DNA from: Candidatus Geohabitans tengchongensis
Lineage (GTDB): Bacteria; Sysuimicrobiota; Sysuimicrobiia; Sysuimicrobiales; Humicultoraceae
Reading direction: 5' to 3'
Assembly: GCA_031459625.1 (NCBI GenBank)
Contig: JAVKIH010000001.1
Span: forward strand, 108,316 to 172,315
Length of the DNA: 64,000 nucleotides
Numbering within the stretch: the first letter of the stretch is position 1; the number at the start of each line of letters is the position of its first letter. The notes below the pieces were generated by a model. That model did no database searches. It worked only from the letters and a program-made list of their open reading frames with translations, and was not told the DNA's origin. Shown piece by piece: positions 1-64,000 of the stretch. The translations under genes and the position numbers were made by a program.

Positions 1-958
1 CATCGACGACGGGATCAAGCCGGTCTTCCGCGTCACGACGGGCAGCGGGCGGATGGTGGAGACCACCCTCACCCACCCCTTCCTCACCCCGCACGGCTGG
101 CGCGCCCTCCACGACCTCGTCCCCGGCACGCTCATCGCCGTCCCGCGGCGCCTGCCGGTCTCCGGCACCCTCGACCTGCCGGCCTATGAGGTCTGCCTGC
201 TGGCCTACCTGACCAGCGGCCGGCTGCCGCTCTCCCCCAGGCTGGCCACCGACTTCACCGACGCCCTGGCAGCGGGAGAGGCCCTGCTGGCCCGGCCGGC
301 GCCCCTGCCCGTCCCGCCGGTGCCCCCGCCCGCCGCCGTTGGGCCGGACCCGACGGCGGGGGCGCCGCGGGACGGTGGCGCTCGCGAGCAGGAGGAGGGT
401 CCCGGGCGCCGGCCGGGGGTGGGGTCCAGGCGCGGCGCGGCCGCCATCGCCGGCGGCGCGGATGCTGCGGCGGTGGTGGAGGTGCTCTACGCGCGCTACC
501 CGACGCTCCGCGGCGAGGCGGGGCAGCGGGCCGTCCCGCCGGAGGTCTTCCTCCTGCGCCGGGAGAAGCTCGCCCTCTTCCTCAACCGCCTGCTGGCGTC
601 GGCCGGCACGGTGACGGTCGAGGGGGAGGCGGTGAGCCTCACCGCCGTCCTCCCCTCCGTGCGCGCGGCCCGGCAGGTCCAGCACCTGCTGCTGCGCTTC
701 GGCGTGCCCGCCGCGGTGAGCGGCACGGAGGTGCGGGTGGGGCCGGCGGCGATGCCGGTGCTCCTGCGCGAGGTGGGGCTCCTGGGGCAGGAGCGGCTGC
801 GCCGCTGGGCCCGGAACCAGCAGCGGGCCCTGCTGGACGACGTCGACGTGATGTGGGATCCCATCGTGGCCATCGAGGAAGTGGGCTCCTTCCAGGTGTA
901 CGACCTCACCGTCCCCGGTACCCACAACTTCGTGGCCAACGACGTCTGCGTCCACAAC
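1..958 (+). mobile_element. Intein in the DnaB P-loop with a degenerate LAGLIDADG-like domain (N-terminus outside window)
   Basis: Block B-like TTLTHPFLT; block F/G VYDLTVPGTHNFVANDVCVHN ending at 958, followed by +1 Thr; remnant endonuclease blocks LLAYLTSG, FLNRLLASAG, QVQHLLLRFGV. Confidence 0.92.
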
Positions 959-1654
959 ACCACCTTCTGCCTGAACGTGGCGGTGGAGGCGGCGGAGCGC
1001 GCCGGGCCGGTGGCCATCTTCAGCCTGGAGACCAGCACCGAGCAGCTGGTGCAGCGGCTGCTCTGCGCCACGGCCCGCGTCGACGGCTCGAAGCTGCGCA
1101 CGGGGTTCCTGTCGGAGGCGGACTTCCAGCGGATCGGGCGGGCCATCGCCGAACTGGACGACCTGCCGATCTTCATCGACGACAGCCCCGGGATCACGGC
1201 CATCGAGATGCGCGCCAAGGCCCGCAAGCTCATGGCCGAGCACGGCCTCAGCCTGGTGATCATCGACTACCTGCAGATGATCCAGTCCTACCGGCGCACG
1301 GAGAACCGCACCCAGGAGATGTCGGAGATCGCCCGCGCCACGAAGTCGCTGGCCAAGGAGCTGAACGTCCCGGTCATCGGCATCTCCCAGCTCTCCCGGG
1401 CGGTGGAGATGAGCGCGGACAAGCGCCCCCAGCTCTCCCACCTGCGGGAGACGGGGGAACTGGAACAGGTGGCGGACCTCGTCCTCTTCATCTACCGGGA
1501 GGACTACTACAACGAGCACACCGACCGGAAGAACATTGCCGAGATCCGGGTGGAGAAGCACCGCAACGGCCCCACCGGCAAGGTGGAGCTCTACTTCCAG
1601 AAGGAGTTCAACCGCTTCGAAGACCTGGCCCGTCGCCGGGGAGGGCCGCCGTGA
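1..1654 (+). CDS. dnaB: Replicative DNA helicase DnaB, 3' part (5'-truncated by window edge), intein-containing
   Basis: After the intein end: TTFCLNVA, IFSLE, IIDYLQ, SQLSRAVE, RPQLSHLRETGELEQVAD, KHRNGPTG, all DnaB motifs. Frame is open from position 2. Confidence 0.96.
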   Translation, partial: IDDGIKPVFRVTTGSGRMVETTLTHPFLTPHGWRALHDLVPGTLIAVPRRLPVSGTLDLPAYEVCLLAYLTSGRLPLSPRLATDFTDALAAGEALLARPAPLPVPPVPPPAAVGPDPTAGAPRDGGAREQEEGPGRRPGVGSRRGAAAIAGGADAAAVVEVLYARYPTLRGEAGQRAVPPEVFLLRREKLALFLNRLLASAGTVTVEGEAVSLTAVLPSVRAARQVQHLLLRFGVPAAVSGTEVRVGPAAMPVLLREVGLLGQERLRRWARNQQRALLDDVDVMWDPIVAIEEVGSFQVYDLTVPGTHNFVANDVCVHNTTFCLNVAVEAAERAGPVAIFSLETSTEQLVQRLLCATARVDGSKLRTGFLSEADFQRIGRAIAELDDLPIFIDDSPGITAIEMRAKARKLMAEHGLSLVIIDYLQMIQSYRRTENRTQEMSEIARATKSLAKELNVPVIGISQLSRAVEMSADKRPQLSHLRETGELEQVADLVLFIYREDYYNEHTDRKNIAEIRVEKHRNGPTGKVELYFQKEFNRFEDLARRRGGPP

Positions 1655-1676
1655 CGGCGGGGCCCGAGTCCGGACG

Positions 1677-3080
1677 ATGGCCACCGGTCCCCCGGGGCGG
1701 CGGGCGCCGCGTCTCCGCCTGTTCCTCCTGCCCTGCGGCCCCCTCGCGCTGGTCCTCGCCTTGTCGCTCCCGCCATCCACCGCCGCCCCGGGGCCGCTGC
1801 CGCGCCGCGCGCTGTGGATCGAGGTCTCGGCCAACCTTTGGGCGCTGAGCACCGTCGAGGGGATCCGGGCCATCGTGGCCCGGGCGCAGGCGGCGGGGTT
1901 CGACACGCTCATCCCGGAAGCGAAGAACGCCTGGGGCTTCGTCCTCTACGACTCGGCTTTCGCCCCCCACATCCGCGCCTCGCACCTGCCGCGCGCGGGC
2001 TACCCGCCGCCGGCGACGTGGTACCCCGCCGACCACGACGCCCTGGCGGTGCTGGTCCGCGAGGCGCACGCCGCGGGGCTGCGGGTGCACGCGGCGGTGA
2101 ACGCCTTCGGGGAGGGGCTGACCTGGACCGGGCAGGGGCCGGCGCTGGAACGCCCGGGGTGGCAAGCGGTGCACGTCCAGCCGGGGCCGGACGGCACCCG
2201 CTTCGTCCCCGCGGCGGAGGCGGGCGAGGCCATCGTCTTCGCCAACCCGGCCCACCCCGAGGTGCAGCTCTACGAGCTCGCCGTGATTTGGGAGGTCCTC
2301 AGCCGCTACCCGGTGGACGGGCTGGTGCTCGACCGGGCGCGCTACCCCGACCTCACCGCCGACTTCTCCGACCTCTCCAGAGAGCGCTTCGAGGCCGCCA
2401 CCGGCCGTCCGGTGGCGCGCTGGCCCGACGAGGTGCTGACCTGGCAGGCGGGCCCCTCCACAGACCCGTCCGGATTCCGCCTCATCCCCGGCCCACGCTT
2501 TGCCGAGTGGGTGGCGTGGCGGGCGGGGGTCATCGCGGCGTTCGTCCGGGCGGCGCGGGCCCTGGCCAGGGCGCTGCGGCCGGACATCCCCGTGGGCTAC
2601 TACGTGGGGGCCTGGTATCCGGAGGCCTACCGCACGGGACAGAACTGGGGGAGCGGCCCCGCGGCCCGTCCTACCGGCCGGACCGATTGGTGGAGTCCCG
2701 CCTGGGAGGCGGCCACCCTCCTGCCGCACCTCGACTACGTCCTGGCCGGGCTCTACTCTCGCCCCGTCTCCCCCTGGGAAGCGCGGCGGCAGGGGGGCGC
2801 CTGGTGGCGCTCGGTAACCGGCGGGGCCCGGCTGGCGCGGGCGGTCGCCGGCCTGGTGCCGGTGATCGGCAGCGTGTGGCTGGACCTCTACCGGGACGAT
2901 CCCGCCGCGGGTGAGGCGGCGCTGCGGGCGGCGCTCCGCCACACCGCCGGGCTCATGGTCTTCGACCTCTCCGACGTCGAGGGGGGCGGATGGTGGGAGC
3001 GCCTGCGGGCGGTTGCAGGGATCGTGCCTGCAGGGCATCCTGAGGCGGGGCCGGCTGCGCCCTCCCCGGACGACCGTTGA
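1677..3080 (+). CDS. Secreted glycoside hydrolase-like family 10 (GHL10/DUF187-like) protein
   Basis: Hydrophobic signal; RALWI, AHAAGLRVHA, NPAHPEVQ, YPVDGLVLDRARYP motifs. ATG 1677 chosen. Confidence 0.75.
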   Translation: MATGPPGRRAPRLRLFLLPCGPLALVLALSLPPSTAAPGPLPRRALWIEVSANLWALSTVEGIRAIVARAQAAGFDTLIPEAKNAWGFVLYDSAFAPHIRASHLPRAGYPPPATWYPADHDALAVLVREAHAAGLRVHAAVNAFGEGLTWTGQGPALERPGWQAVHVQPGPDGTRFVPAAEAGEAIVFANPAHPEVQLYELAVIWEVLSRYPVDGLVLDRARYPDLTADFSDLSRERFEAATGRPVARWPDEVLTWQAGPSTDPSGFRLIPGPRFAEWVAWRAGVIAAFVRAARALARALRPDIPVGYYVGAWYPEAYRTGQNWGSGPAARPTGRTDWWSPAWEAATLLPHLDYVLAGLYSRPVSPWEARRQGGAWWRSVTGGARLARAVAGLVPVIGSVWLDLYRDDPAAGEAALRAALRHTAGLMVFDLSDVEGGGWWERLRAVAGIVPAGHPEAGPAAPSPDDR

Positions 3081-3112
3081 CGGTCCCCCGCACACTGGAC
3101 AGGAGCAGAGTC

Positions 3113-4660
3113 ATGCCTGAGGCCACATCTGCCGTCCAGCGCTTGCGCGAGCACCTGGCGCCGATCGTCGACATCCACGGGGCGCTGGCCATCCTGGGGT
3201 GGGACCAGCAGACCTGCATGCCGCCCGCGGCGGGTCGGACCCGGGCGGAGCAACGTGCCACGCTGGGGCGGCTGGCCCACGAGCTCTTCACCAGCGCGCA
3301 GACGCGCGAGCTACTGACCGCGGCGGAGCGCGAGGTCGACGGGCTCGACCCCGACAGCGACGAGGCGCGGCTGGTGCGGGTGGTCCGGCGCGACCTGGAC
3401 CGGGCGCTGCGCCTGCCTGCGGAGTTCGTAGCGGAGCGTGCGCGAGCGGCGGCCCTCAGCGTGGAGGCGTGGCGCCGGGCCCGGCCGGCGAACGACTTCG
3501 CCGCGTTTGCGCCGTGGCTGGAGCAGATGGTCACCTACGCCCGGCGCACCGCCGACTACGTGGGCTACCAGGACCACCCGTACGACGCCCTCCTCGACTC
3601 CTACGAGCCGGGCATGACCGCCGCCGAGGTGCGCGCGCTCTTCCACCGGCTGCGCGAGGCCACAGTGCCCCTCGTGCGGGCCATCGACCGGCGCGGGGCC
3701 ACGGTCGACGCCGCGTTCCTGCGGCGGGAGTACGACGAGGCACGTCAGGAGGCGTTCGGGCGGGAGGTGGCCGCCGCCTTCGGCTACGACTGGGATCGGG
3801 GCCGGCTGGACCGGGCCCCCCACCCCTTCGCCAGCGGCGCCGGGCGCGACGACGTGCGCATCACGGCCCGGTACCATCGCCGCTACCTGCCCACGGGGAT
3901 CTTCAGCATCTTCCACGAGACCGGCCACGCCCTCTACGAGCAGGGGACCGACCCCACCCTGGCCCGCACCCCGCTCGCCCGCGGGGCCAGCCTGGGGATG
4001 CACGAGTCGCAGTCGCGGTTGTGGGAGAACCTGGTGGGGCGCAGCCGGGCCTTCTGGCGCCGCTACTTCCCCACCCTCCGGGAGCTCTTCCCGGAGGCGC
4101 TGCGGGACGTCGACGTGGAGACCTTCTATCGGGCGGTGAACCTGGTCGAGCCGGGCCTCATCCGCACCGAGGCGGACGAGGTCACCTACAACCTGCACAT
4201 CATCCTGCGCTTCGACCTGGAGGTGGCGCTGCTGGAGGGCGCCGTGCGCACCGCGGAGCTGCCGGAGGCGTGGCGGGCCAAGATGCTCGAGTACCTGGGG
4301 CGCGCGCCGGCGACCGACGCCGACGGTGTCCTCCAGGACATCCACTGGGCGCAGGGTTCGATCGGCTACTTCCCCACCTACACCCTGGGGAACGTCATCT
4401 CCGCGCAGCTCTTCGCCGCCGCGCGCGCCGCGCTGCCCGACCTGGAGGCGCAGATCGAGCAGGGCGCGTTCGCCCCGCTGCTCGGCTGGCTGCGGGAGCA
4501 CGTCCACCGTCACGGGCGCAAGTTCCTGCCGCGGGAACTCCTGGAGCGGGCCACCGGCCAGGCGGTCACCCTGGAGCCGTACCTGGAGTATCTCTGGAGC
4601 AAGTACGGCGACATCTACGGCGTGGCCCGCGTGCCCGAGCCCAGCGGTGCTCCCGCATGA
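3113..4660 (+). CDS. Carboxypeptidase M32 (Taq-type)
   Basis: HPF, HETGHALYEQG, HESQS, IRTEADE, QDIHW, GYFPTYTLG; AGGAG RBS before ATG 3113. Confidence 0.95.
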   Translation: MPEATSAVQRLREHLAPIVDIHGALAILGWDQQTCMPPAAGRTRAEQRATLGRLAHELFTSAQTRELLTAAEREVDGLDPDSDEARLVRVVRRDLDRALRLPAEFVAERARAAALSVEAWRRARPANDFAAFAPWLEQMVTYARRTADYVGYQDHPYDALLDSYEPGMTAAEVRALFHRLREATVPLVRAIDRRGATVDAAFLRREYDEARQEAFGREVAAAFGYDWDRGRLDRAPHPFASGAGRDDVRITARYHRRYLPTGIFSIFHETGHALYEQGTDPTLARTPLARGASLGMHESQSRLWENLVGRSRAFWRRYFPTLRELFPEALRDVDVETFYRAVNLVEPGLIRTEADEVTYNLHIILRFDLEVALLEGAVRTAELPEAWRAKMLEYLGRAPATDADGVLQDIHWAQGSIGYFPTYTLGNVISAQLFAAARAALPDLEAQIEQGAFAPLLGWLREHVHRHGRKFLPRELLERATGQAVTLEPYLEYLWSKYGDIYGVARVPEPSGAPA

Positions 4661-7600
4661 GCGTCCGGCGCCGAGACCTCCGGCTCTCGCTCCCCTGGCA
4701 GCTCCTGGCCGGGCTGATGACCGCTGGCGCCGCGGGGTTTGGGGTGGGCGAACTCCGCGAGCTGGTCCCGTCGACAGGCCTCCTCTTCCTCTTCATGCCG
4801 CCCGTGGCCGCCGTGGCCTACGCGCTGGGCGTCTGGGCCGGTCTCGCGGCGGCCCTGACCTCGGCCGTGGCCGCCGCGGTGCTGGTCCTGCCGCCGGGCG
4901 GCGCCATCGCGGGGTCGGGGGCGCTCCCCCTGCTGGGGACCTACCTCGCCGTCACCGGGGCAAGCGCCGTCGTGGCCGCGCTCGCCCGACACATCGTGCG
5001 GCAGCGGTCGGGGCTGCTCGCCCTCGAGCAGGAGCGGCGCCGTCAGCAGAGCGCGCTGGTGGAGCTGAGCCAGCGCGCCCTGGTCGGTGGAGCACTGGAC
5101 GGCCTCCTCCAGGCTGCGGCCGAGCTCCTGGCCCGGGCGCTGGACGTCCAGTACGTCGAGGTCCTGGAACGGCTCCCCGACGGCCAGGCTCTGCGCCGGC
5201 GGGCCGGCCTGGGGTGGCGCCCGGAGCTGGCGGGGGAGGTCACGGTGGACGCGGGGCCCGGGACCCAGGCCGGGTTCACCCTGCTCGCCGGTGACGCCGT
5301 GGTCGTCGAAGACTACGCTGGTGAGAGCCGCTTCGCCCCTGCGCCGCTCCTGCGGGCACACGGGGTGTGCAGCGGGATGAGCGTCCCCATTCCCGGGCTG
5401 GAGCGTCCCTTCGGCGTGCTCGGCGTCTACACCGCGCGCCCGCGCCGCTTCACCCTGGACGAGGTGCACGTACTGCGCAGCGCCGCCTACGTGCTCGCTG
5501 CTGCGGTCGACCGCGAGGCCGCCGCTCAGGCGCTCCGCCGCAGCGAGGAGTGGTTCCGGGACCTGGTGGAGAACGCCACCGACGCCGTCTACACCCACGA
5601 CCTCACCGGCACGATCCTCTCGGTGAACGCCGCGGGGGCGCGCATGCTGGGCGCCCAACCGGAGGAGCTCGTCGCGCGCGACATCTTCGAGGTCGTGGCC
5701 CCCGAGCACCGCCAGCGGGCCCGCGAGATGCTGCAGCAGAAGCTGGCCGTGGGAGGGACGACACGCTACGAAGTCGACGTCCTGGCCCGCGACGGACGGC
5801 GCGTCACCCTGGAGGTGCACACGCGCCTCGTCACCGGGCCGGAGGGCGTCCTGGCGGTGGCGGGCATCGCCCGCGACATCGGAGAGCGCAAGCGCGCCGA
5901 GGAGGCGCTGCGCCGCCAGACCGAGCTGTACGAGGCGCTGCTGCGGGCCCTCGGGGAAGTGGGCGAGGGCTTCCTCATCCTGGAGGGCGAGCGCGTCGTC
6001 TACGCCAACGAGGCGTGTGTCCGACTCAGCGGGTATACCGTCGAGGAGCTCCTGGCCCTCCCGTCGGTCCTGTCCCTGGCCGCTCCCGACCAGCGATCGG
6101 TGCTGGAGGCGCGCCTGGCCCGGGCGCTGGCCGACCGGCCCACCGAGGACCACTACGAGACGGCCATCCTGCGGAAGGACGGCCGGCGCGTGGAGCTCGA
6201 GGTGGGGGTCCGGCGGCTGCGTGCGGGGAGCACCGTGCGCTTCATCGTGGTCGTGCGCGACGTCACGGACCGCAAGCAGGGCGAGGCGGCGCAGCGCTTC
6301 CTGGCCGACGCGTCGGGGTTGCTGGCCGGGTCGCTCAACTACCGCAAGACGCTGGCCCGTCTGGCGGACCTGGTCGTCCCGTACCTGGCTGACTGGTGCA
6401 GCGTCTACATCCTCGAGCCCGGCACGGAACGTCCCCAGCGCCTGGCGGTGGCCCACGCCGACTCCGCGCGGCGCGCCGTGGCGCAGCAGCTGCTCCACAC
6501 CCGGATGGCGCCCAAGGCGCCGGTGGTGGAGGCGATCCAGCGCGGCGAACCGGTCCTCCTCCCCCACGCCACCGCAGAGGCGGTCGTCCAGGCGACGGCC
6601 GGCAGCGAAGAGGTCGCCCTCTTCCGGGCGCTCGGCACGCGTTCCCTTCTGACCGTCCCGCTGCGCGCCCGCGGCCGGACCTTCGGGGTCATCGCCTTCG
6701 TCTTCGGCGACTCGGGGCGCACCTACACCCCGGCGGAGCTGGCAGTGGCCCGGCAGCTGGCCGAGCGCGCCGCCGTGGCGGTGGACAACGCCCGGCTCTA
6801 CCGGGAGGCGCGCCGGGCGGCCCGGCGGGAGCGCGAGACCCGGGTGGCGGTCGAGCAGGCCCGGGCGCGCCTGGCCTTCCTCGCCGAGGCGAGCAGTCTG
6901 CTGGCCACCTCGCTCGACTACGCCACGACCCTGCGCCGGCTGGCACGCCTGGTCGTGCCGCAGGTGGCCGACTGGTGCGTCGTCCACGCCCTCGAGGAGG
7001 ACGGGACGGTGCGGCGCCTGGATGTCGCCCATCGCGACCCGCAGCGGGAGGAACGGGTGCGCAGCTTCCTGAGCCGCGATCCGGCCATCGCCCCTCCCGC
7101 CGCCTCGCCCCTCGCCAGGGTCATCGCCTCCGGCCGCACGGTGCTGGTGCCCGAGGTCACGGAGGAGTGGCTGCGCACCGTTGCCCCAAACGAGGCGGCC
7201 CTGCAGCTCGCCCGCGACCTGGACCTCCGCGCCGTCCTCGCCGTCCCCCTCATCGCCCGCGGCCGGGTGTTGGGCGCCATCACCCTGGCCATGGCGGAGT
7301 CGGGGAGGAGCTTTGCGGACGAGGACGTCGCGCTGGCCGAAGAGCTGGCCCGCCGGGCCGGCATCGCCGTCGACAACGCCCGCCTCTTCGAGCGCGAGCG
7401 CTTCATCGCCCGCACCCTGCAGCAGGCCTTCCTGCCGGCGGAGCTCCCCCAGGTGCCTGGCCTGTGGCTGCACGCCGCCTACCTGCCGGGGGGCACCGCC
7501 GCCGAGGTCGGCGGGGACTGGTACGACGCCTTCTGGCTGCCGAACGGCGGGCTGGCGCTCTCCATTGGCGACGTGACCGGACAGGGCGTCGAGGCCGCGG

Positions 7601-8496
7601 TGACGATGGGCCAGGTCCGCCAGGCCATCCGCGCGGCCGCCTGGGACGAGGAGCGTCCCTCCGCCGTCCTGGCCCGTGCCGCCCGCCTCCTCTCCCTGAG
7701 CAGCCCGGAGAGCATGGCCACCGTCCTGTTCGGAGTGCTCGACCCGGTGACCCGCACCCTGACCTACGCCTCGGCCGGCCACCCCGGGCCGGTGCTGGCG
7801 AGCGCCTCGGGTGTGCGCCTCCTCCCCGCCAGCGGGCTCCCGCTGGGGATCCGCCTGGGCGGGCGGTTCCGGGACCACCAGGTGGTGCTCGAGCCGGGAG
7901 ACCTGCTCGTGGTCTACACCGACGGCCTCATCGAGCTGGACCGCAACGCGGTCGACGGCGAGCAGGCACTCCTCCGTGCGGCGGCGGCGGCGCGTGACGA
8001 CCCGGCCGCCGACCGGGCCCGCCGCATCGTGACCCAGGTCCTCGGCGACCGCCGGCCGCCCGACGACATCGCGCTGGTGGCCCTCACCGTGGCGCAGGTC
8101 CCGCTCTCGCACTTCACCCTGACCCTGCCGGCCATCCCCGGCGCCGTCCCGCTGGTGCGCCAGGCGCTGAAGCAACTGGCCGAAGCGATCCGCCTCCCGC
8201 CGGAGCGCAGCGGGGCGCTGCAGATCGCCGTCGGCGAGGCGGTGAACAACGTCGTCGAGCACGCCTACGGCATCACCCCCGGCCCGCTGCGCGTCCAGGC
8301 GACGGTCGAGGCGGGAGCGCTGCATGTGGTCGTGGAAGACGAGGGGCGGTGGCGCCCGGCCCGCGCGGACGGGGGCGGCCGCGGCCTCGCCGTCATGCGG
8401 GCGCTGGTGGACCGGGCGGAGGTGGCACCGAGTGCGCAGGGGACGCGGGTGCACGTGGTGCTGGCGCTCGCCGGCGCCCCCACGCCGGCCCCCTAG
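4657..8496 (+). CDS. Membrane-anchored GAF/PAS/PAS/GAF/GAF SpoIIE (PP2C) phosphatase fused to a C-terminal RsbW-like HATPase
   Basis: N-terminal TM helices; PAS/GAF repeats; VGGDWYD, GDVTGQG, AGHP, YTDGLIE, DDIAL; then EAVNNVVEHAY...GRGL. ATGA overlap with the upstream stop. Confidence 0.92.
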   Translation: MSVRRRDLRLSLPWQLLAGLMTAGAAGFGVGELRELVPSTGLLFLFMPPVAAVAYALGVWAGLAAALTSAVAAAVLVLPPGGAIAGSGALPLLGTYLAVTGASAVVAALARHIVRQRSGLLALEQERRRQQSALVELSQRALVGGALDGLLQAAAELLARALDVQYVEVLERLPDGQALRRRAGLGWRPELAGEVTVDAGPGTQAGFTLLAGDAVVVEDYAGESRFAPAPLLRAHGVCSGMSVPIPGLERPFGVLGVYTARPRRFTLDEVHVLRSAAYVLAAAVDREAAAQALRRSEEWFRDLVENATDAVYTHDLTGTILSVNAAGARMLGAQPEELVARDIFEVVAPEHRQRAREMLQQKLAVGGTTRYEVDVLARDGRRVTLEVHTRLVTGPEGVLAVAGIARDIGERKRAEEALRRQTELYEALLRALGEVGEGFLILEGERVVYANEACVRLSGYTVEELLALPSVLSLAAPDQRSVLEARLARALADRPTEDHYETAILRKDGRRVELEVGVRRLRAGSTVRFIVVVRDVTDRKQGEAAQRFLADASGLLAGSLNYRKTLARLADLVVPYLADWCSVYILEPGTERPQRLAVAHADSARRAVAQQLLHTRMAPKAPVVEAIQRGEPVLLPHATAEAVVQATAGSEEVALFRALGTRSLLTVPLRARGRTFGVIAFVFGDSGRTYTPAELAVARQLAERAAVAVDNARLYREARRAARRERETRVAVEQARARLAFLAEASSLLATSLDYATTLRRLARLVVPQVADWCVVHALEEDGTVRRLDVAHRDPQREERVRSFLSRDPAIAPPAASPLARVIASGRTVLVPEVTEEWLRTVAPNEAALQLARDLDLRAVLAVPLIARGRVLGAITLAMAESGRSFADEDVALAEELARRAGIAVDNARLFERERFIARTLQQAFLPAELPQVPGLWLHAAYLPGGTAAEVGGDWYDAFWLPNGGLALSIGDVTGQGVEAAVTMGQVRQAIRAAAWDEERPSAVLARAARLLSLSSPESMATVLFGVLDPVTRTLTYASAGHPGPVLASASGVRLLPASGLPLGIRLGGRFRDHQVVLEPGDLLVVYTDGLIELDRNAVDGEQALLRAAAAARDDPAADRARRIVTQVLGDRRPPDDIALVALTVAQVPLSHFTLTLPAIPGAVPLVRQALKQLAEAIRLPPERSGALQIAVGEAVNNVVEHAYGITPGPLRVQATVEAGALHVVVEDEGRWRPARADGGGRGLAVMRALVDRAEVAPSAQGTRVHVVLALAGAPTPAP

Positions 8497-8560
8497 CCGA
8501 GGTCGGTGTGGGGAGCGGGGCGGTGGCGGTGGGCGGTGTGCGAGGCGGGGGAGGGCGGGG

Positions 8561-8920
8561 ATGACGGCGCAGGGGGAGTTCGGCGTCGAGCACGAGCGGG
8601 GCGTGCCGGTGGTGCAGGTGAGCGGCGAGGTCGACCTGACCAACGCGCACGAGCTCGAGGCGGCGCTCGACCGCGCCGCCCGGGCCGAGTACGGCGCGGT
8701 GGTGGTCTCGCTCGTGCAGGCGGTCTACTTCGACAGCAAAGGGGTGCGGGCGCTGCTGCGCGCCGCCGACCGCCTGGCCACGATGCGCCAGCGCCTGCTG
8801 GTGGTGGCGCCTTCGGGGAGCGTGCTGCGGCGAATCCTGGAGATCGCCGGAGCGCCCGAGGCCCTGCCCACCTTCGACTCCCTGGAGGAGGCCCTCGCCT
8901 CGGCCACCGGCGAGGCGTGA
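8561..8920 (+). CDS. STAS-domain anti-sigma factor antagonist
   Basis: SGEVDLTNA and YFDSKGVRALL motifs, 119 aa, directly after the SpoIIE/HATPase gene. Confidence 0.9.
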   Translation: MTAQGEFGVEHERGVPVVQVSGEVDLTNAHELEAALDRAARAEYGAVVVSLVQAVYFDSKGVRALLRAADRLATMRQRLLVVAPSGSVLRRILEIAGAPEALPTFDSLEEALASATGEA

Positions 8921-8980
8921 GCCCGTGAGCCGGCCGGCCCGGCCGCATCCGGGCGGGTAGCGAGGGCCGGCCGCCGAGCG

Positions 8981-10237
8981 ATGAGCCCGGTCTGGTACAA
9001 AGCCCCCGACCCCCATCCGGGTCCCGACGAGGTCGCGCAGGTTGTGGCCGGCATCCTGGCGGATGTCCGCGCCCGCGGGGATGCAGCGGTGCGCGAACAC
9101 ACGCGGCGCTTCGACGGCGTCGACCGTCCCTCGCCGGTCGTCCCCCGCCAGGCGGCCCTGGCCGCGCTGGACGGGCTCGACCCCCTCACCCGCGAGGCCC
9201 TGCAGTGGGCGCACGACCACATCGCCGCCTTCGCCCGGGCCCAGCGCGACGCGCTGCATCCCCTGGAGGTCGAGGTGGAGCCCGGCGTGCGGGCGGGCCA
9301 CCGCCTCCTCCCGGTCGGGGCGGCCGGGTGCTACGTCCCGGGCGGACGCCATCCGCTCCCCTCCACCGCGCTCATGACCATCGTGCCGGCGCGCGTCGCC
9401 GGGGTGCGGCGGGTGGCGGCCTGCGCCCCACCCGGCCCGGACGGCCAGATCCACCCCGTGACCCTCGCCGCCATGGCCCTCGCCGGCGCCGACGAGATCT
9501 ACTGCATGGGCGGCGCGCAGGCGGTGGCCGCGTTGGCCTTCGGCACGGCCACGGTCGCCCCGGTCGACGTCGTCGTGGGTCCGGGCAACCGCTACGTGGT
9601 GGAGGCGAAGCGGCAGGTCTACGGCACCGTCGGTGTGGACCTCCTCGCCGGCCCCTCCGAGGTGTGCGTGGTGGCCGACGGGAGCGCGGCCCCCGAGCTC
9701 GTCGTCGCCGACCTGCTGGCCCAGGCGGAGCACGACCCCGACGCCCGGGCGGTCCTGGTCACCACCGAGGAGCGGCTGGCGCAGGTGGTAGTGGAGGTGG
9801 TCGCCGCGCGCCTCCGCACGATGCCCGCCCAGGCGGCGGCCCGCCGGGCCTGGGAGGGGCGCGGAGAGGTCATCCTGGTGGCCGACATTGTGGAGGCCGC
9901 GAGCGTCGTGGACCGCCTGGCTCCCGAGCACGTCCTGCTCCACCTGCGCGACCCGGCCCCGCTGGCGGAGCGGCTCACCGCCTACGGGGCCCTCTTCGTC
10001 GGACCGAACAGTGCGGAGGTCTTCGGGGACTACGGCGTCGGTCCCACCCACGTCCTGCCCACCGGGGGGGCGGCCCGCTTCGCCTCGGGCCTCTGGGTGG
10101 GGCACTTCCTGCGGGTCGCCCCCTACCTCGAGGTCTCTCCTGCGGGGGCCGCCGCGCTGGTCCCCGTGGCGACCCGCCTGGCTGAGATCGAGGGGTTACC
10201 CGGCCACGCCTACGCGGCCCGGCTGCGCCTGCCCTGA
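8981..10237 (+). CDS. hisD: Histidinol dehydrogenase family protein (HisD or HisD-like paralog)
   Basis: YVPGG, GPGNRYV, AGPSE, DLLAQAEHD, APEH, GDY..GPTHVLPTGG, EGLPGHA. Confidence 0.8.
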   Translation: MSPVWYKAPDPHPGPDEVAQVVAGILADVRARGDAAVREHTRRFDGVDRPSPVVPRQAALAALDGLDPLTREALQWAHDHIAAFARAQRDALHPLEVEVEPGVRAGHRLLPVGAAGCYVPGGRHPLPSTALMTIVPARVAGVRRVAACAPPGPDGQIHPVTLAAMALAGADEIYCMGGAQAVAALAFGTATVAPVDVVVGPGNRYVVEAKRQVYGTVGVDLLAGPSEVCVVADGSAAPELVVADLLAQAEHDPDARAVLVTTEERLAQVVVEVVAARLRTMPAQAAARRAWEGRGEVILVADIVEAASVVDRLAPEHVLLHLRDPAPLAERLTAYGALFVGPNSAEVFGDYGVGPTHVLPTGGAARFASGLWVGHFLRVAPYLEVSPAGAAALVPVATRLAEIEGLPGHAYAARLRLP

Positions 10238-10251
10238 AATCGGGCCTGGGC

Positions 10252-10281
10252 TTGACTACGAACATATGTTCGCGCTAGGGT
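10252..10281 (+). promoter_or_regulatory. Sigma70-type promoter with a LexA (SOS) box in the spacer
   Basis: TTGACT(10252-57)-N18-TAGGGT(10276-81); perfect palindrome CGAACATATGTTCG at 10259-10272. Confidence 0.88.
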
Positions 10282-10418
10282 GGTGCTGAGGGAGATCCAC
10301 TTCGGCTCTGCGATCCGTCCCGGGCGTCCAGTGTGGAGGACGGGTTTTGGCGTGGAAGCTCACCGATCGTACGCCGCCGAGCTGCGGTCGCGCGGGGAAG
10401 AGGCTGAGTGATTGGGTG

Positions 10419-11585
10419 ATGATACACGGCGCTGCGGCAGAGCCTCACGGACTCCCGCTCATTGCGGCCGCGGCGGAGGCGGCGCTGAACAGGCTCGCGG
10501 CAGAGGCAGGCCCGCCGGTCGCCGTGAGTGCCCCGTCGACGGTCACGCCTCGCCTCTTCCACCCTGTCGGCGAGCGGTCGACTCCAAGGGTGCAGTGGGT
10601 CGAGGTCAGGGTCAGGTCCGTCCTCAACCGCGTCCGCGGCATGCCCTTCCGCTGGTCCATCAACCCCTACCGGGGATGCCAGATGGCCTGCACCTACTGC
10701 TTTGCGCGGGTCACCCACTGGTACCTCGACCAGGACGGCGTGGGGCAGTGGTCCTCGCGCATCTTCGTGAAGGTGAACGCCCCGGAGGTCCTGCGCCGGG
10801 AGCTGGCACGTCCCACGTGGCGGCGGGAACAGGTGCACATCGGCACCGCCACCGACCCGTACCAGCCCGCTGAGGGCGCCTACCGCCTCACCCGGCGCAT
10901 CCTGGAAGCCCTGCGCGACTCCGACACCCCCGCGGCGCTGGTGACGAAGTCGACGATGGCCGTGCGGGACGTGGACGTCCTGGGGCAGCTGGCCGCCGGG
11001 CCGGGTGCCTTCGTCTACTTCACCGTGACGACCGTCGACCCGGTCCTGGCCCGGGAGCTGGAACCCGACGCGCCCCCGCCCCAGCGGCGGCTAGAGGCCA
11101 TGGCACGCCTGGCCGACGCCGGCATCCCGGTGGGCGTGCTCCTCGCCCCGGTGCTCCCCGGCATCACCGACCGCGAGGAGCAGCTGGCCGCGGTGGTCGA
11201 GGCCGCGCGGCACTACGGGGCCAGGGCGCTCTCCACCAACACGCTCTACCTGGGGGAGGTGACGCGCGAGGCCTTCTTCGCCTACCTGACGCAGCGGCGG
11301 CCGGCGCTGGTCCCGGAGTACGAGCGGCTCTACCGCGGGACGTACGCACCCCGGAGCTACCAGCGGCGCGTGCGCGAGGTCGTGGCTGCGCTGAAGGCGC
11401 GCGCCGGGTTCAGCACGTCCCCGCAGGCGTCAGCCCGTCCCGGGCCCACTGCGGGCCGCGGAGCGCGCATGCGCAAGGGGGCGCCTGGGCGTCCTGAGGC
11501 GGTGCTGCTGCGTTCGGCAGACGGCCGGGTGCGCCAGACGGCCCCGGCGCTCGAGGTGCGCCAGACCGTGCTGGCGCTCGGGTGA
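10419..11585 (+). CDS. Radical SAM protein, SplB-like/Rv2578c-like DNA-repair family (start uncertain)
   Basis: INPYRGCQMACTYCFAR (CxxxCxxC), GTATDPYQPAE, TKS, APVLPGITD; LexA box upstream. Confidence 0.88.
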   Translation: MIHGAAAEPHGLPLIAAAAEAALNRLAAEAGPPVAVSAPSTVTPRLFHPVGERSTPRVQWVEVRVRSVLNRVRGMPFRWSINPYRGCQMACTYCFARVTHWYLDQDGVGQWSSRIFVKVNAPEVLRRELARPTWRREQVHIGTATDPYQPAEGAYRLTRRILEALRDSDTPAALVTKSTMAVRDVDVLGQLAAGPGAFVYFTVTTVDPVLARELEPDAPPPQRRLEAMARLADAGIPVGVLLAPVLPGITDREEQLAAVVEAARHYGARALSTNTLYLGEVTREAFFAYLTQRRPALVPEYERLYRGTYAPRSYQRRVREVVAALKARAGFSTSPQASARPGPTAGRGARMRKGAPGRPEAVLLRSADGRVRQTAPALEVRQTVLALG

Positions 11586-11649
11586 CTCCGGCCGGGTGCC
11601 CACCCCGGTGCGCCCGCGCCGGCGGCCGATCCCGCCGGCGGCACTTCCG

Positions 11650-11678
11650 TTGACAGCCCCAGAGACCCTCCCTACGCT
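11650..11678 (+). promoter_or_regulatory. Sigma70-type promoter of citrate synthase
   Basis: TTGACA-N17-TACGCT, then AAGGAGG RBS before GTG 11703. Confidence 0.7.
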
Positions 11679-11702
11679 AGATTCGCCAAGGAGGGACACC
11701 GC

Positions 11703-12839
11703 GTGTCGCAGGGGGCGCGTCCGCAGGTTCAGGCCGGGCTGGAAGGGGTCGTCGCGGCGGCCTCCGCCATCTCCTTCGTCGACGGTCAGGAAGGCCGGCT
11801 CCTCTACCGCGGGTACGACATCCACGACCTCGCCGAGCACAGCACCTTCGAGGAGGTCGTCTACCTCCTCTGGCACGGCGAGCTGCCCACCCGGGCCCAG
11901 CTCACGGCGCTGCGTCGCGAGCTGGGGGAGGCCCGGGCCCTCCCCGACGGGGCGCTGCGGGTGCTGCGGGTCCTGCCGGCCAACGCCGACCCCATGGACG
12001 CGCTGCGCACGGCCACCTCGGCGCTCGGTGCCCTGGATCCGGACGGGCGTGCGCCGGCGGTGGAGGCGGCGCGGCGCATCGCCGGGCGGCTGGTGGCGCA
12101 GTTCCCCACGGTGGTGGCCGCTTTCCACCGGTTGCGCCAAGGACTCGACCCGGTCGCTCCCACCCCCACCCGCGGGCACGCCGCCGACTTCCTGGCCATG
12201 CTCTTCGGCCGTGAGCCCGAGCCGGAGCTGGCACGGGCGATGGACGTCGCCCTCATCCTCCACGCCGACCACGAGCTGAACGCCAGCACCTTCGCCGCGC
12301 GCGTCACCGCCGCCACCCTCTCCGACATGTACGCCGCCGTCACCTCGGCGGTGGGGACGCTCAAGGGGCCGCTCCACGGCGGGGCCAACGAGGACGTCAT
12401 GCGCGTGCTGCAGGAGATCGGCCGCCTGGAGCGGGTGCGCCAGGTCGTCCACGCGAAGCTGGAGCGCAAGGAGAAGATCCCCGGCTTCGGCCACCGCGTC
12501 TACCGCACCGAGGACCCGCGGGTCCGGCACCTCCGCCGCCTGGCCCGGGAACTGGGAGCGCGGGCCGGCGACCTGACCTGGTTCGAGCTGACCCGGGCGC
12601 TGGAGGAGGTGGTGCGGGAGGAGAAGGGCCTCTACCCCAACGTCGACCTCTACTCCGCCGCCACCTACCAGGCCATGGGGATCCCCATGGACCTGTTCAC
12701 CTCGGTCTTCGCGGTCAGCCGCATCAGCGGCTGGACCGCCCACGTGCTGGAGCAGTACGGCGACAACCGCCTCATCCGGCCGCGCGCCGAGTACATCGGG
12801 CCGCAGCGCCGGGCCTACGTCCCGCTCGACCTGCGCTAG
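11703..12839 (+). CDS. gltA: Citrate synthase (short type; 2-methylcitrate synthase not excluded)
   Basis: GLEGV, YRGY, DHELNAST, GPLHGGANE, GFGHRVY, DPR, PNVDLYS, RISGWTAH. Confidence 0.92.
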   Translation: MSQGARPQVQAGLEGVVAAASAISFVDGQEGRLLYRGYDIHDLAEHSTFEEVVYLLWHGELPTRAQLTALRRELGEARALPDGALRVLRVLPANADPMDALRTATSALGALDPDGRAPAVEAARRIAGRLVAQFPTVVAAFHRLRQGLDPVAPTPTRGHAADFLAMLFGREPEPELARAMDVALILHADHELNASTFAARVTAATLSDMYAAVTSAVGTLKGPLHGGANEDVMRVLQEIGRLERVRQVVHAKLERKEKIPGFGHRVYRTEDPRVRHLRRLARELGARAGDLTWFELTRALEEVVREEKGLYPNVDLYSAATYQAMGIPMDLFTSVFAVSRISGWTAHVLEQYGDNRLIRPRAEYIGPQRRAYVPLDLR

Positions 12840-13047
12840 CCGCTGCCGCCGCCATCTGCCTGCCGGACGACCGGTGGCGGGGTGCGCCTCCATGGCTGCC
12901 AGGCCGGGAGAGGCCCGAGGCGAGTGGTCGGGCGCCGGCCGGATGGACGCATCGGTCCAGGGTCCGATAGTCCGATCCCGGTGTGGGCCGTAGGCTGGAG
13001 GTAGGCCGTGACGTTGGCCTTCGGGATGGGCGACGGCCGGGGGCGCG

Positions 13048-15234
13048 ATGAGCCTGCGCCGACGGATCATGGTGCTGGCGGCCATCGGGATGGTGGCCGC
13101 CACTGCGCCGTTGGGGCTCATGGGCGTCGGGATGCTCCGTGCCGCCACCGAGCGCGTCCTGGCCGAACGGCTCGCCCTGACGCGGGTGACGGCGGAGCAC
13201 CTCGACGGGCGGCTGAGCCGGAGCCGGGACCACCTGGTGGTCCTGGCGCGCCTGGTGGCGGCCGCGCGGGCGCGCGGCCGTCTCGGGGAGATGCGCCCCG
13301 TCCTCGCGGCCATCACCCTCGAGTCCACAGTGTTCACTGGCGGAGTCCTCCTGACGGACGCCGCGGGTGAGCTGGTCTTCCAGGAACCCGGCACCGACGC
13401 TCTGGCGTTGTCCCGTCAGGACCTGCGCCCGGTGATCCACCAGACCCTGAGCACGGGGCGACCGGCCGTCAGCACGCTGCTCCGCACGGCCGGCAGCCTC
13501 CCCGTCGTCGTCATGACGGTGCCGGTTCCCGGTCCGGGACCCCGGCCGGCGGGAGTGCTGGCCGGAGTGATCAACCTGGCGGACCCTGCCCTGCAGACGT
13601 TCGTGGAGGGCATGGCCGTCGGCACCACGGGGCACGCCGTCGTCGTGGATGCGGACGGCGTCGTCCTGATGAGCACCGACCGCAGGGAACTCTTCACGCG
13701 GGGCGAGCACCCGGAGTTCTTCATCCGGCACATGCGGGCACGGAAGGCCGCCGTGGGGCCGACGGAGGACCGCGAGGGGCACGCCATGGCCTTCGTGCCC
13801 CTGACGACGGTGCCCTGGGGCGTCGCGGCCGGCCAGGACGAAGAGGAGACCTTCGGCCCGATCCGGCGGCTGCGCGACCGCATCGTGCTCTTCGGGCTGG
13901 CGGTGCTGGCCGCCGCCCTCCTCTTCGCGTGGGTGGACACCGGGGCGGTCGCCGCCCCGCTGCGGTTGCTGCAGGAGAACGCCGAGCGCATTGCCCGCGG
14001 CGACCTGGGGCGTCCCGTGGACGTGCAGCGGGGCGACGAGATCGGCGCGCTGGCGCGGAGCTTCGAGACGATGCGGGTCAGGCTCCTGGCCTCTCTGGAA
14101 GAGATCCAGCGCCGGGCCGTCGCCTCCCAGGCCCTCTACGAGGTGGGCACCGAGGTGTTGAGTCTGCGGGACCGGGATGCGGTGCTGCGTTCTGTCGCCG
14201 CCCGTGCCGCCTCGCTCCTCCGGGCCGACGTCGCCGTCGTGTGCCTGTTCGCCGGGCGGGGCGACCGGGCCGTCGTGCGCGCGGCGTCCGGCCCGGCGGC
14301 CGGCGCCGTCGCCCGGGGGAGCACCTTCCCGGTGCCGGCCGGTGATCTCCAGCAGGGCTGCGTGACCTGTGCCAACATCGACGCGGCGCTCCGCTCGTCG
14401 CACCTGGCGGTGCCGCTCACCGTCGGTCGCCGCACGGTGGGTGCGCTCTGTGTCGCCTCCTCCACTCCACGGACCTTCTCCCCGGAGGACCGCGAGATCC
14501 TCAACGGCCTGGCCAACCTGGCCGCTATCGCCGTGGAGAATGCACGGCTGCAGGGGCAGGTGCGGTCACTGGCGGTCGCTGAGGAGCGCGAGCGCATCGC
14601 GCGGGAACTCCACGACAGTGTTGGCCAGGTGTTGGGCTACGTCAACACCAAGGTCCAGGCAGTGAAGCTCCTGCTGGAGGCCGGGAAACTGCCGGAGGCC
14701 CTGGCACAGCTGGGGCAGCTGGAGGACGCGGCGCGCACGAGCTACGCTGACCTGCGGGAGGCCATCCTGGGGCTGCGCACCGAGATCTCGCCCCACTGCC
14801 GGCTGGTGGACGCCTTGCGGGAGTATGTCAGCCGTTTCAGTGAGCTGAGCGGTGTGGAGACCCGGTTGCTCGTCGAGGGCGATCCTGCCGCATACCTCGT
14901 GGACCCGCCCGTCGAGCTCCACCTGATCCGCATCGTCCAGGAAGCGCTGGCCAACGTCCGCAAGCACGCGCGGGCCCGGCGCGCCTGGGTCTGGTTGGTG
15001 GAGCGGGGAGGGACCCTGATGGTGTCCGTCAGCGACGACGGCGTGGGGTTCGACCCGGCCCGCGTCGGCGGGGGGCTGTGGCCGCGGTTCGGCTTGCAGA
15101 CCATGCGCGAGCGGGCGGAAGCCATCGGCGGTTCGTTCGCGGTTCGCCGCCGCGACGGCGGGGGTACGGTGGTGAGCGTCTCCCTGCCCGTGCATCGCGG
15201 GGGACCTGTGGATGCGCGTGCTGCTGGTGGATGA
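13048..15234 (+). CDS. NarX-type sensor histidine kinase (Cache-like, HAMP, GAF, HisKA_3, HATPase)
   Basis: Two TM segments, HAMP DEIGALARSFETM, EERERIARELHD, QEALANVRKHA, DDGVGF, FGLQTMRERA. Confidence 0.93.
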   Translation: MSLRRRIMVLAAIGMVAATAPLGLMGVGMLRAATERVLAERLALTRVTAEHLDGRLSRSRDHLVVLARLVAAARARGRLGEMRPVLAAITLESTVFTGGVLLTDAAGELVFQEPGTDALALSRQDLRPVIHQTLSTGRPAVSTLLRTAGSLPVVVMTVPVPGPGPRPAGVLAGVINLADPALQTFVEGMAVGTTGHAVVVDADGVVLMSTDRRELFTRGEHPEFFIRHMRARKAAVGPTEDREGHAMAFVPLTTVPWGVAAGQDEEETFGPIRRLRDRIVLFGLAVLAAALLFAWVDTGAVAAPLRLLQENAERIARGDLGRPVDVQRGDEIGALARSFETMRVRLLASLEEIQRRAVASQALYEVGTEVLSLRDRDAVLRSVAARAASLLRADVAVVCLFAGRGDRAVVRAASGPAAGAVARGSTFPVPAGDLQQGCVTCANIDAALRSSHLAVPLTVGRRTVGALCVASSTPRTFSPEDREILNGLANLAAIAVENARLQGQVRSLAVAEERERIARELHDSVGQVLGYVNTKVQAVKLLLEAGKLPEALAQLGQLEDAARTSYADLREAILGLRTEISPHCRLVDALREYVSRFSELSGVETRLLVEGDPAAYLVDPPVELHLIRIVQEALANVRKHARARRAWVWLVERGGTLMVSVSDDGVGFDPARVGGGLWPRFGLQTMRERAEAIGGSFAVRRRDGGGTVVSVSLPVHRGGPVDARAAGG

Positions 15235-15880
15235 CCATCCCCTCTTCCGCGACGGCCTCCGAAGCCTGCTCCAGGCCCGGGGCGTTCAGGTCGTCGGCGA
15301 AGCCAGCGACGGGCAGGAAGCGCTCGAGCGCGCCTGGCAGCTTCGGCCCGACGTGGTCCTGATGGACATCACCATGCCCCGGATGGATGGCCTGGAGGCC
15401 ACGCGGCTCATCAAAGCCCGGATGCCCGACGTCAAAGTCGTCATCCTGACCGTCTCTGACGAGGACCGGATGCTCTTCGAGGCGATCAAGAGCGGGGCGC
15501 AGGGCTACCTGCTCAAGAACCTGCGGGCTGACGAGTTCTTCGACCTGCTGAGTGGGATCGAGCGAGGCGAGGCTCCCATCACCCGCCGCCTGGCCAGCCG
15601 CATCCTGGAGGAGTTCGCCCGGGAACCCGGCGGCCCGAGCCGACCCGGGACGCACGACGCGCTCACCGAACGGGAGCGCGACGTGCTCCGCTGCGTCAGC
15701 CAGGGCGCTTCCAACCGCGAGATCGCCGTCATGCTTCGCATCTCGGAGAACACGGTCAAATACCACATGAGGAACATCCTGGAAAAGCTGCACCTGCGGA
15801 ACCGCGCCGAAGTGGTGGCCTACGCGGCCCGGCGGGGATGGCTCCCGCCGGAGCGGCCCCCGGACTCCGACCCGCCCTAA
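15212..15880 (+). CDS. NarL/LuxR-family response regulator
   Basis: LVDDH, DVVLMDITMP, GYLLK, LTERERDVL...SNREIA...TVKYH. Confidence 0.95.
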   Translation: MRVLLVDDHPLFRDGLRSLLQARGVQVVGEASDGQEALERAWQLRPDVVLMDITMPRMDGLEATRLIKARMPDVKVVILTVSDEDRMLFEAIKSGAQGYLLKNLRADEFFDLLSGIERGEAPITRRLASRILEEFAREPGGPSRPGTHDALTERERDVLRCVSQGASNREIAVMLRISENTVKYHMRNILEKLHLRNRAEVVAYAARRGWLPPERPPDSDPP

Positions 15881-15916
15881 CCCCGGCGCGGGAGGGCCCC
15901 GCCGGGTCCGGCCCCG

Positions 15917-15936
15917 CCCTACCCGAACGGGTAGGG
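15917..15936. promoter_or_regulatory. Perfect inverted repeat, candidate response-regulator operator
   Basis: CCCTACCCG-AA-CGGGTAGGG between the regulator and the cupredoxin operon. The 2-nt spacer argues for a protein site rather than an RNA hairpin. Confidence 0.6.
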
Positions 15937-16076
15937 AGCTTGCCCACCTGCCTGGAGGGTCTGCACCACCCGTCCCCCTGCCCACTGGTGCGTTGTGGGC
16001 GGCGACGCGACCGCCTACCGTCGAAGCGGGCCGGCGCAGGAGCGCCGTCCACGTACCTCAGCGGAGGTGAGCAACG

Positions 16077-16559
16077 ATGGGGCGTGCAGTGGGGCTCGCC
16101 ACCATGGTGCTCGTCCTGGCTCTCCTCGTGGGTGCTGCCACCGCGGGCGGCGGGCGGCAGGTGACCGTCACCATGGGCGAAGACGGCCCGCGCATGTTCT
16201 TCCGCCCGGCTCGGATCGTGCTGGCGTCGGGCGTCGAGACGGAGCTCGTCCTGGTGAACCGCGGCAGGCTGAAGCACGAGTTCATGGTGTACGCGCCGCC
16301 GAAGCCCGGCATGTCGCGGGACGCCCTGCACGAGTGGGCCGAGGACAACAACTACTTCAAGGGCCTTGAGGTCACCGTGGAGGGTAGCGGGCTGGAAGTG
16401 GAGACCAGGGAGCTGATCGAGATCGAAGTCGCCGCGGGGAAATCCGCGGAAGTGAAGTTCACGCCGAAGAAGACCGGAACGTTTGAGATGGCCTGCCTGA
16501 TCAAGGATCCGGTGGACCACTACCAGGCGGGGATGCGAGGCACGCTCGTGGTGAAGTAG
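16077..16559 (+). CDS. Secreted type-1 (blue) cupredoxin
   Basis: Signal peptide; KHEFM and CLIKDPVDHYQAGM give the His/Cys/His/Met ligand set. Confidence 0.85.
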   Translation: MGRAVGLATMVLVLALLVGAATAGGGRQVTVTMGEDGPRMFFRPARIVLASGVETELVLVNRGRLKHEFMVYAPPKPGMSRDALHEWAEDNNYFKGLEVTVEGSGLEVETRELIEIEVAAGKSAEVKFTPKKTGTFEMACLIKDPVDHYQAGMRGTLVVK

Positions 16560-16574
16560 TGGAGGTGCGGCGCC

Positions 16575-17024
16575 ATGGGGCAGAGAGCGGTCACCGCCAG
16601 CGCGGTCTTCGTGGCGGTCCTGGCGACGGCGGCGGCCATCTATCTGGTGGATCAAGGGTACCGCCCGCCCATCTCGGCCGCGCCGCCGGTGACGCCGGAA
16701 ATCCGCCGGTTCGACCTCTACCTGCACGCCTTCGAGGTGGGGGACCGCCCCGTCTATCACTGGATGCCGCCGACGCTGGTCGTCAATGCTGGCGACCCGG
16801 TGATGCTGCGGGTGATCAACGCCGACCCTGACAGTGCCCACGGGTTCGCCCTGGGCGCCTTCAACCTCGCGGTCCCCAGCATCCCGCCCGGGCAGGCCAC
16901 CACCCTCCGCTTCCGGGCCACGCGGCCCGGTGTGTACCACTTCGGCTGCGCCCTCACCGGCTGCGCTGCGGATCACGCCAGCCAGGTGGGCCAGCTCGTC
17001 GTCCTGGGCGACACGCCGCCGTGA
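16575..17024 (+). CDS. Membrane-anchored cupredoxin with a CuA-like motif
   Basis: N-terminal TM; PTLVVNAGD, AHGFAL, PGVYHFGCALTGCAADHASQVGQL. Confidence 0.8.
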   Translation: MGQRAVTASAVFVAVLATAAAIYLVDQGYRPPISAAPPVTPEIRRFDLYLHAFEVGDRPVYHWMPPTLVVNAGDPVMLRVINADPDSAHGFALGAFNLAVPSIPPGQATTLRFRATRPGVYHFGCALTGCAADHASQVGQLVVLGDTPP

Positions 17025-17923
17025 GGGTCTCGCGACGGTCCTTCCTCAAGCTTGCCGCCGCCGCCGGGATGGTCGCGGCATGGGCGGTGGGCGAGCCGGC
17101 GGCTCCGGTGCGCCGCCCGTGGGTGGGGGCGGGCCGCGGCGTGCCGGCCCTCGCCCGCAGCACGGGCCAGGCCGGTCGGCCACGTCGCTGGGTCATGGTG
17201 GTGGACCTGGCCAAGTGTGACGGCTGCCAGGAGTGCACCCGGGCGTGCACCGCCATGCACCGCGTCCCGCCAGGACAGGAGTGGATTCGGGTCTACGAGA
17301 TGCGGGACGAGGCCACCGGCCTGGCCTACTGGCTGCCGCGTCCCTGCATGCAGTGCGACAACCCGCCGTGCGTGAAGGTCTGCCCGGTCAGCGCCACGTG
17401 GAAGCGCGACGACGGCATCGTCATGCAGGACACCAGCCGGTGCATCGGCTGTCGGTACTGCATCGCCGCGTGTCCCTACCAGGCCCGGGCCTTCAACTGG
17501 CTCGAGCCGGCCGCCACCCCCGAGCGGACCGGGGAGGCGTACGACCCCGAGTGGAACCGCGTGCATTTCAAGGGCACCACGGAGAAGTGCATCTTCTGCC
17601 CCGCCCTGATCAAGGAGGGGAAGCTTCCCGCCTGCGTGGCAGCCTGTCCCATGGGTGCCATCTATTTCGGCGACCGTGAGGAAGACGCCGTGACCAACTC
17701 CCAGGGCGAGACGGTCCGCTTCTCGGCGCTGGTGACCGAGCAGGCCGGCTACCGCCTGTTGGAGGAGCTGGGCACCGAGCCGCGCGTCTACTACCTGCCG
17801 CCGCGCCAGCGCCTCTACCCCGCGCCGCCGGCGGAGCCGGCGGCGGCACCTGTGCCGGCGGCGGCGCCGCGACGGACCGTTCCGCCGGACCGGCCTGGCG
17901 CCGTCGGAGGTGCGGTGCCATGA
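17021..17923 (+). CDS. Tat-exported 4x[4Fe-4S] NrfC/DmsB-like (ActB C-terminal-like) electron-transfer protein
   Basis: SRRSFLK Tat motif; CDGCQECTRAC, CMQCDNPPCVKVCP, CIGCRYCIAACPY, KCIFC...PACVAACP; LGTEPRVYY. Confidence 0.92.
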   Translation: MRVSRRSFLKLAAAAGMVAAWAVGEPAAPVRRPWVGAGRGVPALARSTGQAGRPRRWVMVVDLAKCDGCQECTRACTAMHRVPPGQEWIRVYEMRDEATGLAYWLPRPCMQCDNPPCVKVCPVSATWKRDDGIVMQDTSRCIGCRYCIAACPYQARAFNWLEPAATPERTGEAYDPEWNRVHFKGTTEKCIFCPALIKEGKLPACVAACPMGAIYFGDREEDAVTNSQGETVRFSALVTEQAGYRLLEELGTEPRVYYLPPRQRLYPAPPAEPAAAPVPAAAPRRTVPPDRPGAVGGAVP

Positions 17924-19488
17924 GCAGGCCGCCTCACCACGGGTTCTCGGACCGCGAGGAGCGCCTGCTCGCCTCGCTGTCGGCGGGCGGAACGGGCTTC
18001 TCCGCCTTGATCGGGGGGCTGCTGGCGGTGGTCGTCTGGGGCCTGGTGGCGTATGCCACGCAGCTGCGCCACGGCCTGGGCGTCACCGGTCTGCGCGACC
18101 ACGTCCTGTGGGGCGTCTACATCGCCAACTTCGTCTTCTTCATCGGCGTCAGCCACGTGGGCGCCCTGATGTCGGCCATCCTGCGTCTGACGGGCGCCGA
18201 GTGGCGGCGCCCCATCACCCGCATGGCGGAGGCCATCACCTTTGCCTCCCTCCTGATGGGAGCCCTGATGCCGGTGGTGGACATGGGGCGACCAGACCGG
18301 TTGCTGACCCTCATCGGGCATGGCCGACTGCAGTCCCCGATCCTGTGGGACATCCTGTCCATCACGACCTACCTGACCGGCAGTACGCTCTTCCTCTACG
18401 TGCCCATGATCCCCGACCTCGCCCTCCTGCGCCACCGCTACGCCGGGGGCCCCGCCTGGCGCCGGCGGCTGTACACCCTCCTGAGCCTCGGGTGGCAGGA
18501 CACCCCCGCCCAGCGCCACGCCCTGGAGACCATCATGCGGGTGCTGGCGGTGATGATCATCCCGATCGCCGTCTCCGTGCACACCGTCGTCTCCTGGATC
18601 TTCGGCATGACGCTGCGCGCAGGCTGGAACAGCACCATCTTCGGTCCCTACTTCGTCTCGGGGGCCCTGTTCAGCGGGGCCGCGGCGGTCGTGACAGCCA
18701 TGGCGACGTTTCGGTGGGCCTACCACCTGGAGGACTACATCACCGAGGCGCACTTCCGGCGCATGGGCTACTTGCTCATCGCGCTGGGGCTGGCGTACGG
18801 CTACTTCACGTTCGCGGAGTACCTGACGCCCGCCTACAAGATGGCGACCGCCGAGCGGGGGTACCTCACGGCCGTCTTCAGCGGTCCCTTGGCGCGGCTG
18901 TTCTGGTTCACGCAGCTGACTGGCATCTTGCTCCCGGTGCTCCTCCTCACCCTGCCGCGGATCGCCTGGGTGCCTCGGCTGCACAGGGTACCGCTGTTGC
19001 GACCGCGGCCGGCGCTGGCGGCAGCCGTCACGTACGCCGTCGCCACCGTGGTCCTGTCCGCCGCCGGCCCGCGCATGACGATGGCCCGCGTGAACCTGAC
19101 CGCGCTGATCCCACCGTGGGCGCTGCCGGCGCTGGTCCTCTGGCTCTTCCTGGCCTGGCTCCCCGTCTTCCACGTCCGGCCCATCGCGGCCGCCGTGGTC
19201 GCTTCGCTGCTGGTGAACGTCGGCGCATGGCTCAAGCGCTACCTCATCATCGTCCCGACGCTGCTCAACCCCTTCCTGCCCATCCAGCGTGCACCGACTG
19301 GGTGGGCCGCCTACCAGCCCACCTGGGTGGAGTGGTCGATCACGGCCGGCGCGCTGGCGGGTTTCGCGCTCATCTACATCGGGTTCAGCAAGGTGTTCCC
19401 CATCATCCCCATCTGGGAGACGCGCCAGGAGCCCGCGCCGCTCCGCCCGGCCGGCCAGGAGGGGGTCCCCGGTGTCCCGGCGCTTTAG
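17920..19488 (+). CDS. NrfD/PsrC-family quinol-interacting membrane subunit, ActC-like
   Basis: WGVYIANFVFFIGVSHVG, RMAEAIT, DMGRP, SPILWD, SVHTVVS, GWNSTIFGPYFVSGALFSG; many TM helices. Confidence 0.9.
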   Translation: MSRPPHHGFSDREERLLASLSAGGTGFSALIGGLLAVVVWGLVAYATQLRHGLGVTGLRDHVLWGVYIANFVFFIGVSHVGALMSAILRLTGAEWRRPITRMAEAITFASLLMGALMPVVDMGRPDRLLTLIGHGRLQSPILWDILSITTYLTGSTLFLYVPMIPDLALLRHRYAGGPAWRRRLYTLLSLGWQDTPAQRHALETIMRVLAVMIIPIAVSVHTVVSWIFGMTLRAGWNSTIFGPYFVSGALFSGAAAVVTAMATFRWAYHLEDYITEAHFRRMGYLLIALGLAYGYFTFAEYLTPAYKMATAERGYLTAVFSGPLARLFWFTQLTGILLPVLLLTLPRIAWVPRLHRVPLLRPRPALAAAVTYAVATVVLSAAGPRMTMARVNLTALIPPWALPALVLWLFLAWLPVFHVRPIAAAVVASLLVNVGAWLKRYLIIVPTLLNPFLPIQRAPTGWAAYQPTWVEWSITAGALAGFALIYIGFSKVFPIIPIWETRQEPAPLRPAGQEGVPGVPAL

Positions 19489-20125
19489 CGCTAGCGCGCT
19501 GATCGCCGGCCCGGGGGGGGTCTGGCTGGGCCTGGCGGTGGCGGCGCTGTTCGCCTGCCCGGCGTGGGCCGCCGAGCCGGCCCGCATCACCCTGGAGGTG
19601 GCGGGCCTCGAGGACGCGCGGTGGATCATGGCCGTGGTCACCGACGCGACAGGCGCGCCGGTGCCCGAGGCGCTCATCGTGTTCAAGGCCCGCACGACCT
19701 TCGGCTGGCTCCTCCTGGAGGAGCGATCGACGGACGCCGCCGGCCGGGCGCGGATGGGCCTTCCCGCCGGCGTGCGGGCGACGGCGATCCGAGCGGAGAG
19801 CGCGGACATCGGGCAGGTGCACGCGACCGTGCGCGTGGGTGGACCGTCCCCGGCCACTCCGCGGGTGCGACCGGACCGCGACGTGCTCAGGGCCCTGAGC
19901 CCGCAGCCGGGCGTGATCAGTCCCTATCCCGTGCCGGCGCAGGTGGCGCTGCTCGCGGCGGTCCTGGGCGGGATCTGGGCGACGTATGGGTATGTGGCCT
20001 GGCTCCTGTGGCGCATCCGCACGTCCGGTCGGTCGCAGGGCGTGAGGGCGCCGGCGTCCCCGGAGCGGGAACCGCTCACTGCTCGGCTTGGGTGGCCTCC
20101 AGGAAGGCGTGCAGGGCTGTCGTGA
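19472..20125 (+). CDS. Hypothetical exported protein with C-terminal membrane anchor
   Basis: AGGAGG RBS before GTG 19472 overlapping the NrfD end; signal peptide (AWA/AEP); beta-rich middle; C-terminal TM (LLAAVLGGIWATYGYVAWLLW). Confidence 0.65.
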   Translation: MSRRFSASALIAGPGGVWLGLAVAALFACPAWAAEPARITLEVAGLEDARWIMAVVTDATGAPVPEALIVFKARTTFGWLLLEERSTDAAGRARMGLPAGVRATAIRAESADIGQVHATVRVGGPSPATPRVRPDRDVLRALSPQPGVISPYPVPAQVALLAAVLGGIWATYGYVAWLLWRIRTSGRSQGVRAPASPEREPLTARLGWPPGRRAGLS

Positions 20126-20870
20126 ACGCTTCCGGCGTCTCCAGGTTGCTCAGGTGGCCCGCCTCCGGCAGCACGATCAGCCGGCTGTTCGGGATGGCTG
20201 CGGCCATGGCCCGCGCGACCTCCGGCGGGGTGACCGAGTCCTCCTCCCCGACGAGGACCAGGGTGGGCACGGTGATCTGGGACAGGAGGGGACGGCTGTC
20301 GGGACGGGCCGCCAGCGCCCGCAGGGTGGCCGCCAGCGCCCGCGGATCCGCCGTCGCCGCCAGTGCCTCCACGGTGGCGACGACGTGAGGACGGCGGGCG
20401 CGGGTCGTAGGACCCACCAGCCCGCCGACGAAGTCGCGCAGGGCCTCGCACCCCTCCTGCGCGACGCGCGCGGCCAGCGCCAGGCGGCGCGCCCGGCCCT
20501 CCTCCGTGTCCGGCTCGGCTCGCGTGTCGGCAAGGACGAGCCGGGTGGCGAAGGTCGGCGCCTGCTCCAGCAGCCGGAAGGCCACGTAGCCGCCCATGGA
20601 GAGACCGATCACGGTGGCCCGGGCGATGCCCAGTGACGCTGCCAGCGCCCTCACGTCGGCGGCGAGCTGCGCCAGCGTCACCTGGTCGCTGACGGAGGAC
20701 TCCCCGAAGCCGCGCAAGTCCACGGTGAGCACCTGAAACCGGTCGCGCAGTCCGGCGACCTGGGGCCGCCACATGCCCCGGTGGAGGGGGAAGCCGTGCA
20801 GGAAAAGGAGGGGCTCGCCGCTCCCCTCCAGGTCGTAGCCCAGCGTCACCCCGTCCACGGTGCGTCGCAT
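20076..20870 (-). CDS. Alpha/beta hydrolase (enol-lactonase-like)
   Basis: FLHGFP, DLRGFGES, GLSMGG, GEED, AGHLSNLE. Confidence 0.9.
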   Translation of the reverse strand: MRRTVDGVTLGYDLEGSGEPLLFLHGFPLHRGMWRPQVAGLRDRFQVLTVDLRGFGESSVSDQVTLAQLAADVRALAASLGIARATVIGLSMGGYVAFRLLEQAPTFATRLVLADTRAEPDTEEGRARRLALAARVAQEGCEALRDFVGGLVGPTTRARRPHVVATVEALAATADPRALAATLRALAARPDSRPLLSQITVPTLVLVGEEDSVTPPEVARAMAAAIPNSRLIVLPEAGHLSNLETPEAFTTALHAFLEATQAEQ

Positions 20871-20923
20871 CGTGCCCTCCTCCTCGGGCGGGCTGCCGGC
20901 ATGCCCTTGCTATCATACAGACC

Positions 20924-21490
20924 GTGCGGATCCTGGCCTGTGCCGACCTCCACGGACGGCCGGCTCGCGTGGCGCGGGTCCGGGCGCTGGTCGCCGAGCA
21001 CCGCCCCGATGTCCTCTGTCTGGCGGGAGACCTGACGCACGCTGGCAGCGGCTCCGGGGCCCTCCAGCTGCTGGAGACCCTGGACGTGCCCATCGTGGCC
21101 GTGTCGGGGAACATGGACGACGCCCACACCGTGGAGGCGATGCGGCGGCGCGGGGTCCTCCTCGGCGACTCCCCCCGGGTCATCGGTGGGGTGACCTTCG
21201 CCGGCCCCGAGGTGGCCGGGCCCTGCGACGTGCTGGTGACGCACGAGCCTCCCGCCGGCGTGCTGGACCGCGTGGGCACCGGCCGGCACATCGGCTCCCC
21301 GGCGGTGCGCGCGCTGATCGAGCGCTGGCAACCGCGGCTGCACGTCTGCGGCCACGTCCACGAGTCGCCGGGCGTGGTCCGCCTGGGCGCCACGACGGTC
21401 GTGAACTGCACGCTGGGCCGCGACGAGATCGCCGGCGCCTTGGCCGTCCTCGAGGGCGAAGCGCTGGACGTGCGCCTCCTCCCCCCGTAA
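20924..21490 (+). CDS. Calcineurin-like metallophosphoesterase
   Basis: ADLHG, AGDLT, GNMD, THEPP, CGHVHE. Confidence 0.88.
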   Translation: MRILACADLHGRPARVARVRALVAEHRPDVLCLAGDLTHAGSGSGALQLLETLDVPIVAVSGNMDDAHTVEAMRRRGVLLGDSPRVIGGVTFAGPEVAGPCDVLVTHEPPAGVLDRVGTGRHIGSPAVRALIERWQPRLHVCGHVHESPGVVRLGATTVVNCTLGRDEIAGALAVLEGEALDVRLLPP

Positions 21491-21660
21491 CTACTCCGCT
21501 CCCCATCGGTGGGTGGGCCCGGTCGTCGGACTGCAGGCCCGCCGCCCACCGCCCTGGTGCGGCCGTTCGTGCTCCCTTCCGGCTAGTTGTGCGTCACAGT
21601 GAGACCGCGGAGAGCGGGCGGTGCAAGCATGGCCTCACACCGACGAGAGGTCAACCAGCC

Positions 21661-22374
21661 GTGGGAGAGCCGGGGAGGGACGCGCGGAGCGGCGCGGGCC
21701 AACAGACGCTCCCGGCGGCGGAGACGCTGCTGCCGCTCGTCCGGGGGATTGCCCGGGGCGTGGCGCAGGCGTTGCCGCCGTCGGTGGAGGTGGACGACCT
21801 CGTACACGACGGGGTCGTGGGGTTGCTCGAGGCGATCGGGCGGTTCGACCCGTCGCGCGGCGTGGACTTCAGCACCTACGCCACCTACCGCATTCGGGGA
21901 GCCATCCTCGACGGCCTGCGCGGGCGCGACCCGCTCCCCCGCAGCCTGCGCCGCCAGCTGGGCGCGGCGCCCCGCGCATCGGCCCCGCTGGCCGTCGTGC
22001 CGCTGAAGGTCGTCCCACTGGATGCGGCCCTCGTCCTCGCCGGCGACGACGGGCAGCCCGAGGAGGCCCTGCTGGCCGAGGAGTTGCGGGCCGAGGTGGA
22101 GCGAGCCCTGCGCGCCCTCCCCCCGCGCCACCGGCGGCTCCTGGCCCTGCGCTTCGGCCGGGGGCTGCGCCTGCGGGAGGTGGCCGCCTGCTTCGGGATC
22201 TCCATGACGCGCGCAGCGGAGCTCCAGGAGCGGGCCATCCGCCGGCTGCGCACAGCCCTGGCGGTGGAACACCCCGACGGGCTCTCCCCGAACGGCAAGC
22301 CGCGGCGGCGCCGTCCTGCAGCCAACGCCGCTCCGAGCGTCCCGCCGGGCGAGCCAGCCACGGTTTCCAGGTGA
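21661..22374 (+). CDS. FliA/WhiG-like RNA polymerase sigma factor, shortened (start uncertain)
   Basis: Region 2 DDLVHDGVVGLLEAIGRFDPSRGVDFSTYATYRIRGAILDGLR; region 4 LPPRHRRLLALRF...LREVAACFGIS; GAGAGG before GTG 21661. Confidence 0.82.
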   Translation: MGEPGRDARSGAGQQTLPAAETLLPLVRGIARGVAQALPPSVEVDDLVHDGVVGLLEAIGRFDPSRGVDFSTYATYRIRGAILDGLRGRDPLPRSLRRQLGAAPRASAPLAVVPLKVVPLDAALVLAGDDGQPEEALLAEELRAEVERALRALPPRHRRLLALRFGRGLRLREVAACFGISMTRAAELQERAIRRLRTALAVEHPDGLSPNGKPRRRRPAANAAPSVPPGEPATVSR

Positions 22375-22390
22375 CCGCCTGGAGGGCATA

Positions 22391-23194
22391 GTGGCCCGCC
22401 AGGGTTGGGGAGGGAGCATGGCCGGGCGCGAGGGAGGCGTGTGGTCTGCTCCGGATGCCGTGGCCGCGGTGGAGCAGATCCACGCCCACTTTCTCTGCAA
22501 CGCCCTCACCGCGGTCCAGCTCTGGGTGGGGACACACCCCCGCCTCGCCGAGCAGCTCATCGGGTTGCTGGCCGGATACGTGCAGGCCCGGCTCACCCCG
22601 GCCACGGTCGTCCCGCTGCGGCACGAGCTCGAGGTCGTGCTCACCTACCTGGCCCTCGAGCGGGTGCGACTGGGACCACGTCTGCGCACCCGGCTGGCCA
22701 TCGCCCCCGAGACGCTGACGGCCGCCATCCCGCCGCTCGTCCTCCAGCCGCTGGTCGAGAACGCGGTGATCCACGGGGTGAGCGCCCGGCCGCTGGGCGG
22801 CACGGTGGAGGTGCACGCCTGCCGGCGGCGAGATCGGCTGCTCCTCCTGGTGGCCGACGACGGGCTCCCGGTGGCCGCCGACGGGAGGGTCGCCGACGGG
22901 CATCGAGCGCAGCGGGCGTGGCTCGGCGGAGGGCGATCACGACCCGGCCCGGGGCTGGCGCTGCGCAACGTGCGCCGCCGGCTGCACCTGGCGTACGGTC
23001 GGCAGGGAGCGGTGCGCGTGGTGCGCCGCCTCGGACGCGGGTGGCTGGCGGTGGCGAGCCTGCCCTTTGAGGAGGCCGGAGAGACGGAGGCGACCGCAGA
23101 GACGGTGGGACCGCCGGCGTGGCCGGAGGAGCGCGGGCAGCGTGCGGAGCAGGGGCACGGAGGGGCGGATGCGGGCCCTCGTGGTGGACGATGA
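22391..23194 (+). CDS. LytS/YehU-type histidine kinase core without sensor domain
   Basis: EQIHAHFLCNAL, ELEVVLTYLALERVRLG, LQPLVENAVIHG, DDG, GLALRNVRRRL. Alternative ATG at 22418. Confidence 0.82.
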   Translation: MARQGWGGSMAGREGGVWSAPDAVAAVEQIHAHFLCNALTAVQLWVGTHPRLAEQLIGLLAGYVQARLTPATVVPLRHELEVVLTYLALERVRLGPRLRTRLAIAPETLTAAIPPLVLQPLVENAVIHGVSARPLGGTVEVHACRRRDRLLLLVADDGLPVAADGRVADGHRAQRAWLGGGRSRPGPGLALRNVRRRLHLAYGRQGAVRVVRRLGRGWLAVASLPFEEAGETEATAETVGPPAWPEERGQRAEQGHGGADAGPRGGR

Positions 23195-23879
23195 GGCAGC
23201 GGGGCGCCGGCTGCTCGGCCGGCTGCTCCGCGATCTGGGGCACGCGGTCGTGGCCGAGGCCAGCACCGGCGCGGAGGCACTGGCCGTGCTGGCGCACCGG
23301 ACGGTCGATGCCGCCTTCCTCGACATCCGGCTCCCGGACCTGGACGGGCTGGCGGTGGGGGATCGGTGCCGGCGGGCCGGGATCCCGGTCGTCTTCGTCA
23401 CCGGGTTTCCGGACTACGCGCTCCCCGCCTACGACGTGGCGGCGGTCGACTACCTGGTGAAACCACCGACCCTCGACCGGCTGGGGCGGGCCCTGGCTCG
23501 CCTGCGCGCGGCCGGGGAACAGACAGCGTCCCAGGGCGGGGCCCCGGACCGGCTGTGCCTGCGCGTGGATGGCGAGCACCGCCTCATCGCGGTGCGCCAC
23601 GTGCTGGCGGTGCGGGCCGACGGTGCCGTGGTCACCCTGTGGCTTGAGGAGGGGTCGCTGCGGGCCCGGGTCCCGCTCGGGCGCCTGGAGCAGCTGCTCG
23701 TGCCCCACGGCTTCTTCCGCTGCCACCGCGCCTACCTGGTGAACCTGCGCCGGGTGCGGCGGATCGTCGCCTGGTCGCGCGAGGCCCACAGCCTCCTGCT
23801 CGACGACGCACAGGAAACCCTCATCCCCCTGGCCAAATCCCGCAGGCGGGCGCTGCGCGCGTTGCTCCTCTGGCCTTAG
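23169..23879 (+). CDS. LytTR-family response regulator
   Basis: VVDDE, FLDIRLP, DYLVKP, FFRCHRAYLVNL. Confidence 0.93.
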   Translation: MRALVVDDEAAGRRLLGRLLRDLGHAVVAEASTGAEALAVLAHRTVDAAFLDIRLPDLDGLAVGDRCRRAGIPVVFVTGFPDYALPAYDVAAVDYLVKPPTLDRLGRALARLRAAGEQTASQGGAPDRLCLRVDGEHRLIAVRHVLAVRADGAVVTLWLEEGSLRARVPLGRLEQLLVPHGFFRCHRAYLVNLRRVRRIVAWSREAHSLLLDDAQETLIPLAKSRRRALRALLLWP

Positions 23880-23979
23880 ACTGCCCGGGGCGCCGGCGCA
23901 GGGTCCCCTCTGCGGCGTGCCCGCGCGCGGTCCACGCCGGAGGTCTCGGGCAGGCCGGTTCACCGGTGGGGAGGCAGGG

Positions 23980-24768
23980 ATGGACCTGGGGATCCGGGGA
24001 CGGGTGGCGCTGGTCACCGGCGCGAGCCGCGGCCTGGGACGGGCCGTGGCGGTGGCGCTGGGGCGGGAGGGCGCGCGAGTGGCTCTGGCCGCACGCTCGG
24101 CCGAGGCGCTGCGGGCAGCGGTGGCCGAGGTGCGCGGCGTCGGCGGCGAGGCGGTGGACATCGTCGCGGACGTGGCCACCGCGGAAGGGGCCACCCGGGC
24201 CGCGGAGGAGGCGGCGCGGCTGGGCCCCGTGGAGATCCTGGTGGCCAATGCCGGCGGCCCGCCCGCGGGAGCCTTCCTCGAGGTGGACGACGCGGCGTGG
24301 GAGGAGGCCGTCCGCCTCACCCTGCTCAGCGTCGTGCGCCTCTGCCGCGCCGTCATCCCGGGGATGCGTCAGCGACGGTGGGGGCGGATCATCGCCGTGA
24401 CTTCCTACGTGATGAAGCAGCCCCTGCGCGGCCTCGTCCTGAGCAACAGCGTGCGCCTGGCCGTGGCGGGCCTGACGAAGACGCTGGCCGACGAGCTGGG
24501 TCCCCACAACATCCTGGTGAACACCGTCTGTCCAGGCCCGATCGCCACCGACCGGCTGGTAGCCCTCACCCGCACGATGGCGGCGCGCCAGGGGATCTCC
24601 GAGGAAGAGGCAACGCAGCGCCTGTGGACCGACGACCTCCCACTAGGACGGCTGGGGCGGCCGGAGGAGTTCGCCGCGGTGGTGGCCTTCCTGGCCTCGG
24701 AGCAGGCCAGCTTCGTCACGGGGACGGTGATCCAGGTGGATGGCGGCAAGATCCGGGGGGTGCTGTGA
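23980..24768 (+). CDS. SDR family oxidoreductase
   Basis: TGASRGLG, NAGGP, GRPEEFA, VDGG. Confidence 0.92.
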   Translation: MDLGIRGRVALVTGASRGLGRAVAVALGREGARVALAARSAEALRAAVAEVRGVGGEAVDIVADVATAEGATRAAEEAARLGPVEILVANAGGPPAGAFLEVDDAAWEEAVRLTLLSVVRLCRAVIPGMRQRRWGRIIAVTSYVMKQPLRGLVLSNSVRLAVAGLTKTLADELGPHNILVNTVCPGPIATDRLVALTRTMAARQGISEEEATQRLWTDDLPLGRLGRPEEFAAVVAFLASEQASFVTGTVIQVDGGKIRGVL

Positions 24769-24817
24769 GCGGCCGCGCCCCGGGGGTGCCGGACGGCCGT
24801 GGGGCCGCGCGCGTGCG

Positions 24818-25501
24818 GTGTGGCGGTGGGCGGGTGGGCTGCTCCTCCTGGCCACCGTGGGGGTGCTGGCCGCCCCGGTCCTGGCCCGGGAGGCGATCGC
24901 CTTCCGCGCCGACGACGGGGTGCTCCTCCGCGGCCATGCCTTCGGCACGGGGTGGGGTGTCGTGATCTTCTCCCACATGTACGGCACCGACCAGCGCATC
25001 TGGTTCGACCTGGCCGAAGCGGCCGCACGGCGCGGGCTCACCGCCGTGACCTACGACTACCGGGGGATTGGCCGGTCGGCGGGCCGCTTCGTCATCGCCC
25101 AGACCTGGCGCGACGCGGTGGCGGCGGTCGACCTGGTCCGGCGGCGGGGCTCGGACCGCCCGGTGGTCCTGGTGGGCGCGAGCATGGGCGGGACGGTCTC
25201 GCTGCGCGCGGCCGCGGAGCGGCCGGTGCAGGGGGTCGTCGTGGTGGCGAGCGGCATGCGCTTCCGGGGCCTGGACGTGCGGCCGCACCTAGCGGCGCTG
25301 CGCGCGCCCAAGCTCTTCATCGCCGGCAGCCGGGACGAGCCCTTCGCCACCAGCGTGCGCACGATGTACGCGCGCACGCCGCCGCCCAAGGCGCTGCGCC
25401 TCTACCCGACCGCCGCCCACGGGACCGACCTCTTCGGGACACGCCACGGGCCGGCGGTGCGGCGGGAGATCCTGGCGTTCGTGGTCCGCCACGCGCGGTA
25501 G
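24818..25501 (+). CDS. Secreted alpha/beta hydrolase (start uncertain)
   Basis: Signal peptide; DYRGIGRS, GASMGG, GSRD, AHGT. Confidence 0.8.
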   Translation: MWRWAGGLLLLATVGVLAAPVLAREAIAFRADDGVLLRGHAFGTGWGVVIFSHMYGTDQRIWFDLAEAAARRGLTAVTYDYRGIGRSAGRFVIAQTWRDAVAAVDLVRRRGSDRPVVLVGASMGGTVSLRAAAERPVQGVVVVASGMRFRGLDVRPHLAALRAPKLFIAGSRDEPFATSVRTMYARTPPPKALRLYPTAAHGTDLFGTRHGPAVRREILAFVVRHAR

Positions 25502-25665
25502 CCGGTCCGCCCGGAGGCCGGGCGGCCCGTCACGGGTTCAGAGCCAGCCTGTCGCGGGTTCAGGGGCAGCCCGGCGGGCGTGGCGTCGGCGACTGTCACG
25601 GCCGGTGTCATGGGCAGCCTCCACGCGGCGTCGATGGTATACTGAGAAGCGCGTCCTGTTGCTTG

Positions 25666-25743
25666 GCCCCCATCGTCTAGCCAGGCCTAGGACCCCGGTC
25701 TTTCAAGCCGGTAACGCGGGTTCGAATCCCGCTGGGGGCACCA
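25666..25743 (+). tRNA. tRNA-Glu (TTC)
   Basis: GCCCCCA/TGGGGGC acceptor stem, CCGGT-CT-TTC-AA-GCCGG anticodon arm, GGTTCGAATCC, CCA end; TGnTATACT at 25635-25643 upstream. Confidence 0.97.
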
Positions 25744-25784
25744 TGGTCCGGCTGCGCATCGCTCCCATCCCTCGCGGGCCCCGT

Positions 25785-25816
25785 CATTGTCAATGCCCGC
25801 CCGTTCCCTCTATACT
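25785..25816 (+). promoter_or_regulatory. Promoter of the sugar ABC operon with a small palindrome on the -35
   Basis: TTGTCA(25787-92)-N18-TATACT(25811-16); CATTG-T-CAATG at 25785-25795. Confidence 0.6.
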
Positions 25817-25957
25817 TGCTAAAAAATCCCGTTGTGTCGGGTTTGTCAGGCGACTTGGCGCTGCGGGCCGCGGCCGTCGGGAGGGGCGGTCCCGACGGCC
25901 TGCGGTCCTGGGGAGCATCTGCGGTCCACACCGATGGATCGAGGAGGTGGGCGGGGA

Positions 25958-27424
25958 GTGAGTGAGCCGCAGGAGAAGTGGGTCAAGGTCGCGGACGGGC
26001 GCTGGCGGCGCCTCTCCCGACGCGACTTCCTGAAACTGGCGGTGGCTGGTGCGGCCGGGGCAGGGCTCGCCGCCACCGGCACCGCGGTCTTCGGTCCCAC
26101 CATCGTCCGCGCCCAGCCGCGCACGCTGCGCATCCTGACGTGGAGCCACTTCGTGCCGGCCTTCGATGCCTGGTTCGACCCCTGGGCGGAGCGATGGGGA
26201 CGAGAGAAGGGGATCCAGGTGACGGTCGACCACATCTCCTTCGCCGACATCGTCCCCCGGGCGAACGCGGAGGTCGCGGCGCAGCAGGGCCACGACCTCT
26301 TTTTCTTCCTGTCGCCCCCGTCGGCGTTCGAGCCACAGGTACTCGACCTGACCGACATCAACCGCGAGGCCGAGCGGCGCTACGGCCCCATGGTGCCGCT
26401 CGTCCGCAAGTCCGTCTACAACGCCAACACCCGTAAGTACTTCGGCTTCTCCGACAACTGGGTGCCCGACCCGGGCGACTACCTCAAGAGCGTGTGGACG
26501 GCCGTGGGCTTCCCCAACGGCCCCGCCACCTGGGACGACCTGCTCGTCGCCGGGCGGCGCATCAAGGAGCGCTTCCGGGAGATCCAGATCCCCATCGGCA
26601 TCGGCTTCTCCCAGGACATCGACTCCAACATGGCCACCCACGCCATCATGTGGTCCTTCGGGGCCTCCGAGCAGGACGCCCAGGAGAACGTGACCGTGAA
26701 CACGGAGGAGATGGTGCGCGCCGTCGAGTACGGCGTCCGCCTCTTCCGCGAGGTGATGAACCCGGCGGTGCTCAGCTGGAACGCCGCCAGCAACAACCAG
26801 GCGCTGAACGCCCGGCAGACGGCCTACATCCTGAACTCGATCTCCGCCTACCGTACGGCCCAGGACAACAACCTGCCGGTGGCGGACGACATCCACTTCG
26901 TCCCGGCCCTGCGCGGGCCCCGCGCCCGGTGGGCCAGCGAGCACGTCATGGGGGTGTGGGTGATCTGGCGCTTCGCCCGCAGCCCCGACCACGCCAAGCA
27001 GTTCCTCCTGGACCTGGTGGACAACTACCGGGAGGCGGTGCTGGCCAGCAAGCTGTACAACTTCCCCTCCTTCATGGGCTCGGTGGCGCCGCGCAACGTC
27101 CCGGTGGCCCAGAGGCCCGACGAGGGGCGGAAGTGGGTGCGGGCGGCGGTGCTGCGGGACCCCTTCGGGTCGAAGCCGGAGAACAAGCTGGCGGTCCTGG
27201 CCGACGCCGAGGAGTGGTCCACCAACCCCGGTCACCCGGGCCCGGCCAACCCGGCCATCGGCGAGATCTTCGACACCTTCGTCATCCCCGACATGTTCGC
27301 CAAGGCCGCCACCGGGCAGCTGAGCCCGCGGGACGCAGTGCGCGAGACGGACCGGCGGGTGAAGGCGATCTTCGAGAAGTGGCGCCGCGCCGGGCTGGTG
27401 GGCGGCGGGACCCGGGACCGGTAG
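25958..27424 (+). CDS. Tat-exported carbohydrate ABC transporter substrate-binding protein
   Basis: SRRDFLK Tat motif, WSHFVP, PATWDDL; heads the ABC operon. Confidence 0.9.
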   Translation: MSEPQEKWVKVADGRWRRLSRRDFLKLAVAGAAGAGLAATGTAVFGPTIVRAQPRTLRILTWSHFVPAFDAWFDPWAERWGREKGIQVTVDHISFADIVPRANAEVAAQQGHDLFFFLSPPSAFEPQVLDLTDINREAERRYGPMVPLVRKSVYNANTRKYFGFSDNWVPDPGDYLKSVWTAVGFPNGPATWDDLLVAGRRIKERFREIQIPIGIGFSQDIDSNMATHAIMWSFGASEQDAQENVTVNTEEMVRAVEYGVRLFREVMNPAVLSWNAASNNQALNARQTAYILNSISAYRTAQDNNLPVADDIHFVPALRGPRARWASEHVMGVWVIWRFARSPDHAKQFLLDLVDNYREAVLASKLYNFPSFMGSVAPRNVPVAQRPDEGRKWVRAAVLRDPFGSKPENKLAVLADAEEWSTNPGHPGPANPAIGEIFDTFVIPDMFAKAATGQLSPRDAVRETDRRVKAIFEKWRRAGLVGGGTRDR

Positions 27425-27601
27425 GCGGATCGGGGACGGCACCTGGGCCCGGCCGGCGGGACCGCCGGACGGGACTCGGGGTCCGTCAGGTAACGGCTGA
27501 CGGCGGCGGGGGTAGTCCGGGGGGGCCCGCAGGCGGGAGGCGGGTCCCGCGGACGCCCCCGCCGCTGCGCCCGGCGCCGGTGATGGGGTGAAGGGGCAGC
27601 G

Positions 27602-28639
27602 ATGGGGTACGTGGAGACGCACGACCTGCACAAGCACTTCGGCGAGGTGCGCGCCGTCGACGGCGTGAACCTCGATGTCGCCGAGGGGGAACTCCTGGTC
27701 CTGCTGGGCCCGTCGGGGTGCGGCAAGACCACTCTCATGCGCATGATCGCCGGCCTGGAGACGCCGACCTCCGGCCGGATCGTCATCGGCGGGGAGGAGG
27801 TGGACGAGGACGTCCCGCCGCGCGCCCGCGGCGTGGCCATGGTCTTCCAGAGCTACGCCCTCTACCCGCACAAGACGGCCTTCGGCAACATCGCCTTCCC
27901 GCTGGAGGCGCTGGGGCTGGCCCAGGCGCAGATCGCCGAGAAGGTGGACGCCGGCGCCCGCATGTTCGGCATCGGCCACCTGTTGCGGCGCCTGCCTCGC
28001 CAGCTCTCCGGCGGGGAGCGGCAGCGCGTGGCGCTGGCCCGGGCGGTCGTGCGGGACCCGCGGGTCTTCCTCTTCGACGAGCCGCTGAGCAACCTGGACG
28101 CCCAGCTGCGGGCCATCGCCCGCTACGAGCTGAAGGAATTCCAGCGGCAGATCGGCACGACGACCATCTACGTCACCCACGACCAGGTGGAGGCGATGGG
28201 GCTGGGCGACCGCATCGCCGTGATGGATCGCGGGAAGGTGCGCCAGATCGGCACGCCCCAGGAGGTCTACGACTACCCGGCGGACACCTTCGTCGCCACC
28301 TTCCTGGGCTCGCCCCCCATGAACCTGGTGGAGCACGACAGCGAGACGCTGCTGGGCTTCCGCCCGGAGCACTTCCTCCCCCGGGAGGTCTTTCCTTCGG
28401 AGGAGCCGGTGGTGACCTTCCACCTGCGCGTGCGCCAGATCGAGCACCTGGGCGCCGACCGCCTCCTCTACGGGACGCTGGAGGAGCAGGCGCGCCGGGA
28501 CCAGACGGTGATCGCCGCCCTGCCGGTGACGATCCGCACCCCCATCCAGGAGGGGGAGGTGTACCGCTTCGCCGTGCCGCAGCGGGCGCTGCGCACCTTC
28601 GACCGTGCTACCGGCCGCGCCCGCGACGGCGCCCGCTGA
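27602..28639 (+). CDS. Carbohydrate ABC transporter ATPase (MalK-like)
   Basis: GPSGCGKT, FQSYALYPH, LSGGERQR, DEPLSNLD, YVTHDQ. Confidence 0.95.
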   Translation: MGYVETHDLHKHFGEVRAVDGVNLDVAEGELLVLLGPSGCGKTTLMRMIAGLETPTSGRIVIGGEEVDEDVPPRARGVAMVFQSYALYPHKTAFGNIAFPLEALGLAQAQIAEKVDAGARMFGIGHLLRRLPRQLSGGERQRVALARAVVRDPRVFLFDEPLSNLDAQLRAIARYELKEFQRQIGTTTIYVTHDQVEAMGLGDRIAVMDRGKVRQIGTPQEVYDYPADTFVATFLGSPPMNLVEHDSETLLGFRPEHFLPREVFPSEEPVVTFHLRVRQIEHLGADRLLYGTLEEQARRDQTVIAALPVTIRTPIQEGEVYRFAVPQRALRTFDRATGRARDGAR

Positions 28640-28642
28640 CCC

Positions 28643-29590
28643 ATGGCGTTGCGCCGCCAGGCCGGGGAAGCCGCGCTGGCCCCGCCGCGGGTCGTCGCGC
28701 CGCGGCGCACCCTGGCCGACCGGGAGGACCTGCTGGCGCGGATCATGCTCACGCCGGCCCTCCTCTACGTCCTCCTCCTGGTGGGGCTGCCCTTCGTGCT
28801 GGCCATCCTGCTGAGCTTCAGCGCCGCCACGGCCGGCAGCCTGGACTTCACCTGGGTGGGGCTGCGCAACTTCGCCCGCTTGCTGCCCGACCCGCAGTTC
28901 CGCCTGGCGCTGCGCAACACGTTCCTCTTCACCGCCGTCTCCCAGGCCATCGTCATCCTGCTGGCGGTGGTGGCGGCGAACGTCCTCGACGCCGCCTTCA
29001 TCGGCCGCCGGGCGGTGCGCTTCCTCCTGCTGCTGCCGTGGGCGGTGCCGGTCTCGCTGGCGGCCATGGCCTGGACCTGGATCTTCGACTCCACCTTCAG
29101 CGTGGTGAACTGGACGCTCAAGGTCCTGGGGCTGCTGCAGGGGTGGCTCTACTGGTTCGGCGACCCCACCCTGGCGATGATCGCCATCATCACGGTGCAC
29201 GTCTGGCGGATGTTCCCCTTCGCCACGGTGATCGTGCTCGCGGGGATGACCGCGCTGCCCCAGGAGATCCGGGAGGCGGCCGTGGTGGACGGGGCCGGCT
29301 TCTTCCGCCGGCTCTTCCAGGTGCAGCTGCCCCTGCTGCTGCCCATCGTCACCGTCTCGGTGCTCTTCGGAGTGGTCTTCACCGCCACCGACCTGGGCGT
29401 GGTCTGGCTGCTCACGCGCGGCGGCCCCTACAACAGCACCCACGTGCTGGCCACGCTGGCCTTCCAGCGGGGGATCCTAGCGGCCGACCTGGGCCAGGGG
29501 GCGGCCATCGCCCTCTTCCTGCTGCCGGTGCTGGTGGTGGTGGCCTGGGTGATGCTGCGGACGGCGCGGCGGACCGAGGTGGGCGGATGA
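28643..29590 (+). CDS. Carbohydrate ABC transporter permease
   Basis: VGLRNF, EAAVVDGA loop, TM helices. Confidence 0.93.
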   Translation: MALRRQAGEAALAPPRVVAPRRTLADREDLLARIMLTPALLYVLLLVGLPFVLAILLSFSAATAGSLDFTWVGLRNFARLLPDPQFRLALRNTFLFTAVSQAIVILLAVVAANVLDAAFIGRRAVRFLLLLPWAVPVSLAAMAWTWIFDSTFSVVNWTLKVLGLLQGWLYWFGDPTLAMIAIITVHVWRMFPFATVIVLAGMTALPQEIREAAVVDGAGFFRRLFQVQLPLLLPIVTVSVLFGVVFTATDLGVVWLLTRGGPYNSTHVLATLAFQRGILAADLGQGAAIALFLLPVLVVVAWVMLRTARRTEVGG

Positions 29591-30534
29591 GGCGCTGGCA
29601 GTCGCGTGACGCCCGCGCCGCGTCAGTGGCCACGCTGCGGGGGACGGGACGGCCAGCCGGGGTTGCCCCGCGCCGGCGGCGGCGGGCCGTCCGTGCCCTC
29701 AAGCGCACCGCCCTCTACCTGGCGGCGCTGGCCTTCACCCTCTTCGCGGTCTTCCCCTTCTACTGGATGTTCCTCACCGCCTTCAAGACCAACCGCGACC
29801 TCTACGTGGGGGCCACCAACCTGCAGCACATCCCCTGGATCTTCAACGAGCCGCCCACCCTGCAGCACGTGCGCCTCCTCTTCCTGGAGACCCAGTACCT
29901 GGTGTGGGTGCGCAACACGGTCCTGGTCGGGGCGCTGGTCGTGCTCATCACCCTGCTGGTGGCGGTGCCGGCGGGGTACGCCCTGGCGCGCCTGGCCGGG
30001 CGCTGGGGCGAGCGGCTGGGCATCGCCATCTTCCTCACCTACCTCATCCCGCCCACGCTGCTCTTCATCCCCTTCGCCCGGGTCATCGCCATGCTCCACC
30101 TGCAGAACACCCTGTGGGCGCTGGTGCTCATCTACCCCACCTTCACCATCCCCTTCTGCACCTGGCTGCTCATGGGGTTCTTCCGCGCCATCCCGCGGGA
30201 CATCGAGGAGCAGGGGATGATCGACGGCTACAGCCGGCTGGCGGTGATCCGCCGGGTGATGTTCCCGCTGGCCGTCTCCGGGATCCTCACCGCGGCCATG
30301 TTCGCCTTCACCCTGGTGATGCAGGAGTTCGTCTACGCGCTGACCTTCATCAGCGCGGTGGGGCGGATGACCGTCAGCCTGGGGGTGCCGGTGGCGCTGG
30401 TGCGGGGGGACGTCTTCTACTGGGGCTCGCTGATGGCGGCGGCGCTCATCACCAGCATCCCCATCGCCATCGTCTACAACCTCTTCATCGACCGCTTCAT
30501 CCAGGGCCTCACGGCCGGCGCGGTGAAGGGCTGA
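29587..30534 (+). CDS. Carbohydrate ABC transporter permease
   Basis: PFYWM, AGYALAR, IPRDIEEQGMIDG, GLTAGAVKG; ATGA overlap. Confidence 0.93.
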   Translation: MRRWQSRDARAASVATLRGTGRPAGVAPRRRRRAVRALKRTALYLAALAFTLFAVFPFYWMFLTAFKTNRDLYVGATNLQHIPWIFNEPPTLQHVRLLFLETQYLVWVRNTVLVGALVVLITLLVAVPAGYALARLAGRWGERLGIAIFLTYLIPPTLLFIPFARVIAMLHLQNTLWALVLIYPTFTIPFCTWLLMGFFRAIPRDIEEQGMIDGYSRLAVIRRVMFPLAVSGILTAAMFAFTLVMQEFVYALTFISAVGRMTVSLGVPVALVRGDVFYWGSLMAAALITSIPIAIVYNLFIDRFIQGLTAGAVKG

Positions 30535-30612
30535 TCCGCCGGCCCGCCGGCGCCGCCGGGCGCCATCCGCCCGCCCGGCCCGGCGTCCGCCCACGCGGAC
30601 GGGGCCTCCCGG

Positions 30613-31860
30613 TCACTCGTACAGGAGGTAGCGGCTCCGCAGCGCCTCGAACCGGCGCAGCGCCGGTTGCCAGCGCGCCACGATGGCCTCCGCGGGCAGC
30701 CCGCGCGTGAGGTCCACCCGCACCTGCTTGGTCCCCCAGACCACGTCGAAGAGGGCCCGGCCGCGGCGGGGCAGCCGGAAGCGCAGCTGCCCCGGGTGGA
30801 GGTCGCGGATCTCCGCCAGCACGTAGACGGTCGTGGTGGCCGGGCGGAAGGCGGCGCGGTCCGTCACGTGCAGCCGCACTCCGCGCCACACCCGTCCCGT
30901 GCGCGGGTGGGGGACGGCAGAGGGGGAGAAGCGCACCCCCGGCAGCCCGCGGCGGTTGAGGCGGGCGGCCAGGCGCTCGCCGTCCATCCAGGGCGCCAGC
31001 ACCACCTGGAAGCGCGAGGTGGTGGCCACCCCGTTCCACAGGTTCGTCCCGTCGAGCGGGCCGGTGGCGGCGTAGTAGAAGGGGGCGTCGGCGTGGGTGA
31101 GGCCCGGGGAGGGGTTCACCCAGGGCAGCCCCGTCTCGGTCCAGGGCATGCTCCGGCTCCACCCCTGCATGGGCACGACGGTGAGCTGGGCGCCGATGCC
31201 GAAGGCGTCGTTGTACAGGCGGGCGAGTTCCCCGAGCGTCATCCCGTGCACCAGCGGGATCGGGTAGAGCCCGATGAAGGAGCGGAAGGCGGGCTCGAGC
31301 ACCGGGCCGTCGACGACGGTGCCGCCGAGCGGGTTGGGCCGGTCGAGGACGACGACGGGCTTGCCGGCCTCGCGGGCGGCCGCCATCACCAGCGCCATCG
31401 TGGAGGCGTAGGTGTACGGGCGCGTACCGGCGTCCTGCAGGTCGACCACGAGGACGTCCACGCGCGCCAGCATCTGCCGCGTCGGCCGGAAGGCGCCGCC
31501 GTAGAGGCTGTACACCGGCGTCCGCGAGGGGAGGATCGCCCCCGGTGCGCCGCCGATGTGGGTGCTGGCCACGGGGACGCCCGCGCCCGCACTGCCGTCG
31601 AACCCGTGCTCGGGGGCGAAGAGCGCGGTGAGGCGCACCCCGGGCGTGCGGGCCAGCGCCGCCGCGGTGAGGTCGCCCGCGGCGGTCGTGCCGGCCAGGT
31701 GGGTGACCAGGCCGACGCGCTTGCCAGCGAGCGGTGCCGGGTCGGTGAGCAGGGTGTCGGCCCCGAGACGGACCTCGGGGCGGAGGTCCGACCCGCCGGC
31801 CCACAGCGCCGGGCCCCACGACCAGAGGACCAGGAGGACGACGACCGCGACGAGACGCAA
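30613..31860 (-). CDS. namZ: Exo-beta-N-acetylmuramidase NamZ (DUF1343)
   Basis: LFAPEHG, YSLYG, DLQDAGTRPYTY, DRPNPLGG, HGMTLGELA, WVNPSP; signal peptide from TTG 31860 with GGAG RBS. Confidence 0.85.
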   Translation of the reverse strand: MRLVAVVVLLVLWSWGPALWAGGSDLRPEVRLGADTLLTDPAPLAGKRVGLVTHLAGTTAAGDLTAAALARTPGVRLTALFAPEHGFDGSAGAGVPVASTHIGGAPGAILPSRTPVYSLYGGAFRPTRQMLARVDVLVVDLQDAGTRPYTYASTMALVMAAAREAGKPVVVLDRPNPLGGTVVDGPVLEPAFRSFIGLYPIPLVHGMTLGELARLYNDAFGIGAQLTVVPMQGWSRSMPWTETGLPWVNPSPGLTHADAPFYYAATGPLDGTNLWNGVATTSRFQVVLAPWMDGERLAARLNRRGLPGVRFSPSAVPHPRTGRVWRGVRLHVTDRAAFRPATTTVYVLAEIRDLHPGQLRFRLPRRGRALFDVVWGTKQVRVDLTRGLPAEAIVARWQPALRRFEALRSRYLLYE

Positions 31861-32002
31861 GACGCGAGGGCTCCGAGACCGGTCACGCGCCGGACCGTGG
31901 ACCGGTGGCGCGTTGGTCGGTAAGATTCGGTTGATCGCTGACGGGTTCCTGCCCAGGCCCGCCGCCGCGTAGACGTCTCGTGCAGCCCTGAGGAGGTCTC
32001 CT

Positions 32003-32509
32003 GTGGTGACGCTCCCTCCCGAGGCCTTCGAGGCCAACGCGCAGGTGGACCGCCTGCGCCAGGCGGCGTTGGTGGTGCGGCGCGTCGCTGGCGAACTGCG
32101 CTACCACCCCGCCACCGGACTGGCCCGTCGGCCGGAGCCGCCCTTTGAGGAGGCGCTGCGCACGCTGCACGAGGTCCTGGGGGTGGTGCGCCGCCTGGCC
32201 GACCGCTTCGACGCGGAGGAGGCCGCCATCCGCGGTGCCGAGCCGACCGCGCTGGAGGAGGTGCGCGCGGGGCACCAGCGCGTGCGCGAGCTGGCCGGAG
32301 CCCTGGCGGCGGCGCTGCGCGTGCTGGAGGAGGTGCTGGCCCATCCCGAGCGCGCGCCGCTCGATGCGCCCTACGGGCTGGGGGCGCCGCGCCGTCCCCA
32401 TCCGGGCGCGCAGGCCACCTGGGTGGCGGAGCGCGCGGAGAGCCTGGCCCGGGAGCTGGCGTACGTGACGGCGGTGAAGTCTTCAGCCATTCGCGCAGCG
32501 AATGGCTGA
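32003..32509 (+). CDS. Hypothetical alpha-helical protein
   Basis: AGGAGG RBS, host-like codon bias, TAAGAT -10-like hexamer at 31921. Confidence 0.7.
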   Translation: MVTLPPEAFEANAQVDRLRQAALVVRRVAGELRYHPATGLARRPEPPFEEALRTLHEVLGVVRRLADRFDAEEAAIRGAEPTALEEVRAGHQRVRELAGALAAALRVLEEVLAHPERAPLDAPYGLGAPRRPHPGAQATWVAERAESLARELAYVTAVKSSAIRAANG

Positions 32510-32518
32510 CCGCTTCGT

Positions 32519-33961
32519 CTACCGCGCCGTATACCCCCGGTAGATCGCAAAGCTCCGGCACCGGTAGAGCACCGCCTCCTGTCCCGGGCGCAGCGCGAAC
32601 GGCCCGACCCGCCGGATGTCCCGGCAGTACAGCCGGAGCGCCCGGTTCCACTCCCCGCCGTCCACGTCCACGTAGACTGCGTCCTGGCCGATGAACTCCC
32701 CCGGCCGCCGCAGCAGCGCGTAGTAGTCGTGCAGGGTGGTGACCGGCACCCGGCCCCACAGGCGGTAGGTGAGCTGGCTGGCCGCCTGGTAGCCGTCGAT
32801 GAGGATGAAGGCGGGACGCGGTCCGCTGCGCGCCGCCGCCGCCGCCGCGGCAGCCAGCCCGTCCCACCGACCATTCCCCTCGCGGATGGCCGCCCGGTAC
32901 GGGTCGACCATCAGCACCACCCCGGCGACCGTGAGCGTGGCCACCGTGAGCGCGGCTGTGAGCCCCGCGGCCACCAGGGCCCCGCGCCGCGCCGCCGGCC
33001 GCAGCTGGGGCCAGAGGGCACCGAGGGCGACCGCCGCGCTCAGGTAGGCGGGGGAGGGCCAGTGGGGTTTCGCGCGCGCGGCCAAGGCGCTCACCACCAC
33101 TGCCCCCATGAGCGGCAGCGTCGTCCACGCCAGGTACCGCCAGGCGGGTGCAGCCGCCCGGCGCAGCGCCTGCCCGGCCGCGGCCACGAGCCAGGGGGCG
33201 ATGGGGCCGAAGTAGCCCAGCTGGGAAGCGGCGAAGAGCGCCAGGTTGATGGCGGGCAAGCGCGGGGTGATCCACACCGGCCCGGCCAGCGCGGTGCGCA
33301 CCGTCGGCCAGCCGTGCCCGGCATTCCACACCGCCGCCGGGATGACGAGGCCCGCGGCCGCCGCGACCCCGACGTACCACCAGGGGTCGCGCAGGCTGCG
33401 CCGCCAGGGACCGGTGAGCCAGGCCCCGGCCAGTCCTGCGGCCAGGAGGAGCGCGGTGAGCTTGCTGAGCACCGCCGCGCCCACCGCCGCGCCGGCGGGC
33501 AGCCACCACCAGCCGCCACGCCTCAGGGCATACCAGCCCGTCCACAGCGCCAGGAGCCAGCAGGTGCCCAGCGGCCCGTCGGGGAAGGCGAGGGTGCTCG
33601 CGGTGGCGACGATGGGCAGGATGCTGACGACGACGGCGGCGCGCACGCCGGTGCGGGCGTCGAAGAGCGCCCGGCCCACTCCGAAGGTCAGCACGGGCAG
33701 CGGCGCGCTGAGCACCAGGAAGGGCCAGCGGATCCCGATGGCACCGTCACCGGCCAGCCGCGTGCCCAGCGCCACCAGCACCGCCACCATGGGCGGGTGG
33801 TCCGGGTAGCTCCAGGCCAGCCGGCGGGACCAGACCCAGTAGTAGGCCTCGTCGTCCATCACCGGCAGCAGCGCCGCCATCAGCGCCCGCGCCACCGTGC
33901 CGGCGAGGACCAGGGCGAGGAGGACCGCAAAGGCGCGGCGCGGTAGGGCGGGCGGACTCAG
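32519..33961 (-). CDS. GT39/ArnT-like (GT-C) membrane glycosyltransferase
   Basis: DDEAYYWVWS, YPDHPPM, PDGPL, LSKLT, many TM helices. Start uncertain (CTG 33961 proposed). Confidence 0.85.
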   Translation of the reverse strand: MSPPALPRRAFAVLLALVLAGTVARALMAALLPVMDDEAYYWVWSRRLAWSYPDHPPMVAVLVALGTRLAGDGAIGIRWPFLVLSAPLPVLTFGVGRALFDARTGVRAAVVVSILPIVATASTLAFPDGPLGTCWLLALWTGWYALRRGGWWWLPAGAAVGAAVLSKLTALLLAAGLAGAWLTGPWRRSLRDPWWYVGVAAAAGLVIPAAVWNAGHGWPTVRTALAGPVWITPRLPAINLALFAASQLGYFGPIAPWLVAAAGQALRRAAAPAWRYLAWTTLPLMGAVVVSALAARAKPHWPSPAYLSAAVALGALWPQLRPAARRGALVAAGLTAALTVATLTVAGVVLMVDPYRAAIREGNGRWDGLAAAAAAAARSGPRPAFILIDGYQAASQLTYRLWGRVPVTTLHDYYALLRRPGEFIGQDAVYVDVDGGEWNRALRLYCRDIRRVGPFALRPGQEAVLYRCRSFAIYRGYTAR

Positions 33962-34665
33962 CAGAGCGCTCTCGCCCGCAGGAACACCCCGACCAGCATG
34001 TCCACCGTGAGGCGGCCGGTCTGGGTGTTCTGGCGGCTGGGGTGGTAGGTGTCGAGGAGGGCCAGCGAGCGCGCCCCCCACGGCAGCACCACTTCCGCTC
34101 CGTGGGCGAAGGCGGGGCGCGGGCGCGGCACGGTCACCCCGGCGCTCTGCGCCGCCGCCAGCACCGCGTCGTGGGCCAGTCGCCCCAGTGCCACGACGAC
34201 GCGGAGGTGGGGGAGCGTCACGAGCTCCGTGCCCAGGTAGTCGCGGCAGCGCGCCACCTCCTCCGGGGTGGGACGGTTGTCCGGCGGGGCGCAGCGGACC
34301 GCCGCCGTGAGCCACAGGTCCCGCAGGCGCAGGCCGTCGTCGCGCGCCACCGAGGTGGGCTGCGAGGCGAAGCCCGCGGCGTAGAGCGCGCGCATCAGGG
34401 TCGCCCCGGCGCCGTCCCCCGTGAACATGCGCCCGGTGCGGTTGGCCCCGTGCGCGCCCGGCGCGAGCCCGACCACCAGCACGCGCGCCTGCGGGTCGCC
34501 GAAGCCGGGGACGGGCCGGCCCCAGTAGACCTGGTCGCGGTAGGCGCGCCGCCGGACGCGGGCGACGGCGCGGCAATACGCCCGCAGGCGGGGGCAGCGG
34601 TGACAGCGGACGATGGCCGCCGCCAGCGCCTTCAGCACCGCCGCCGGTCCCACGGCGGCGGCCAC
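33958..34665 (-). CDS. udgB: Family-5 uracil-DNA glycosylase (Fe-S)
   Basis: CHRCPRL, GLAPGAHGANRTGRMFTGD, CAPPDNRP, YHPSRQNTQTG; AAGGAAGG RBS before GTG 34665. Confidence 0.9.
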   Translation of the reverse strand: MAAAVGPAAVLKALAAAIVRCHRCPRLRAYCRAVARVRRRAYRDQVYWGRPVPGFGDPQARVLVVGLAPGAHGANRTGRMFTGDGAGATLMRALYAAGFASQPTSVARDDGLRLRDLWLTAAVRCAPPDNRPTPEEVARCRDYLGTELVTLPHLRVVVALGRLAHDAVLAAAQSAGVTVPRPRPAFAHGAEVVLPWGARSLALLDTYHPSRQNTQTGRLTVDMLVGVFLRARALC

Positions 34666-34676
34666 CCCGGCCTTCC

Positions 34677-34706
34677 TTGACGCTCCGTTCGCCCGCATCC
34701 TACAAT
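34677..34706 (+). promoter_or_regulatory. tRNA-Val promoter
   Basis: TTGACG-N18-TACAAT, 13 nt upstream of the tRNA. Confidence 0.75.
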
Positions 34707-34719
34707 GAGCGTGCGTCGT

Positions 34720-34794
34720 GGGCGGTTAGCTCAGCGGGAGAGCGCATGCTTCACACGCATGAGGTCGCAGGTTCGAGCCCTGCACCGCCCACCA
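34720..34794 (+). tRNA. tRNA-Val (CAC)
   Basis: GGGCGGT/ACCGCCC acceptor, CATGC-TT-CAC-AC-GCATG arm, GGTTCGAGCCC, CCA end. Confidence 0.97.
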
Positions 34795-34845
34795 CCCCGC
34801 ATCTGTCACGCGGTTTCGCATTTTTGCCCCTTCGGTTATTCACAG

Positions 34846-34925
34846 AAAACGGCAGGCGCTCACCCCTTTCACGACACGGTCGAGGCGTTCCTGCTGGCGA
34901 GGCGGGTCGCTGGGTGCACCGAGCC
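34846..34925 (+). pseudogene. Possible tyrosine-integrase N-terminal remnant
   Basis: Translates as ...HPFHDTVEAFLLARRVAGCTE, resembling the first helix of integrase SAM-like domains; directly 3' of tRNA-Val; no start codon or continuation. Confidence 0.45.
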
Positions 34926-35074
34926 GCGCTCGCCGTGCGCTGGCGCTGCTGCGCCCCTTGTCAGGCTGCGCATCGGGTCACCACCCGATCGAGCGGACGG
35001 CCATCAGGTTCTGGAACCGTCCCGACGAAATCGTTACACTAGTGCCATTCATAGGCAGTAAAGGAGGAAGGCCT

Positions 35075-36652
35075 ATGCGCCCAAGGCTCGCCGTTGTCGT
35101 GCTTCTGGCGGCGCTATTCTGGCCCTTCGGGACCGGAGGGTTTGCCGCACCGGCTCGGGACACGTTGGTCTACGTTTCGGACATCAGCGACATGATCTCC
35201 CTGGATCCAGCTGTGGCATACGAGTTCAGCGGGATCCTGGTGGCCCAGAACGTCTATGACACGCTGGTCGCCTTCGAGGGTGAGGATCTCTCCACGCTCA
35301 AACCCCGGCTGGCTACCTCCTGGAGGATCCGCGACGCGGGGAGCGCATGGAAAGTCACTTTCAAACTGCGCCCGGGTGTGCGGTTCAGCACCGGCCGCCC
35401 CCTCACGGCCAGGGCGGTAGCCTTCTCGCTGGACCGCGTCATCGCCCTGAACAAGTCCCCCGCCTTTCTCCTCAAGGATGTCGCCGGGCTGAAGGAAGGA
35501 GACACCAAAGCCATCGGCAACGACACGGTCGAAGTCACCCTGCCCAAGACGGCCAGCCCCCAGGCCTTCCTCTCCATCCTCACCTTCACCGTCGGGGCCG
35601 TCGTCGATCCGGAGGAAGCCCTGGCCCATCAGAGCGGGACCGACCGGGGGGAGGCCTGGCTGCGCAACCACTCTGCGGGCACCGGGCCTTACAGGCTAGA
35701 GCGGTGGGATGCGGAGGCGCGGGCCGTCCTGGTGGCCAACCCCAACTACTGGGGACCCAGGCCCAAAGTCTCGCGTGTCATCATCCAGCACGTCCCGGAG
35801 ACCAGCACGCAGAAGTTCATGGTGGCCTCGGGCGACGCCGACATCGCCGCCAACCTCACCCCGGAGCAGGCCCGGGAGATGGCGGGGGACCAGAATGTGA
35901 AGATCCAGCGTGGCAAGCTGCTGCAGCTCGTCTACATCGGCATGAACGTCAAACACCCGCCGCTGGACAAGGCCCAGGTACGGGAGGCGATCCGCTGGAG
36001 CATCGACTATGACGGGACCGTGCGCAACCTCCTGCGGGGCGAAGCCCGTAAAGTGCAGACCATCATCCCGGAGGGGCTGTTCGGCTTCAACCCGGCCACG
36101 CCGTTCCAGCAGAATCCCGCGCGGGCCAAGGCCCTGCTGAGGGAGGCGGGCCTGGGTGGCGGGTTCACCGTGGAACTCCTCGTGCCCACAGGGCCCGCTC
36201 CTGGCGGAGTGAAGTGGTCAGACATCGCCGCCAAGGTCCAGAGCGACCTGGCCAAGAGCGGGATCACCCTGCAGATCAAGGAGACCGCACAGGCGCAGCT
36301 GCTCAACATCTACCGCGCCCAGAAGGGCCAGATGGTCCTGATCCTCTGGGGGCCGGACTTCCCCGACCCGGACGGCAATGCGACACCCTTTACCGATTTC
36401 GCCGCCAAGTCCATCGCCTGGCGCAACCAGTACGATGACCCGGTGGCGGCCCGGCTCGCCAAGCAGGCGGCCCTGGAGACCAACCGGAGCCGGCGGCTGG
36501 CGCTGTACAAGCAGCTCACCGACAGGGTGCTGCACGAAGGCCCGTACGTCGTCCTCTACCAGCCGACGACCCGGTTTGCGCTGCGGAAAGGCGTGCAGGG
36601 ATTCGTCTGGAACCCGATGGCCTTTGCCGAGTTCCGCACGGTCAGCAAGTAG
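35075..36652 (+). CDS. Peptide/nickel ABC substrate-binding protein (family 5)
   Basis: SLDPA, YDTLV, GTGPYRL, VREAIRWSIDY, WGPDFPDPD; AAGGAGG RBS. Confidence 0.93.
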   Translation: MRPRLAVVVLLAALFWPFGTGGFAAPARDTLVYVSDISDMISLDPAVAYEFSGILVAQNVYDTLVAFEGEDLSTLKPRLATSWRIRDAGSAWKVTFKLRPGVRFSTGRPLTARAVAFSLDRVIALNKSPAFLLKDVAGLKEGDTKAIGNDTVEVTLPKTASPQAFLSILTFTVGAVVDPEEALAHQSGTDRGEAWLRNHSAGTGPYRLERWDAEARAVLVANPNYWGPRPKVSRVIIQHVPETSTQKFMVASGDADIAANLTPEQAREMAGDQNVKIQRGKLLQLVYIGMNVKHPPLDKAQVREAIRWSIDYDGTVRNLLRGEARKVQTIIPEGLFGFNPATPFQQNPARAKALLREAGLGGGFTVELLVPTGPAPGGVKWSDIAAKVQSDLAKSGITLQIKETAQAQLLNIYRAQKGQMVLILWGPDFPDPDGNATPFTDFAAKSIAWRNQYDDPVAARLAKQAALETNRSRRLALYKQLTDRVLHEGPYVVLYQPTTRFALRKGVQGFVWNPMAFAEFRTVSK

Positions 36653-36655
36653 GAT

Positions 36656-37663
36656 GTGAGCCAGTACCTCCTGGGGCGGATCGCCTCCACGGGGCTGGTC
36701 CTCGTGGGGGTCTCCGCCCTCACGTTCTTCATCGCCCACGTCGTCCCGGCCGACCCGGTCCTGGTCGCCCTCGGCGAGCACGCTCGCGAAGACCAGATCC
36801 AGGCCTACCGCCGCGCCTACGGACTGGACCGTCCGGTCCTGGTCCAGTACCTGCTCTACATGGGCCGCCTGGCCCAGGGAGACCTTGGCGTCTCGATCCG
36901 CACGCGGCGTCCCGTCGCCGATGACCTGCGCGAGTTTCTCCCGGCCACCATCGAGCTGGGGACGGCGGCCTGGGTTGTCGCCCTCCTCCTCGGCGTACCT
37001 GCGGGGATCGTCTCGGCGATCTACAAGGACCGGCTCTTCGACCACCTCTGCCGCATCGCCGCGCTGATGGGCGCCTCCATGCCCGTGTTCTGGCTAGGGC
37101 TCCTGCTGCTGGGCAACGTCTACTATCGTCTGCGCTGGCTTCCCGGACCCGGCCGGCTGGACATCGCCCTCAGCCCCCCGCCGTCGCGGACGGGGCTGCT
37201 GCTGGTCGATGCCCTGCTCGCGGGCGACGGCGCCGTCTTCGGCAACGCCCTCCTCCACCTGGTCCTGCCCGGCCTGACCCTGGGCCTCTTCTCCACTGCC
37301 GTGGTCGCCCGGATGACGCGCTCCGCCATGCTGGAGGTGCTCTACCAGGACTACGTCCGAACGGCCTGGGCGAAGGGGCTCCCCGGACGCCGGGTAGTCC
37401 TCCGGCATGCCCTGAGGAACGCCATGATCCCGACCCTGACCATCATCGGGATCGCCTTCGGCAATCTGCTCTCCGGAGCCGTACTCACGGAAACCGTCTT
37501 CGCCTGGCCCGGGCTGGGGCGCTACGCCACCACCTCAGCGGTCAGCCTCGACTTCCCCGCGGTCGTGGGCGTGACGCTCGTCGCGGCCGTGATCTACACC
37601 CTTGTCAACCTCGTGGTCGACCTGCTGTATGTGCGTCTCGACCCGCGGGTGCGTTATGACTGA
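36656..37663 (+). CDS. Peptide ABC permease (DppB-like)
   Basis: GLDRP, GDLGVS, PATIEL, DYVRTAWAKGL, ETVFAWPGLG, DPRVR. Confidence 0.93.
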   Translation: MSQYLLGRIASTGLVLVGVSALTFFIAHVVPADPVLVALGEHAREDQIQAYRRAYGLDRPVLVQYLLYMGRLAQGDLGVSIRTRRPVADDLREFLPATIELGTAAWVVALLLGVPAGIVSAIYKDRLFDHLCRIAALMGASMPVFWLGLLLLGNVYYRLRWLPGPGRLDIALSPPPSRTGLLLVDALLAGDGAVFGNALLHLVLPGLTLGLFSTAVVARMTRSAMLEVLYQDYVRTAWAKGLPGRRVVLRHALRNAMIPTLTIIGIAFGNLLSGAVLTETVFAWPGLGRYATTSAVSLDFPAVVGVTLVAAVIYTLVNLVVDLLYVRLDPRVRYD

Positions 37664-38555
37664 CCGTAGGCGTATGACCGAGCACACGGCCGGTCCGCCT
37701 GTCCGCCAGCCCGTACGTCGCCGCCGCGGGATGCTCCGCGGGATGGGACGCAGCCGCCTGGTGACCGCGGGTGCGGTCGTCGTCCTGGGCTACGTCCTGG
37801 CCGCCGTCGCGGCGCCGCTGCTGGCCCCCCACCCGCCGCTGGCCCAGTCCCTGGACCACCGGCTGGAACCGCCCCAGCCGGGGCATCCGCTCGGGCTCGA
37901 CCAGCTCGGGAGGGACATTGCCAGCCGGTTGTTGTTCGGCGCGCGGCTATCGCTGCTCGTCGGCCTGGTCGTCGTCGCCCTGGGCGGCAGTCTGGGGACG
38001 GCGGTGGGCGTGCTCGCGGGGTTCGCCGGGGGGCGCATCGACCACGTCCTCATGCGCATCACCGACGTCTTCTTCGCCTTTCCCCCGCTCATCCTGGCCA
38101 TGGCCATCGCCGCCGCCCTCGGCCCCAGTCTGGTCAATGCCATGGTGGCCATCGCCCTGGTGACCTGGCCGGTCTATGCACGCCTGAGCCGCGCGCAGAC
38201 GCTGGTGTTGCGCCGGCAGGAGTTCGTGGAGGCGGCCCGCGCCGTCGGTGCCAGCGACCTCCGGGTCATCACACGGCACTTGCTGCCCAACACGCTCTCC
38301 CCGCTGATCGTGCAGGCCTCCTTCAACATGGGCGAGGCGATCCTGATTGCCGCCGGCCTGAGCTTCATCGGTTTCGGCGCGCAGCCGCCCACGCCGGAGT
38401 GGGGGGTGATGATCAGCGAAGGCCGGGACTACATCACGACCCAGTGGTGGGTCCCGACCTTCCCTGGCTTGGCCATCCTCTTTGCCGTGACCGGGTTCAA
38501 CCTCGTTGGCGATGGCCTGCGCGACCTGCTGGATCCGCGTCTGCGCGGCCGCTGA
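37656..38555 (+). CDS. Peptide ABC permease (DppC-like)
   Basis: HPLGLDQLGRD, EFVEAARAVGAS, LSFIGFG, PEWG, GDGLRDLLDPR. Confidence 0.93.
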   Translation: MTDRRRMTEHTAGPPVRQPVRRRRGMLRGMGRSRLVTAGAVVVLGYVLAAVAAPLLAPHPPLAQSLDHRLEPPQPGHPLGLDQLGRDIASRLLFGARLSLLVGLVVVALGGSLGTAVGVLAGFAGGRIDHVLMRITDVFFAFPPLILAMAIAAALGPSLVNAMVAIALVTWPVYARLSRAQTLVLRRQEFVEAARAVGASDLRVITRHLLPNTLSPLIVQASFNMGEAILIAAGLSFIGFGAQPPTPEWGVMISEGRDYITTQWWVPTFPGLAILFAVTGFNLVGDGLRDLLDPRLRGR

Positions 38556-38909
38556 GCGGGTATCGGTGCGTGACGAGCGGGTGAGATCCACTCGCCCGCC
38601 CGGAGGCTCTCGCGGTCCGCAGCAGGACTACATCACCGGAAACCGCGAAGCATGAGCGCGGCTCCATCGTCGGGAATTCGGCACGCACCATCACCGGGGG
38701 AAGGTGACCAGTCATGGTCAGGGGGGGTCATGCAGGCAAGTGGCCTGGGAGAGGAGGTGAAGGAGATACCGCCCTCATCCATCGACGGTCACGCCCGCGG
38801 TTCCTGCGCCGCCATCCGGTGACGACGTGCGCCCCTGTCCTGTGACACGGCCGGCACGGCGGCAACGGGCCGCAGCCGGCTGCACCCCACCCGACCGAGG
38901 AGGTTCCCC

Positions 38910-40013
38910 ATGATCGACCCGCGGCTCCAGAAGCTCGCCCGCGTGCTCGTCCACTATTCGGTGAAGGTCCGCCCGGGACACCTGGTGCGCCTGAGCGGTC
39001 CCATGGTGGCGGCGCCCCTGCTCGGCGCGCTCTACGAGGAGGTGCTGCGCGCCGGCGGCCACCCGCTCGTCCGGGTGGGGCTGGAGGGCGCGGAGGAAGT
39101 CTTCTACGCCCTGGCCTCCGACGAGCAGCTGGCATTCGTCTCCGAGGTCGAGCGGGTGGAGGTCGAACGGGTGGACGCCCACATCGGCGTCTGGGCCAAC
39201 ACCAACACGCGCGCCCTCACCAACGTGGACCCGCGGCGGATCGCCCGCCGGCAGGAGGCGTGGCGGCCAATCCAGGAGCGGTTCCTGGAGCGGGCCGCCG
39301 CCCAGGCCCTGCGCTGGTGCGGCACCCAGTTCCCGACGGCCGCCGACGCCCAGGAGGCGGACATGTCGCTGCGGGAGTGGGAGGAGTTCGTCTTCGGGGC
39401 GGGGATGCTCGACCAGGAGGACCCCGTGGCGGCCTGGGAGGCGATGGGGCGCGAGCAGGAGCGCCTGATCGCCTACCTGGAGCGGTGCGGCACCCTGGAG
39501 CTGCACGGACGCGACATCGACCTGGTCGTCGGGATCCGGGGGCGCAAGTGGATCAAGGCCGCGGGGGAGTACAACTTCCCGGACGGGGAGATCTTCACCG
39601 GCCCGGTCGAGGACGACGTGGACGGGCGCGTGCGCTTCTCCTTCCCCGCCGTCTCCCAGGGGCGGGTGGTGGAGGGGGTGGAGCTGGTCTTCGAGCGGGG
39701 GCGCGTGGTCCAGGCGCGCGCCGACCGGGGCCAGGACTTCCTGCTGGCGATGCTGGAGGTGGACGAGGGGGCGCGGAGGCTCGGGGAGTTCGCCTTCGGG
39801 CTCAACGAGCGCATCACGCGCTTCACCAAGCACATCCTCTTCGACGAGAAGATCGGGGGGACGGTGCACATGGCGCTGGGGAGCGGGTATCCGGAGACCG
39901 GGTCGCGCAACCGCTCCGGTCTGCACTGGGACCTCATCTGCGACCTGCGGGAGGGGAGCGAGGTCCGCGCCGACGGCCAGGTGATCTACCGCGACGGCCG
40001 CTTCCTGATCTGA
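38910..40013 (+). CDS. Aminopeptidase, M29 family
   Basis: NFPDGEIFTGP, LGEFAFG, LFDEKIGGTVHMALG, SGLHWDLI. Confidence 0.93.
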   Translation: MIDPRLQKLARVLVHYSVKVRPGHLVRLSGPMVAAPLLGALYEEVLRAGGHPLVRVGLEGAEEVFYALASDEQLAFVSEVERVEVERVDAHIGVWANTNTRALTNVDPRRIARRQEAWRPIQERFLERAAAQALRWCGTQFPTAADAQEADMSLREWEEFVFGAGMLDQEDPVAAWEAMGREQERLIAYLERCGTLELHGRDIDLVVGIRGRKWIKAAGEYNFPDGEIFTGPVEDDVDGRVRFSFPAVSQGRVVEGVELVFERGRVVQARADRGQDFLLAMLEVDEGARRLGEFAFGLNERITRFTKHILFDEKIGGTVHMALGSGYPETGSRNRSGLHWDLICDLREGSEVRADGQVIYRDGRFLI

Positions 40014-40109
40014 GGGCGTGCGCGGCGGGCCGGCCCCGCGACCGGCGGGGGCCCTGGCCTGCCCGGCCTGGGGCGGTCGACGCTCGCGCCGGAGCAGCGG
40101 CCGGCGGGG

Positions 40110-40382
40110 TCAGGCGCGCTCGAGCTCGTCGATCAGCTCGTCGAACATGCTCTGCGTCTCCGCCGTGACCTCGTCGGCCATCTCGGCGTAGGCGTCGTGC
40201 TCCTGGGCCTTCGTCTGGATGTTGTCGAGCATGTTGGCTTCGATCTCCCGCAGGAAGGCCACGATGTCCTCCCGGGGGAACTCGCCGAACTCGCCCGCCT
40301 TCACCCGACGCACGAACTCATCGAGGCCCCGGAGCTCCACGAGGCAGAGCTGCTCGTAGATCTCCCACAGCCGTTCCACCAT
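40110..40382 (-). CDS. Small acidic hypothetical protein
   Basis: GGGAGG RBS before ATG, strong GC3 codon bias, 90 aa. Confidence 0.75.
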   Translation of the reverse strand: MVERLWEIYEQLCLVELRGLDEFVRRVKAGEFGEFPREDIVAFLREIEANMLDNIQTKAQEHDAYAEMADEVTAETQSMFDELIDELERA

Positions 40383-40529
40383 GCCTCCCGCCCCCCAATG
40401 GAGTCGTGCACGTCATCGAGGTCGGGTCGTCGTCTCGTCTCGCTCTTCGCGCACCCGGCGGAGATTCCTCTCGGCATTCCCCCGGCGTGGGGAGGGCGCT
40501 CCGGCGTGGGAGAGGGGCACGGGGCTCCC

Positions 40530-40920
40530 TCAGGGGCGCAGGAGCACGGCCCGGACGGGGCTGCGTCCCGGCCGCGCAGCCGCAGCGGCAGGGCCACCAG
40601 GACGTAGGACCCCTCCTCGACGTCGCTGAGGTCGATCGTCTCCAGCACCGCCACGCCGGCGGCGAGGAGGGTCGCGTGCATGGGGAGAGTCGTCCCCGGC
40701 GCGCGCTCCACCGTGAGGTAGTCGAGGCCCACCAGCCGCACCCGGCGGTCTGCCAGGATCGCGGCCGCGCCCGGATCGAGGTGGACGCAGGCGTCGGTGA
40801 CCCGGCCGGCGCGGAGCAGAGCGGAGTTGCGCGTGCGGAAGAGGAGCCGCTCACCCGGCTGTGGGGCCAGGCTGCGGACGACGCCGGCGTCGATGACCCC
40901 GGCAAGCTCTCGCGGACCAC
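40530..40920 (-). pseudogene. Cyclase/kynurenine formamidase family pseudogene (C-terminal half)
   Basis: RLLFRTRNS...VGLDYLTVE...HATLLAAGVAVLETIDLSDVEEGSYVLVALPL...DAAP. The HxGTHxD half is absent (in-frame TGA upstream), and a 1-nt frameshift precedes VRAVLLRP*. Confidence 0.75.
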
Positions 40921-40999
40921 TCCCCCGGCGCCATAGCGCTCACCCCCACCACCCTTTCCCCGCCTTCGGGCGCTCCCCTTCGCGGGCTGCCCTTCGGGG

Positions 41000-41193
41000 A
41001 GTCGAGGCGCGGCGGCTGCCGGGGCGCCCTCCGCTTCACCCTGACGAAGGGGACCTTCAGCCACACCGACGTGCTGCCCGCCGCCATCCTGCGCGACCCG
41101 TTGCAGGCCCGCCAGCGCGTCAACCTGATCGTGACCCGGCTGAGCAAGCAGGTGGAGCGGGCCCACCTGGAGGAGGCGGGGCGCGGGTCGTAG
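41000..41193 (+). pseudogene. 3' fragment of an unknown gene
   Basis: LRFTLTKGTFSHTDVLPAAILRDPLQARQRVNLIVTRLSKQVERAHLEEAGRGS* with host codon bias but no start codon. Confidence 0.45.
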
Positions 41194-41293
41194 GTGGGCG
41201 GCTGCGAAGTTGCATCGCCGGCCCCGGTGGTGGCTCACGGCGCGGCGGCTCTGCTAGAATGGCTGTGGTCTCCGCTCGAGGAGCTGCCAGCGG

Positions 41294-41369
<76 letters not shown>

Positions 41370-41499
41370 GCGATGTCCGCGGATCGGTCCTGCGCAGAGA
41401 CCTCGTCGGTGGCGCGTCCTGCTCGACCGTCGCGGCCTCGTCCTGCTGAACCCCCTCGCCGTCCTGCTCATTCCGGTGACCCTGGTGGACGGGGATTGT

Positions 41500-41525
41500 T
41501 GACCGACCGGTCGGTCAGCTATACT
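41500..41525 (+). promoter_or_regulatory. TetR operator overlapping the promoter
   Basis: Perfect 18-bp palindrome TGACCGACCGGTCGGTCA (41500-17) abutting TATACT (41520-25). Confidence 0.85.
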
Positions 41526-41536
41526 GGGGCGCGCCC

Positions 41537-42418
41537 ATGACCGCCCGCCCGGCCCTCGCCGCCCGGACCCGCGCCGCCATCTTGGGCGCGGCGCGGCGGC
41601 TCTTCGCGCGCCGGGGCTTCGCCGGCACGGCCGTCCGGGAGATCGCCGTGGCGGCGGGCGTCTCGAAGGCGCTCATCTACCACCACTTCCGCGACAAGGA
41701 CCGCCTCTTCTCCCTGCTACTGGCGCAGGCGGCGGGGCTGGTGCGCCGGGAAGTCGTGGCGCTCCCGCCGGAGGAGCCGCCGGTGCGGCAGATGGCCCGG
41801 CTGATCCTCCAGTACCTGCGCTTCGCGGAATCCCACCCGGACCTGCTGCGCCTCCTGCTGCGGGAGGAGGCGCACGGCGAGGCCGGGCGGGCTCCAGCCC
41901 TGCTGGCGCGGCTGCGCCGGGAGGAGCAGGCGGCGTTCGAGGCGGTGATCCGGCGCGGCGTCGCCGCGGGGGCCTTCAAGGAGGTCGACCCCGCCGTCTC
42001 TGCCTCGGCGGTGGCGAGCGCCGTCCGGCTGCTGGCGGCGGCGTTCGCCGGGGCGCCGCACCTCACGGCGGACGGCCGGCGTCCCCCCGCCGTGGAGGTG
42101 GCGGCCAATGCGCTCGACATCCTCCTCAACGGCCTGGCCCGCCGGCCGCACCCGCGGCGCGAGGTCGAGACCCTGCTGACCGGTATGGCGGGCCCCGCCC
42201 ATACCCCGCCGCGGACCTCGCGCCCGAGCGGCGCTCGCGAGGCGAGCAGCGCAGCCACGGCGCGGGCAGCACGGGGGCGCGGGAGCGGGAGGCCGCGGCG
42301 GGGGGGGCGCAGGATCGGTGGGACCGGCGGAACAGGAAGCGGGCACGGTGAACGGGCGTTCACCTCACTTGAACGTCTGAGGGGTCGGGCGCACCGCCCG
42401 CGGGAGGCATCGGCGTGA
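41537..42418 (+). CDS. TetR/AcrR family regulator with long low-complexity C-terminal tail
   Basis: ILGAARRLFARRGF, REIAVAAGVSKALIYHHFRDKDRLF. Confidence 0.9.
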   Translation: MTARPALAARTRAAILGAARRLFARRGFAGTAVREIAVAAGVSKALIYHHFRDKDRLFSLLLAQAAGLVRREVVALPPEEPPVRQMARLILQYLRFAESHPDLLRLLLREEAHGEAGRAPALLARLRREEQAAFEAVIRRGVAAGAFKEVDPAVSASAVASAVRLLAAAFAGAPHLTADGRRPPAVEVAANALDILLNGLARRPHPRREVETLLTGMAGPAHTPPRTSRPSGAREASSAATARAARGRGSGRPRRGGRRIGGTGGTGSGHGERAFTSLERLRGRAHRPREASA

Positions 42419-44007
42419 GGGCTCGGGTCTGGTGGATCGTCGTGGTCATCGTCCTGGCGGCAGGGGGAGCGCTGCTGGTCGGACGGGTGCGGCCCCGCAC
42501 CGGCGCGCAGGTGGCTGCGCCGGCACCGGGCGCGACGGCGTCCGGGCCGGGGCCGCAGGCGGCATCTCCGGCGGCGCTGCCCGTGGAGGCGGTGCGGGTA
42601 CAGCAGGGGACCATCGAACGGCGCGTGGCCGTGAGCGGCAGCGTCACCTCGGTGCAGCTGGTCCGCCTCTTCGCCAAGCGCTCGGGCCAGGTGGTCGCCG
42701 TCCTCGTCCGGGAGGGTGACCGCGTCGCAGCTGGGCAGGCGCTCGTGCAGCTCGACACGACCGACGCCGCCATTCGCGTCCGGCAGGCCGAGGCCGCCGC
42801 GCGCGTCGCCGAGGCCCAGTACGCCCTGGTGGCCCAGGGAACCCGGCCGGAGCAGGTGGCCCAGGCCGAAGAAGCGGTGCGGCAGGCGCGCGCGCAGGTG
42901 CGCGCGGCCGAAGCCCGTCTGGCGCTCCTGCGTGCCGGCGCCCGGCCGCAGGAACGGGAGCAGGCGCGCCAGGCCGTCCGCCAGGCGGAGAGCGCCCTGG
43001 CCACGGCCGAAGCCCAGCGGCGCGCCGCGCTCAGCGCCGCCGAGACGGCGGAGGCCCACCTGCAGCGCATGGAGACGTTGCTGCGCGAAGGGGCGGTGGC
43101 CCAGGTGCAGGTGGACCAGGCGCGGCTGGAGGCCGAGCGGGCCCGCGCCCAGGTCCGCACGGCCGAAGCCCAGGTGGCTGCGGCCCGCGCGCAGCTGGAG
43201 AGCGCGCGCCAGCAGGCCAGCCTGGTTGAGAGCGGTCCCCGCGCGGAGGAGGTCCAGGCGGCCGATGCGCAGGTGGCGCAGGCGCGCGCCGCGCTGCGGC
43301 AGGCGGAGCAGGCGCTGCTGCTGGCGCGGCGGGGGGCGCGGGCGCCGGAGGTGGCTGCCGCCGCGGCCCAGCGCGACCAGGCGCGGGCTGTGCTGGCCGA
43401 GGCCCGGCAGGCCCTGGCCGACCTCACCCTGCGCGCGCCGTTCGCGGGCCGGGTGGCGCAGGTCCGCGTGGCGCGGGGGGACCTGGTGACCGCAGGGGAG
43501 TTCGGCCAGCCGGTGGTCGTCGTCTACGACGACCGCGCCCTCGAGGCCGAGGTGACGGTCGGCGAGCGCGAGGCGCCGCTGGTGCGCCCGGGACAGCCGG
43601 CCGTGCTGCGGGCCGAGTCGGCGGGCGGGGCGGCGGTGTCCGCGGTGGTGCGCACCGTGGCCTTGCTGGCCCAGCCCGGCAGCCGCACCGTCAGCGTCCG
43701 GCTGCGGCTGGCCGCGCCGCCCCCGGGCGTGCTGCCCGGGACCTTCGTCCGCGGGGCCATCGCGGTGGAGCGTCGCCGCGGCGTCCTCACCGTGCCCCGG
43801 GCCGCCGTCCGCCGGGTCGACGGCCGGGACGTCGTCTGGCTCGTCGAGGGGGGCGTGGTGCGGGTCCGTCCCGTGGCGGTGGGCCTGATCCAGGACGCCC
43901 GGGTGGAGGTGCGGCGCGGCGTGCGGGCGGGCGACCTGGTGGTCACGCTCGGTCCCGAGGCGGTGACGGAGGGCACACGGGTCACCGTGGTGCGGGAGGT
44001 GCGCTGA
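42415..44007 (+). CDS. RND efflux periplasmic adaptor subunit
   Basis: N-terminal TM, SGQVVAVLVREGDRVAAGQAL, long coiled coil, LRAPFAGRV, VPRAAV. Confidence 0.92.
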   Translation: MRARVWWIVVVIVLAAGGALLVGRVRPRTGAQVAAPAPGATASGPGPQAASPAALPVEAVRVQQGTIERRVAVSGSVTSVQLVRLFAKRSGQVVAVLVREGDRVAAGQALVQLDTTDAAIRVRQAEAAARVAEAQYALVAQGTRPEQVAQAEEAVRQARAQVRAAEARLALLRAGARPQEREQARQAVRQAESALATAEAQRRAALSAAETAEAHLQRMETLLREGAVAQVQVDQARLEAERARAQVRTAEAQVAAARAQLESARQQASLVESGPRAEEVQAADAQVAQARAALRQAEQALLLARRGARAPEVAAAAAQRDQARAVLAEARQALADLTLRAPFAGRVAQVRVARGDLVTAGEFGQPVVVVYDDRALEAEVTVGEREAPLVRPGQPAVLRAESAGGAAVSAVVRTVALLAQPGSRTVSVRLRLAAPPPGVLPGTFVRGAIAVERRRGVLTVPRAAVRRVDGRDVVWLVEGGVVRVRPVAVGLIQDARVEVRRGVRAGDLVVTLGPEAVTEGTRVTVVREVR

Positions 44008-47000
44008 TGTCGCTGGCCGCCCTGGCGGTCCGCCGCCAGGTCCTCGTCCTCATGGTGATCGCGGGCCTGCTCGTCCTGGGCCTCATCGCCTACGGCCGCC
44101 TGCCGGTGGAGCTCTTCCCCAACGTGCAGTTCCCTTTCGTCAGCGTCGTCACCGCCTACCCGGGGGCCGGGCCGGAGGAGGTGGAGCGCCTCATCACCCG
44201 GCCGCTGGAGGAGCAACTTAGCTCGCTGACCAACGTGCGCACCATCCGCTCGATCTCCGCCGAGGGCGCCTCCACGGTGGGCATCGAGTTCGCCCTGGGG
44301 ACGGACATCGACGCGGCGGCCGCGGACGTCCGCCAGCGCGTCGACCTGGTGAAGGCCGGCTTCCCCCGGGACGCGCAGGATCCCATCGTGCAGAAGTTCG
44401 ACTTCAGCGCCCTGCCGGTGGTGCTGCTGGGGGTGAGCGGGCCGAGCGGGCTCGGGTTGCGCGAGCTGGCCGAGGAGGTGATCAAGCCGCGCCTGGAGCG
44501 CGTCCCCGGCGTCGCCGCCGTCACGGTCTCGGGAGGCCGCGAGCGGGAGATCGAGGTGGCGGTGGCGCAGGACCGCCTGCGCGCCGAGGGGTTCACCATC
44601 GACCAGGTGGAGGAGGCCTTGCGCCTGGCCAACCTCAACATCCCGGCGGGTCGCCTGCGGGCGGGGGACGAGGAGTTCCTGGTGCGGGTGGTGGGGCAGT
44701 TCGGCCGCGTGGAGGCCATCGGGGACCTGGTCCTGCAGCGCGGCGACGGCTACACCATCCCCCTGCGCGCGGTGGCCGAGGTCCGGGAGACCTTCCGCGA
44801 GCCCGATCAGTTCACGCGCCTCAACGGCCGGGACAGCGTGGGCCTGAGCGTGCAGAAGCAGGCCGGGGCGAACACCGTGGAGGTGGCCGAGGGGGTGCGG
44901 CGGGTCGTCCGCGACCTGCGTGGGATCCTGCCGCCGGGCACGGCCATCGCGGTGGCCCGGGACGACTCCCTCTTCATCCGGGACGCCATCGCCGACGTGC
45001 AGGGGAACCTCCTCCTGGGCGCCGCCCTGGCCACGCTCGTGGTCCTCCTCTTCCTGCACGACCTGCGCTCCACGGTCATCATCGCCCTCGCCCTGCCGGC
45101 GGCGATCGTCGCCACCTACATCCCCATGTTCTTCTTCGGCTTCTCCCTCAACACCCTCTCCCTGCTGGCGCTGGCCATCGCCATCGGGCTGATGGTGGAC
45201 AACGCCATCGTGGTGAACGAGAACATCAGCCGGCACCTGGCCCTGGAGCCCACACCGGCCCTGGCGGCCGAGCGGGGCGCGCGCGAGGTGGAGCTGGCCG
45301 TGTGGGCCAGCAACCTGGCCAACGTCGCCGTCTTCATCCCCATCGCCTTTACCCGCGGGCTGGTGGGGCAGTTCTTCCGCCAGTTCGGCCTCACCGTGGT
45401 CTTCGCCAACCTCTTCAGCATCCTCATCGGCTTCACGCTCACGCCGATGCTCTCAGCCCGCTGGCTGCGGCCGCGCCGCCCGGAGGACCGCCCCGGGCGC
45501 TTCGCCACCTGGTGGGACCGCGGGTTCGGCCGCCTGCAGGACCGCTACGCCGGGCTGTTGCGGTGGGCGCTGGGGCGCCGCTGGACGGTGGTGGGCGGCG
45601 CGGCCCTGCTCTTCGCGGCCAGCCTGGCCCTGGTGGCCTCGCCGCTCATCGGCAAGGAGTTCTTCCCCACGGGGGACTACGGGCAGTTCCAGGTGAGCGT
45701 GACCATGCCGCCCGGCACGGCCTTGCGCCAGACCGACCGGGCGGTGCGGGCCGTGGAGGCGGTGCTGCGCGACCTCCCCGAGGTGGAGGCGGTCTTCGCC
45801 CTGGTGGGCGGCGCCGAGGACCCCTTTCTCGGGACGACCAGCGGGAGCCAGCGGGGGCAGATCTTCGTGAACCTGGTGCCCCGGGAGCGGCGCACCCGCT
45901 CGGTGGACGAGGTGATGGCGGAGGTGCGCGCCCGCACCCGCCGCATCGCCGGCGCGGAGGTCCACGTGGCCGCCCAGGGCGGTGCCGGCCCGGGCACGGC
46001 GCCGGTGCAGGTGGAGCTGAGCGGGCCCGACGTGGCCGTGCTGCAGCGCCTGGCCGCGCAGGTGGAGCGCATCGTGGCCCGCACGCCCGGGACGACCAAC
46101 GTGGACACGAACCTGGACGCCGGGACGAGCGAAGTGCAGGTCCGGCTGGACCAGGCGCGCCTGGCCGAGCTGGGGCTCACTACCGCCCGCGTGGGCACGG
46201 CGGTGCGCCAGGCCCTGGCCGGGGTGGCGGCCAGCCGCTACCGCGGCGTCGGCCAGGAGGTCGACATCGTCGTGCGGGCCGGCGCCGCGGACCGCGCCGC
46301 CGTGGAACGGCTGGCCGACCTGCACGTGGCCACGGTCGGCGGCCGCCCGGTGCGCCTGGGGGACGTGGCCACCCTGGAGGTGCGGCGGGGCCCGGCGGTC
46401 ATCGAGCGCAAGGACCGGCAGCGCCTGGCCGTGGTCTCGGCCAGCCTGCTGGGCCGGCCGCTGAGCGCCGTGGTGAACGACATCCAGCGCGCCCTGCCCG
46501 CCGTCGCGCTGCCCCCGGGCTATACCGTGCGCTTCGGCGGCGAGGCCGAGTTCCAGCGCGAGACCTTCGGGGACATGCTCTTCGCCCTGGGATTGGGGTC
46601 GCTGCTGGTCTACATGACCATGGCCGCGCAGTTCGAGTCCCTGGTGCAGCCCTTCGTCATCATGTTCAGCCTGCCGCTGGCGTCCATCGGCACCTTCCTG
46701 CTGCTGCTGCTCACGCGCACGACGGTGTCGCTGATCTCGCTGCTCGGCATCGTCATGCTCGCCGGCATCGTGGTGAACAACGCCATCCTGCTGGTGGAGT
46801 TCATCACGCAGCGGCGCCGCGAGGGCGCGCCGCGCCAGGAGGCCATCCTGGCGGCGGCGCGCACACGGTTGCGCCCCATCCTGATGACGGCGCTGGTCTC
46901 CATCATGGGCGGGCTGCCGGTGGCGCTGGGGCTGGGGGCGAGCGGGGCGGAGTGGCGCCGTCCGCTGGGCGTGGCCGTGCTGGGCGGCATGTTCACCTCC

Positions 47001-47201
47001 ACCGCCCTCACCCTGGTGGTGATCCCGACGGTCTACACGCTGCTGGACGACCTGCTGGCACGGGCGCGTGAGGTGCGCCTGCGGGGAGTCCGCGTGCGCC
47101 AGCCGCTCCCGGTCACCGGCGGGGCGGGGGCCGCAGGCGAGGCCCGTGGCCGCCAGGCAGACCACCCCGGCGGCCCCACCCCCCCGGGCGCGCACGCCTG
47201 A
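44007..47201 (+). CDS. RND efflux permease (AcrB/HAE1-like)
   Basis: YPGAGPEEVE, GLMVDNAIVVNENI, GIVVNNAILLVE, RLRPILMT. Confidence 0.95.
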   Translation: MSLAALAVRRQVLVLMVIAGLLVLGLIAYGRLPVELFPNVQFPFVSVVTAYPGAGPEEVERLITRPLEEQLSSLTNVRTIRSISAEGASTVGIEFALGTDIDAAAADVRQRVDLVKAGFPRDAQDPIVQKFDFSALPVVLLGVSGPSGLGLRELAEEVIKPRLERVPGVAAVTVSGGREREIEVAVAQDRLRAEGFTIDQVEEALRLANLNIPAGRLRAGDEEFLVRVVGQFGRVEAIGDLVLQRGDGYTIPLRAVAEVRETFREPDQFTRLNGRDSVGLSVQKQAGANTVEVAEGVRRVVRDLRGILPPGTAIAVARDDSLFIRDAIADVQGNLLLGAALATLVVLLFLHDLRSTVIIALALPAAIVATYIPMFFFGFSLNTLSLLALAIAIGLMVDNAIVVNENISRHLALEPTPALAAERGAREVELAVWASNLANVAVFIPIAFTRGLVGQFFRQFGLTVVFANLFSILIGFTLTPMLSARWLRPRRPEDRPGRFATWWDRGFGRLQDRYAGLLRWALGRRWTVVGGAALLFAASLALVASPLIGKEFFPTGDYGQFQVSVTMPPGTALRQTDRAVRAVEAVLRDLPEVEAVFALVGGAEDPFLGTTSGSQRGQIFVNLVPRERRTRSVDEVMAEVRARTRRIAGAEVHVAAQGGAGPGTAPVQVELSGPDVAVLQRLAAQVERIVARTPGTTNVDTNLDAGTSEVQVRLDQARLAELGLTTARVGTAVRQALAGVAASRYRGVGQEVDIVVRAGAADRAAVERLADLHVATVGGRPVRLGDVATLEVRRGPAVIERKDRQRLAVVSASLLGRPLSAVVNDIQRALPAVALPPGYTVRFGGEAEFQRETFGDMLFALGLGSLLVYMTMAAQFESLVQPFVIMFSLPLASIGTFLLLLLTRTTVSLISLLGIVMLAGIVVNNAILLVEFITQRRREGAPRQEAILAAARTRLRPILMTALVSIMGGLPVALGLGASGAEWRRPLGVAVLGGMFTSTALTLVVIPTVYTLLDDLLARAREVRLRGVRVRQPLPVTGGAGAAGEARGRQADHPGGPTPPGAHA

Positions 47202-47419
47202 GCGCAGGCCCTGGTGGCCGGGGTCCTCCCGGTCAGGGCACGGTGCGGCCCGTGGCCAGGTTCCCCCGCCGGGTGCGGTCGCGAAACCTTCCCAACCCCC
47301 GAGCCACTGACGGCGTGTCGGTGCACGGCGGCGGGGTAATGGTTCAAGCAGACGGCCAGCGAGCGGGGTGTGCCGGGGCCGGAGCCGGCCGCTCCGGCCC
47401 TCGCCGCGGGGCGCCGCAG

Positions 47420-47645
47420 GAGGGCAGCACGGCGACGCTGGAGGTCCGCGGGCGCACGGTCGGCGTCGCCGGGGTCAAGGGGTTCTGCGGCGGTTTCGCC
47501 CCGCACGCGGTCCAGCCGTTCGGGGAGCAGCAGCTCGAGGCCTTCATCGCCGAGGCGGTGCACGAAGCCAAGAAGCTGGCGGCCGCACGCGCGCCCGCGC
47601 ACCGGCGTGCCGCCTACAACGTGGCCATGCCGGTCATCCGCGCCC
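47420..47645 (+). pseudogene. Internally deleted metallophosphoesterase remnant
   Basis: VGVAGVKGFCGGF...FGEQQLEAFIAEAVHEAKKL joined to (GVP)-YNVAMPVI, both segments recalled from an Icc-like metallophosphoesterase family; N-terminus and middle missing. Confidence 0.55.
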
Positions 47646-47655
47646 CTAACCCTCG

Positions 47656-49488
47656 TCACGCTTTGAGGTCGTCCACCACCAGGTCGACGAAGCGGGGCGC
47701 CACTCCGACCGGCAGCTCCACCAGCCCGGTGGCGCGGTTGGTCAGGCGCAGCTCGGGGATGACGATCAGCGGCAGGAGGCTGAGCGTCATCTCGATCCCG
47801 GACGCCGGGCAGCCGGCCGCCCGCAGGGCCGCCTCCAGGGCTTCGACCTGTTCGGCCACCATCTCCACGGGCTCCAGCGACATCAACCCGCCCAGCGGCA
47901 GGGGGACGGCGGCCCGCACCGCACCGCCCGCCACCACCACCATGCCTCCGCCCATGGCGATGAGCGCGTTGCCGGCCGCCACCATGTCGTCGTCGTCCGT
48001 CCCGACGAGGAGGAGGTTGTGGCTGTCGTGGGCCACGGTGGAGCCGAAGGCCACGTGCGGCCCGAAGCCGAGTCCCGTGACGAACCCCGCCCCCCGCCGC
48101 GGCGCGTCGCCGCCGTGGCGGTAGAAGAGGACAGCCTTGGCCAGGTCGCGCGCGGGATCGGCGGCCAGCGCGCCGTCGCGTACGGCCAGCACGGCCGTCT
48201 CCTGCACCGTGCGGGCGCTGCCGGGGACGACGCGGATCACCCGCACGGTCGCCCGCGCGCCGCGATGGGGCAGGCGCACGTCCTGGCTCCCGAGCGGCGC
48301 CAGGTGCACCGAGCGCAGCGCCCAGGCCGGGTAGGGGTACGGGGGGATGTCGACGACGAGCCGGCCGTCCTCCGCCACCAGCACCCCGTCCGCGTAGACC
48401 TGGTCGACGGCCACGGCGGCGAGGTCCCGCAGCACCAGGATGTCGGCGGCCCGGCCGGGGGAGAGGGTGCCGATCCACCGGCTGCGCTCCAGGAGCTGCG
48501 CGGCATTGAGGGTGGCCATCTGGATGGCCACCAGCGGCGGGACCCCGTGGGCGACGGCCGCACGCACGGCGCGGTCCATGTGCCCCTCGCGCACCAGCGT
48601 GGCCGGGGTGACGTCGTCGGTGACGATGGTGAAGAAGCGCGTGTCCAGCCCGGGGCGCTCGGTCACCGCGCGCACCAGGCGCGGCAGGTCGAGCCAGGCG
48701 GTGCCGTAGCGCTGCTGCGCGTAGCAGCCCAGGCGGGCCCGCGCCAGCGCGTCCTCCGGGGTGGTGCCCTCGTGGCAGGCGACGAGCCCTGCCGCCACGA
48801 AGGCCTGCAGCCCCGGGTGGAGGGCCGGGCTGGCGTAGTGCCCGGTGGGGACCACCCCGGCGCGCAGCGAGGCGGCGGTGATGGCGTGCACCTGCGGGTC
48901 GCCGTAGATCACCCCGGGGAAGTTCATCTGCTCCCCCTGCAGCTGCGCCCACCCGCGCCGGTACGCCTCGGCCACCTCCTCCGGCCCCAGCGTCGCCCCC
49001 GCGTCCTCCATCCCCGGGATGGAGGGGACGCACACCGGCATGGCCAGGAGGACCTTGAGGGGGAGCCCTGCCGCGGCGGCGTGGAAGAGCTCCACCGCCC
49101 GCAGGCCGAAGACGTTGGCCAGCTCGTGGTTATCGCAGGCGATGGTGGTCGTGCCGTGCGGCAGGACCGCCCGGGCGAAGCTGCGCACGTCCACCATGCT
49201 GCTCTCCACGTGCAGGTGGGTGTCGATGAAGCCCGGCGCGAGGTAGCGGCCGGCGACGTCCACGACGGTGGTGTGCGGGCCGATGGGGAGGTGGCCGGCG
49301 TCGCCGACCAGCGCGATGAACCCCTCCCGCACGGCCACGTCGACCCCCTCCAGCACCTCGGCCGTGTTCACGTTCACCAGCCGGCCGCCGCGCAGCAGCA
49401 GGTCGGGCGGCTCGCGCCCCATGGCGGTGGCGGCGAGCGCCTGCGTCACCTGGTCGAGCGTGCGCCGGCGGTGCCCGGCAACGGTCAT
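47656..49488 (-). CDS. ade: Adenine deaminase
   Basis: PGFIDTHLHVESSM, HELANVFG, CHE, TDD, STVAHDSHN, LPLGGLMS, LIVIPELRLT. Confidence 0.92.
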   Translation of the reverse strand: MTVAGHRRRTLDQVTQALAATAMGREPPDLLLRGGRLVNVNTAEVLEGVDVAVREGFIALVGDAGHLPIGPHTTVVDVAGRYLAPGFIDTHLHVESSMVDVRSFARAVLPHGTTTIACDNHELANVFGLRAVELFHAAAAGLPLKVLLAMPVCVPSIPGMEDAGATLGPEEVAEAYRRGWAQLQGEQMNFPGVIYGDPQVHAITAASLRAGVVPTGHYASPALHPGLQAFVAAGLVACHEGTTPEDALARARLGCYAQQRYGTAWLDLPRLVRAVTERPGLDTRFFTIVTDDVTPATLVREGHMDRAVRAAVAHGVPPLVAIQMATLNAAQLLERSRWIGTLSPGRAADILVLRDLAAVAVDQVYADGVLVAEDGRLVVDIPPYPYPAWALRSVHLAPLGSQDVRLPHRGARATVRVIRVVPGSARTVQETAVLAVRDGALAADPARDLAKAVLFYRHGGDAPRRGAGFVTGLGFGPHVAFGSTVAHDSHNLLLVGTDDDDMVAAGNALIAMGGGMVVVAGGAVRAAVPLPLGGLMSLEPVEMVAEQVEALEAALRAAGCPASGIEMTLSLLPLIVIPELRLTNRATGLVELPVGVAPRFVDLVVDDLKA

Positions 49489-49765
49489 GGACGGCCTCCC
49501 GGGTGAGGGTTGCCGCTGTATTGGACGTCGGGCCGGGCGGCCCCTACAGGCCGGCTGCGGCGGCGGACTCCGGGCAGACCCCCTCCGGCGGGGAGCGCTC
49601 CTCGCTGTGCGCGGGTCGGGCGGGAACCCGACCCGCGCCCGCCGGAGGACGAGGCCGGTGAAGGGATTGGTGGAGTCTCGGGAGCGATAGACGACCTGTA
49701 CACTTCCAGGGTGGGTTCTGCCCGATGGCGGGTCCGGCTAGGGGCCGGGACGGCGGCGCCGGGGG

Positions 49766-50419
49766 ATGTCGGCGTCGGGAAGGAGGCAGGCGGAGACGCG
49801 CGCGCTGCTCGCGGCGGTGACGGATGCCGGCTACCTGCTGCAGGTGCGCTTTCCGGGGCTGGGCGTGGCCGGCGCCCTGTGGAGCCGACTCCGCTACGGC
49901 CGCCTCTCGGCCGGGTACGCGCGCGCGGTCGCCCGCGACCCGGCCTACCTGGCGCCGCTCGAGGTCCTGCTGAGCGTGCTTGGCCCTGTGGAAGGGATGA
50001 TCGTCGAGAGCGGGGCCGGCACGGGGACCGCCACGGCGCGGTTGCTGGAGGCGAACCCCGACGCTCCGGTCGTGGCCGTGGACCGGTCGGCGGCGATGCT
50101 GTCCCTCATGGAGAAGAGGTCCGGGCGGGTCGTCGGGGTGGTGGGCGACGCCTTCCGCCTGCCGGTCGCCCGGGATGTGGCGGCGCTGGCCATCAGCCAC
50201 AACGCCCCCTGCTCGCTGGTGGAACTGGCCCGGGTTACACGCCGCGGCGGCCACGTCGCCCTGGTCCTCTCGGCGGCCGGGCGGTTGCCGGCCTGCTTCT
50301 GCACGTGGGCGCTACGCGCCCGGCCGGCCGACCTGGTGCCGGTCCGCACGGTGTCGGCCGGCCGAGGCCGGGGGTGGCTCTTCCGGAAATCCGAGGAGAG
50401 CGCCGCCGGCCTCAGGTGA
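49766..50419 (+). CDS. Class I SAM-dependent methyltransferase-like protein
   Basis: VESGAGTG motif I, VAVDRSAAML, GDAFRLP, ELARVTRRGG. Confidence 0.7.
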   Translation: MSASGRRQAETRALLAAVTDAGYLLQVRFPGLGVAGALWSRLRYGRLSAGYARAVARDPAYLAPLEVLLSVLGPVEGMIVESGAGTGTATARLLEANPDAPVVAVDRSAAMLSLMEKRSGRVVGVVGDAFRLPVARDVAALAISHNAPCSLVELARVTRRGGHVALVLSAAGRLPACFCTWALRARPADLVPVRTVSAGRGRGWLFRKSEESAAGLR

Positions 50420-51413
50420 AGCGCACGACCTCTTCGGGGTCGAGGAGCTGCAGCGGGCGCGGGCTGAGGGGCGCGGGCGCGACGAGGTCGACTTCCACCT
50501 CGTCCGGGCCGCGCAGCCGCAGGCCCACCTCGCTGCCGGCGTCGTACGCTCCCAGGACCCGCTCCGGTGCGGCCGCGAGCACCCGCTGCGCCAGCGCCTG
50601 CAGGGCTTCCCGGCGCGGGAGCGCGACGGCCCACGCCACCAGCCGCACACTGTCCGGCGGCGGCGGCGGGACCCCCACCCCTGCCCACGTGTTGAGGCCG
50701 ATGTGGTGGTGGTAGCCGCCCGCGGCCAGGAAGAGGGCCCGCGGGCCGTACCAGGCGACCTCCTCGAAGCCCAGCAGGTCCCGGTAGAACGCGGCCGCGG
50801 CGGCGATGTCCGCGGTGCGCAGGTGGATGTGCCCGATGCGGGCGGCGGGGTGGGCGCCGGTCCAGGGCGCGTCGGGAGGGGCCTGCGCCAGCAGGTCGAC
50901 CAGGTCCAGCGGCAGCGTGTCGATCTGCAGCTGCCCGTCCCGGCGCGGCCAGCGGTCGCGCGGCCGGTCGGCGTACACCTCGATGCCGTGGCCGTCGGGG
51001 TCGGCCAGGTAGATCGCCTCGCTCACCAGGTGGTCGGAGGCGCCTTCCAGGGGGACCTCAAGCCTCAGCAGGCGGCGCAGCAGGCGCGCCAGCGTGGCCC
51101 GGTCCGGGTGGAGGAAGGCAACGTGGTAGAGCCCGCTCGTCCGCGCCGGCTGGGGTCGCGCGCCCGGCTGCTCGGTGAGGACCAGGGCGGCCGGCGGCTC
51201 CCCGCTGGCCGAGAGGCCCACCGTGCGCCCGCCCCCGGCCCCTGCCGCGGCGTGGATCGGGACGGGCACCTCGCCGGCGACCACGCGCCACCCCAGGGCA
51301 TCGCGGTAGAAGGCCAGCGCCCGGTCGAGGTCGGCCACCGTGAGGTGGACGCGGCCCACGGTGGCATCCGGAGGAAGCGGGGGACCGGCCTCAGATCGCG
51401 CGGGAGACGTCAC
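50412..51413 (-). CDS. VOC/glyoxalase family protein (CatE-like)
   Basis: GRVHLTVADL, GLYHVAF, DHLVSEAIYLADPDGHGIEVY, GHIHL, GGYHHHIGLNTW. Confidence 0.9.
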   Translation of the reverse strand: MTSPARSEAGPPLPPDATVGRVHLTVADLDRALAFYRDALGWRVVAGEVPVPIHAAAGAGGGRTVGLSASGEPPAALVLTEQPGARPQPARTSGLYHVAFLHPDRATLARLLRRLLRLEVPLEGASDHLVSEAIYLADPDGHGIEVYADRPRDRWPRRDGQLQIDTLPLDLVDLLAQAPPDAPWTGAHPAARIGHIHLRTADIAAAAAFYRDLLGFEEVAWYGPRALFLAAGGYHHHIGLNTWAGVGVPPPPPDSVRLVAWAVALPRREALQALAQRVLAAAPERVLGAYDAGSEVGLRLRGPDEVEVDLVAPAPLSPRPLQLLDPEEVVRFT

Positions 51414-52495
51414 GGCGCGGCGGGCAACTCGTCGTCGCGCAACTCGCCCGGCACCACCGTCAGCTCGAGGGGCTCGACCCCGCGCAGCACGGCCACGCGC
51501 AGCGGGCGTCCGATGGCCTGCTCCGTCCCCAGCACCCGCTGCAGGTCGTCGGGGGACGTCACGGGCTGCCCGTCGAGGCCGACGACCACGTCGCCCGGAC
51601 GGATCCCGCCGGCCGCCGCCGGCGTCCCCGGGAGGACCTCCACCACGCGCACGGCCGTCTCGGCCGGCAGGTGGTGTTGCAGCACCAGCCGCCGGTCCAG
51701 CCGGTGGGGCTGCGCGGAGATGCCCAGGTAGGCCCGCCGGACCCGTCCGTGCCGGATGAGCTGCGCCGCCACCTGCGCCGCCGTGTTGGCGGGGATGGCG
51801 AAGCAGATCCCCTGCGAGCCGGCGATGACGGCGGTGTTGATGCCCACGACGCGGCCGCGGAAGTCGACCAGCGGCCCGCCCGAGTTGCCGGGATTGAGGG
51901 GCGCGTCGGTCTGGATGACGTTCTCGATGAGGCGGCCCGTCTCGGTGCGCAGCGTGCGCCCCAGCGCGCTGACCACGCCCGTCGTCACCGTGGCCTGGAA
52001 CCCCAGCGGGTTGCCGATGGCCACCACCAGCTGCCCCGGGCGCAGGCGCGAGGAGTCGCCGAACTCCACCGCCGGCAACCCGGTCTCGGGGACGGCGATC
52101 ACCGCCAGGTCGGTGTGCGGGTCGGCGCCGACGAGGCGGGCCTGCAGCTCCCGCCCGTCGGGCAGCCGCACCGCGATGCGGTCGGCGCCCCGCACGACGT
52201 GGCGGTTGGTGAGGATGTAGCCGTCGGGGGTGATGATGGCGCCGCTCCCGGCCCCGCGCAGCTCCGGCCAGCCGCGGCGCTGCAGGGACGCCGGCGCCCG
52301 GCGGGCCAGGCCGACGCTGACCACCGCCGGGCCCACTCGCTCGACGGCCCGGACCACGGTCCGGGAGTAGGCGTCGAGGGCCTCGACCTCCACCGCGGCC
52401 GTCTCCTCCCGAGCCGGCGGACCGTTCGCGCCGGGGGCGGGGAGGTCGTCGCGGACTTCGGGGTCGTGCTGGGTCACCAGCTGCGCCAGTCGCAT
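51410..52495 (-). CDS. HtrA-like trypsin serine protease with PDZ domain
   Basis: GSGAII, TNRHVV, DLAV, IQTDAPLNPGNSGGPL, C-terminal PDZ; GAGGAG RBS before ATG 52495. Confidence 0.93.
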   Translation of the reverse strand: MRLAQLVTQHDPEVRDDLPAPGANGPPAREETAAVEVEALDAYSRTVVRAVERVGPAVVSVGLARRAPASLQRRGWPELRGAGSGAIITPDGYILTNRHVVRGADRIAVRLPDGRELQARLVGADPHTDLAVIAVPETGLPAVEFGDSSRLRPGQLVVAIGNPLGFQATVTTGVVSALGRTLRTETGRLIENVIQTDAPLNPGNSGGPLVDFRGRVVGINTAVIAGSQGICFAIPANTAAQVAAQLIRHGRVRRAYLGISAQPHRLDRRLVLQHHLPAETAVRVVEVLPGTPAAAGGIRPGDVVVGLDGQPVTSPDDLQRVLGTEQAIGRPLRVAVLRGVEPLELTVVPGELRDDELPAAP

Positions 52496-52644
52496 CGTCT
52501 GCTCCTCAGCAAGGCACAACGGCTCCCCCGCAGCCGGTATTCCAGCCCGAGGCCGGCGGCCCTGCCGGTCGACGGTCCCCGGGCAGGCGTCGGTGCCCCG
52601 CGGGTGGAACTCTCCGGGGTCGGCGAGAGAAGGAGGGATCCCCG

Positions 52645-53001
52645 GTGAAGCGTGTGGCGCACCACCGCCTGGCCGAGCTCCCGGCCGAGGCGGTCAACCC
52701 GTACATGACCCGGCGGCTGGTGTGGGGCGAGCGCGTCATGGCGGCCTTCATGGAGTTCAAGCAGGGCGCCGTGGTCCCGGTCCATGCGCACGACAACGAG
52801 CAGATCACCTACTGCATCTCCGGGTTGATGCGCTTCACGCTGCCCGACGGCGAGCTGCTGCTGCGGCCCGGCGAGGTGCTGGTGATCCCCGGCGGCGTGC
52901 CGCACGGAGCGGAGTGCCCCGAGGACACGGTGGAGATGGACATCTTCAGCCCGCCCCGCCAGGACTGGATCGACCGCACCGACGACTACCTGCGGCGCTG
53001 A
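52645..53001 (+). CDS. Cupin domain protein
   Basis: HAHDNEQ, IPGGVPH, DIFSPPRQDW. Confidence 0.9.
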   Translation: MKRVAHHRLAELPAEAVNPYMTRRLVWGERVMAAFMEFKQGAVVPVHAHDNEQITYCISGLMRFTLPDGELLLRPGEVLVIPGGVPHGAECPEDTVEMDIFSPPRQDWIDRTDDYLRR

Positions 53002-53013
53002 GGGGGGCGGGAC

Positions 53014-53448
53014 GTGCAGGCGCAGCGGCCGGCCATGGATGACCGCATCGACATCCTGGCGGGGATGGCGCTCTTCGCCGACCTCTCCCGCGCCCAGCTC
53101 GAGGCCGTGGCCCACACCTTCGAGGAGGAGTGGTTCAGCGAGGGCCAGCGCATCCTGCGGCAGGGGCTCTCCGGGGCGGGGTTCTACGTGATCCTGGATG
53201 GCGAGGTGGCGGTGCGCGTGGACGGGGAAACGCGCGCCACCCTGGCGCGCGGGGACGTCTTCGGCGAGGTCTCGGCGCTGCTGGGCGAGCCGCCGGTGGC
53301 CGACGTGGTGGCCCTGCGGCCGCTGCGCTGCCTGGTGCTGGCGGCGCCGGAGGTGAAGGGGTTCCTGCTGGCCTATCCGACGGTGATGTACCGGATGCTC
53401 CAGGTCGTGGCGCGGCGGCTCCGCCACGCCACCCAGTGGCGCGCGTGA
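53014..53448 (+). CDS. Stand-alone cyclic-nucleotide-binding domain protein
   Basis: LFADLS, GQRILRQG, FYVILDGEV, GDVFGEVSALL. Alternative ATG at 53035. Confidence 0.88.
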   Translation: MQAQRPAMDDRIDILAGMALFADLSRAQLEAVAHTFEEEWFSEGQRILRQGLSGAGFYVILDGEVAVRVDGETRATLARGDVFGEVSALLGEPPVADVVALRPLRCLVLAAPEVKGFLLAYPTVMYRMLQVVARRLRHATQWRA

Positions 53449-54974
53449 CCCAGATCCCCGGCGCCGGGAGTGGGCGCCTCCAACCTGCCGCACGCCCCTT
53501 CCCGCCGGGGCGCTACCCGGTCGTCGTGGTGGGCAGCGGCCCCGGGGCGCTGCAGGTGGCCTACGCGCTGCGGCGGCTGGGCGTCGAGCCCGCCGTCCTC
53601 TCGGGAGACGACGCCCCCGGGGGGATGTTCCGGCACTACCCGCTCTTCCAGCGGCTTATCACCTGGTCGAAGGCCTATCCTCCGGGCGGGCCTGACGGGC
53701 GCCTGTACTACTGGCACGACTGGAACTCGCTCATCGTCGACGACCCGCGGGAGCGGGCGCTCCTCCCCGAGTTCATGGACGGGAGCTCCATCTTCCCCTC
53801 GCGCGAGGAGATGGCCCGCAGCCTCGTGGCCTTCGCGGAGCGCACCCGCCTGCGCGTGCGCTACGGGGTGACCTGGGAGGGGACGCGGCGGGAGGCGGAG
53901 GGCTTCACGCTCCTCACCAGCGACGGGGCCTACCAGGCGCGCGTCCTGGTCTTCGCCGTCGGGATGGCCCAGCCGTGGAAGGCGCCTATCCCCGGGATCG
54001 AGCCCGTCCCGCACTACGTCGAGGCGAAGCCGCTCGCCGCCTACACCGGCAAGCGAGTCCTCATCATCGGCAAGCGCAACAGCGCCTTCGAGCTGGCCGA
54101 CGCGCTCCTCCCGGTGGCCCGCCAGCTCGTCCTCCTCTCGCCCCGGCCGCCGCTCCTCTCCCTGCTGCACCGCTCCACGGCCGGCGTGCGGGCCCGGTAC
54201 GCCGTGCCGTACGAGGACCACGCGCTGGGCGGCAACGTCTTCGTCCTGGACGCCGCCGTCGAGCGGGTGGAGCGCACCGCAGACGGCTACCGAGTGCACG
54301 CGCAGGGGACCACACGTCCCGGGCCGCTGGTGCTGGAGAGGGAGGAGGCCATCGTGGCCACCGGTTTCGCCGCGCCGCTCGGCGACCTGCGCGCGCTCGG
54401 GGTGGCCACCTTCGCCCAGGACCGGCTGCCGGGCCTCACGCCATTCTGGGAGAGCGCCACCGTCCCGGGGATCTACTTCGCCGGTGCCGCCTCCCAGGGC
54501 GCCGTGGGGCTGCGCAAGCACGGCGTTCCCAGCAATTCCGGGGGGATTGGCGGCTTCCGGCACAACGCCCGCGTGCTGGCCCGCCACCTGGTGGAGACGC
54601 ACTTCGGGCAGCGCCTGCCGCGGCCCACGCTGCACCCCGAGGCCGTCGTCCCCTACCTGCTCGGCGAGGCCACCCGCGCCTCGGAGCTGTGGAACCAGCG
54701 CTCCTACCTGGCGCGGGTGGTGGCCTTCGACCGCGAGCGCGGCATCACCGACGAGGGGATCCTGCCGCTGGCCTGGTTCGTGGACGCGCCGGGGCCCGAC
54801 GCGGTGGCCATCGTGCTGGAGACGGACGCCACCGGCGACCACCACCCGGCGGTGTACGTGCGCCGGGGCGGGCGGGTGACGGAGCACGTCCTCCCCGGCG
54901 ACCCGCTCCTCACCTTCGAGCGCCCCGACCACCACGCGCAGCTCGCCGACATCCTGCGGGGCCTGCTGGCCTGA
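53445..54974 (+). CDS. FAD/NAD(P)-dependent oxidoreductase, FOXRED2-like
   Basis: VVGSGPGA, HDWNSL, IIGKRNSAFE, VATGF, GIYFAG, GGFRHNAR; GTGA overlap with the cNMP gene. Confidence 0.85.
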   Translation: MTQIPGAGSGRLQPAARPFPPGRYPVVVVGSGPGALQVAYALRRLGVEPAVLSGDDAPGGMFRHYPLFQRLITWSKAYPPGGPDGRLYYWHDWNSLIVDDPRERALLPEFMDGSSIFPSREEMARSLVAFAERTRLRVRYGVTWEGTRREAEGFTLLTSDGAYQARVLVFAVGMAQPWKAPIPGIEPVPHYVEAKPLAAYTGKRVLIIGKRNSAFELADALLPVARQLVLLSPRPPLLSLLHRSTAGVRARYAVPYEDHALGGNVFVLDAAVERVERTADGYRVHAQGTTRPGPLVLEREEAIVATGFAAPLGDLRALGVATFAQDRLPGLTPFWESATVPGIYFAGAASQGAVGLRKHGVPSNSGGIGGFRHNARVLARHLVETHFGQRLPRPTLHPEAVVPYLLGEATRASELWNQRSYLARVVAFDRERGITDEGILPLAWFVDAPGPDAVAIVLETDATGDHHPAVYVRRGGRVTEHVLPGDPLLTFERPDHHAQLADILRGLLA

Positions 54975-55053
54975 CGGCACGCCGCAGCAGCGGGTGACGG
55001 GGCCGGCCTCATCTGCCGAAGGTGGCCGTTTGCAACTGGGCCCGGGGCGAGTG

Positions 55054-55482
55054 TCAGTGGTGGACCTGGTCGGTGACGGCGCGGAGCCGGCGCACCACCT
55101 CGCGCAGGATGGCCAGGGTGATGCGGGGGTGCCGCTCCAGCAGCCGGGTGAAGTCCCAGGAGGCCAAGGCGAGGCAGGTCGTGGGTTCCTCGGTGATCAC
55201 GTGCGCCAGGCGCGGGGCCCGGTCGAGCACGGAGACCTCGCCGAAGAACTCGCCGGGCCCCAGGCGGTTCAGGACCTCGTGGCCCCGCACCACGCGCACG
55301 CGTCCGCGCACGATCATGTAGAAGCCCGTGCCCACCTGACCCTGGCGCACGATGTAGCGGTTGGCGGGGAACTCGATCTCCTGCGCGCGGTCCGCGATCA
55401 TGCCCAGCGCCCGGCCGGAGATCCCGGAGAAGAGGGCGACGCGGCGCAGGAGCTGGACTCTCTGACGGCGGGTCATGGGCAT
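55054..55482 (-). CDS. Stand-alone cyclic-nucleotide-binding domain protein
   Basis: LFSGIS, IVRQG, FYMIVRGRV, GEFFGEVSVLDRAPRLAHV. Confidence 0.9.
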   Translation of the reverse strand: MPMTRRQRVQLLRRVALFSGISGRALGMIADRAQEIEFPANRYIVRQGQVGTGFYMIVRGRVRVVRGHEVLNRLGPGEFFGEVSVLDRAPRLAHVITEEPTTCLALASWDFTRLLERHPRITLAILREVVRRLRAVTDQVHH

Positions 55483-56483
55483 GAGCGTCCCTCGCGGGCG
55501 CCATCGTCTTCGACGTCGCTTCGGGCGGTCCTCTCCCGGGCGCCCGCCCGGTAGATGGTCGGTCCGGCGGCCGACGCTTCCTCCACGACCCGGCCGTCCG
55601 TCACCAGCAGGTCGAGGTGCCCGACCACCTCGGCCACCGCCAGCATCACGTGCACCGCGTCCGTGCCGGGGAAGAGACGCTGCGCCAGGGTGAAGGCGGT
55701 CTGCGGCCCCATGGCGGCCAAGAGTCGGGCCACCTCCTCGGCCCGCCGCACGTGGTGGTCGAGGAGGGCTGCCGCCCGGGCCGCGGGGTCGCGGAAGGGC
55801 GGGCCGTGCCCGGGGAAGACCGTCTCCGCCGGCAGGGCGGCCAGGCGGCGCAGCGAGGTCAGGAGGAGCGGCAGGGTGCGCACCCGCCGGCCCTCCGGGG
55901 TGAACTCGACGAGCGGGTTGGCGCTGGTCTCCTCCAGCAGGACGTCCCCGGCGATGAGGGCGTCGTCGGCGACGAGGGCGATGTGCCCGGCAGAGTGCCC
56001 CGGCGTGTGCACCACCCGCAGCGCCCCCTCCCCGCAGGGCAGCGTGGCACCGTCGGCGAGCGGGGTGACGGCGGACAGCGGGTCGAACAGCTTCCGACTC
56101 TGCCGCAGCGCGTCGAGGACCGCCGGGCCGAAGGCCTGGGGCACCCCGGCCAGCCGCAGCGCCTCCAGGACCTGGTCCGCAACGCTCCGGTCGGCGGTGT
56201 ACTTGGGACTGTCCGCCGGGTGGGCCAGCACCTCGGCACCGCTGACCCCGGCCAGCGCGGCGGCCTGACCGAAGTGGTCGGGGTGGCCGTGGGTGAGGAC
56301 GATGCGCCGGATGTCCGCGGGCGCACGTCCGTAGGCGCGCAGGCCGGCGAGCAGGGCCTCCCACGCCTGCGGTGTCTTCGGGCCCGCATCCACCAGCGTG
56401 ACGGGCGGGCCGGGCAGGAGGTAGGCGTTCACCGGCCCGACAGGGAGCGGCGTGGGGAGGGTGAGGGGGAGGATCTCCGTGAG
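55473..56483 (-). CDS. MBL-fold metallo-hydrolase with C-terminal winged helix (start unresolved)
   Basis: VNAYLL, VDAG, THGHPDHFG, TPGHSAGH, AGD, PGHG. Confidence 0.87.
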   Translation of the reverse strand, partial: LTEILPLTLPTPLPVGPVNAYLLPGPPVTLVDAGPKTPQAWEALLAGLRAYGRAPADIRRIVLTHGHPDHFGQAAALAGVSGAEVLAHPADSPKYTADRSVADQVLEALRLAGVPQAFGPAVLDALRQSRKLFDPLSAVTPLADGATLPCGEGALRVVHTPGHSAGHIALVADDALIAGDVLLEETSANPLVEFTPEGRRVRTLPLLLTSLRRLAALPAETVFPGHGPPFRDPAARAAALLDHHVRRAEEVARLLAAMGPQTAFTLAQRLFPGTDAVHVMLAVAEVVGHLDLLVTDGRVVEEASAAGPTIYRAGARERTARSDVEDDGAREGRSCP

Positions 56484-56544
56484 AGGGCAATTCGCCCTTC
56501 CGGCGAAGAATCCCGCCGTGGCCCTGCTCCAGGCACCGCCCAGG

Positions 56545-58359
56545 ATGGGGGAGCGCGCCCCGGCGACCGCGAGCGTCCCCGCGGCCTTCTTCGCCCGCGC
56601 GGCACGCCACCCCCACAAGGTGGCCCTGCGGCGCAAGCGCCTGGGGCTGTGGGAGCCGATCACCTGGGGAGCCTACGCGGAGGCGGTGCAGCTGGTGGGG
56701 CACGCCCTGCTGGCCCTGGGGGTGCAGCCGGGAGAGCGGGTCGGGGTGGTGGGGGAGAACCGGCCCGAGTGGCTGATGAGCGACCTGGGCATCCAGGCCG
56801 CCGGCGGGTGGACCGTGGGGATTTACACCACCAGCAGCCCCGAACAGGTGGCCTACATCCTCGACCACGCCGGGTGCCGCCTGTACATCGTCGAGGGCGA
56901 GGAGCAGCTCGACAAAGCCCTGGAGGTGCGCGGCAGGCTGCCGGCCCTCGAGCGCATCGTCGTCATGGACCCGGAGGGGTTGCGCGGCTTCCGCGACCCG
57001 CAGGTGCTGCTGTGGGAGGACTTCCTGGCGCTGGGGCGGGCGCACCGGCAGGCCCACCCCGACGCCCTGGATGCGCGCTGGAGCGGCATCGGCCCCGACG
57101 ACGTGGCGGTGCTGATCTACACCTCGGGGACCACCGGGCCGCCCAAGGGGGCGATGCTCACCCACGGGAACATCCTGTGGACGCTCGAGGCCCTCGACCA
57201 GGCCCTGGACTTCCGCCCCACCGACGAGGTCCTCTCCTACCTACCGCTCTCCCACATCGCCGAGCGCCTCCTCTCCGTCTTCGGGCCGATCCGCATTGGC
57301 TACACCGTCAACTTCATCGAGAACGTCGACACGGTGCTGGAGAACCTGCGCGAGGTGGCCCCGACCATCCTCTTCGTCGTGCCGCGCATCCTGGAGAAGC
57401 TCCACTCCGCGGTGACGCTGCGGCTGCAGGAGGTCGATCCGGTCAAGCGCACCGCCTGCCGGCTGGCCATGGCGGTGGGCCGGCGCGCCGCACCGCCACG
57501 CTGGCGGGGGGGGCGGGCCGCGCTGCCGGTGGAGGCGCTGTACCGGCTCGCGGACCTGCTGGTGCTGGGGCCGCTGCGCCGCCGGCTGGGCCTCCACCGG
57601 GCGCGCTGGGTCCTCTGCGGCGCCGCGCCCGTCGCCCCCGACGTGCTGGCGGCGTTCTGGGCGCTGGGCGTGCCGGTGCGCCAGGTCTACGGCCAGACCG
57701 AGGGGAGCGGGCCGACCACGGTCCACCGCGACGGGGACATCCGCCTGGAGACGGTGGGGCGGCCGCTGCCGGGCGTGGAGGTGCGCCTGGCCCCCGACGG
57801 GGAGATCCTGGTGCGGGGCGGGAACGTCTTCCGCGGCTACTACCGCGACCCGGAGGCCACCGCGGCGGCGCTGCAGGACGGGTGGCTCTGCTCCGGCGAC
57901 GTCGGGGTGCTCGACCCCGACGGCCACCTGCGCATCACCGACCGCAAGAAGGACCTGATCATCACCGCCGGCGGCAAGAACATCGCCCCGCAGGCCATCG
58001 AGAACCGGCTGAAGTTCTCCCCCTACATCCACGACGCGGTCGTCATCGGCGAGGGGCGCCGCTACCTGGTGGCGCTGGTCGTCATCGACGAGGAGAACGT
58101 CTCGCGCTGGGCGCAGGAACGCCGGCTGCCCTTCACCACCTACAGCGACCTGGCCGCGCACCCGGAGGTCCACCGCCTGGTGGCGCAGGAGGTGGAGGCG
58201 GTGAACCGCACGCTCTCCTCCCCCGAGCAGGTCAAGCGCTTCGCCATCTTGCCCAAACGGCTCTACGCTGAGGACGGCGATGTGACGCCCACGCTGAAGG
58301 TACGCCGCAAGGCGATCATGGAGAAGTACCGGGACCTGGTCGAGAGCCTCTACCGGTAG
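56545..58359 (+). CDS. fadD: Long-chain fatty acid-CoA ligase
   Basis: YTSGTTGPPKG, YLPLSHIAER, YGQTE, DRKKDLIITAGGKNIAP, TPTLKVRR. Confidence 0.9.
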   Translation: MGERAPATASVPAAFFARAARHPHKVALRRKRLGLWEPITWGAYAEAVQLVGHALLALGVQPGERVGVVGENRPEWLMSDLGIQAAGGWTVGIYTTSSPEQVAYILDHAGCRLYIVEGEEQLDKALEVRGRLPALERIVVMDPEGLRGFRDPQVLLWEDFLALGRAHRQAHPDALDARWSGIGPDDVAVLIYTSGTTGPPKGAMLTHGNILWTLEALDQALDFRPTDEVLSYLPLSHIAERLLSVFGPIRIGYTVNFIENVDTVLENLREVAPTILFVVPRILEKLHSAVTLRLQEVDPVKRTACRLAMAVGRRAAPPRWRGGRAALPVEALYRLADLLVLGPLRRRLGLHRARWVLCGAAPVAPDVLAAFWALGVPVRQVYGQTEGSGPTTVHRDGDIRLETVGRPLPGVEVRLAPDGEILVRGGNVFRGYYRDPEATAAALQDGWLCSGDVGVLDPDGHLRITDRKKDLIITAGGKNIAPQAIENRLKFSPYIHDAVVIGEGRRYLVALVVIDEENVSRWAQERRLPFTTYSDLAAHPEVHRLVAQEVEAVNRTLSSPEQVKRFAILPKRLYAEDGDVTPTLKVRRKAIMEKYRDLVESLYR

Positions 58360-58366
58360 GGCACCC

Positions 58367-60064
58367 GTGCACCCGTTGGTCCGCCCCCTCGGGGTCTGCT
58401 TCCTGCTGGCGGCGCTCCTCGCCGCCCCGGGCCCGGCGTCCGTCACCGGCTTCGGGACCGCCGCCACCGCTCCCGCCCTCGGGGGATCCCGCGACACGCT
58501 CGTCATCGGGATGAACCAGGAGCCGGACCGCCTGGGCCGCTTCTCGGTGATGTCTGCGGCGCGGGTGGTGGAGGGGGCGCTCTTCGCCCATATCGCCCCC
58601 TACACGGAGCGGTGGGTGCGCCGCCCCGTGCTGGTGGAGGACTTCCCGACGCTGGCCAACGGCCGCTGGCAGGTGCGGCCCGACGGGCGGATGCGCCTGG
58701 TGTGGCGGGTCCGCCGCGGCTTCCGCTGGCACGACGGGCGCCCGGTGACCGCGCTGGACTTCCGGTTCACCTTCGCCATGGTGCGCCACCCGGCCACCCC
58801 GGGGGTGAGCCGGGCGGTACTCGGCAAGGTGGAGCACGTCTTCGTCCCCAATCCGGACGACCCCTACACGCTGGTGGTGCAGTGGCGGGAGCGCTACCCC
58901 TTCGCCGGCACGCTGCCCTTCGGGGAGCCCGTGGTCTTCCCCCGCCACCGCCTGGAGGCGGCCTTCCTGCGCTCGCCGGCGCGCCTGCCGCTCGACCCCT
59001 ACTGGCGCGCGCCGCTCGGCAACGGCCCCTACCGGTTCGTGGAGTGGGTGCCCGGCAGCCACATCCTGCTCGAGGCGGTGCCCCACTTCCCCCTTGGCGC
59101 CCCCCGCATCCGCCGCCTCCTCTTCCGCTTCGTGCCGGACGCCACGGTGCTGCAGACGCTGGCCATCGCCGGTCAGGTGGACGCCACCGAGATCAGCGGC
59201 TTCGGGGTGGAGCAGGCTCTGGAGGTGCAGCGGCGGAGCTCGGGGGCGGTGGCCCTCTTCACGCCGTCGCTGCGCTGGGAGCGCATCCTCTTCAACCTGG
59301 ACGACCCCTGGCTGGCCGACCGGCGGGTGCGCTGGGCCATCGCCCACGCCATCGACCGCGAGGGCATCGTGCGCACGCTCTTCCAGGGACGCTACCCGCT
59401 GGCCCACACCTGGCTCGCCCCCCGCCACCCGGCCAGCAACCCGCACGTGCGCCGCTACGCCTACGACCCGGCGCGGGCCCGGCAGCTGCTGGCGGAGGCG
59501 GGCTTCACCCCCGGACCCGACGGCGTGCTGCGCGACGCGGCGGGGCGGCGGGTGGAGCTGACCATCATGTCCACCGCCGGGGTGGCCGTGCGGGAACAGA
59601 TCGAGGAGATCGTCCAGGACCAGCTACGCGCCGTGGGCATCGCCCTGCGCATCGACAACCGCCCCGCGTCGGTGCTGCTGGGGCAGATCACCGTGCGGCG
59701 GCAGTTCCCGCACCTGGCGCTCTACTCCACCCTCTTCAGCCTCGAGTCCACGGGGTTCGAGGGGTTCCACAGCAGCCAGATCCCCTCGCCGGCCAACAAC
59801 TGGGAGGGCTTCAACGTCATGGGGTGGCGCCACCCCGAGAACGACCGCCTGCTGGAGGCCATCACCACCGAGCTGGACGAGCGGCGCCGCCACGAGCTGC
59901 TGCGGCGGCAGCAGGCCATCTTCGCCGAGGAGCTGCCGGCGCTCCCGCTGTACTTCGTGCCGGCGATCGTCACCGTGCCCCGCACGCTGCGCGGCGTGCG
60001 CCCCACCGGCCTCTTTGGCTCCTTCCTCACCTGGAACGCCTGGGAGTGGGCGTGGGCGGAGTGA
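58367..60064 (+). CDS. Peptide ABC substrate-binding protein (family 5)
   Basis: Signal peptide; WHDGRPVTALD, GNGPYRF, VRWAIAHAIDR, YDPARARQLL, WNAWEW. Confidence 0.9.
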   Translation: MHPLVRPLGVCFLLAALLAAPGPASVTGFGTAATAPALGGSRDTLVIGMNQEPDRLGRFSVMSAARVVEGALFAHIAPYTERWVRRPVLVEDFPTLANGRWQVRPDGRMRLVWRVRRGFRWHDGRPVTALDFRFTFAMVRHPATPGVSRAVLGKVEHVFVPNPDDPYTLVVQWRERYPFAGTLPFGEPVVFPRHRLEAAFLRSPARLPLDPYWRAPLGNGPYRFVEWVPGSHILLEAVPHFPLGAPRIRRLLFRFVPDATVLQTLAIAGQVDATEISGFGVEQALEVQRRSSGAVALFTPSLRWERILFNLDDPWLADRRVRWAIAHAIDREGIVRTLFQGRYPLAHTWLAPRHPASNPHVRRYAYDPARARQLLAEAGFTPGPDGVLRDAAGRRVELTIMSTAGVAVREQIEEIVQDQLRAVGIALRIDNRPASVLLGQITVRRQFPHLALYSTLFSLESTGFEGFHSSQIPSPANNWEGFNVMGWRHPENDRLLEAITTELDERRRHELLRRQQAIFAEELPALPLYFVPAIVTVPRTLRGVRPTGLFGSFLTWNAWEWAWAE

Positions 60065-60145
60065 CGGCGTGAGCCGCGTGAGGGGCGCGGGCGCCGCGCG
60101 CTGCCGTTGCGGCGGTGTCGCGGCCCTCATCCCGGCGGCGATCCC

Positions 60146-61198
60146 GTGAGCGCGCCCCCCACCGGCCACATGCTCCGCGAGATCCGGGAGCAGCCCCAGG
60201 TGGCCGCGCGCCTGCTGACCGAGGGGAGGGGGGAGGTGGCGGCGCTGGCTCGCGTCCTGCGCCGCCGTCAGCCCCCGTTCGTCGTCTTCGCGGCGCGCGG
60301 CTCCTCGGACAACGCCGCCGTCTATGGCAAGTACCTGGTGGAGACCCTGCTGGGGGTGCCGGCGGCTCTGGCCGCGCCCTCGACCGTGACGCTGTACCGG
60401 CGGTCCCTGCGGTTGCGCGGGGCCCTCGTGGTCGGCCTCTCCCAGTCGGGGGCGTCTCCCGACGTCGTCGAGTTCGTGGCGGCGGCACGCCGGGCCGGGG
60501 CGCTCGCGGTGGCGGTGACGAACCGCCCGCGCTCGCCGCTCGCGGACGCGGCCGCCCACGTCCTGTGGCTGCGCGCCGGCGCGGAGCGCAGCGTGGCGGC
60601 CACCAAGACCTTCCTGGCGCAGCTCCTGGTGCTGGCGATGCTCGTGGGAGCCTGGGGGCGGGTGGGGACGCTGCGCCGAGGTCTGGCGCGGGTGCCGGGG
60701 GCGGTGGAGGAGGCGCTGGCGCTGGACGCCCCCGTGACCGCGCTGGCGCGGCGGTGGCGCGACGCCACCGGCTGTCTCGTCACCGGCCGCGGCTACGGCT
60801 ATCCCGTGGCGCTGGAGACCGCCCTCAAGCTGAAGGAGGCCTGCTACCTGATGGCGGAGGCGCTGTCGGGCGCGGACCTGCTCCACGGCCCGATCGCGCT
60901 GGCGGCACCGGGCGTGCCGGTGCTGCTCGTGGCCCTGCGGGGACCGTCGCTGGCGGCGCAGCGCGCGGTGACGCGGCGGCTGGCCGCGCGCGGTGCCGAG
61001 GTCGCCCTGGTGACGGATGCGCGCCGCGCCGGCCCGCCTGCCGCCACGGTCCTCCCGCTCCCGCAGGACCTCCCCGAACCGCTGGCCGCCATCCCGGCAG
61101 CCGTCCCCGCCCAGCTGCTGGCGTGGCATTTGGCCGTCCAGCGCGGCATCGACCCCGACCGGCCCCGCGGGCTACGCAAGGTGACCCGCACCCGGTGA
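60146..61198 (+). CDS. SIS-domain protein (GlmS C-terminal-like glucosamine-6-phosphate deaminase)
   Basis: MLREIREQP, ARGSSDNA, SQSGASPD, AATKT, ETALKLKE, HGP, PRGLRKVTRT; no glutaminase domain. Confidence 0.88.
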   Translation: MSAPPTGHMLREIREQPQVAARLLTEGRGEVAALARVLRRRQPPFVVFAARGSSDNAAVYGKYLVETLLGVPAALAAPSTVTLYRRSLRLRGALVVGLSQSGASPDVVEFVAAARRAGALAVAVTNRPRSPLADAAAHVLWLRAGAERSVAATKTFLAQLLVLAMLVGAWGRVGTLRRGLARVPGAVEEALALDAPVTALARRWRDATGCLVTGRGYGYPVALETALKLKEACYLMAEALSGADLLHGPIALAAPGVPVLLVALRGPSLAAQRAVTRRLAARGAEVALVTDARRAGPPAATVLPLPQDLPEPLAAIPAAVPAQLLAWHLAVQRGIDPDRPRGLRKVTRTR

Positions 61199-61202
61199 CC
61201 CC

Positions 61203-62390
61203 GTGACCCCCGCGTCCCCATCCCGTCCGCTGCGCACGGCCGCCGGCCGCGTGCGCATCGCCGCCGGCCGCGTGGTGGCGCCGGACGGCGACCTCACGCC
61301 CGGCTGGGTGGAGGTGGCGGACGGCCGGATCGCCGTGGTGCAGGCGGGGTGGCCGGACGCGGCGGACGTGGCGCTGCCGCGCGGAGTCGTCCTGCCGGGG
61401 TTCGTCGACCTGCAGGTGAACGGCGCGGCCGGCGTGGACTTCCTCACGGTCGAAGACCCGGCCGCGCTGGACCCGGCGCTCCGCCACCTCGCCGCCACGG
61501 GGGTGACGGGCTTCCTCCCCACCCTCATCAGCGCGCCCCTGCCGGTGGTGCGCCGCGCGCTGGAGGTGCTCAGCGCGGCGCGTGCCGCGGACCGGCCGGG
61601 GCCGCGCATCCTGGGCGTGCACCTGGAAGGGCCCTTCCTCGACCCCGCCCACGCCGGCGCCCACGACGTCGCCTGGCTGCAGGCGCCGTCGGTGGAGCTG
61701 GCCGAGGCACTCCTGGATGGCTCCGGCGCGGCGGTGCGCCTGGTGACGCTCGCGCCGGAGCTGCCCGGCGCAGGCGCGGTGATCGCCGCGCTGCGGGCGC
61801 GGGGAGTCGTCGTGGCTGCCGGCCACACCGGCGCCGACTTCGCCGCCGCCCGCGCGGCCTTCGACGCGGGCGTGGCGATGGTCACGCACCTGTTCAACGC
61901 CATGCGCCCGTTCCACCACCGCGAGCCGGGGCTCGTCGGTGCCGCCCTCCTGGACGGTCGGGTGTGCGCCTCGCTCATCCTCGACGACGTCCACCTCCAT
62001 CCGGCCGCGGCGGCGCTGGCGATGCGGCTGCTCGGGCCGGAGCGGGCGGTCCTGGTGACGGACGCGGTGGCGGCGGCGGGCGCGCCTCCGGGGACCTACC
62101 GGCTGGGGACGCGCGAGGTCGTGGCACAGGACGGTGCGGTGCGTCTGCCCGACGGCACGCTGGCCGGCAGCCTCCTGACCATGGACGCGGCGGTGCGGCG
62201 CGCCTTGGCGCTCGGGGCGACCTGCCGCGACGTGGCCCGCATGGCGGCGCTGACCCCTGCAGCGCTCCTGGGGGTCCCGGCCGGCCTCCGCCCCGGGAAC
62301 CCCGCGGACCTGGTCGTGCTCGATGAGGGTGGGCAGGTGGAGCTGACCCTGGTGGGCGGGGCCGTCGTCTTCCAGGCTGGCCGGTCCTGA
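61203..62390 (+). CDS. nagA: N-acetylglucosamine-6-phosphate deacetylase
   Basis: PGFVDLQVNG, HLEGPF, TLAPE, GHT, THLFNAM, LVTDA, LAGSLLTMD. Confidence 0.94.
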   Translation: MTPASPSRPLRTAAGRVRIAAGRVVAPDGDLTPGWVEVADGRIAVVQAGWPDAADVALPRGVVLPGFVDLQVNGAAGVDFLTVEDPAALDPALRHLAATGVTGFLPTLISAPLPVVRRALEVLSAARAADRPGPRILGVHLEGPFLDPAHAGAHDVAWLQAPSVELAEALLDGSGAAVRLVTLAPELPGAGAVIAALRARGVVVAAGHTGADFAAARAAFDAGVAMVTHLFNAMRPFHHREPGLVGAALLDGRVCASLILDDVHLHPAAAALAMRLLGPERAVLVTDAVAAAGAPPGTYRLGTREVVAQDGAVRLPDGTLAGSLLTMDAAVRRALALGATCRDVARMAALTPAALLGVPAGLRPGNPADLVVLDEGGQVELTLVGGAVVFQAGRS

Positions 62391-62521
62391 CGCGAGAGCC
62401 GCCTGCCGTCACCCGGGCGCACGGGGAAGCCCTCGCGGCGGACGGTCCCGTCGGTGGACCAGGGCGGGCGGCGGGCGGCGGCGAAGTGTGCTTGTACCGA
62501 GAGTCGCGGAGGTGACCGCAC

Positions 62522-63781
62522 ATGCGACGACGTCTCGTCGCCGGGGTACTCGTGGGGGTGCTGCTCGCGGGGCTTGGCGTCGCGGCCGCGCAGGCCCAGC
62601 AGCCCGTCAGGCTGACTTTCTGGAGCTGGCGGGTGGAGGACAAGTGGGCCTACGACCGGATGATCCGGGTCTTCCAGCAGCGCAACCCCGGGATCACCGT
62701 CGAGTTCATCCCCTACAAGGCCACCGAGTACAACACCATCCTCTCGTCGGCACTGACCGCCGGGAAGGGGCCCGACATCATCCACCTGCGGGCCTACGGC
62801 GGGCTGGAGACCTTCGCCGCGCCCGGCTTCATCCTCCCGCTGGACACGACGAAGGTGCCGGAGCTACGGCGCTTCCCGCTGCAGACGCTGGCGGGCGCGC
62901 GCAGCCGCAAGGACGGGCAGATCTACGGGGTGCCCTTCGCCACGCAGACCCTGGTCATCTACTACAACAAGAAGATCTTCGCGCAGCACAACCTCTCGGT
63001 GCCGCGCAGCTGGGACGAGTTTCTGACGGTGCTGCGCACCCTCAAGGAGAAGGGCGTCCTGCCCCTGGCCAACGGCGGCAAGGAGGGGTGGACGCTCGAG
63101 GTGATGGCCGGCGTGCTCACCCCGAACTTCTACGGCGGCACGAGCTTCTACGAGGCGGTGATCCGCGGGCACACCACCTTCAAGGACCCGAAGTTCACCG
63201 GCGCGCTGGCGAAGCTGCTGGAGCTGCGCCCGTACATGGCGGACGGGTTCATGGGGATCGACTACGCCACCATGCAGCAGCTCTTCATCAACGAGCAGGC
63301 CGCTATGTTCATCGGCGGGTCGTGGGAGATCGGCTTCTTCAAGGCGCAGAACCGCAACCTCGACTTCGGCGTGTTCGCCGGCCCGCCGGAGAAGCCGGGG
63401 CAGGTGCCCTGGGTCTCCTCCTTCGCCGACGGGAACTACGGCATCAACGCCAAGACCCCGTACCCGGAGCAGGCGGTGAAGTTCATCCGCTTCACCGCCA
63501 CGACCGAGTGGGGGCAGATGTTCACCGACCTGCTGGCCCAGCTCTCCGCCGTGCCGCGGGTCGTCGTGCGGGACCCCGTGCTGAAGCAGGTCCAGGCCCT
63601 CAACCGCAAGGCCACGCCCTACATCATGCTGGTCGGGTTCCGGTGGCAGACGCCGACGGGCTCCACCCTGCTGCAGAACGCCCTGCAGGCGATGCTGGCC
63701 GGCCGGATGACCCCTGTGCAGGTGGGGGAGGAGGTCACCCGCGGGCTGGCGAGCTGGTTTGAGCCCTTCCGCGGGCGGTAG
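62522..63781 (+). CDS. Carbohydrate ABC substrate-binding protein, probably amino-sugar related
   Basis: Signal peptide, GPDII, YGVPF, YYNKKIF, PRSWDEF; adjacent to nagA. Confidence 0.9.
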   Translation: MRRRLVAGVLVGVLLAGLGVAAAQAQQPVRLTFWSWRVEDKWAYDRMIRVFQQRNPGITVEFIPYKATEYNTILSSALTAGKGPDIIHLRAYGGLETFAAPGFILPLDTTKVPELRRFPLQTLAGARSRKDGQIYGVPFATQTLVIYYNKKIFAQHNLSVPRSWDEFLTVLRTLKEKGVLPLANGGKEGWTLEVMAGVLTPNFYGGTSFYEAVIRGHTTFKDPKFTGALAKLLELRPYMADGFMGIDYATMQQLFINEQAAMFIGGSWEIGFFKAQNRNLDFGVFAGPPEKPGQVPWVSSFADGNYGINAKTPYPEQAVKFIRFTATTEWGQMFTDLLAQLSAVPRVVVRDPVLKQVQALNRKATPYIMLVGFRWQTPTGSTLLQNALQAMLAGRMTPVQVGEEVTRGLASWFEPFRGR

Positions 63782-63787
63782 GGGCTC

Positions 63788-63822
63788 CCGGGGGGAGGGT
63801 CCGAACCGGGCCCGCCCCCCGG
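63788..63822 (+). other. GC-rich stem-loop between the SBP and permease genes
   Basis: CCGGGGGG-AGGGTCCG-AAC-CGGGCCCG-CCCCCCGG. Confidence 0.55.
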
Positions 63823-63853
63823 TCGCCGACCGGAGGTCGCCGCAGGCCGCGAC

Positions 63854-64000
63854 ATGACCGTCGGTCGCACCGGGGAGGAGCAGCCCGGGGCCCTCGCCGT
63901 CAGGGGGCGCGACACCGCGCGCGGGGAGGTGGCCCGGGCCCGCCGCCGACGCCTCAGCCTGCGGGCGACGCGGCGGCTGTGGCTCGTGGTCTTCCTGGGA
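63854..64000 (+). CDS. Probable carbohydrate ABC permease, 5' end (truncated by window edge)
   Basis: ATG after GGAGG; Arg-rich N-terminus then hydrophobic LWLVVFLG; follows the SBP gene. Confidence 0.6.
   Translation, partial: MTVGRTGEEQPGALAVRGRDTARGEVARARRRRLSLRATRRLWLVVFLG

Follow-up and report, generated by a model that had tools for sequence, protein, structure and literature searches.

A haem-free Fe-S/NrfD/cupredoxin gene module in Candidatus Geohabitans tengchongensis as a candidate menaquinol:cupredoxin oxidoreductase

Introduction

To what does an NrfD-type membrane protein and its Fe-S partner pass electrons, or from what does it receive them, when the genes beside it encode copper proteins? 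The question is raised by seven genes within the window, the whole 64,000-nucleotide stretch of Candidatus Geohabitans tengchongensis DNA analysed here. An earlier note had taken them for a candidate minimal module resembling alternative complex III (ACIII), in which copper proteins replace the cytochromes and which is under two-component control. We found no published description of this module in the literature. We favour, as somewhat more probable than its alternatives combined, the reading that the Fe-S protein, NrfD protein, adaptor and two cupredoxins (Cu1 and Cu2) form an inducible menaquinol:cupredoxin oxidoreductase feeding periplasmic copper enzymes, as judged from sequence comparison and structure prediction.

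Results

The gene run

All seven genes are present as previously described, on the forward strand, tightly spaced or overlapping, with the module genes following a two-component pair. The Cu1 and Cu2 genes are separated by 15 nt, and 4-nt overlaps join Cu2 to the Fe-S gene and the Fe-S gene to NrfD. No CxxCH motif occurs in any of the seven proteins, kinase through adaptor, and no molybdopterin subunit is encoded within the run. A contig from a public sequencing run covers positions 14915–24000 with one base different; since this contig may represent the source sample, it is evidence against misassembly only. The public RNA run X1 gave even, DNA-like coverage (~28-fold) over 9000–24000, and run X2 yielded only scraps. 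Searches by tblastn or profile located the adaptor gene of the window and several of the Fe-S genes.

Two cupredoxins, one with a CuA-like site

Cu1 (16077–16559, + strand) is identified by domain matches as an exported type-1 cupredoxin with predicted ligands H67, C140, H148 and M153. This His-Cys-His-Met order and the export are shared with pseudoazurin and azurin. Cupredoxins of the pseudoazurin/azurin type are electron donors of NirK. Cu1 scored far under the cut-offs for both CopI and plastocyanin (best NCBIfam match CopI, 48 bits against 280), and no close relative was found among solved structures (best E 0.0024).

Cu2 (16575–17024, + strand) is N-terminally anchored and has a predicted cupredoxin fold (pLDDT 88) with the motif H89, C125, C130, D133, H134 and Q137. 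Its copper region aligns with the CuA domains of NosZ and COX2, and HGF, both Cys and the second His line up. The canonical CuA set (His, Cys-x3-Cys, His, axial Met) is not found in Cu2: the Cys-x4-Cys spacing is one residue longer, Gln replaces the axial Met in 73/74 homologues (Met in 1/74), and an invariant Asp lies ahead of the His. Unlike the CuA domains of NosZ and oxidase subunit II, Cu2 is a free-standing membrane-anchored protein. The description of Cu2 as CuA-like thus holds for motif and alignment but not for a canonical centre. With its ligands invariant or nearly so among homologues, Cu2 is, on this alignment, a natural CuA-like site with a predicted Gln axial ligand.

The Fe-S/NrfD pair is distinct from ACIII

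The Fe-S subunit (17021–17923, + strand) is a stand-alone NrfC/DsrO-type protein of 300 aa with 16 Cys, corresponding to four predicted [4Fe-4S] clusters, and a Tat-like signal (weak match, 18.5 bits; cut-off 22.7). Together with the overlapping gene for an NrfD-family subunit (17920–19488, + strand; 522 aa) it makes up an exported four-cluster Fe-S/NrfD pair of the NrfCD type. Every curated cut-off for the NrfCD, PsrBC, DsrOP and QrcCD pairs was nevertheless missed: in NCBIfam the Fe-S subunit scored highest with DsrO (187 bits, cut-off 200) and QrcC (155/400), with NrfC at 135/378, and NrfD reached 104/350 for DsrP and 42/570 for QrcD. The pair also differs from stand-alone NrfCD-type pairs in its partners, which here are cupredoxins and an Ig adaptor; the partners listed in the available part of an NrfD review (PMC8076601) include neither.

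Among the closest known systems is ACIII, ActABCDEF (PDB 6F0K, 6BTM, 6LOD, 8K9E). The NrfD protein, a quinone-reactive membrane subunit of a type sister to ActC with a ~70-residue insertion, has ACIII subunit C chains as its top four PDB matches (E 2e-55 to 3e-52), and all five motifs that had suggested ActC (NFVFFIGVSH, RMAEAIT, SPILWD, SVHTVVS and IFGPYFVSGA) are in the translation. By a residue mapping taken from the PDB-match alignment, NrfD retains 17/23 listed ActC functional residues, Arg395 among them, and 11/13 cytoplasm-side channel residues. At the quinone site, Ser139, Asp144 and Asp121, positions listed for ActC and QrcD, are invariant in 89 aligned sequences. NrfD has Asp121, Ile227 and Lys439 where ActC has His139, Asp253 and Glu394, and His, Asp and Glu occupy these positions in 30/30 ACIII rows. 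Two of the differences, His139 to Asp121 and Asp253 to Ile227, fall on ActC quinone-site residues; the His-to-Asp form is common to Asp120 of QrcD, which is quinone-reducing.

The subunits differ as well. The Fe-S protein matches the C-terminal part of ActB, and the module is without ActA, ActE, ActD, ActF and the molybdoenzyme-like half of ActB. A pentaheme ActA or monoheme ActE would need CxxCH motifs, which the operon lacks. As to ActF, the operon has a single NrfD, and elsewhere in the genome only a fragment on contig C9 matched. Cys144 is kept in the Fe-S subunit, whereas Thr is found there in 30 ACIII-side rows, at the ACIII [3Fe-4S] cluster, which passages of PMC7439408 place next to the quinol site. 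In the NrfD tree the protein lies outside the ActC clade (SH-aLRT 99 for ACIII, 96 for the clade with the adaptor), and the Ig adaptor is absent from 34/34 ACIII-side rows. By these sequence criteria the module is not ACIII, and the earlier resemblance does not amount to membership. The proposed chemistry, quinol to a blue-copper carrier, is alike: passages of PMC7439408 describe ACIII as a menaquinol:auracyanin oxidoreductase. That of Chloroflexus and Roseiflexus belongs here.

An Ig-like adaptor on which copper and haem carriers alternate

The last gene (about 19469–20125, start inferred, + strand) encodes the adaptor, with a signal peptide, one Ig-like (Big_1-like) domain and a C-terminal membrane helix; its predicted structure is a beta sandwich followed by a long C-terminal helix (pLDDT 86). 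The adaptor of this genome carries no redox domain. Of the 44 rows in the clade, 39 have an adaptor adjacent to NrfD or fused with it; these matches are partly circular, as 28 of the adaptors went into the profile. The five misses had <530 nt of sequence remaining. The N-terminal domain among these 44 homologues is a cytochrome c in 9, a two-Cys cupredoxin in 7 and neither in 23. The two-Cys cupredoxin domain matches Cu2 (hhalign 94.8%, E 5e-8), and both Pfam domains occur in P0369. The adaptor is fused to NrfD in P0034 and P0090, the latter being NrfD + cytochrome c + adaptor. L043 was confirmed as a CuA-like adaptor, and L050 and L051 are bare.

Because cytochrome c or a two-Cys cupredoxin can be borne by the same adaptor, copper and haem carriers are swapped on it, and the adaptor is, by its sequence distribution, a family-wide third subunit. 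The proposal that copper replaces cytochromes stands in the form of an alternation of the two in distant homologues. Broader searches were less specific: multi-Ig adhesins dominated an adaptor-profile search of 1.84 billion proteins, which supports the Ig family only, a word-based search (35 copper-motif, 6 cytochrome c and 2 other; n = 43) leaned towards its first row and cannot be read for family proportions, and an ESM Atlas search returned unnamed clusters only.

Conservation of the module among relatives

A Cu2 orthologue was present in 19/94 phylum genomes, immediately upstream of the Fe-S gene in 15/19; of the remainder, one was at a contig end, one was degraded and two were outside the loci read by handle. 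Across the phylum loci covered, the composition beside the Fe-S/NrfD pair is conserved, with no cytochrome c or molybdo-subunit inside the operon. What the earlier note would have counted as refutation, a cytochrome c or molybdo-subunit in homologous loci, is half borne out further afield: distant loci regularly have a cytochrome c, but fused where others carry a cupredoxin. A molybdopterin catalytic subunit, as in the CISM molybdoenzymes (Psr/Ttr/Dms/Arr), was found neither here nor inside related operons.

Neighbours vary and are mostly respiratory, and Cu2 keeps its linkage to the Fe-S gene. In L031, L033 and L034 the module adjoins molybdoenzyme operons or Rieske-cytochrome b-multiheme clusters; these molybdoenzymes have their own Fe-S subunit, and L031 also its own NrfD, of a distant clade. 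An oxidase operon separates the regulator from the cupredoxins in L038 and L040. Some copies have ZIP, CopD-like and additional cupredoxin genes nearby. Related loci share no periplasmic donor enzyme next to the operon.

A conserved palindrome and a candidate regulatory pair

The sensor kinase (13048–15234, + strand) has a dCache-like periplasmic domain, HAMP, GAF, HisKA_3 and HATPase by Pfam; GAF is absent in 4/15 related kinases. Its label as NarX survives by class only, given the dCache-like domain and scores far below the NCBIfam-type cut-offs (NarQ 149.5 bits against 553, NarX 121 against 578). The response regulator (15212–15880, + strand) belongs to the NarL/LuxR family by domain and family models (NarL 176 bits, cut-off 250), and regulators of 72–86% identity stand beside most related modules.

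Two-component control itself gains support, since the palindrome CCTACCC-N4-GGGTAGG (15918–15935), a candidate operator, is conserved in a manner that fits regulation by the neighbouring regulator. Across 1.72 Mb of fetched loci it occurs ahead of the operon, at 16 sites, and not elsewhere; 24/24 matches in these loci are immediately upstream of genes of the module. The palindrome follows the oxidase genes in L038 and L040, and in L033, L034 and L037 it is flanked by a ZIP gene and a cupredoxin gene that diverge from each other. A candidate promoter, TTGTGG-17-TACCGT (15993–16021, + strand), was spotted by eye, with similar pairs in 6/11 related upstream regions; consensus promoter and terminator scans gave nothing and missed this pair. 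The palindrome was not found before this genome's oxidase operon or nirK, with one 1-mismatch match inside cox2. A wider regulon was rejected, as 11 genome-wide matches (≤1 mismatch) compare with 13, 5 and 8 in three shuffles. One further perfect site lies at C44:42605.

Respiratory context

NirK, a single CuA oxidase and a MenA-like gene are present in this genome; a search for futalosine genes gave none, and the quinone type is taken from the MenA-like gene only. No multiheme protein is among its 2572 called genes (94% complete assembly). A broken molybdoenzyme/Fe-S/NrfD operon is present on C9. Among 61 relatives, a COX1-family gene accompanies the module in 14/14 bearers. Within COX1-bearing genomes, NirK occurs in 7/14 bearers versus 3/36 others, and NirK or NosZ in 12/14 versus 16/36, differences inflated in both cases by kinship. 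NosZ alone is not enriched (7/14 versus 15/36) and was not found in this genome, for which reasons an N2O-specific module was rejected.

Cytochrome b was not found in this genome's assembly. However, contig C22 opens with the C-terminal residues encoded by the last gene in a Rieske/cytochrome b cluster (56–77% over 20–25 residues), a cluster seen in 9/9 relatives read; this match at the contig start makes an assembly gap the most likely cause of the absence. The count of one c-type cytochrome here is thus a lower bound. Since cytochrome b is present in 13/14 bearers and 43/47 non-bearers, nothing demands a second quinol oxidase. The view of the module as the organism's only complex III was therefore abandoned, and the module is probably accessory.

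Discussion

In the favoured reading, NrfD would, like its counterparts in NrfCD-type pairs, oxidise quinol on the outer side of the membrane, and electrons would pass along the four [4Fe-4S] clusters to anchored Cu2, which would fill the role of the adaptor-borne cytochrome c or cupredoxin domain of other members. Exported Cu1 would then carry them onward. NirK-type N-oxide respiration has a shade better than an even chance of being a sink here and the CuA-type oxidase a shade less, and both may be used. The two-component pair would turn on the operon through the palindrome, and the module would run beside the Rieske/cytochrome b complex, not instead of it.

Flow could conceivably be reversed, with a periplasmic oxidation supplying electrons to the cupredoxins and the pair reducing quinone as in Qrc. 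Asp121 matches QrcD Asp120 and not ActC His139, the Fe-S subunit finds DsrO and QrcC as its best NCBIfam matches, the cytoplasm-side channel is largely kept, and passages of PMC6303296 describe the NrfCD-type pair as working in both directions. NrfD, however, resembles ActC far more than it does the QrcD model, and a conserved periplasmic donor enzyme is missing from the operon's surroundings. Cupredoxin potentials normally lie well above that of menaquinone, so the reaction would be uphill, and we regard it as unlikely. We give slightly less credence to the pair supplying a catalytic subunit encoded elsewhere, a molybdoenzyme or multiheme cytochrome, with the cupredoxins as passengers. The operons adjoining the module in L031, L033 and L034 and the broken operon on C9 speak for this reading, but the adjoining molybdoenzymes are self-sufficient in Fe-S subunits (L031 also in NrfD), and Cu2 keeps both its place by the Fe-S gene and its ligands while neighbours change. 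A copper- or metal-stress system, in which Cu1 is CopI-like and the membrane pair merely sets the redox state of bound copper, seems the least probable of the three: Cu1 has CopI as its top NCBIfam match, metal-related genes lie near some copies, and the palindrome lies between divergent ZIP and cupredoxin genes in three loci, yet the CopI score is a small fraction of its cut-off, the kinase is of HisKA_3 and not CusS type, and half-way homologues have cytochrome c instead of copper beside mostly respiratory neighbours.

Beyond the menaquinol:cupredoxin oxidoreductase proposed for this genome, there may be, though we hold this at somewhat under even odds, a family of quinol oxidoreductases, widespread and undescribed, in which an Fe-S protein, NrfD and the Ig adaptor are the three subunits and the exit carrier can be exchanged. 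Its CSP1-3 form would be a chain without any haem, in which quinol electrons reach NirK or an oxidase by way of a natural Gln-ligated CuA-type centre and then a blue copper protein. A module of the kind proposed here would be a third way, next to bc complexes and ACIII, for quinol electrons to reach periplasmic enzymes of high potential, one without c-type haem, and a candidate answer to the electron supply of NirK and NosZ in CSP1-3. An ActC relative lacking ActF and haems would also be the smallest test bed for proton movement by the membrane subunit alone. Proton pumping by ActC is described as proposed and unconfirmed in passages of PMC13059093; a small natural relative with most channel residues kept and Glu394 changed to Lys would make it testable. 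The conserved palindrome and dCache-like sensor would offer a direct route to the inducing signal. CSP1-3 is a common phylum in deep soil and hot springs.

Composition and conservation of the module

All seven genes of the run were found at the positions assigned by the earlier note: a kinase and a regulator, the exported type-1 cupredoxin Cu1, the anchored cupredoxin Cu2, an Fe-S protein with 16 Cys, an NrfD protein, and a membrane protein hereafter called the adaptor (gene start read at ~19469). CxxCH is absent from every one of the seven products. The window (C1:108316-172315) belongs to a 2.76-Mb source assembly (G000) rated 94% complete. The adaptor is predicted to fold as a single beta sandwich followed by a C-terminal helix. 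The NarX-type assignment of the kinase failed, with scores far under the family cut-offs and a dCache-like domain. Its GAF domain (window 14242-14452) contains Cys399 and Cys468, retained in most GAF-bearing relatives, and an extra Cys near 438-441; these cysteines may form a redox or metal site. In four relatives the kinase has no GAF domain. The gene at the start of the window (2-1654) resembles those of intein-bearing replicative helicases in its motifs and may encode one.

Profile searches detected Cu2 orthologues in 19 of 94 CSP1-3 genomes and in 11 of the 54 high-quality ones. The Fe-S gene directly follows Cu2 in at least 15/19, the loci of 17 having been read under their own handle; the other two of these 17 are a contig ending after Cu2 and a degraded copy lacking Fe-S and NrfD. 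Cu2 and NrfD (≥60% identity) occur together in 14 of 61 closer relatives, and neither a CxxCH protein nor a molybdo-subunit was present within the phylum operons examined. Among titled records, the window NrfD is closest to proteins of 'Bacterium HR32' (88%), 'Armatimonadetes bacterium CSP1-3', Ca. Thermofontivivens and Ca. Calidihabitans, which suggests that G000 belongs to the phylum CSP1-3 (Sysuimicrobiota). No publication on this composition was found in the literature searched, which held a minority of the subscription papers; two CSP1-3 papers, whose supplementary gene tables could include the module genes, use neither 'complex III' nor 'cupredoxin' anywhere in the main text. We conclude that the module is real, conserved and apparently undescribed.

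In the degraded copy (L143:7551-9520, genome G023) kinase, regulator and Cu1 are fragments, Cu2 looks intact, the upstream palindrome described below is present, and no Fe-S or NrfD gene follows Cu2. Second copies of Fe-S/NrfD/adaptor (54% identity) lie at L037:2741-7486, L070:13-5415, L042:1217-6000 and L039:14494-16631, the last with its own palindrome, and are followed by two exported proteins (~177 and ~478 aa) without Pfam match. Several copies of the module also encode a second anchored-cupredoxin pair whose Cys loop is longer (Met in 26, Gln in 3).

Relation to alternative complex III

In line with the proposed likeness of NrfD to ActC, the NrfD-type subunit of alternative complex III (ACIII), ACIII subunit C is the top match among solved structures. 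Table 2 of PMC8076601 names 23 ActC residues; as read from alignments, NrfD keeps 17 of them (quinone site 2/4, cytoplasm side 11/13, outer side 4/6). The module is not an ACIII. A FastTree tree of 93 rows places NrfD in a clade of 45 rows, separate from those of ACIII. In an IQ-TREE of 44 chosen rows, with an uncertain root and support given as SH-aLRT without bootstrap, all 25 adaptor-bearing rows form one clade (96) and ACIII a separate clade of 10 rows (99). Diagnostic residues also differ: 30 ACIII-side Fe-S rows have Thr at the Cys144 equivalent, a [3Fe-4S] signature, whereas the window protein keeps Cys144, and the His, Asp and Glu of 30/30 ACIII NrfD rows are Asp121, Ile227 and Lys439 here. 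The module is a variant of the NrfCD/ACIII kind. Its proposed chemistry is of a known kind, because NrfCD-type pairs are reported to be able to work alone (PMC6303296) and ACIII to reduce auracyanin (PMC7439408). Relative to ActC, NrfD has a ~70-residue insertion with two hydrophobic segments (residues ~345-420, window 18950-19180), missing from shorter family members (440-460 aa).

The possibility that the module serves as the organism's complex III was rejected. Cytochrome b genes are present in 56/61 relatives and 13/14 module-bearing genomes (bearers); G000 is the one bearer without, and the end of the last gene in a Rieske/cytochrome b cluster stands at the start of its contig C22. On this evidence the module is an accessory one of patchy occurrence. 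We regard a regulated quinol:cupredoxin oxidoreductase as its probable function. The conserved cluster missing from G000 at C20 (start) and C22:1-199, the latter starting inside the final gene, comprises genes for a diheme cytochrome c, a Rieske protein, two cytochromes b and, last, a Cys-containing product; this twin-cytochrome-b cluster of CSP1-3 is itself unusual.

An adaptor with a copper-type domain, a haem domain or neither

The adaptor adjoins or is fused to NrfD in 39 of 44 other clade rows, and all five misses have <530 nt of sequence remaining; profile matches are partly circular because the profile was made from 28 of these same adaptors, but adjacency is not. No adaptor was found in 34 ACIII-side or 11 outgroup rows. 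What had been called an accessory protein is thus a regular third subunit. At its N-terminus, 9 rows have a cytochrome c (Bacteroidota, Chloroflexota, Clostridia; one of them short and atypical), 7 have a two-Cys cupredoxin (six from Chloroflexota, one from CSP1-3), and 23 have neither. This cupredoxin domain matches Cu2 (hhalign 94.8%, E 5e-8), with weak matches to auracyanin and NosZ (E 0.002-0.004). In one homologue (P0090) a single protein unites NrfD with cytochrome c and adaptor, and in another (P0034) NrfD is joined to a bare adaptor. Copper and haem carriers would thus share one job in this family, the adaptor swap being the best evidence. The idea that copper replaces the cytochromes is supported in part, in that copper-type domains and cytochrome c alternate on this subunit, although distant homologues do carry cytochrome c. 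In Bacteroidota rows (e.g. L076, L080, L083) the Fe-S subunit lacks two Cys ligands of membrane-distal clusters (window positions 69 and 193), a loss that goes with the cytochrome c adaptor.

Predicted copper sites

Cu1 has the type-1 ligands in order, giving a predicted copper site. Cu2 is predicted to fold as a cupredoxin, and its sequence can be aligned to the CuA domains found in NosZ and in oxidase subunit II, as its CuA-like designation implied, but has one residue more between the Cys and Gln in place of the axial Met; this motif is kept in 73/74 homologues. An axial Gln ligand lowers the redox potential. With a lowered potential, the predicted Cu2 site would suit the role of first acceptor. 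Genomes that lack the module have Cu2-related anchored cupredoxin pairs (Cys-x10-Cys-x-Pro-Asp-His-x2-Met) close to nosZ (L146:8828-9741, L147:2190-3139, L148:7880-8672, L145:13877-14825, L150:10566-11368), and two of these pairs directly follow a periplasmic Nar/EbdABC-type molybdoenzyme operon.

Candidate operator and possible electron sinks

A palindrome, CCTACCC-N4-GGGTAGG (15918-15935), was found from 12 upstream regions. With ≤1 mismatch it has 24 sites in 1,720,912 bases (119 fetched loci), all intergenic and just 5' of a module cupredoxin or second Fe-S gene; 16 remain after removal of twice-fetched loci, 9 of them outside the motif-discovery regions. Two bearers (L031, L035) gave no match, and the genome-wide frequency of the palindrome in G000 is no higher than in shuffles. 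We infer that the regulator may bind the palindrome. Coverage by the one RNA run is flat and resembles that of DNA. A second perfect copy (G000:C44:42605) lies between sugar ABC permease and membrane transporter genes.

The single heme-copper oxidase of G000 has a CuA motif and no fused cytochrome. The genome also encodes a NirK scoring above cut-off and, judging by motifs, a MenA-like protein and a fusion of CtaA-CtaB type; bd oxidase, NosZ and futalosine genes had no match there. A COX1-family gene is present in 14/14 bearers versus 36/47 others. Among COX1-bearing genomes, NirK occurs in 7/14 bearers versus 3/36 others (by genus, 6/10 versus 2/17), NosZ in 7/14 versus 15/36, and either in 12/14 versus 16/36, counts weakened by kinship and incomplete genomes; G008 and G018, both unpublished, are counted with the non-bearers. 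An oxidase operon separates regulator and cupredoxins in L038 and L040, yet lies upstream of the palindrome, and the module of L136 and L137 has a nos cluster ≤~15 kb away. Elsewhere in G000, a frameshifted molybdoenzyme/Fe-S/NrfD operon (C9:49294-52284) is followed by a transposase-like gene and the contig end. The sole clear c-type cytochrome of the assembly (C8:46770-49043) is, as we read its motifs, fused to a CopC/CopD-like protein in a copper-uptake-like cluster.
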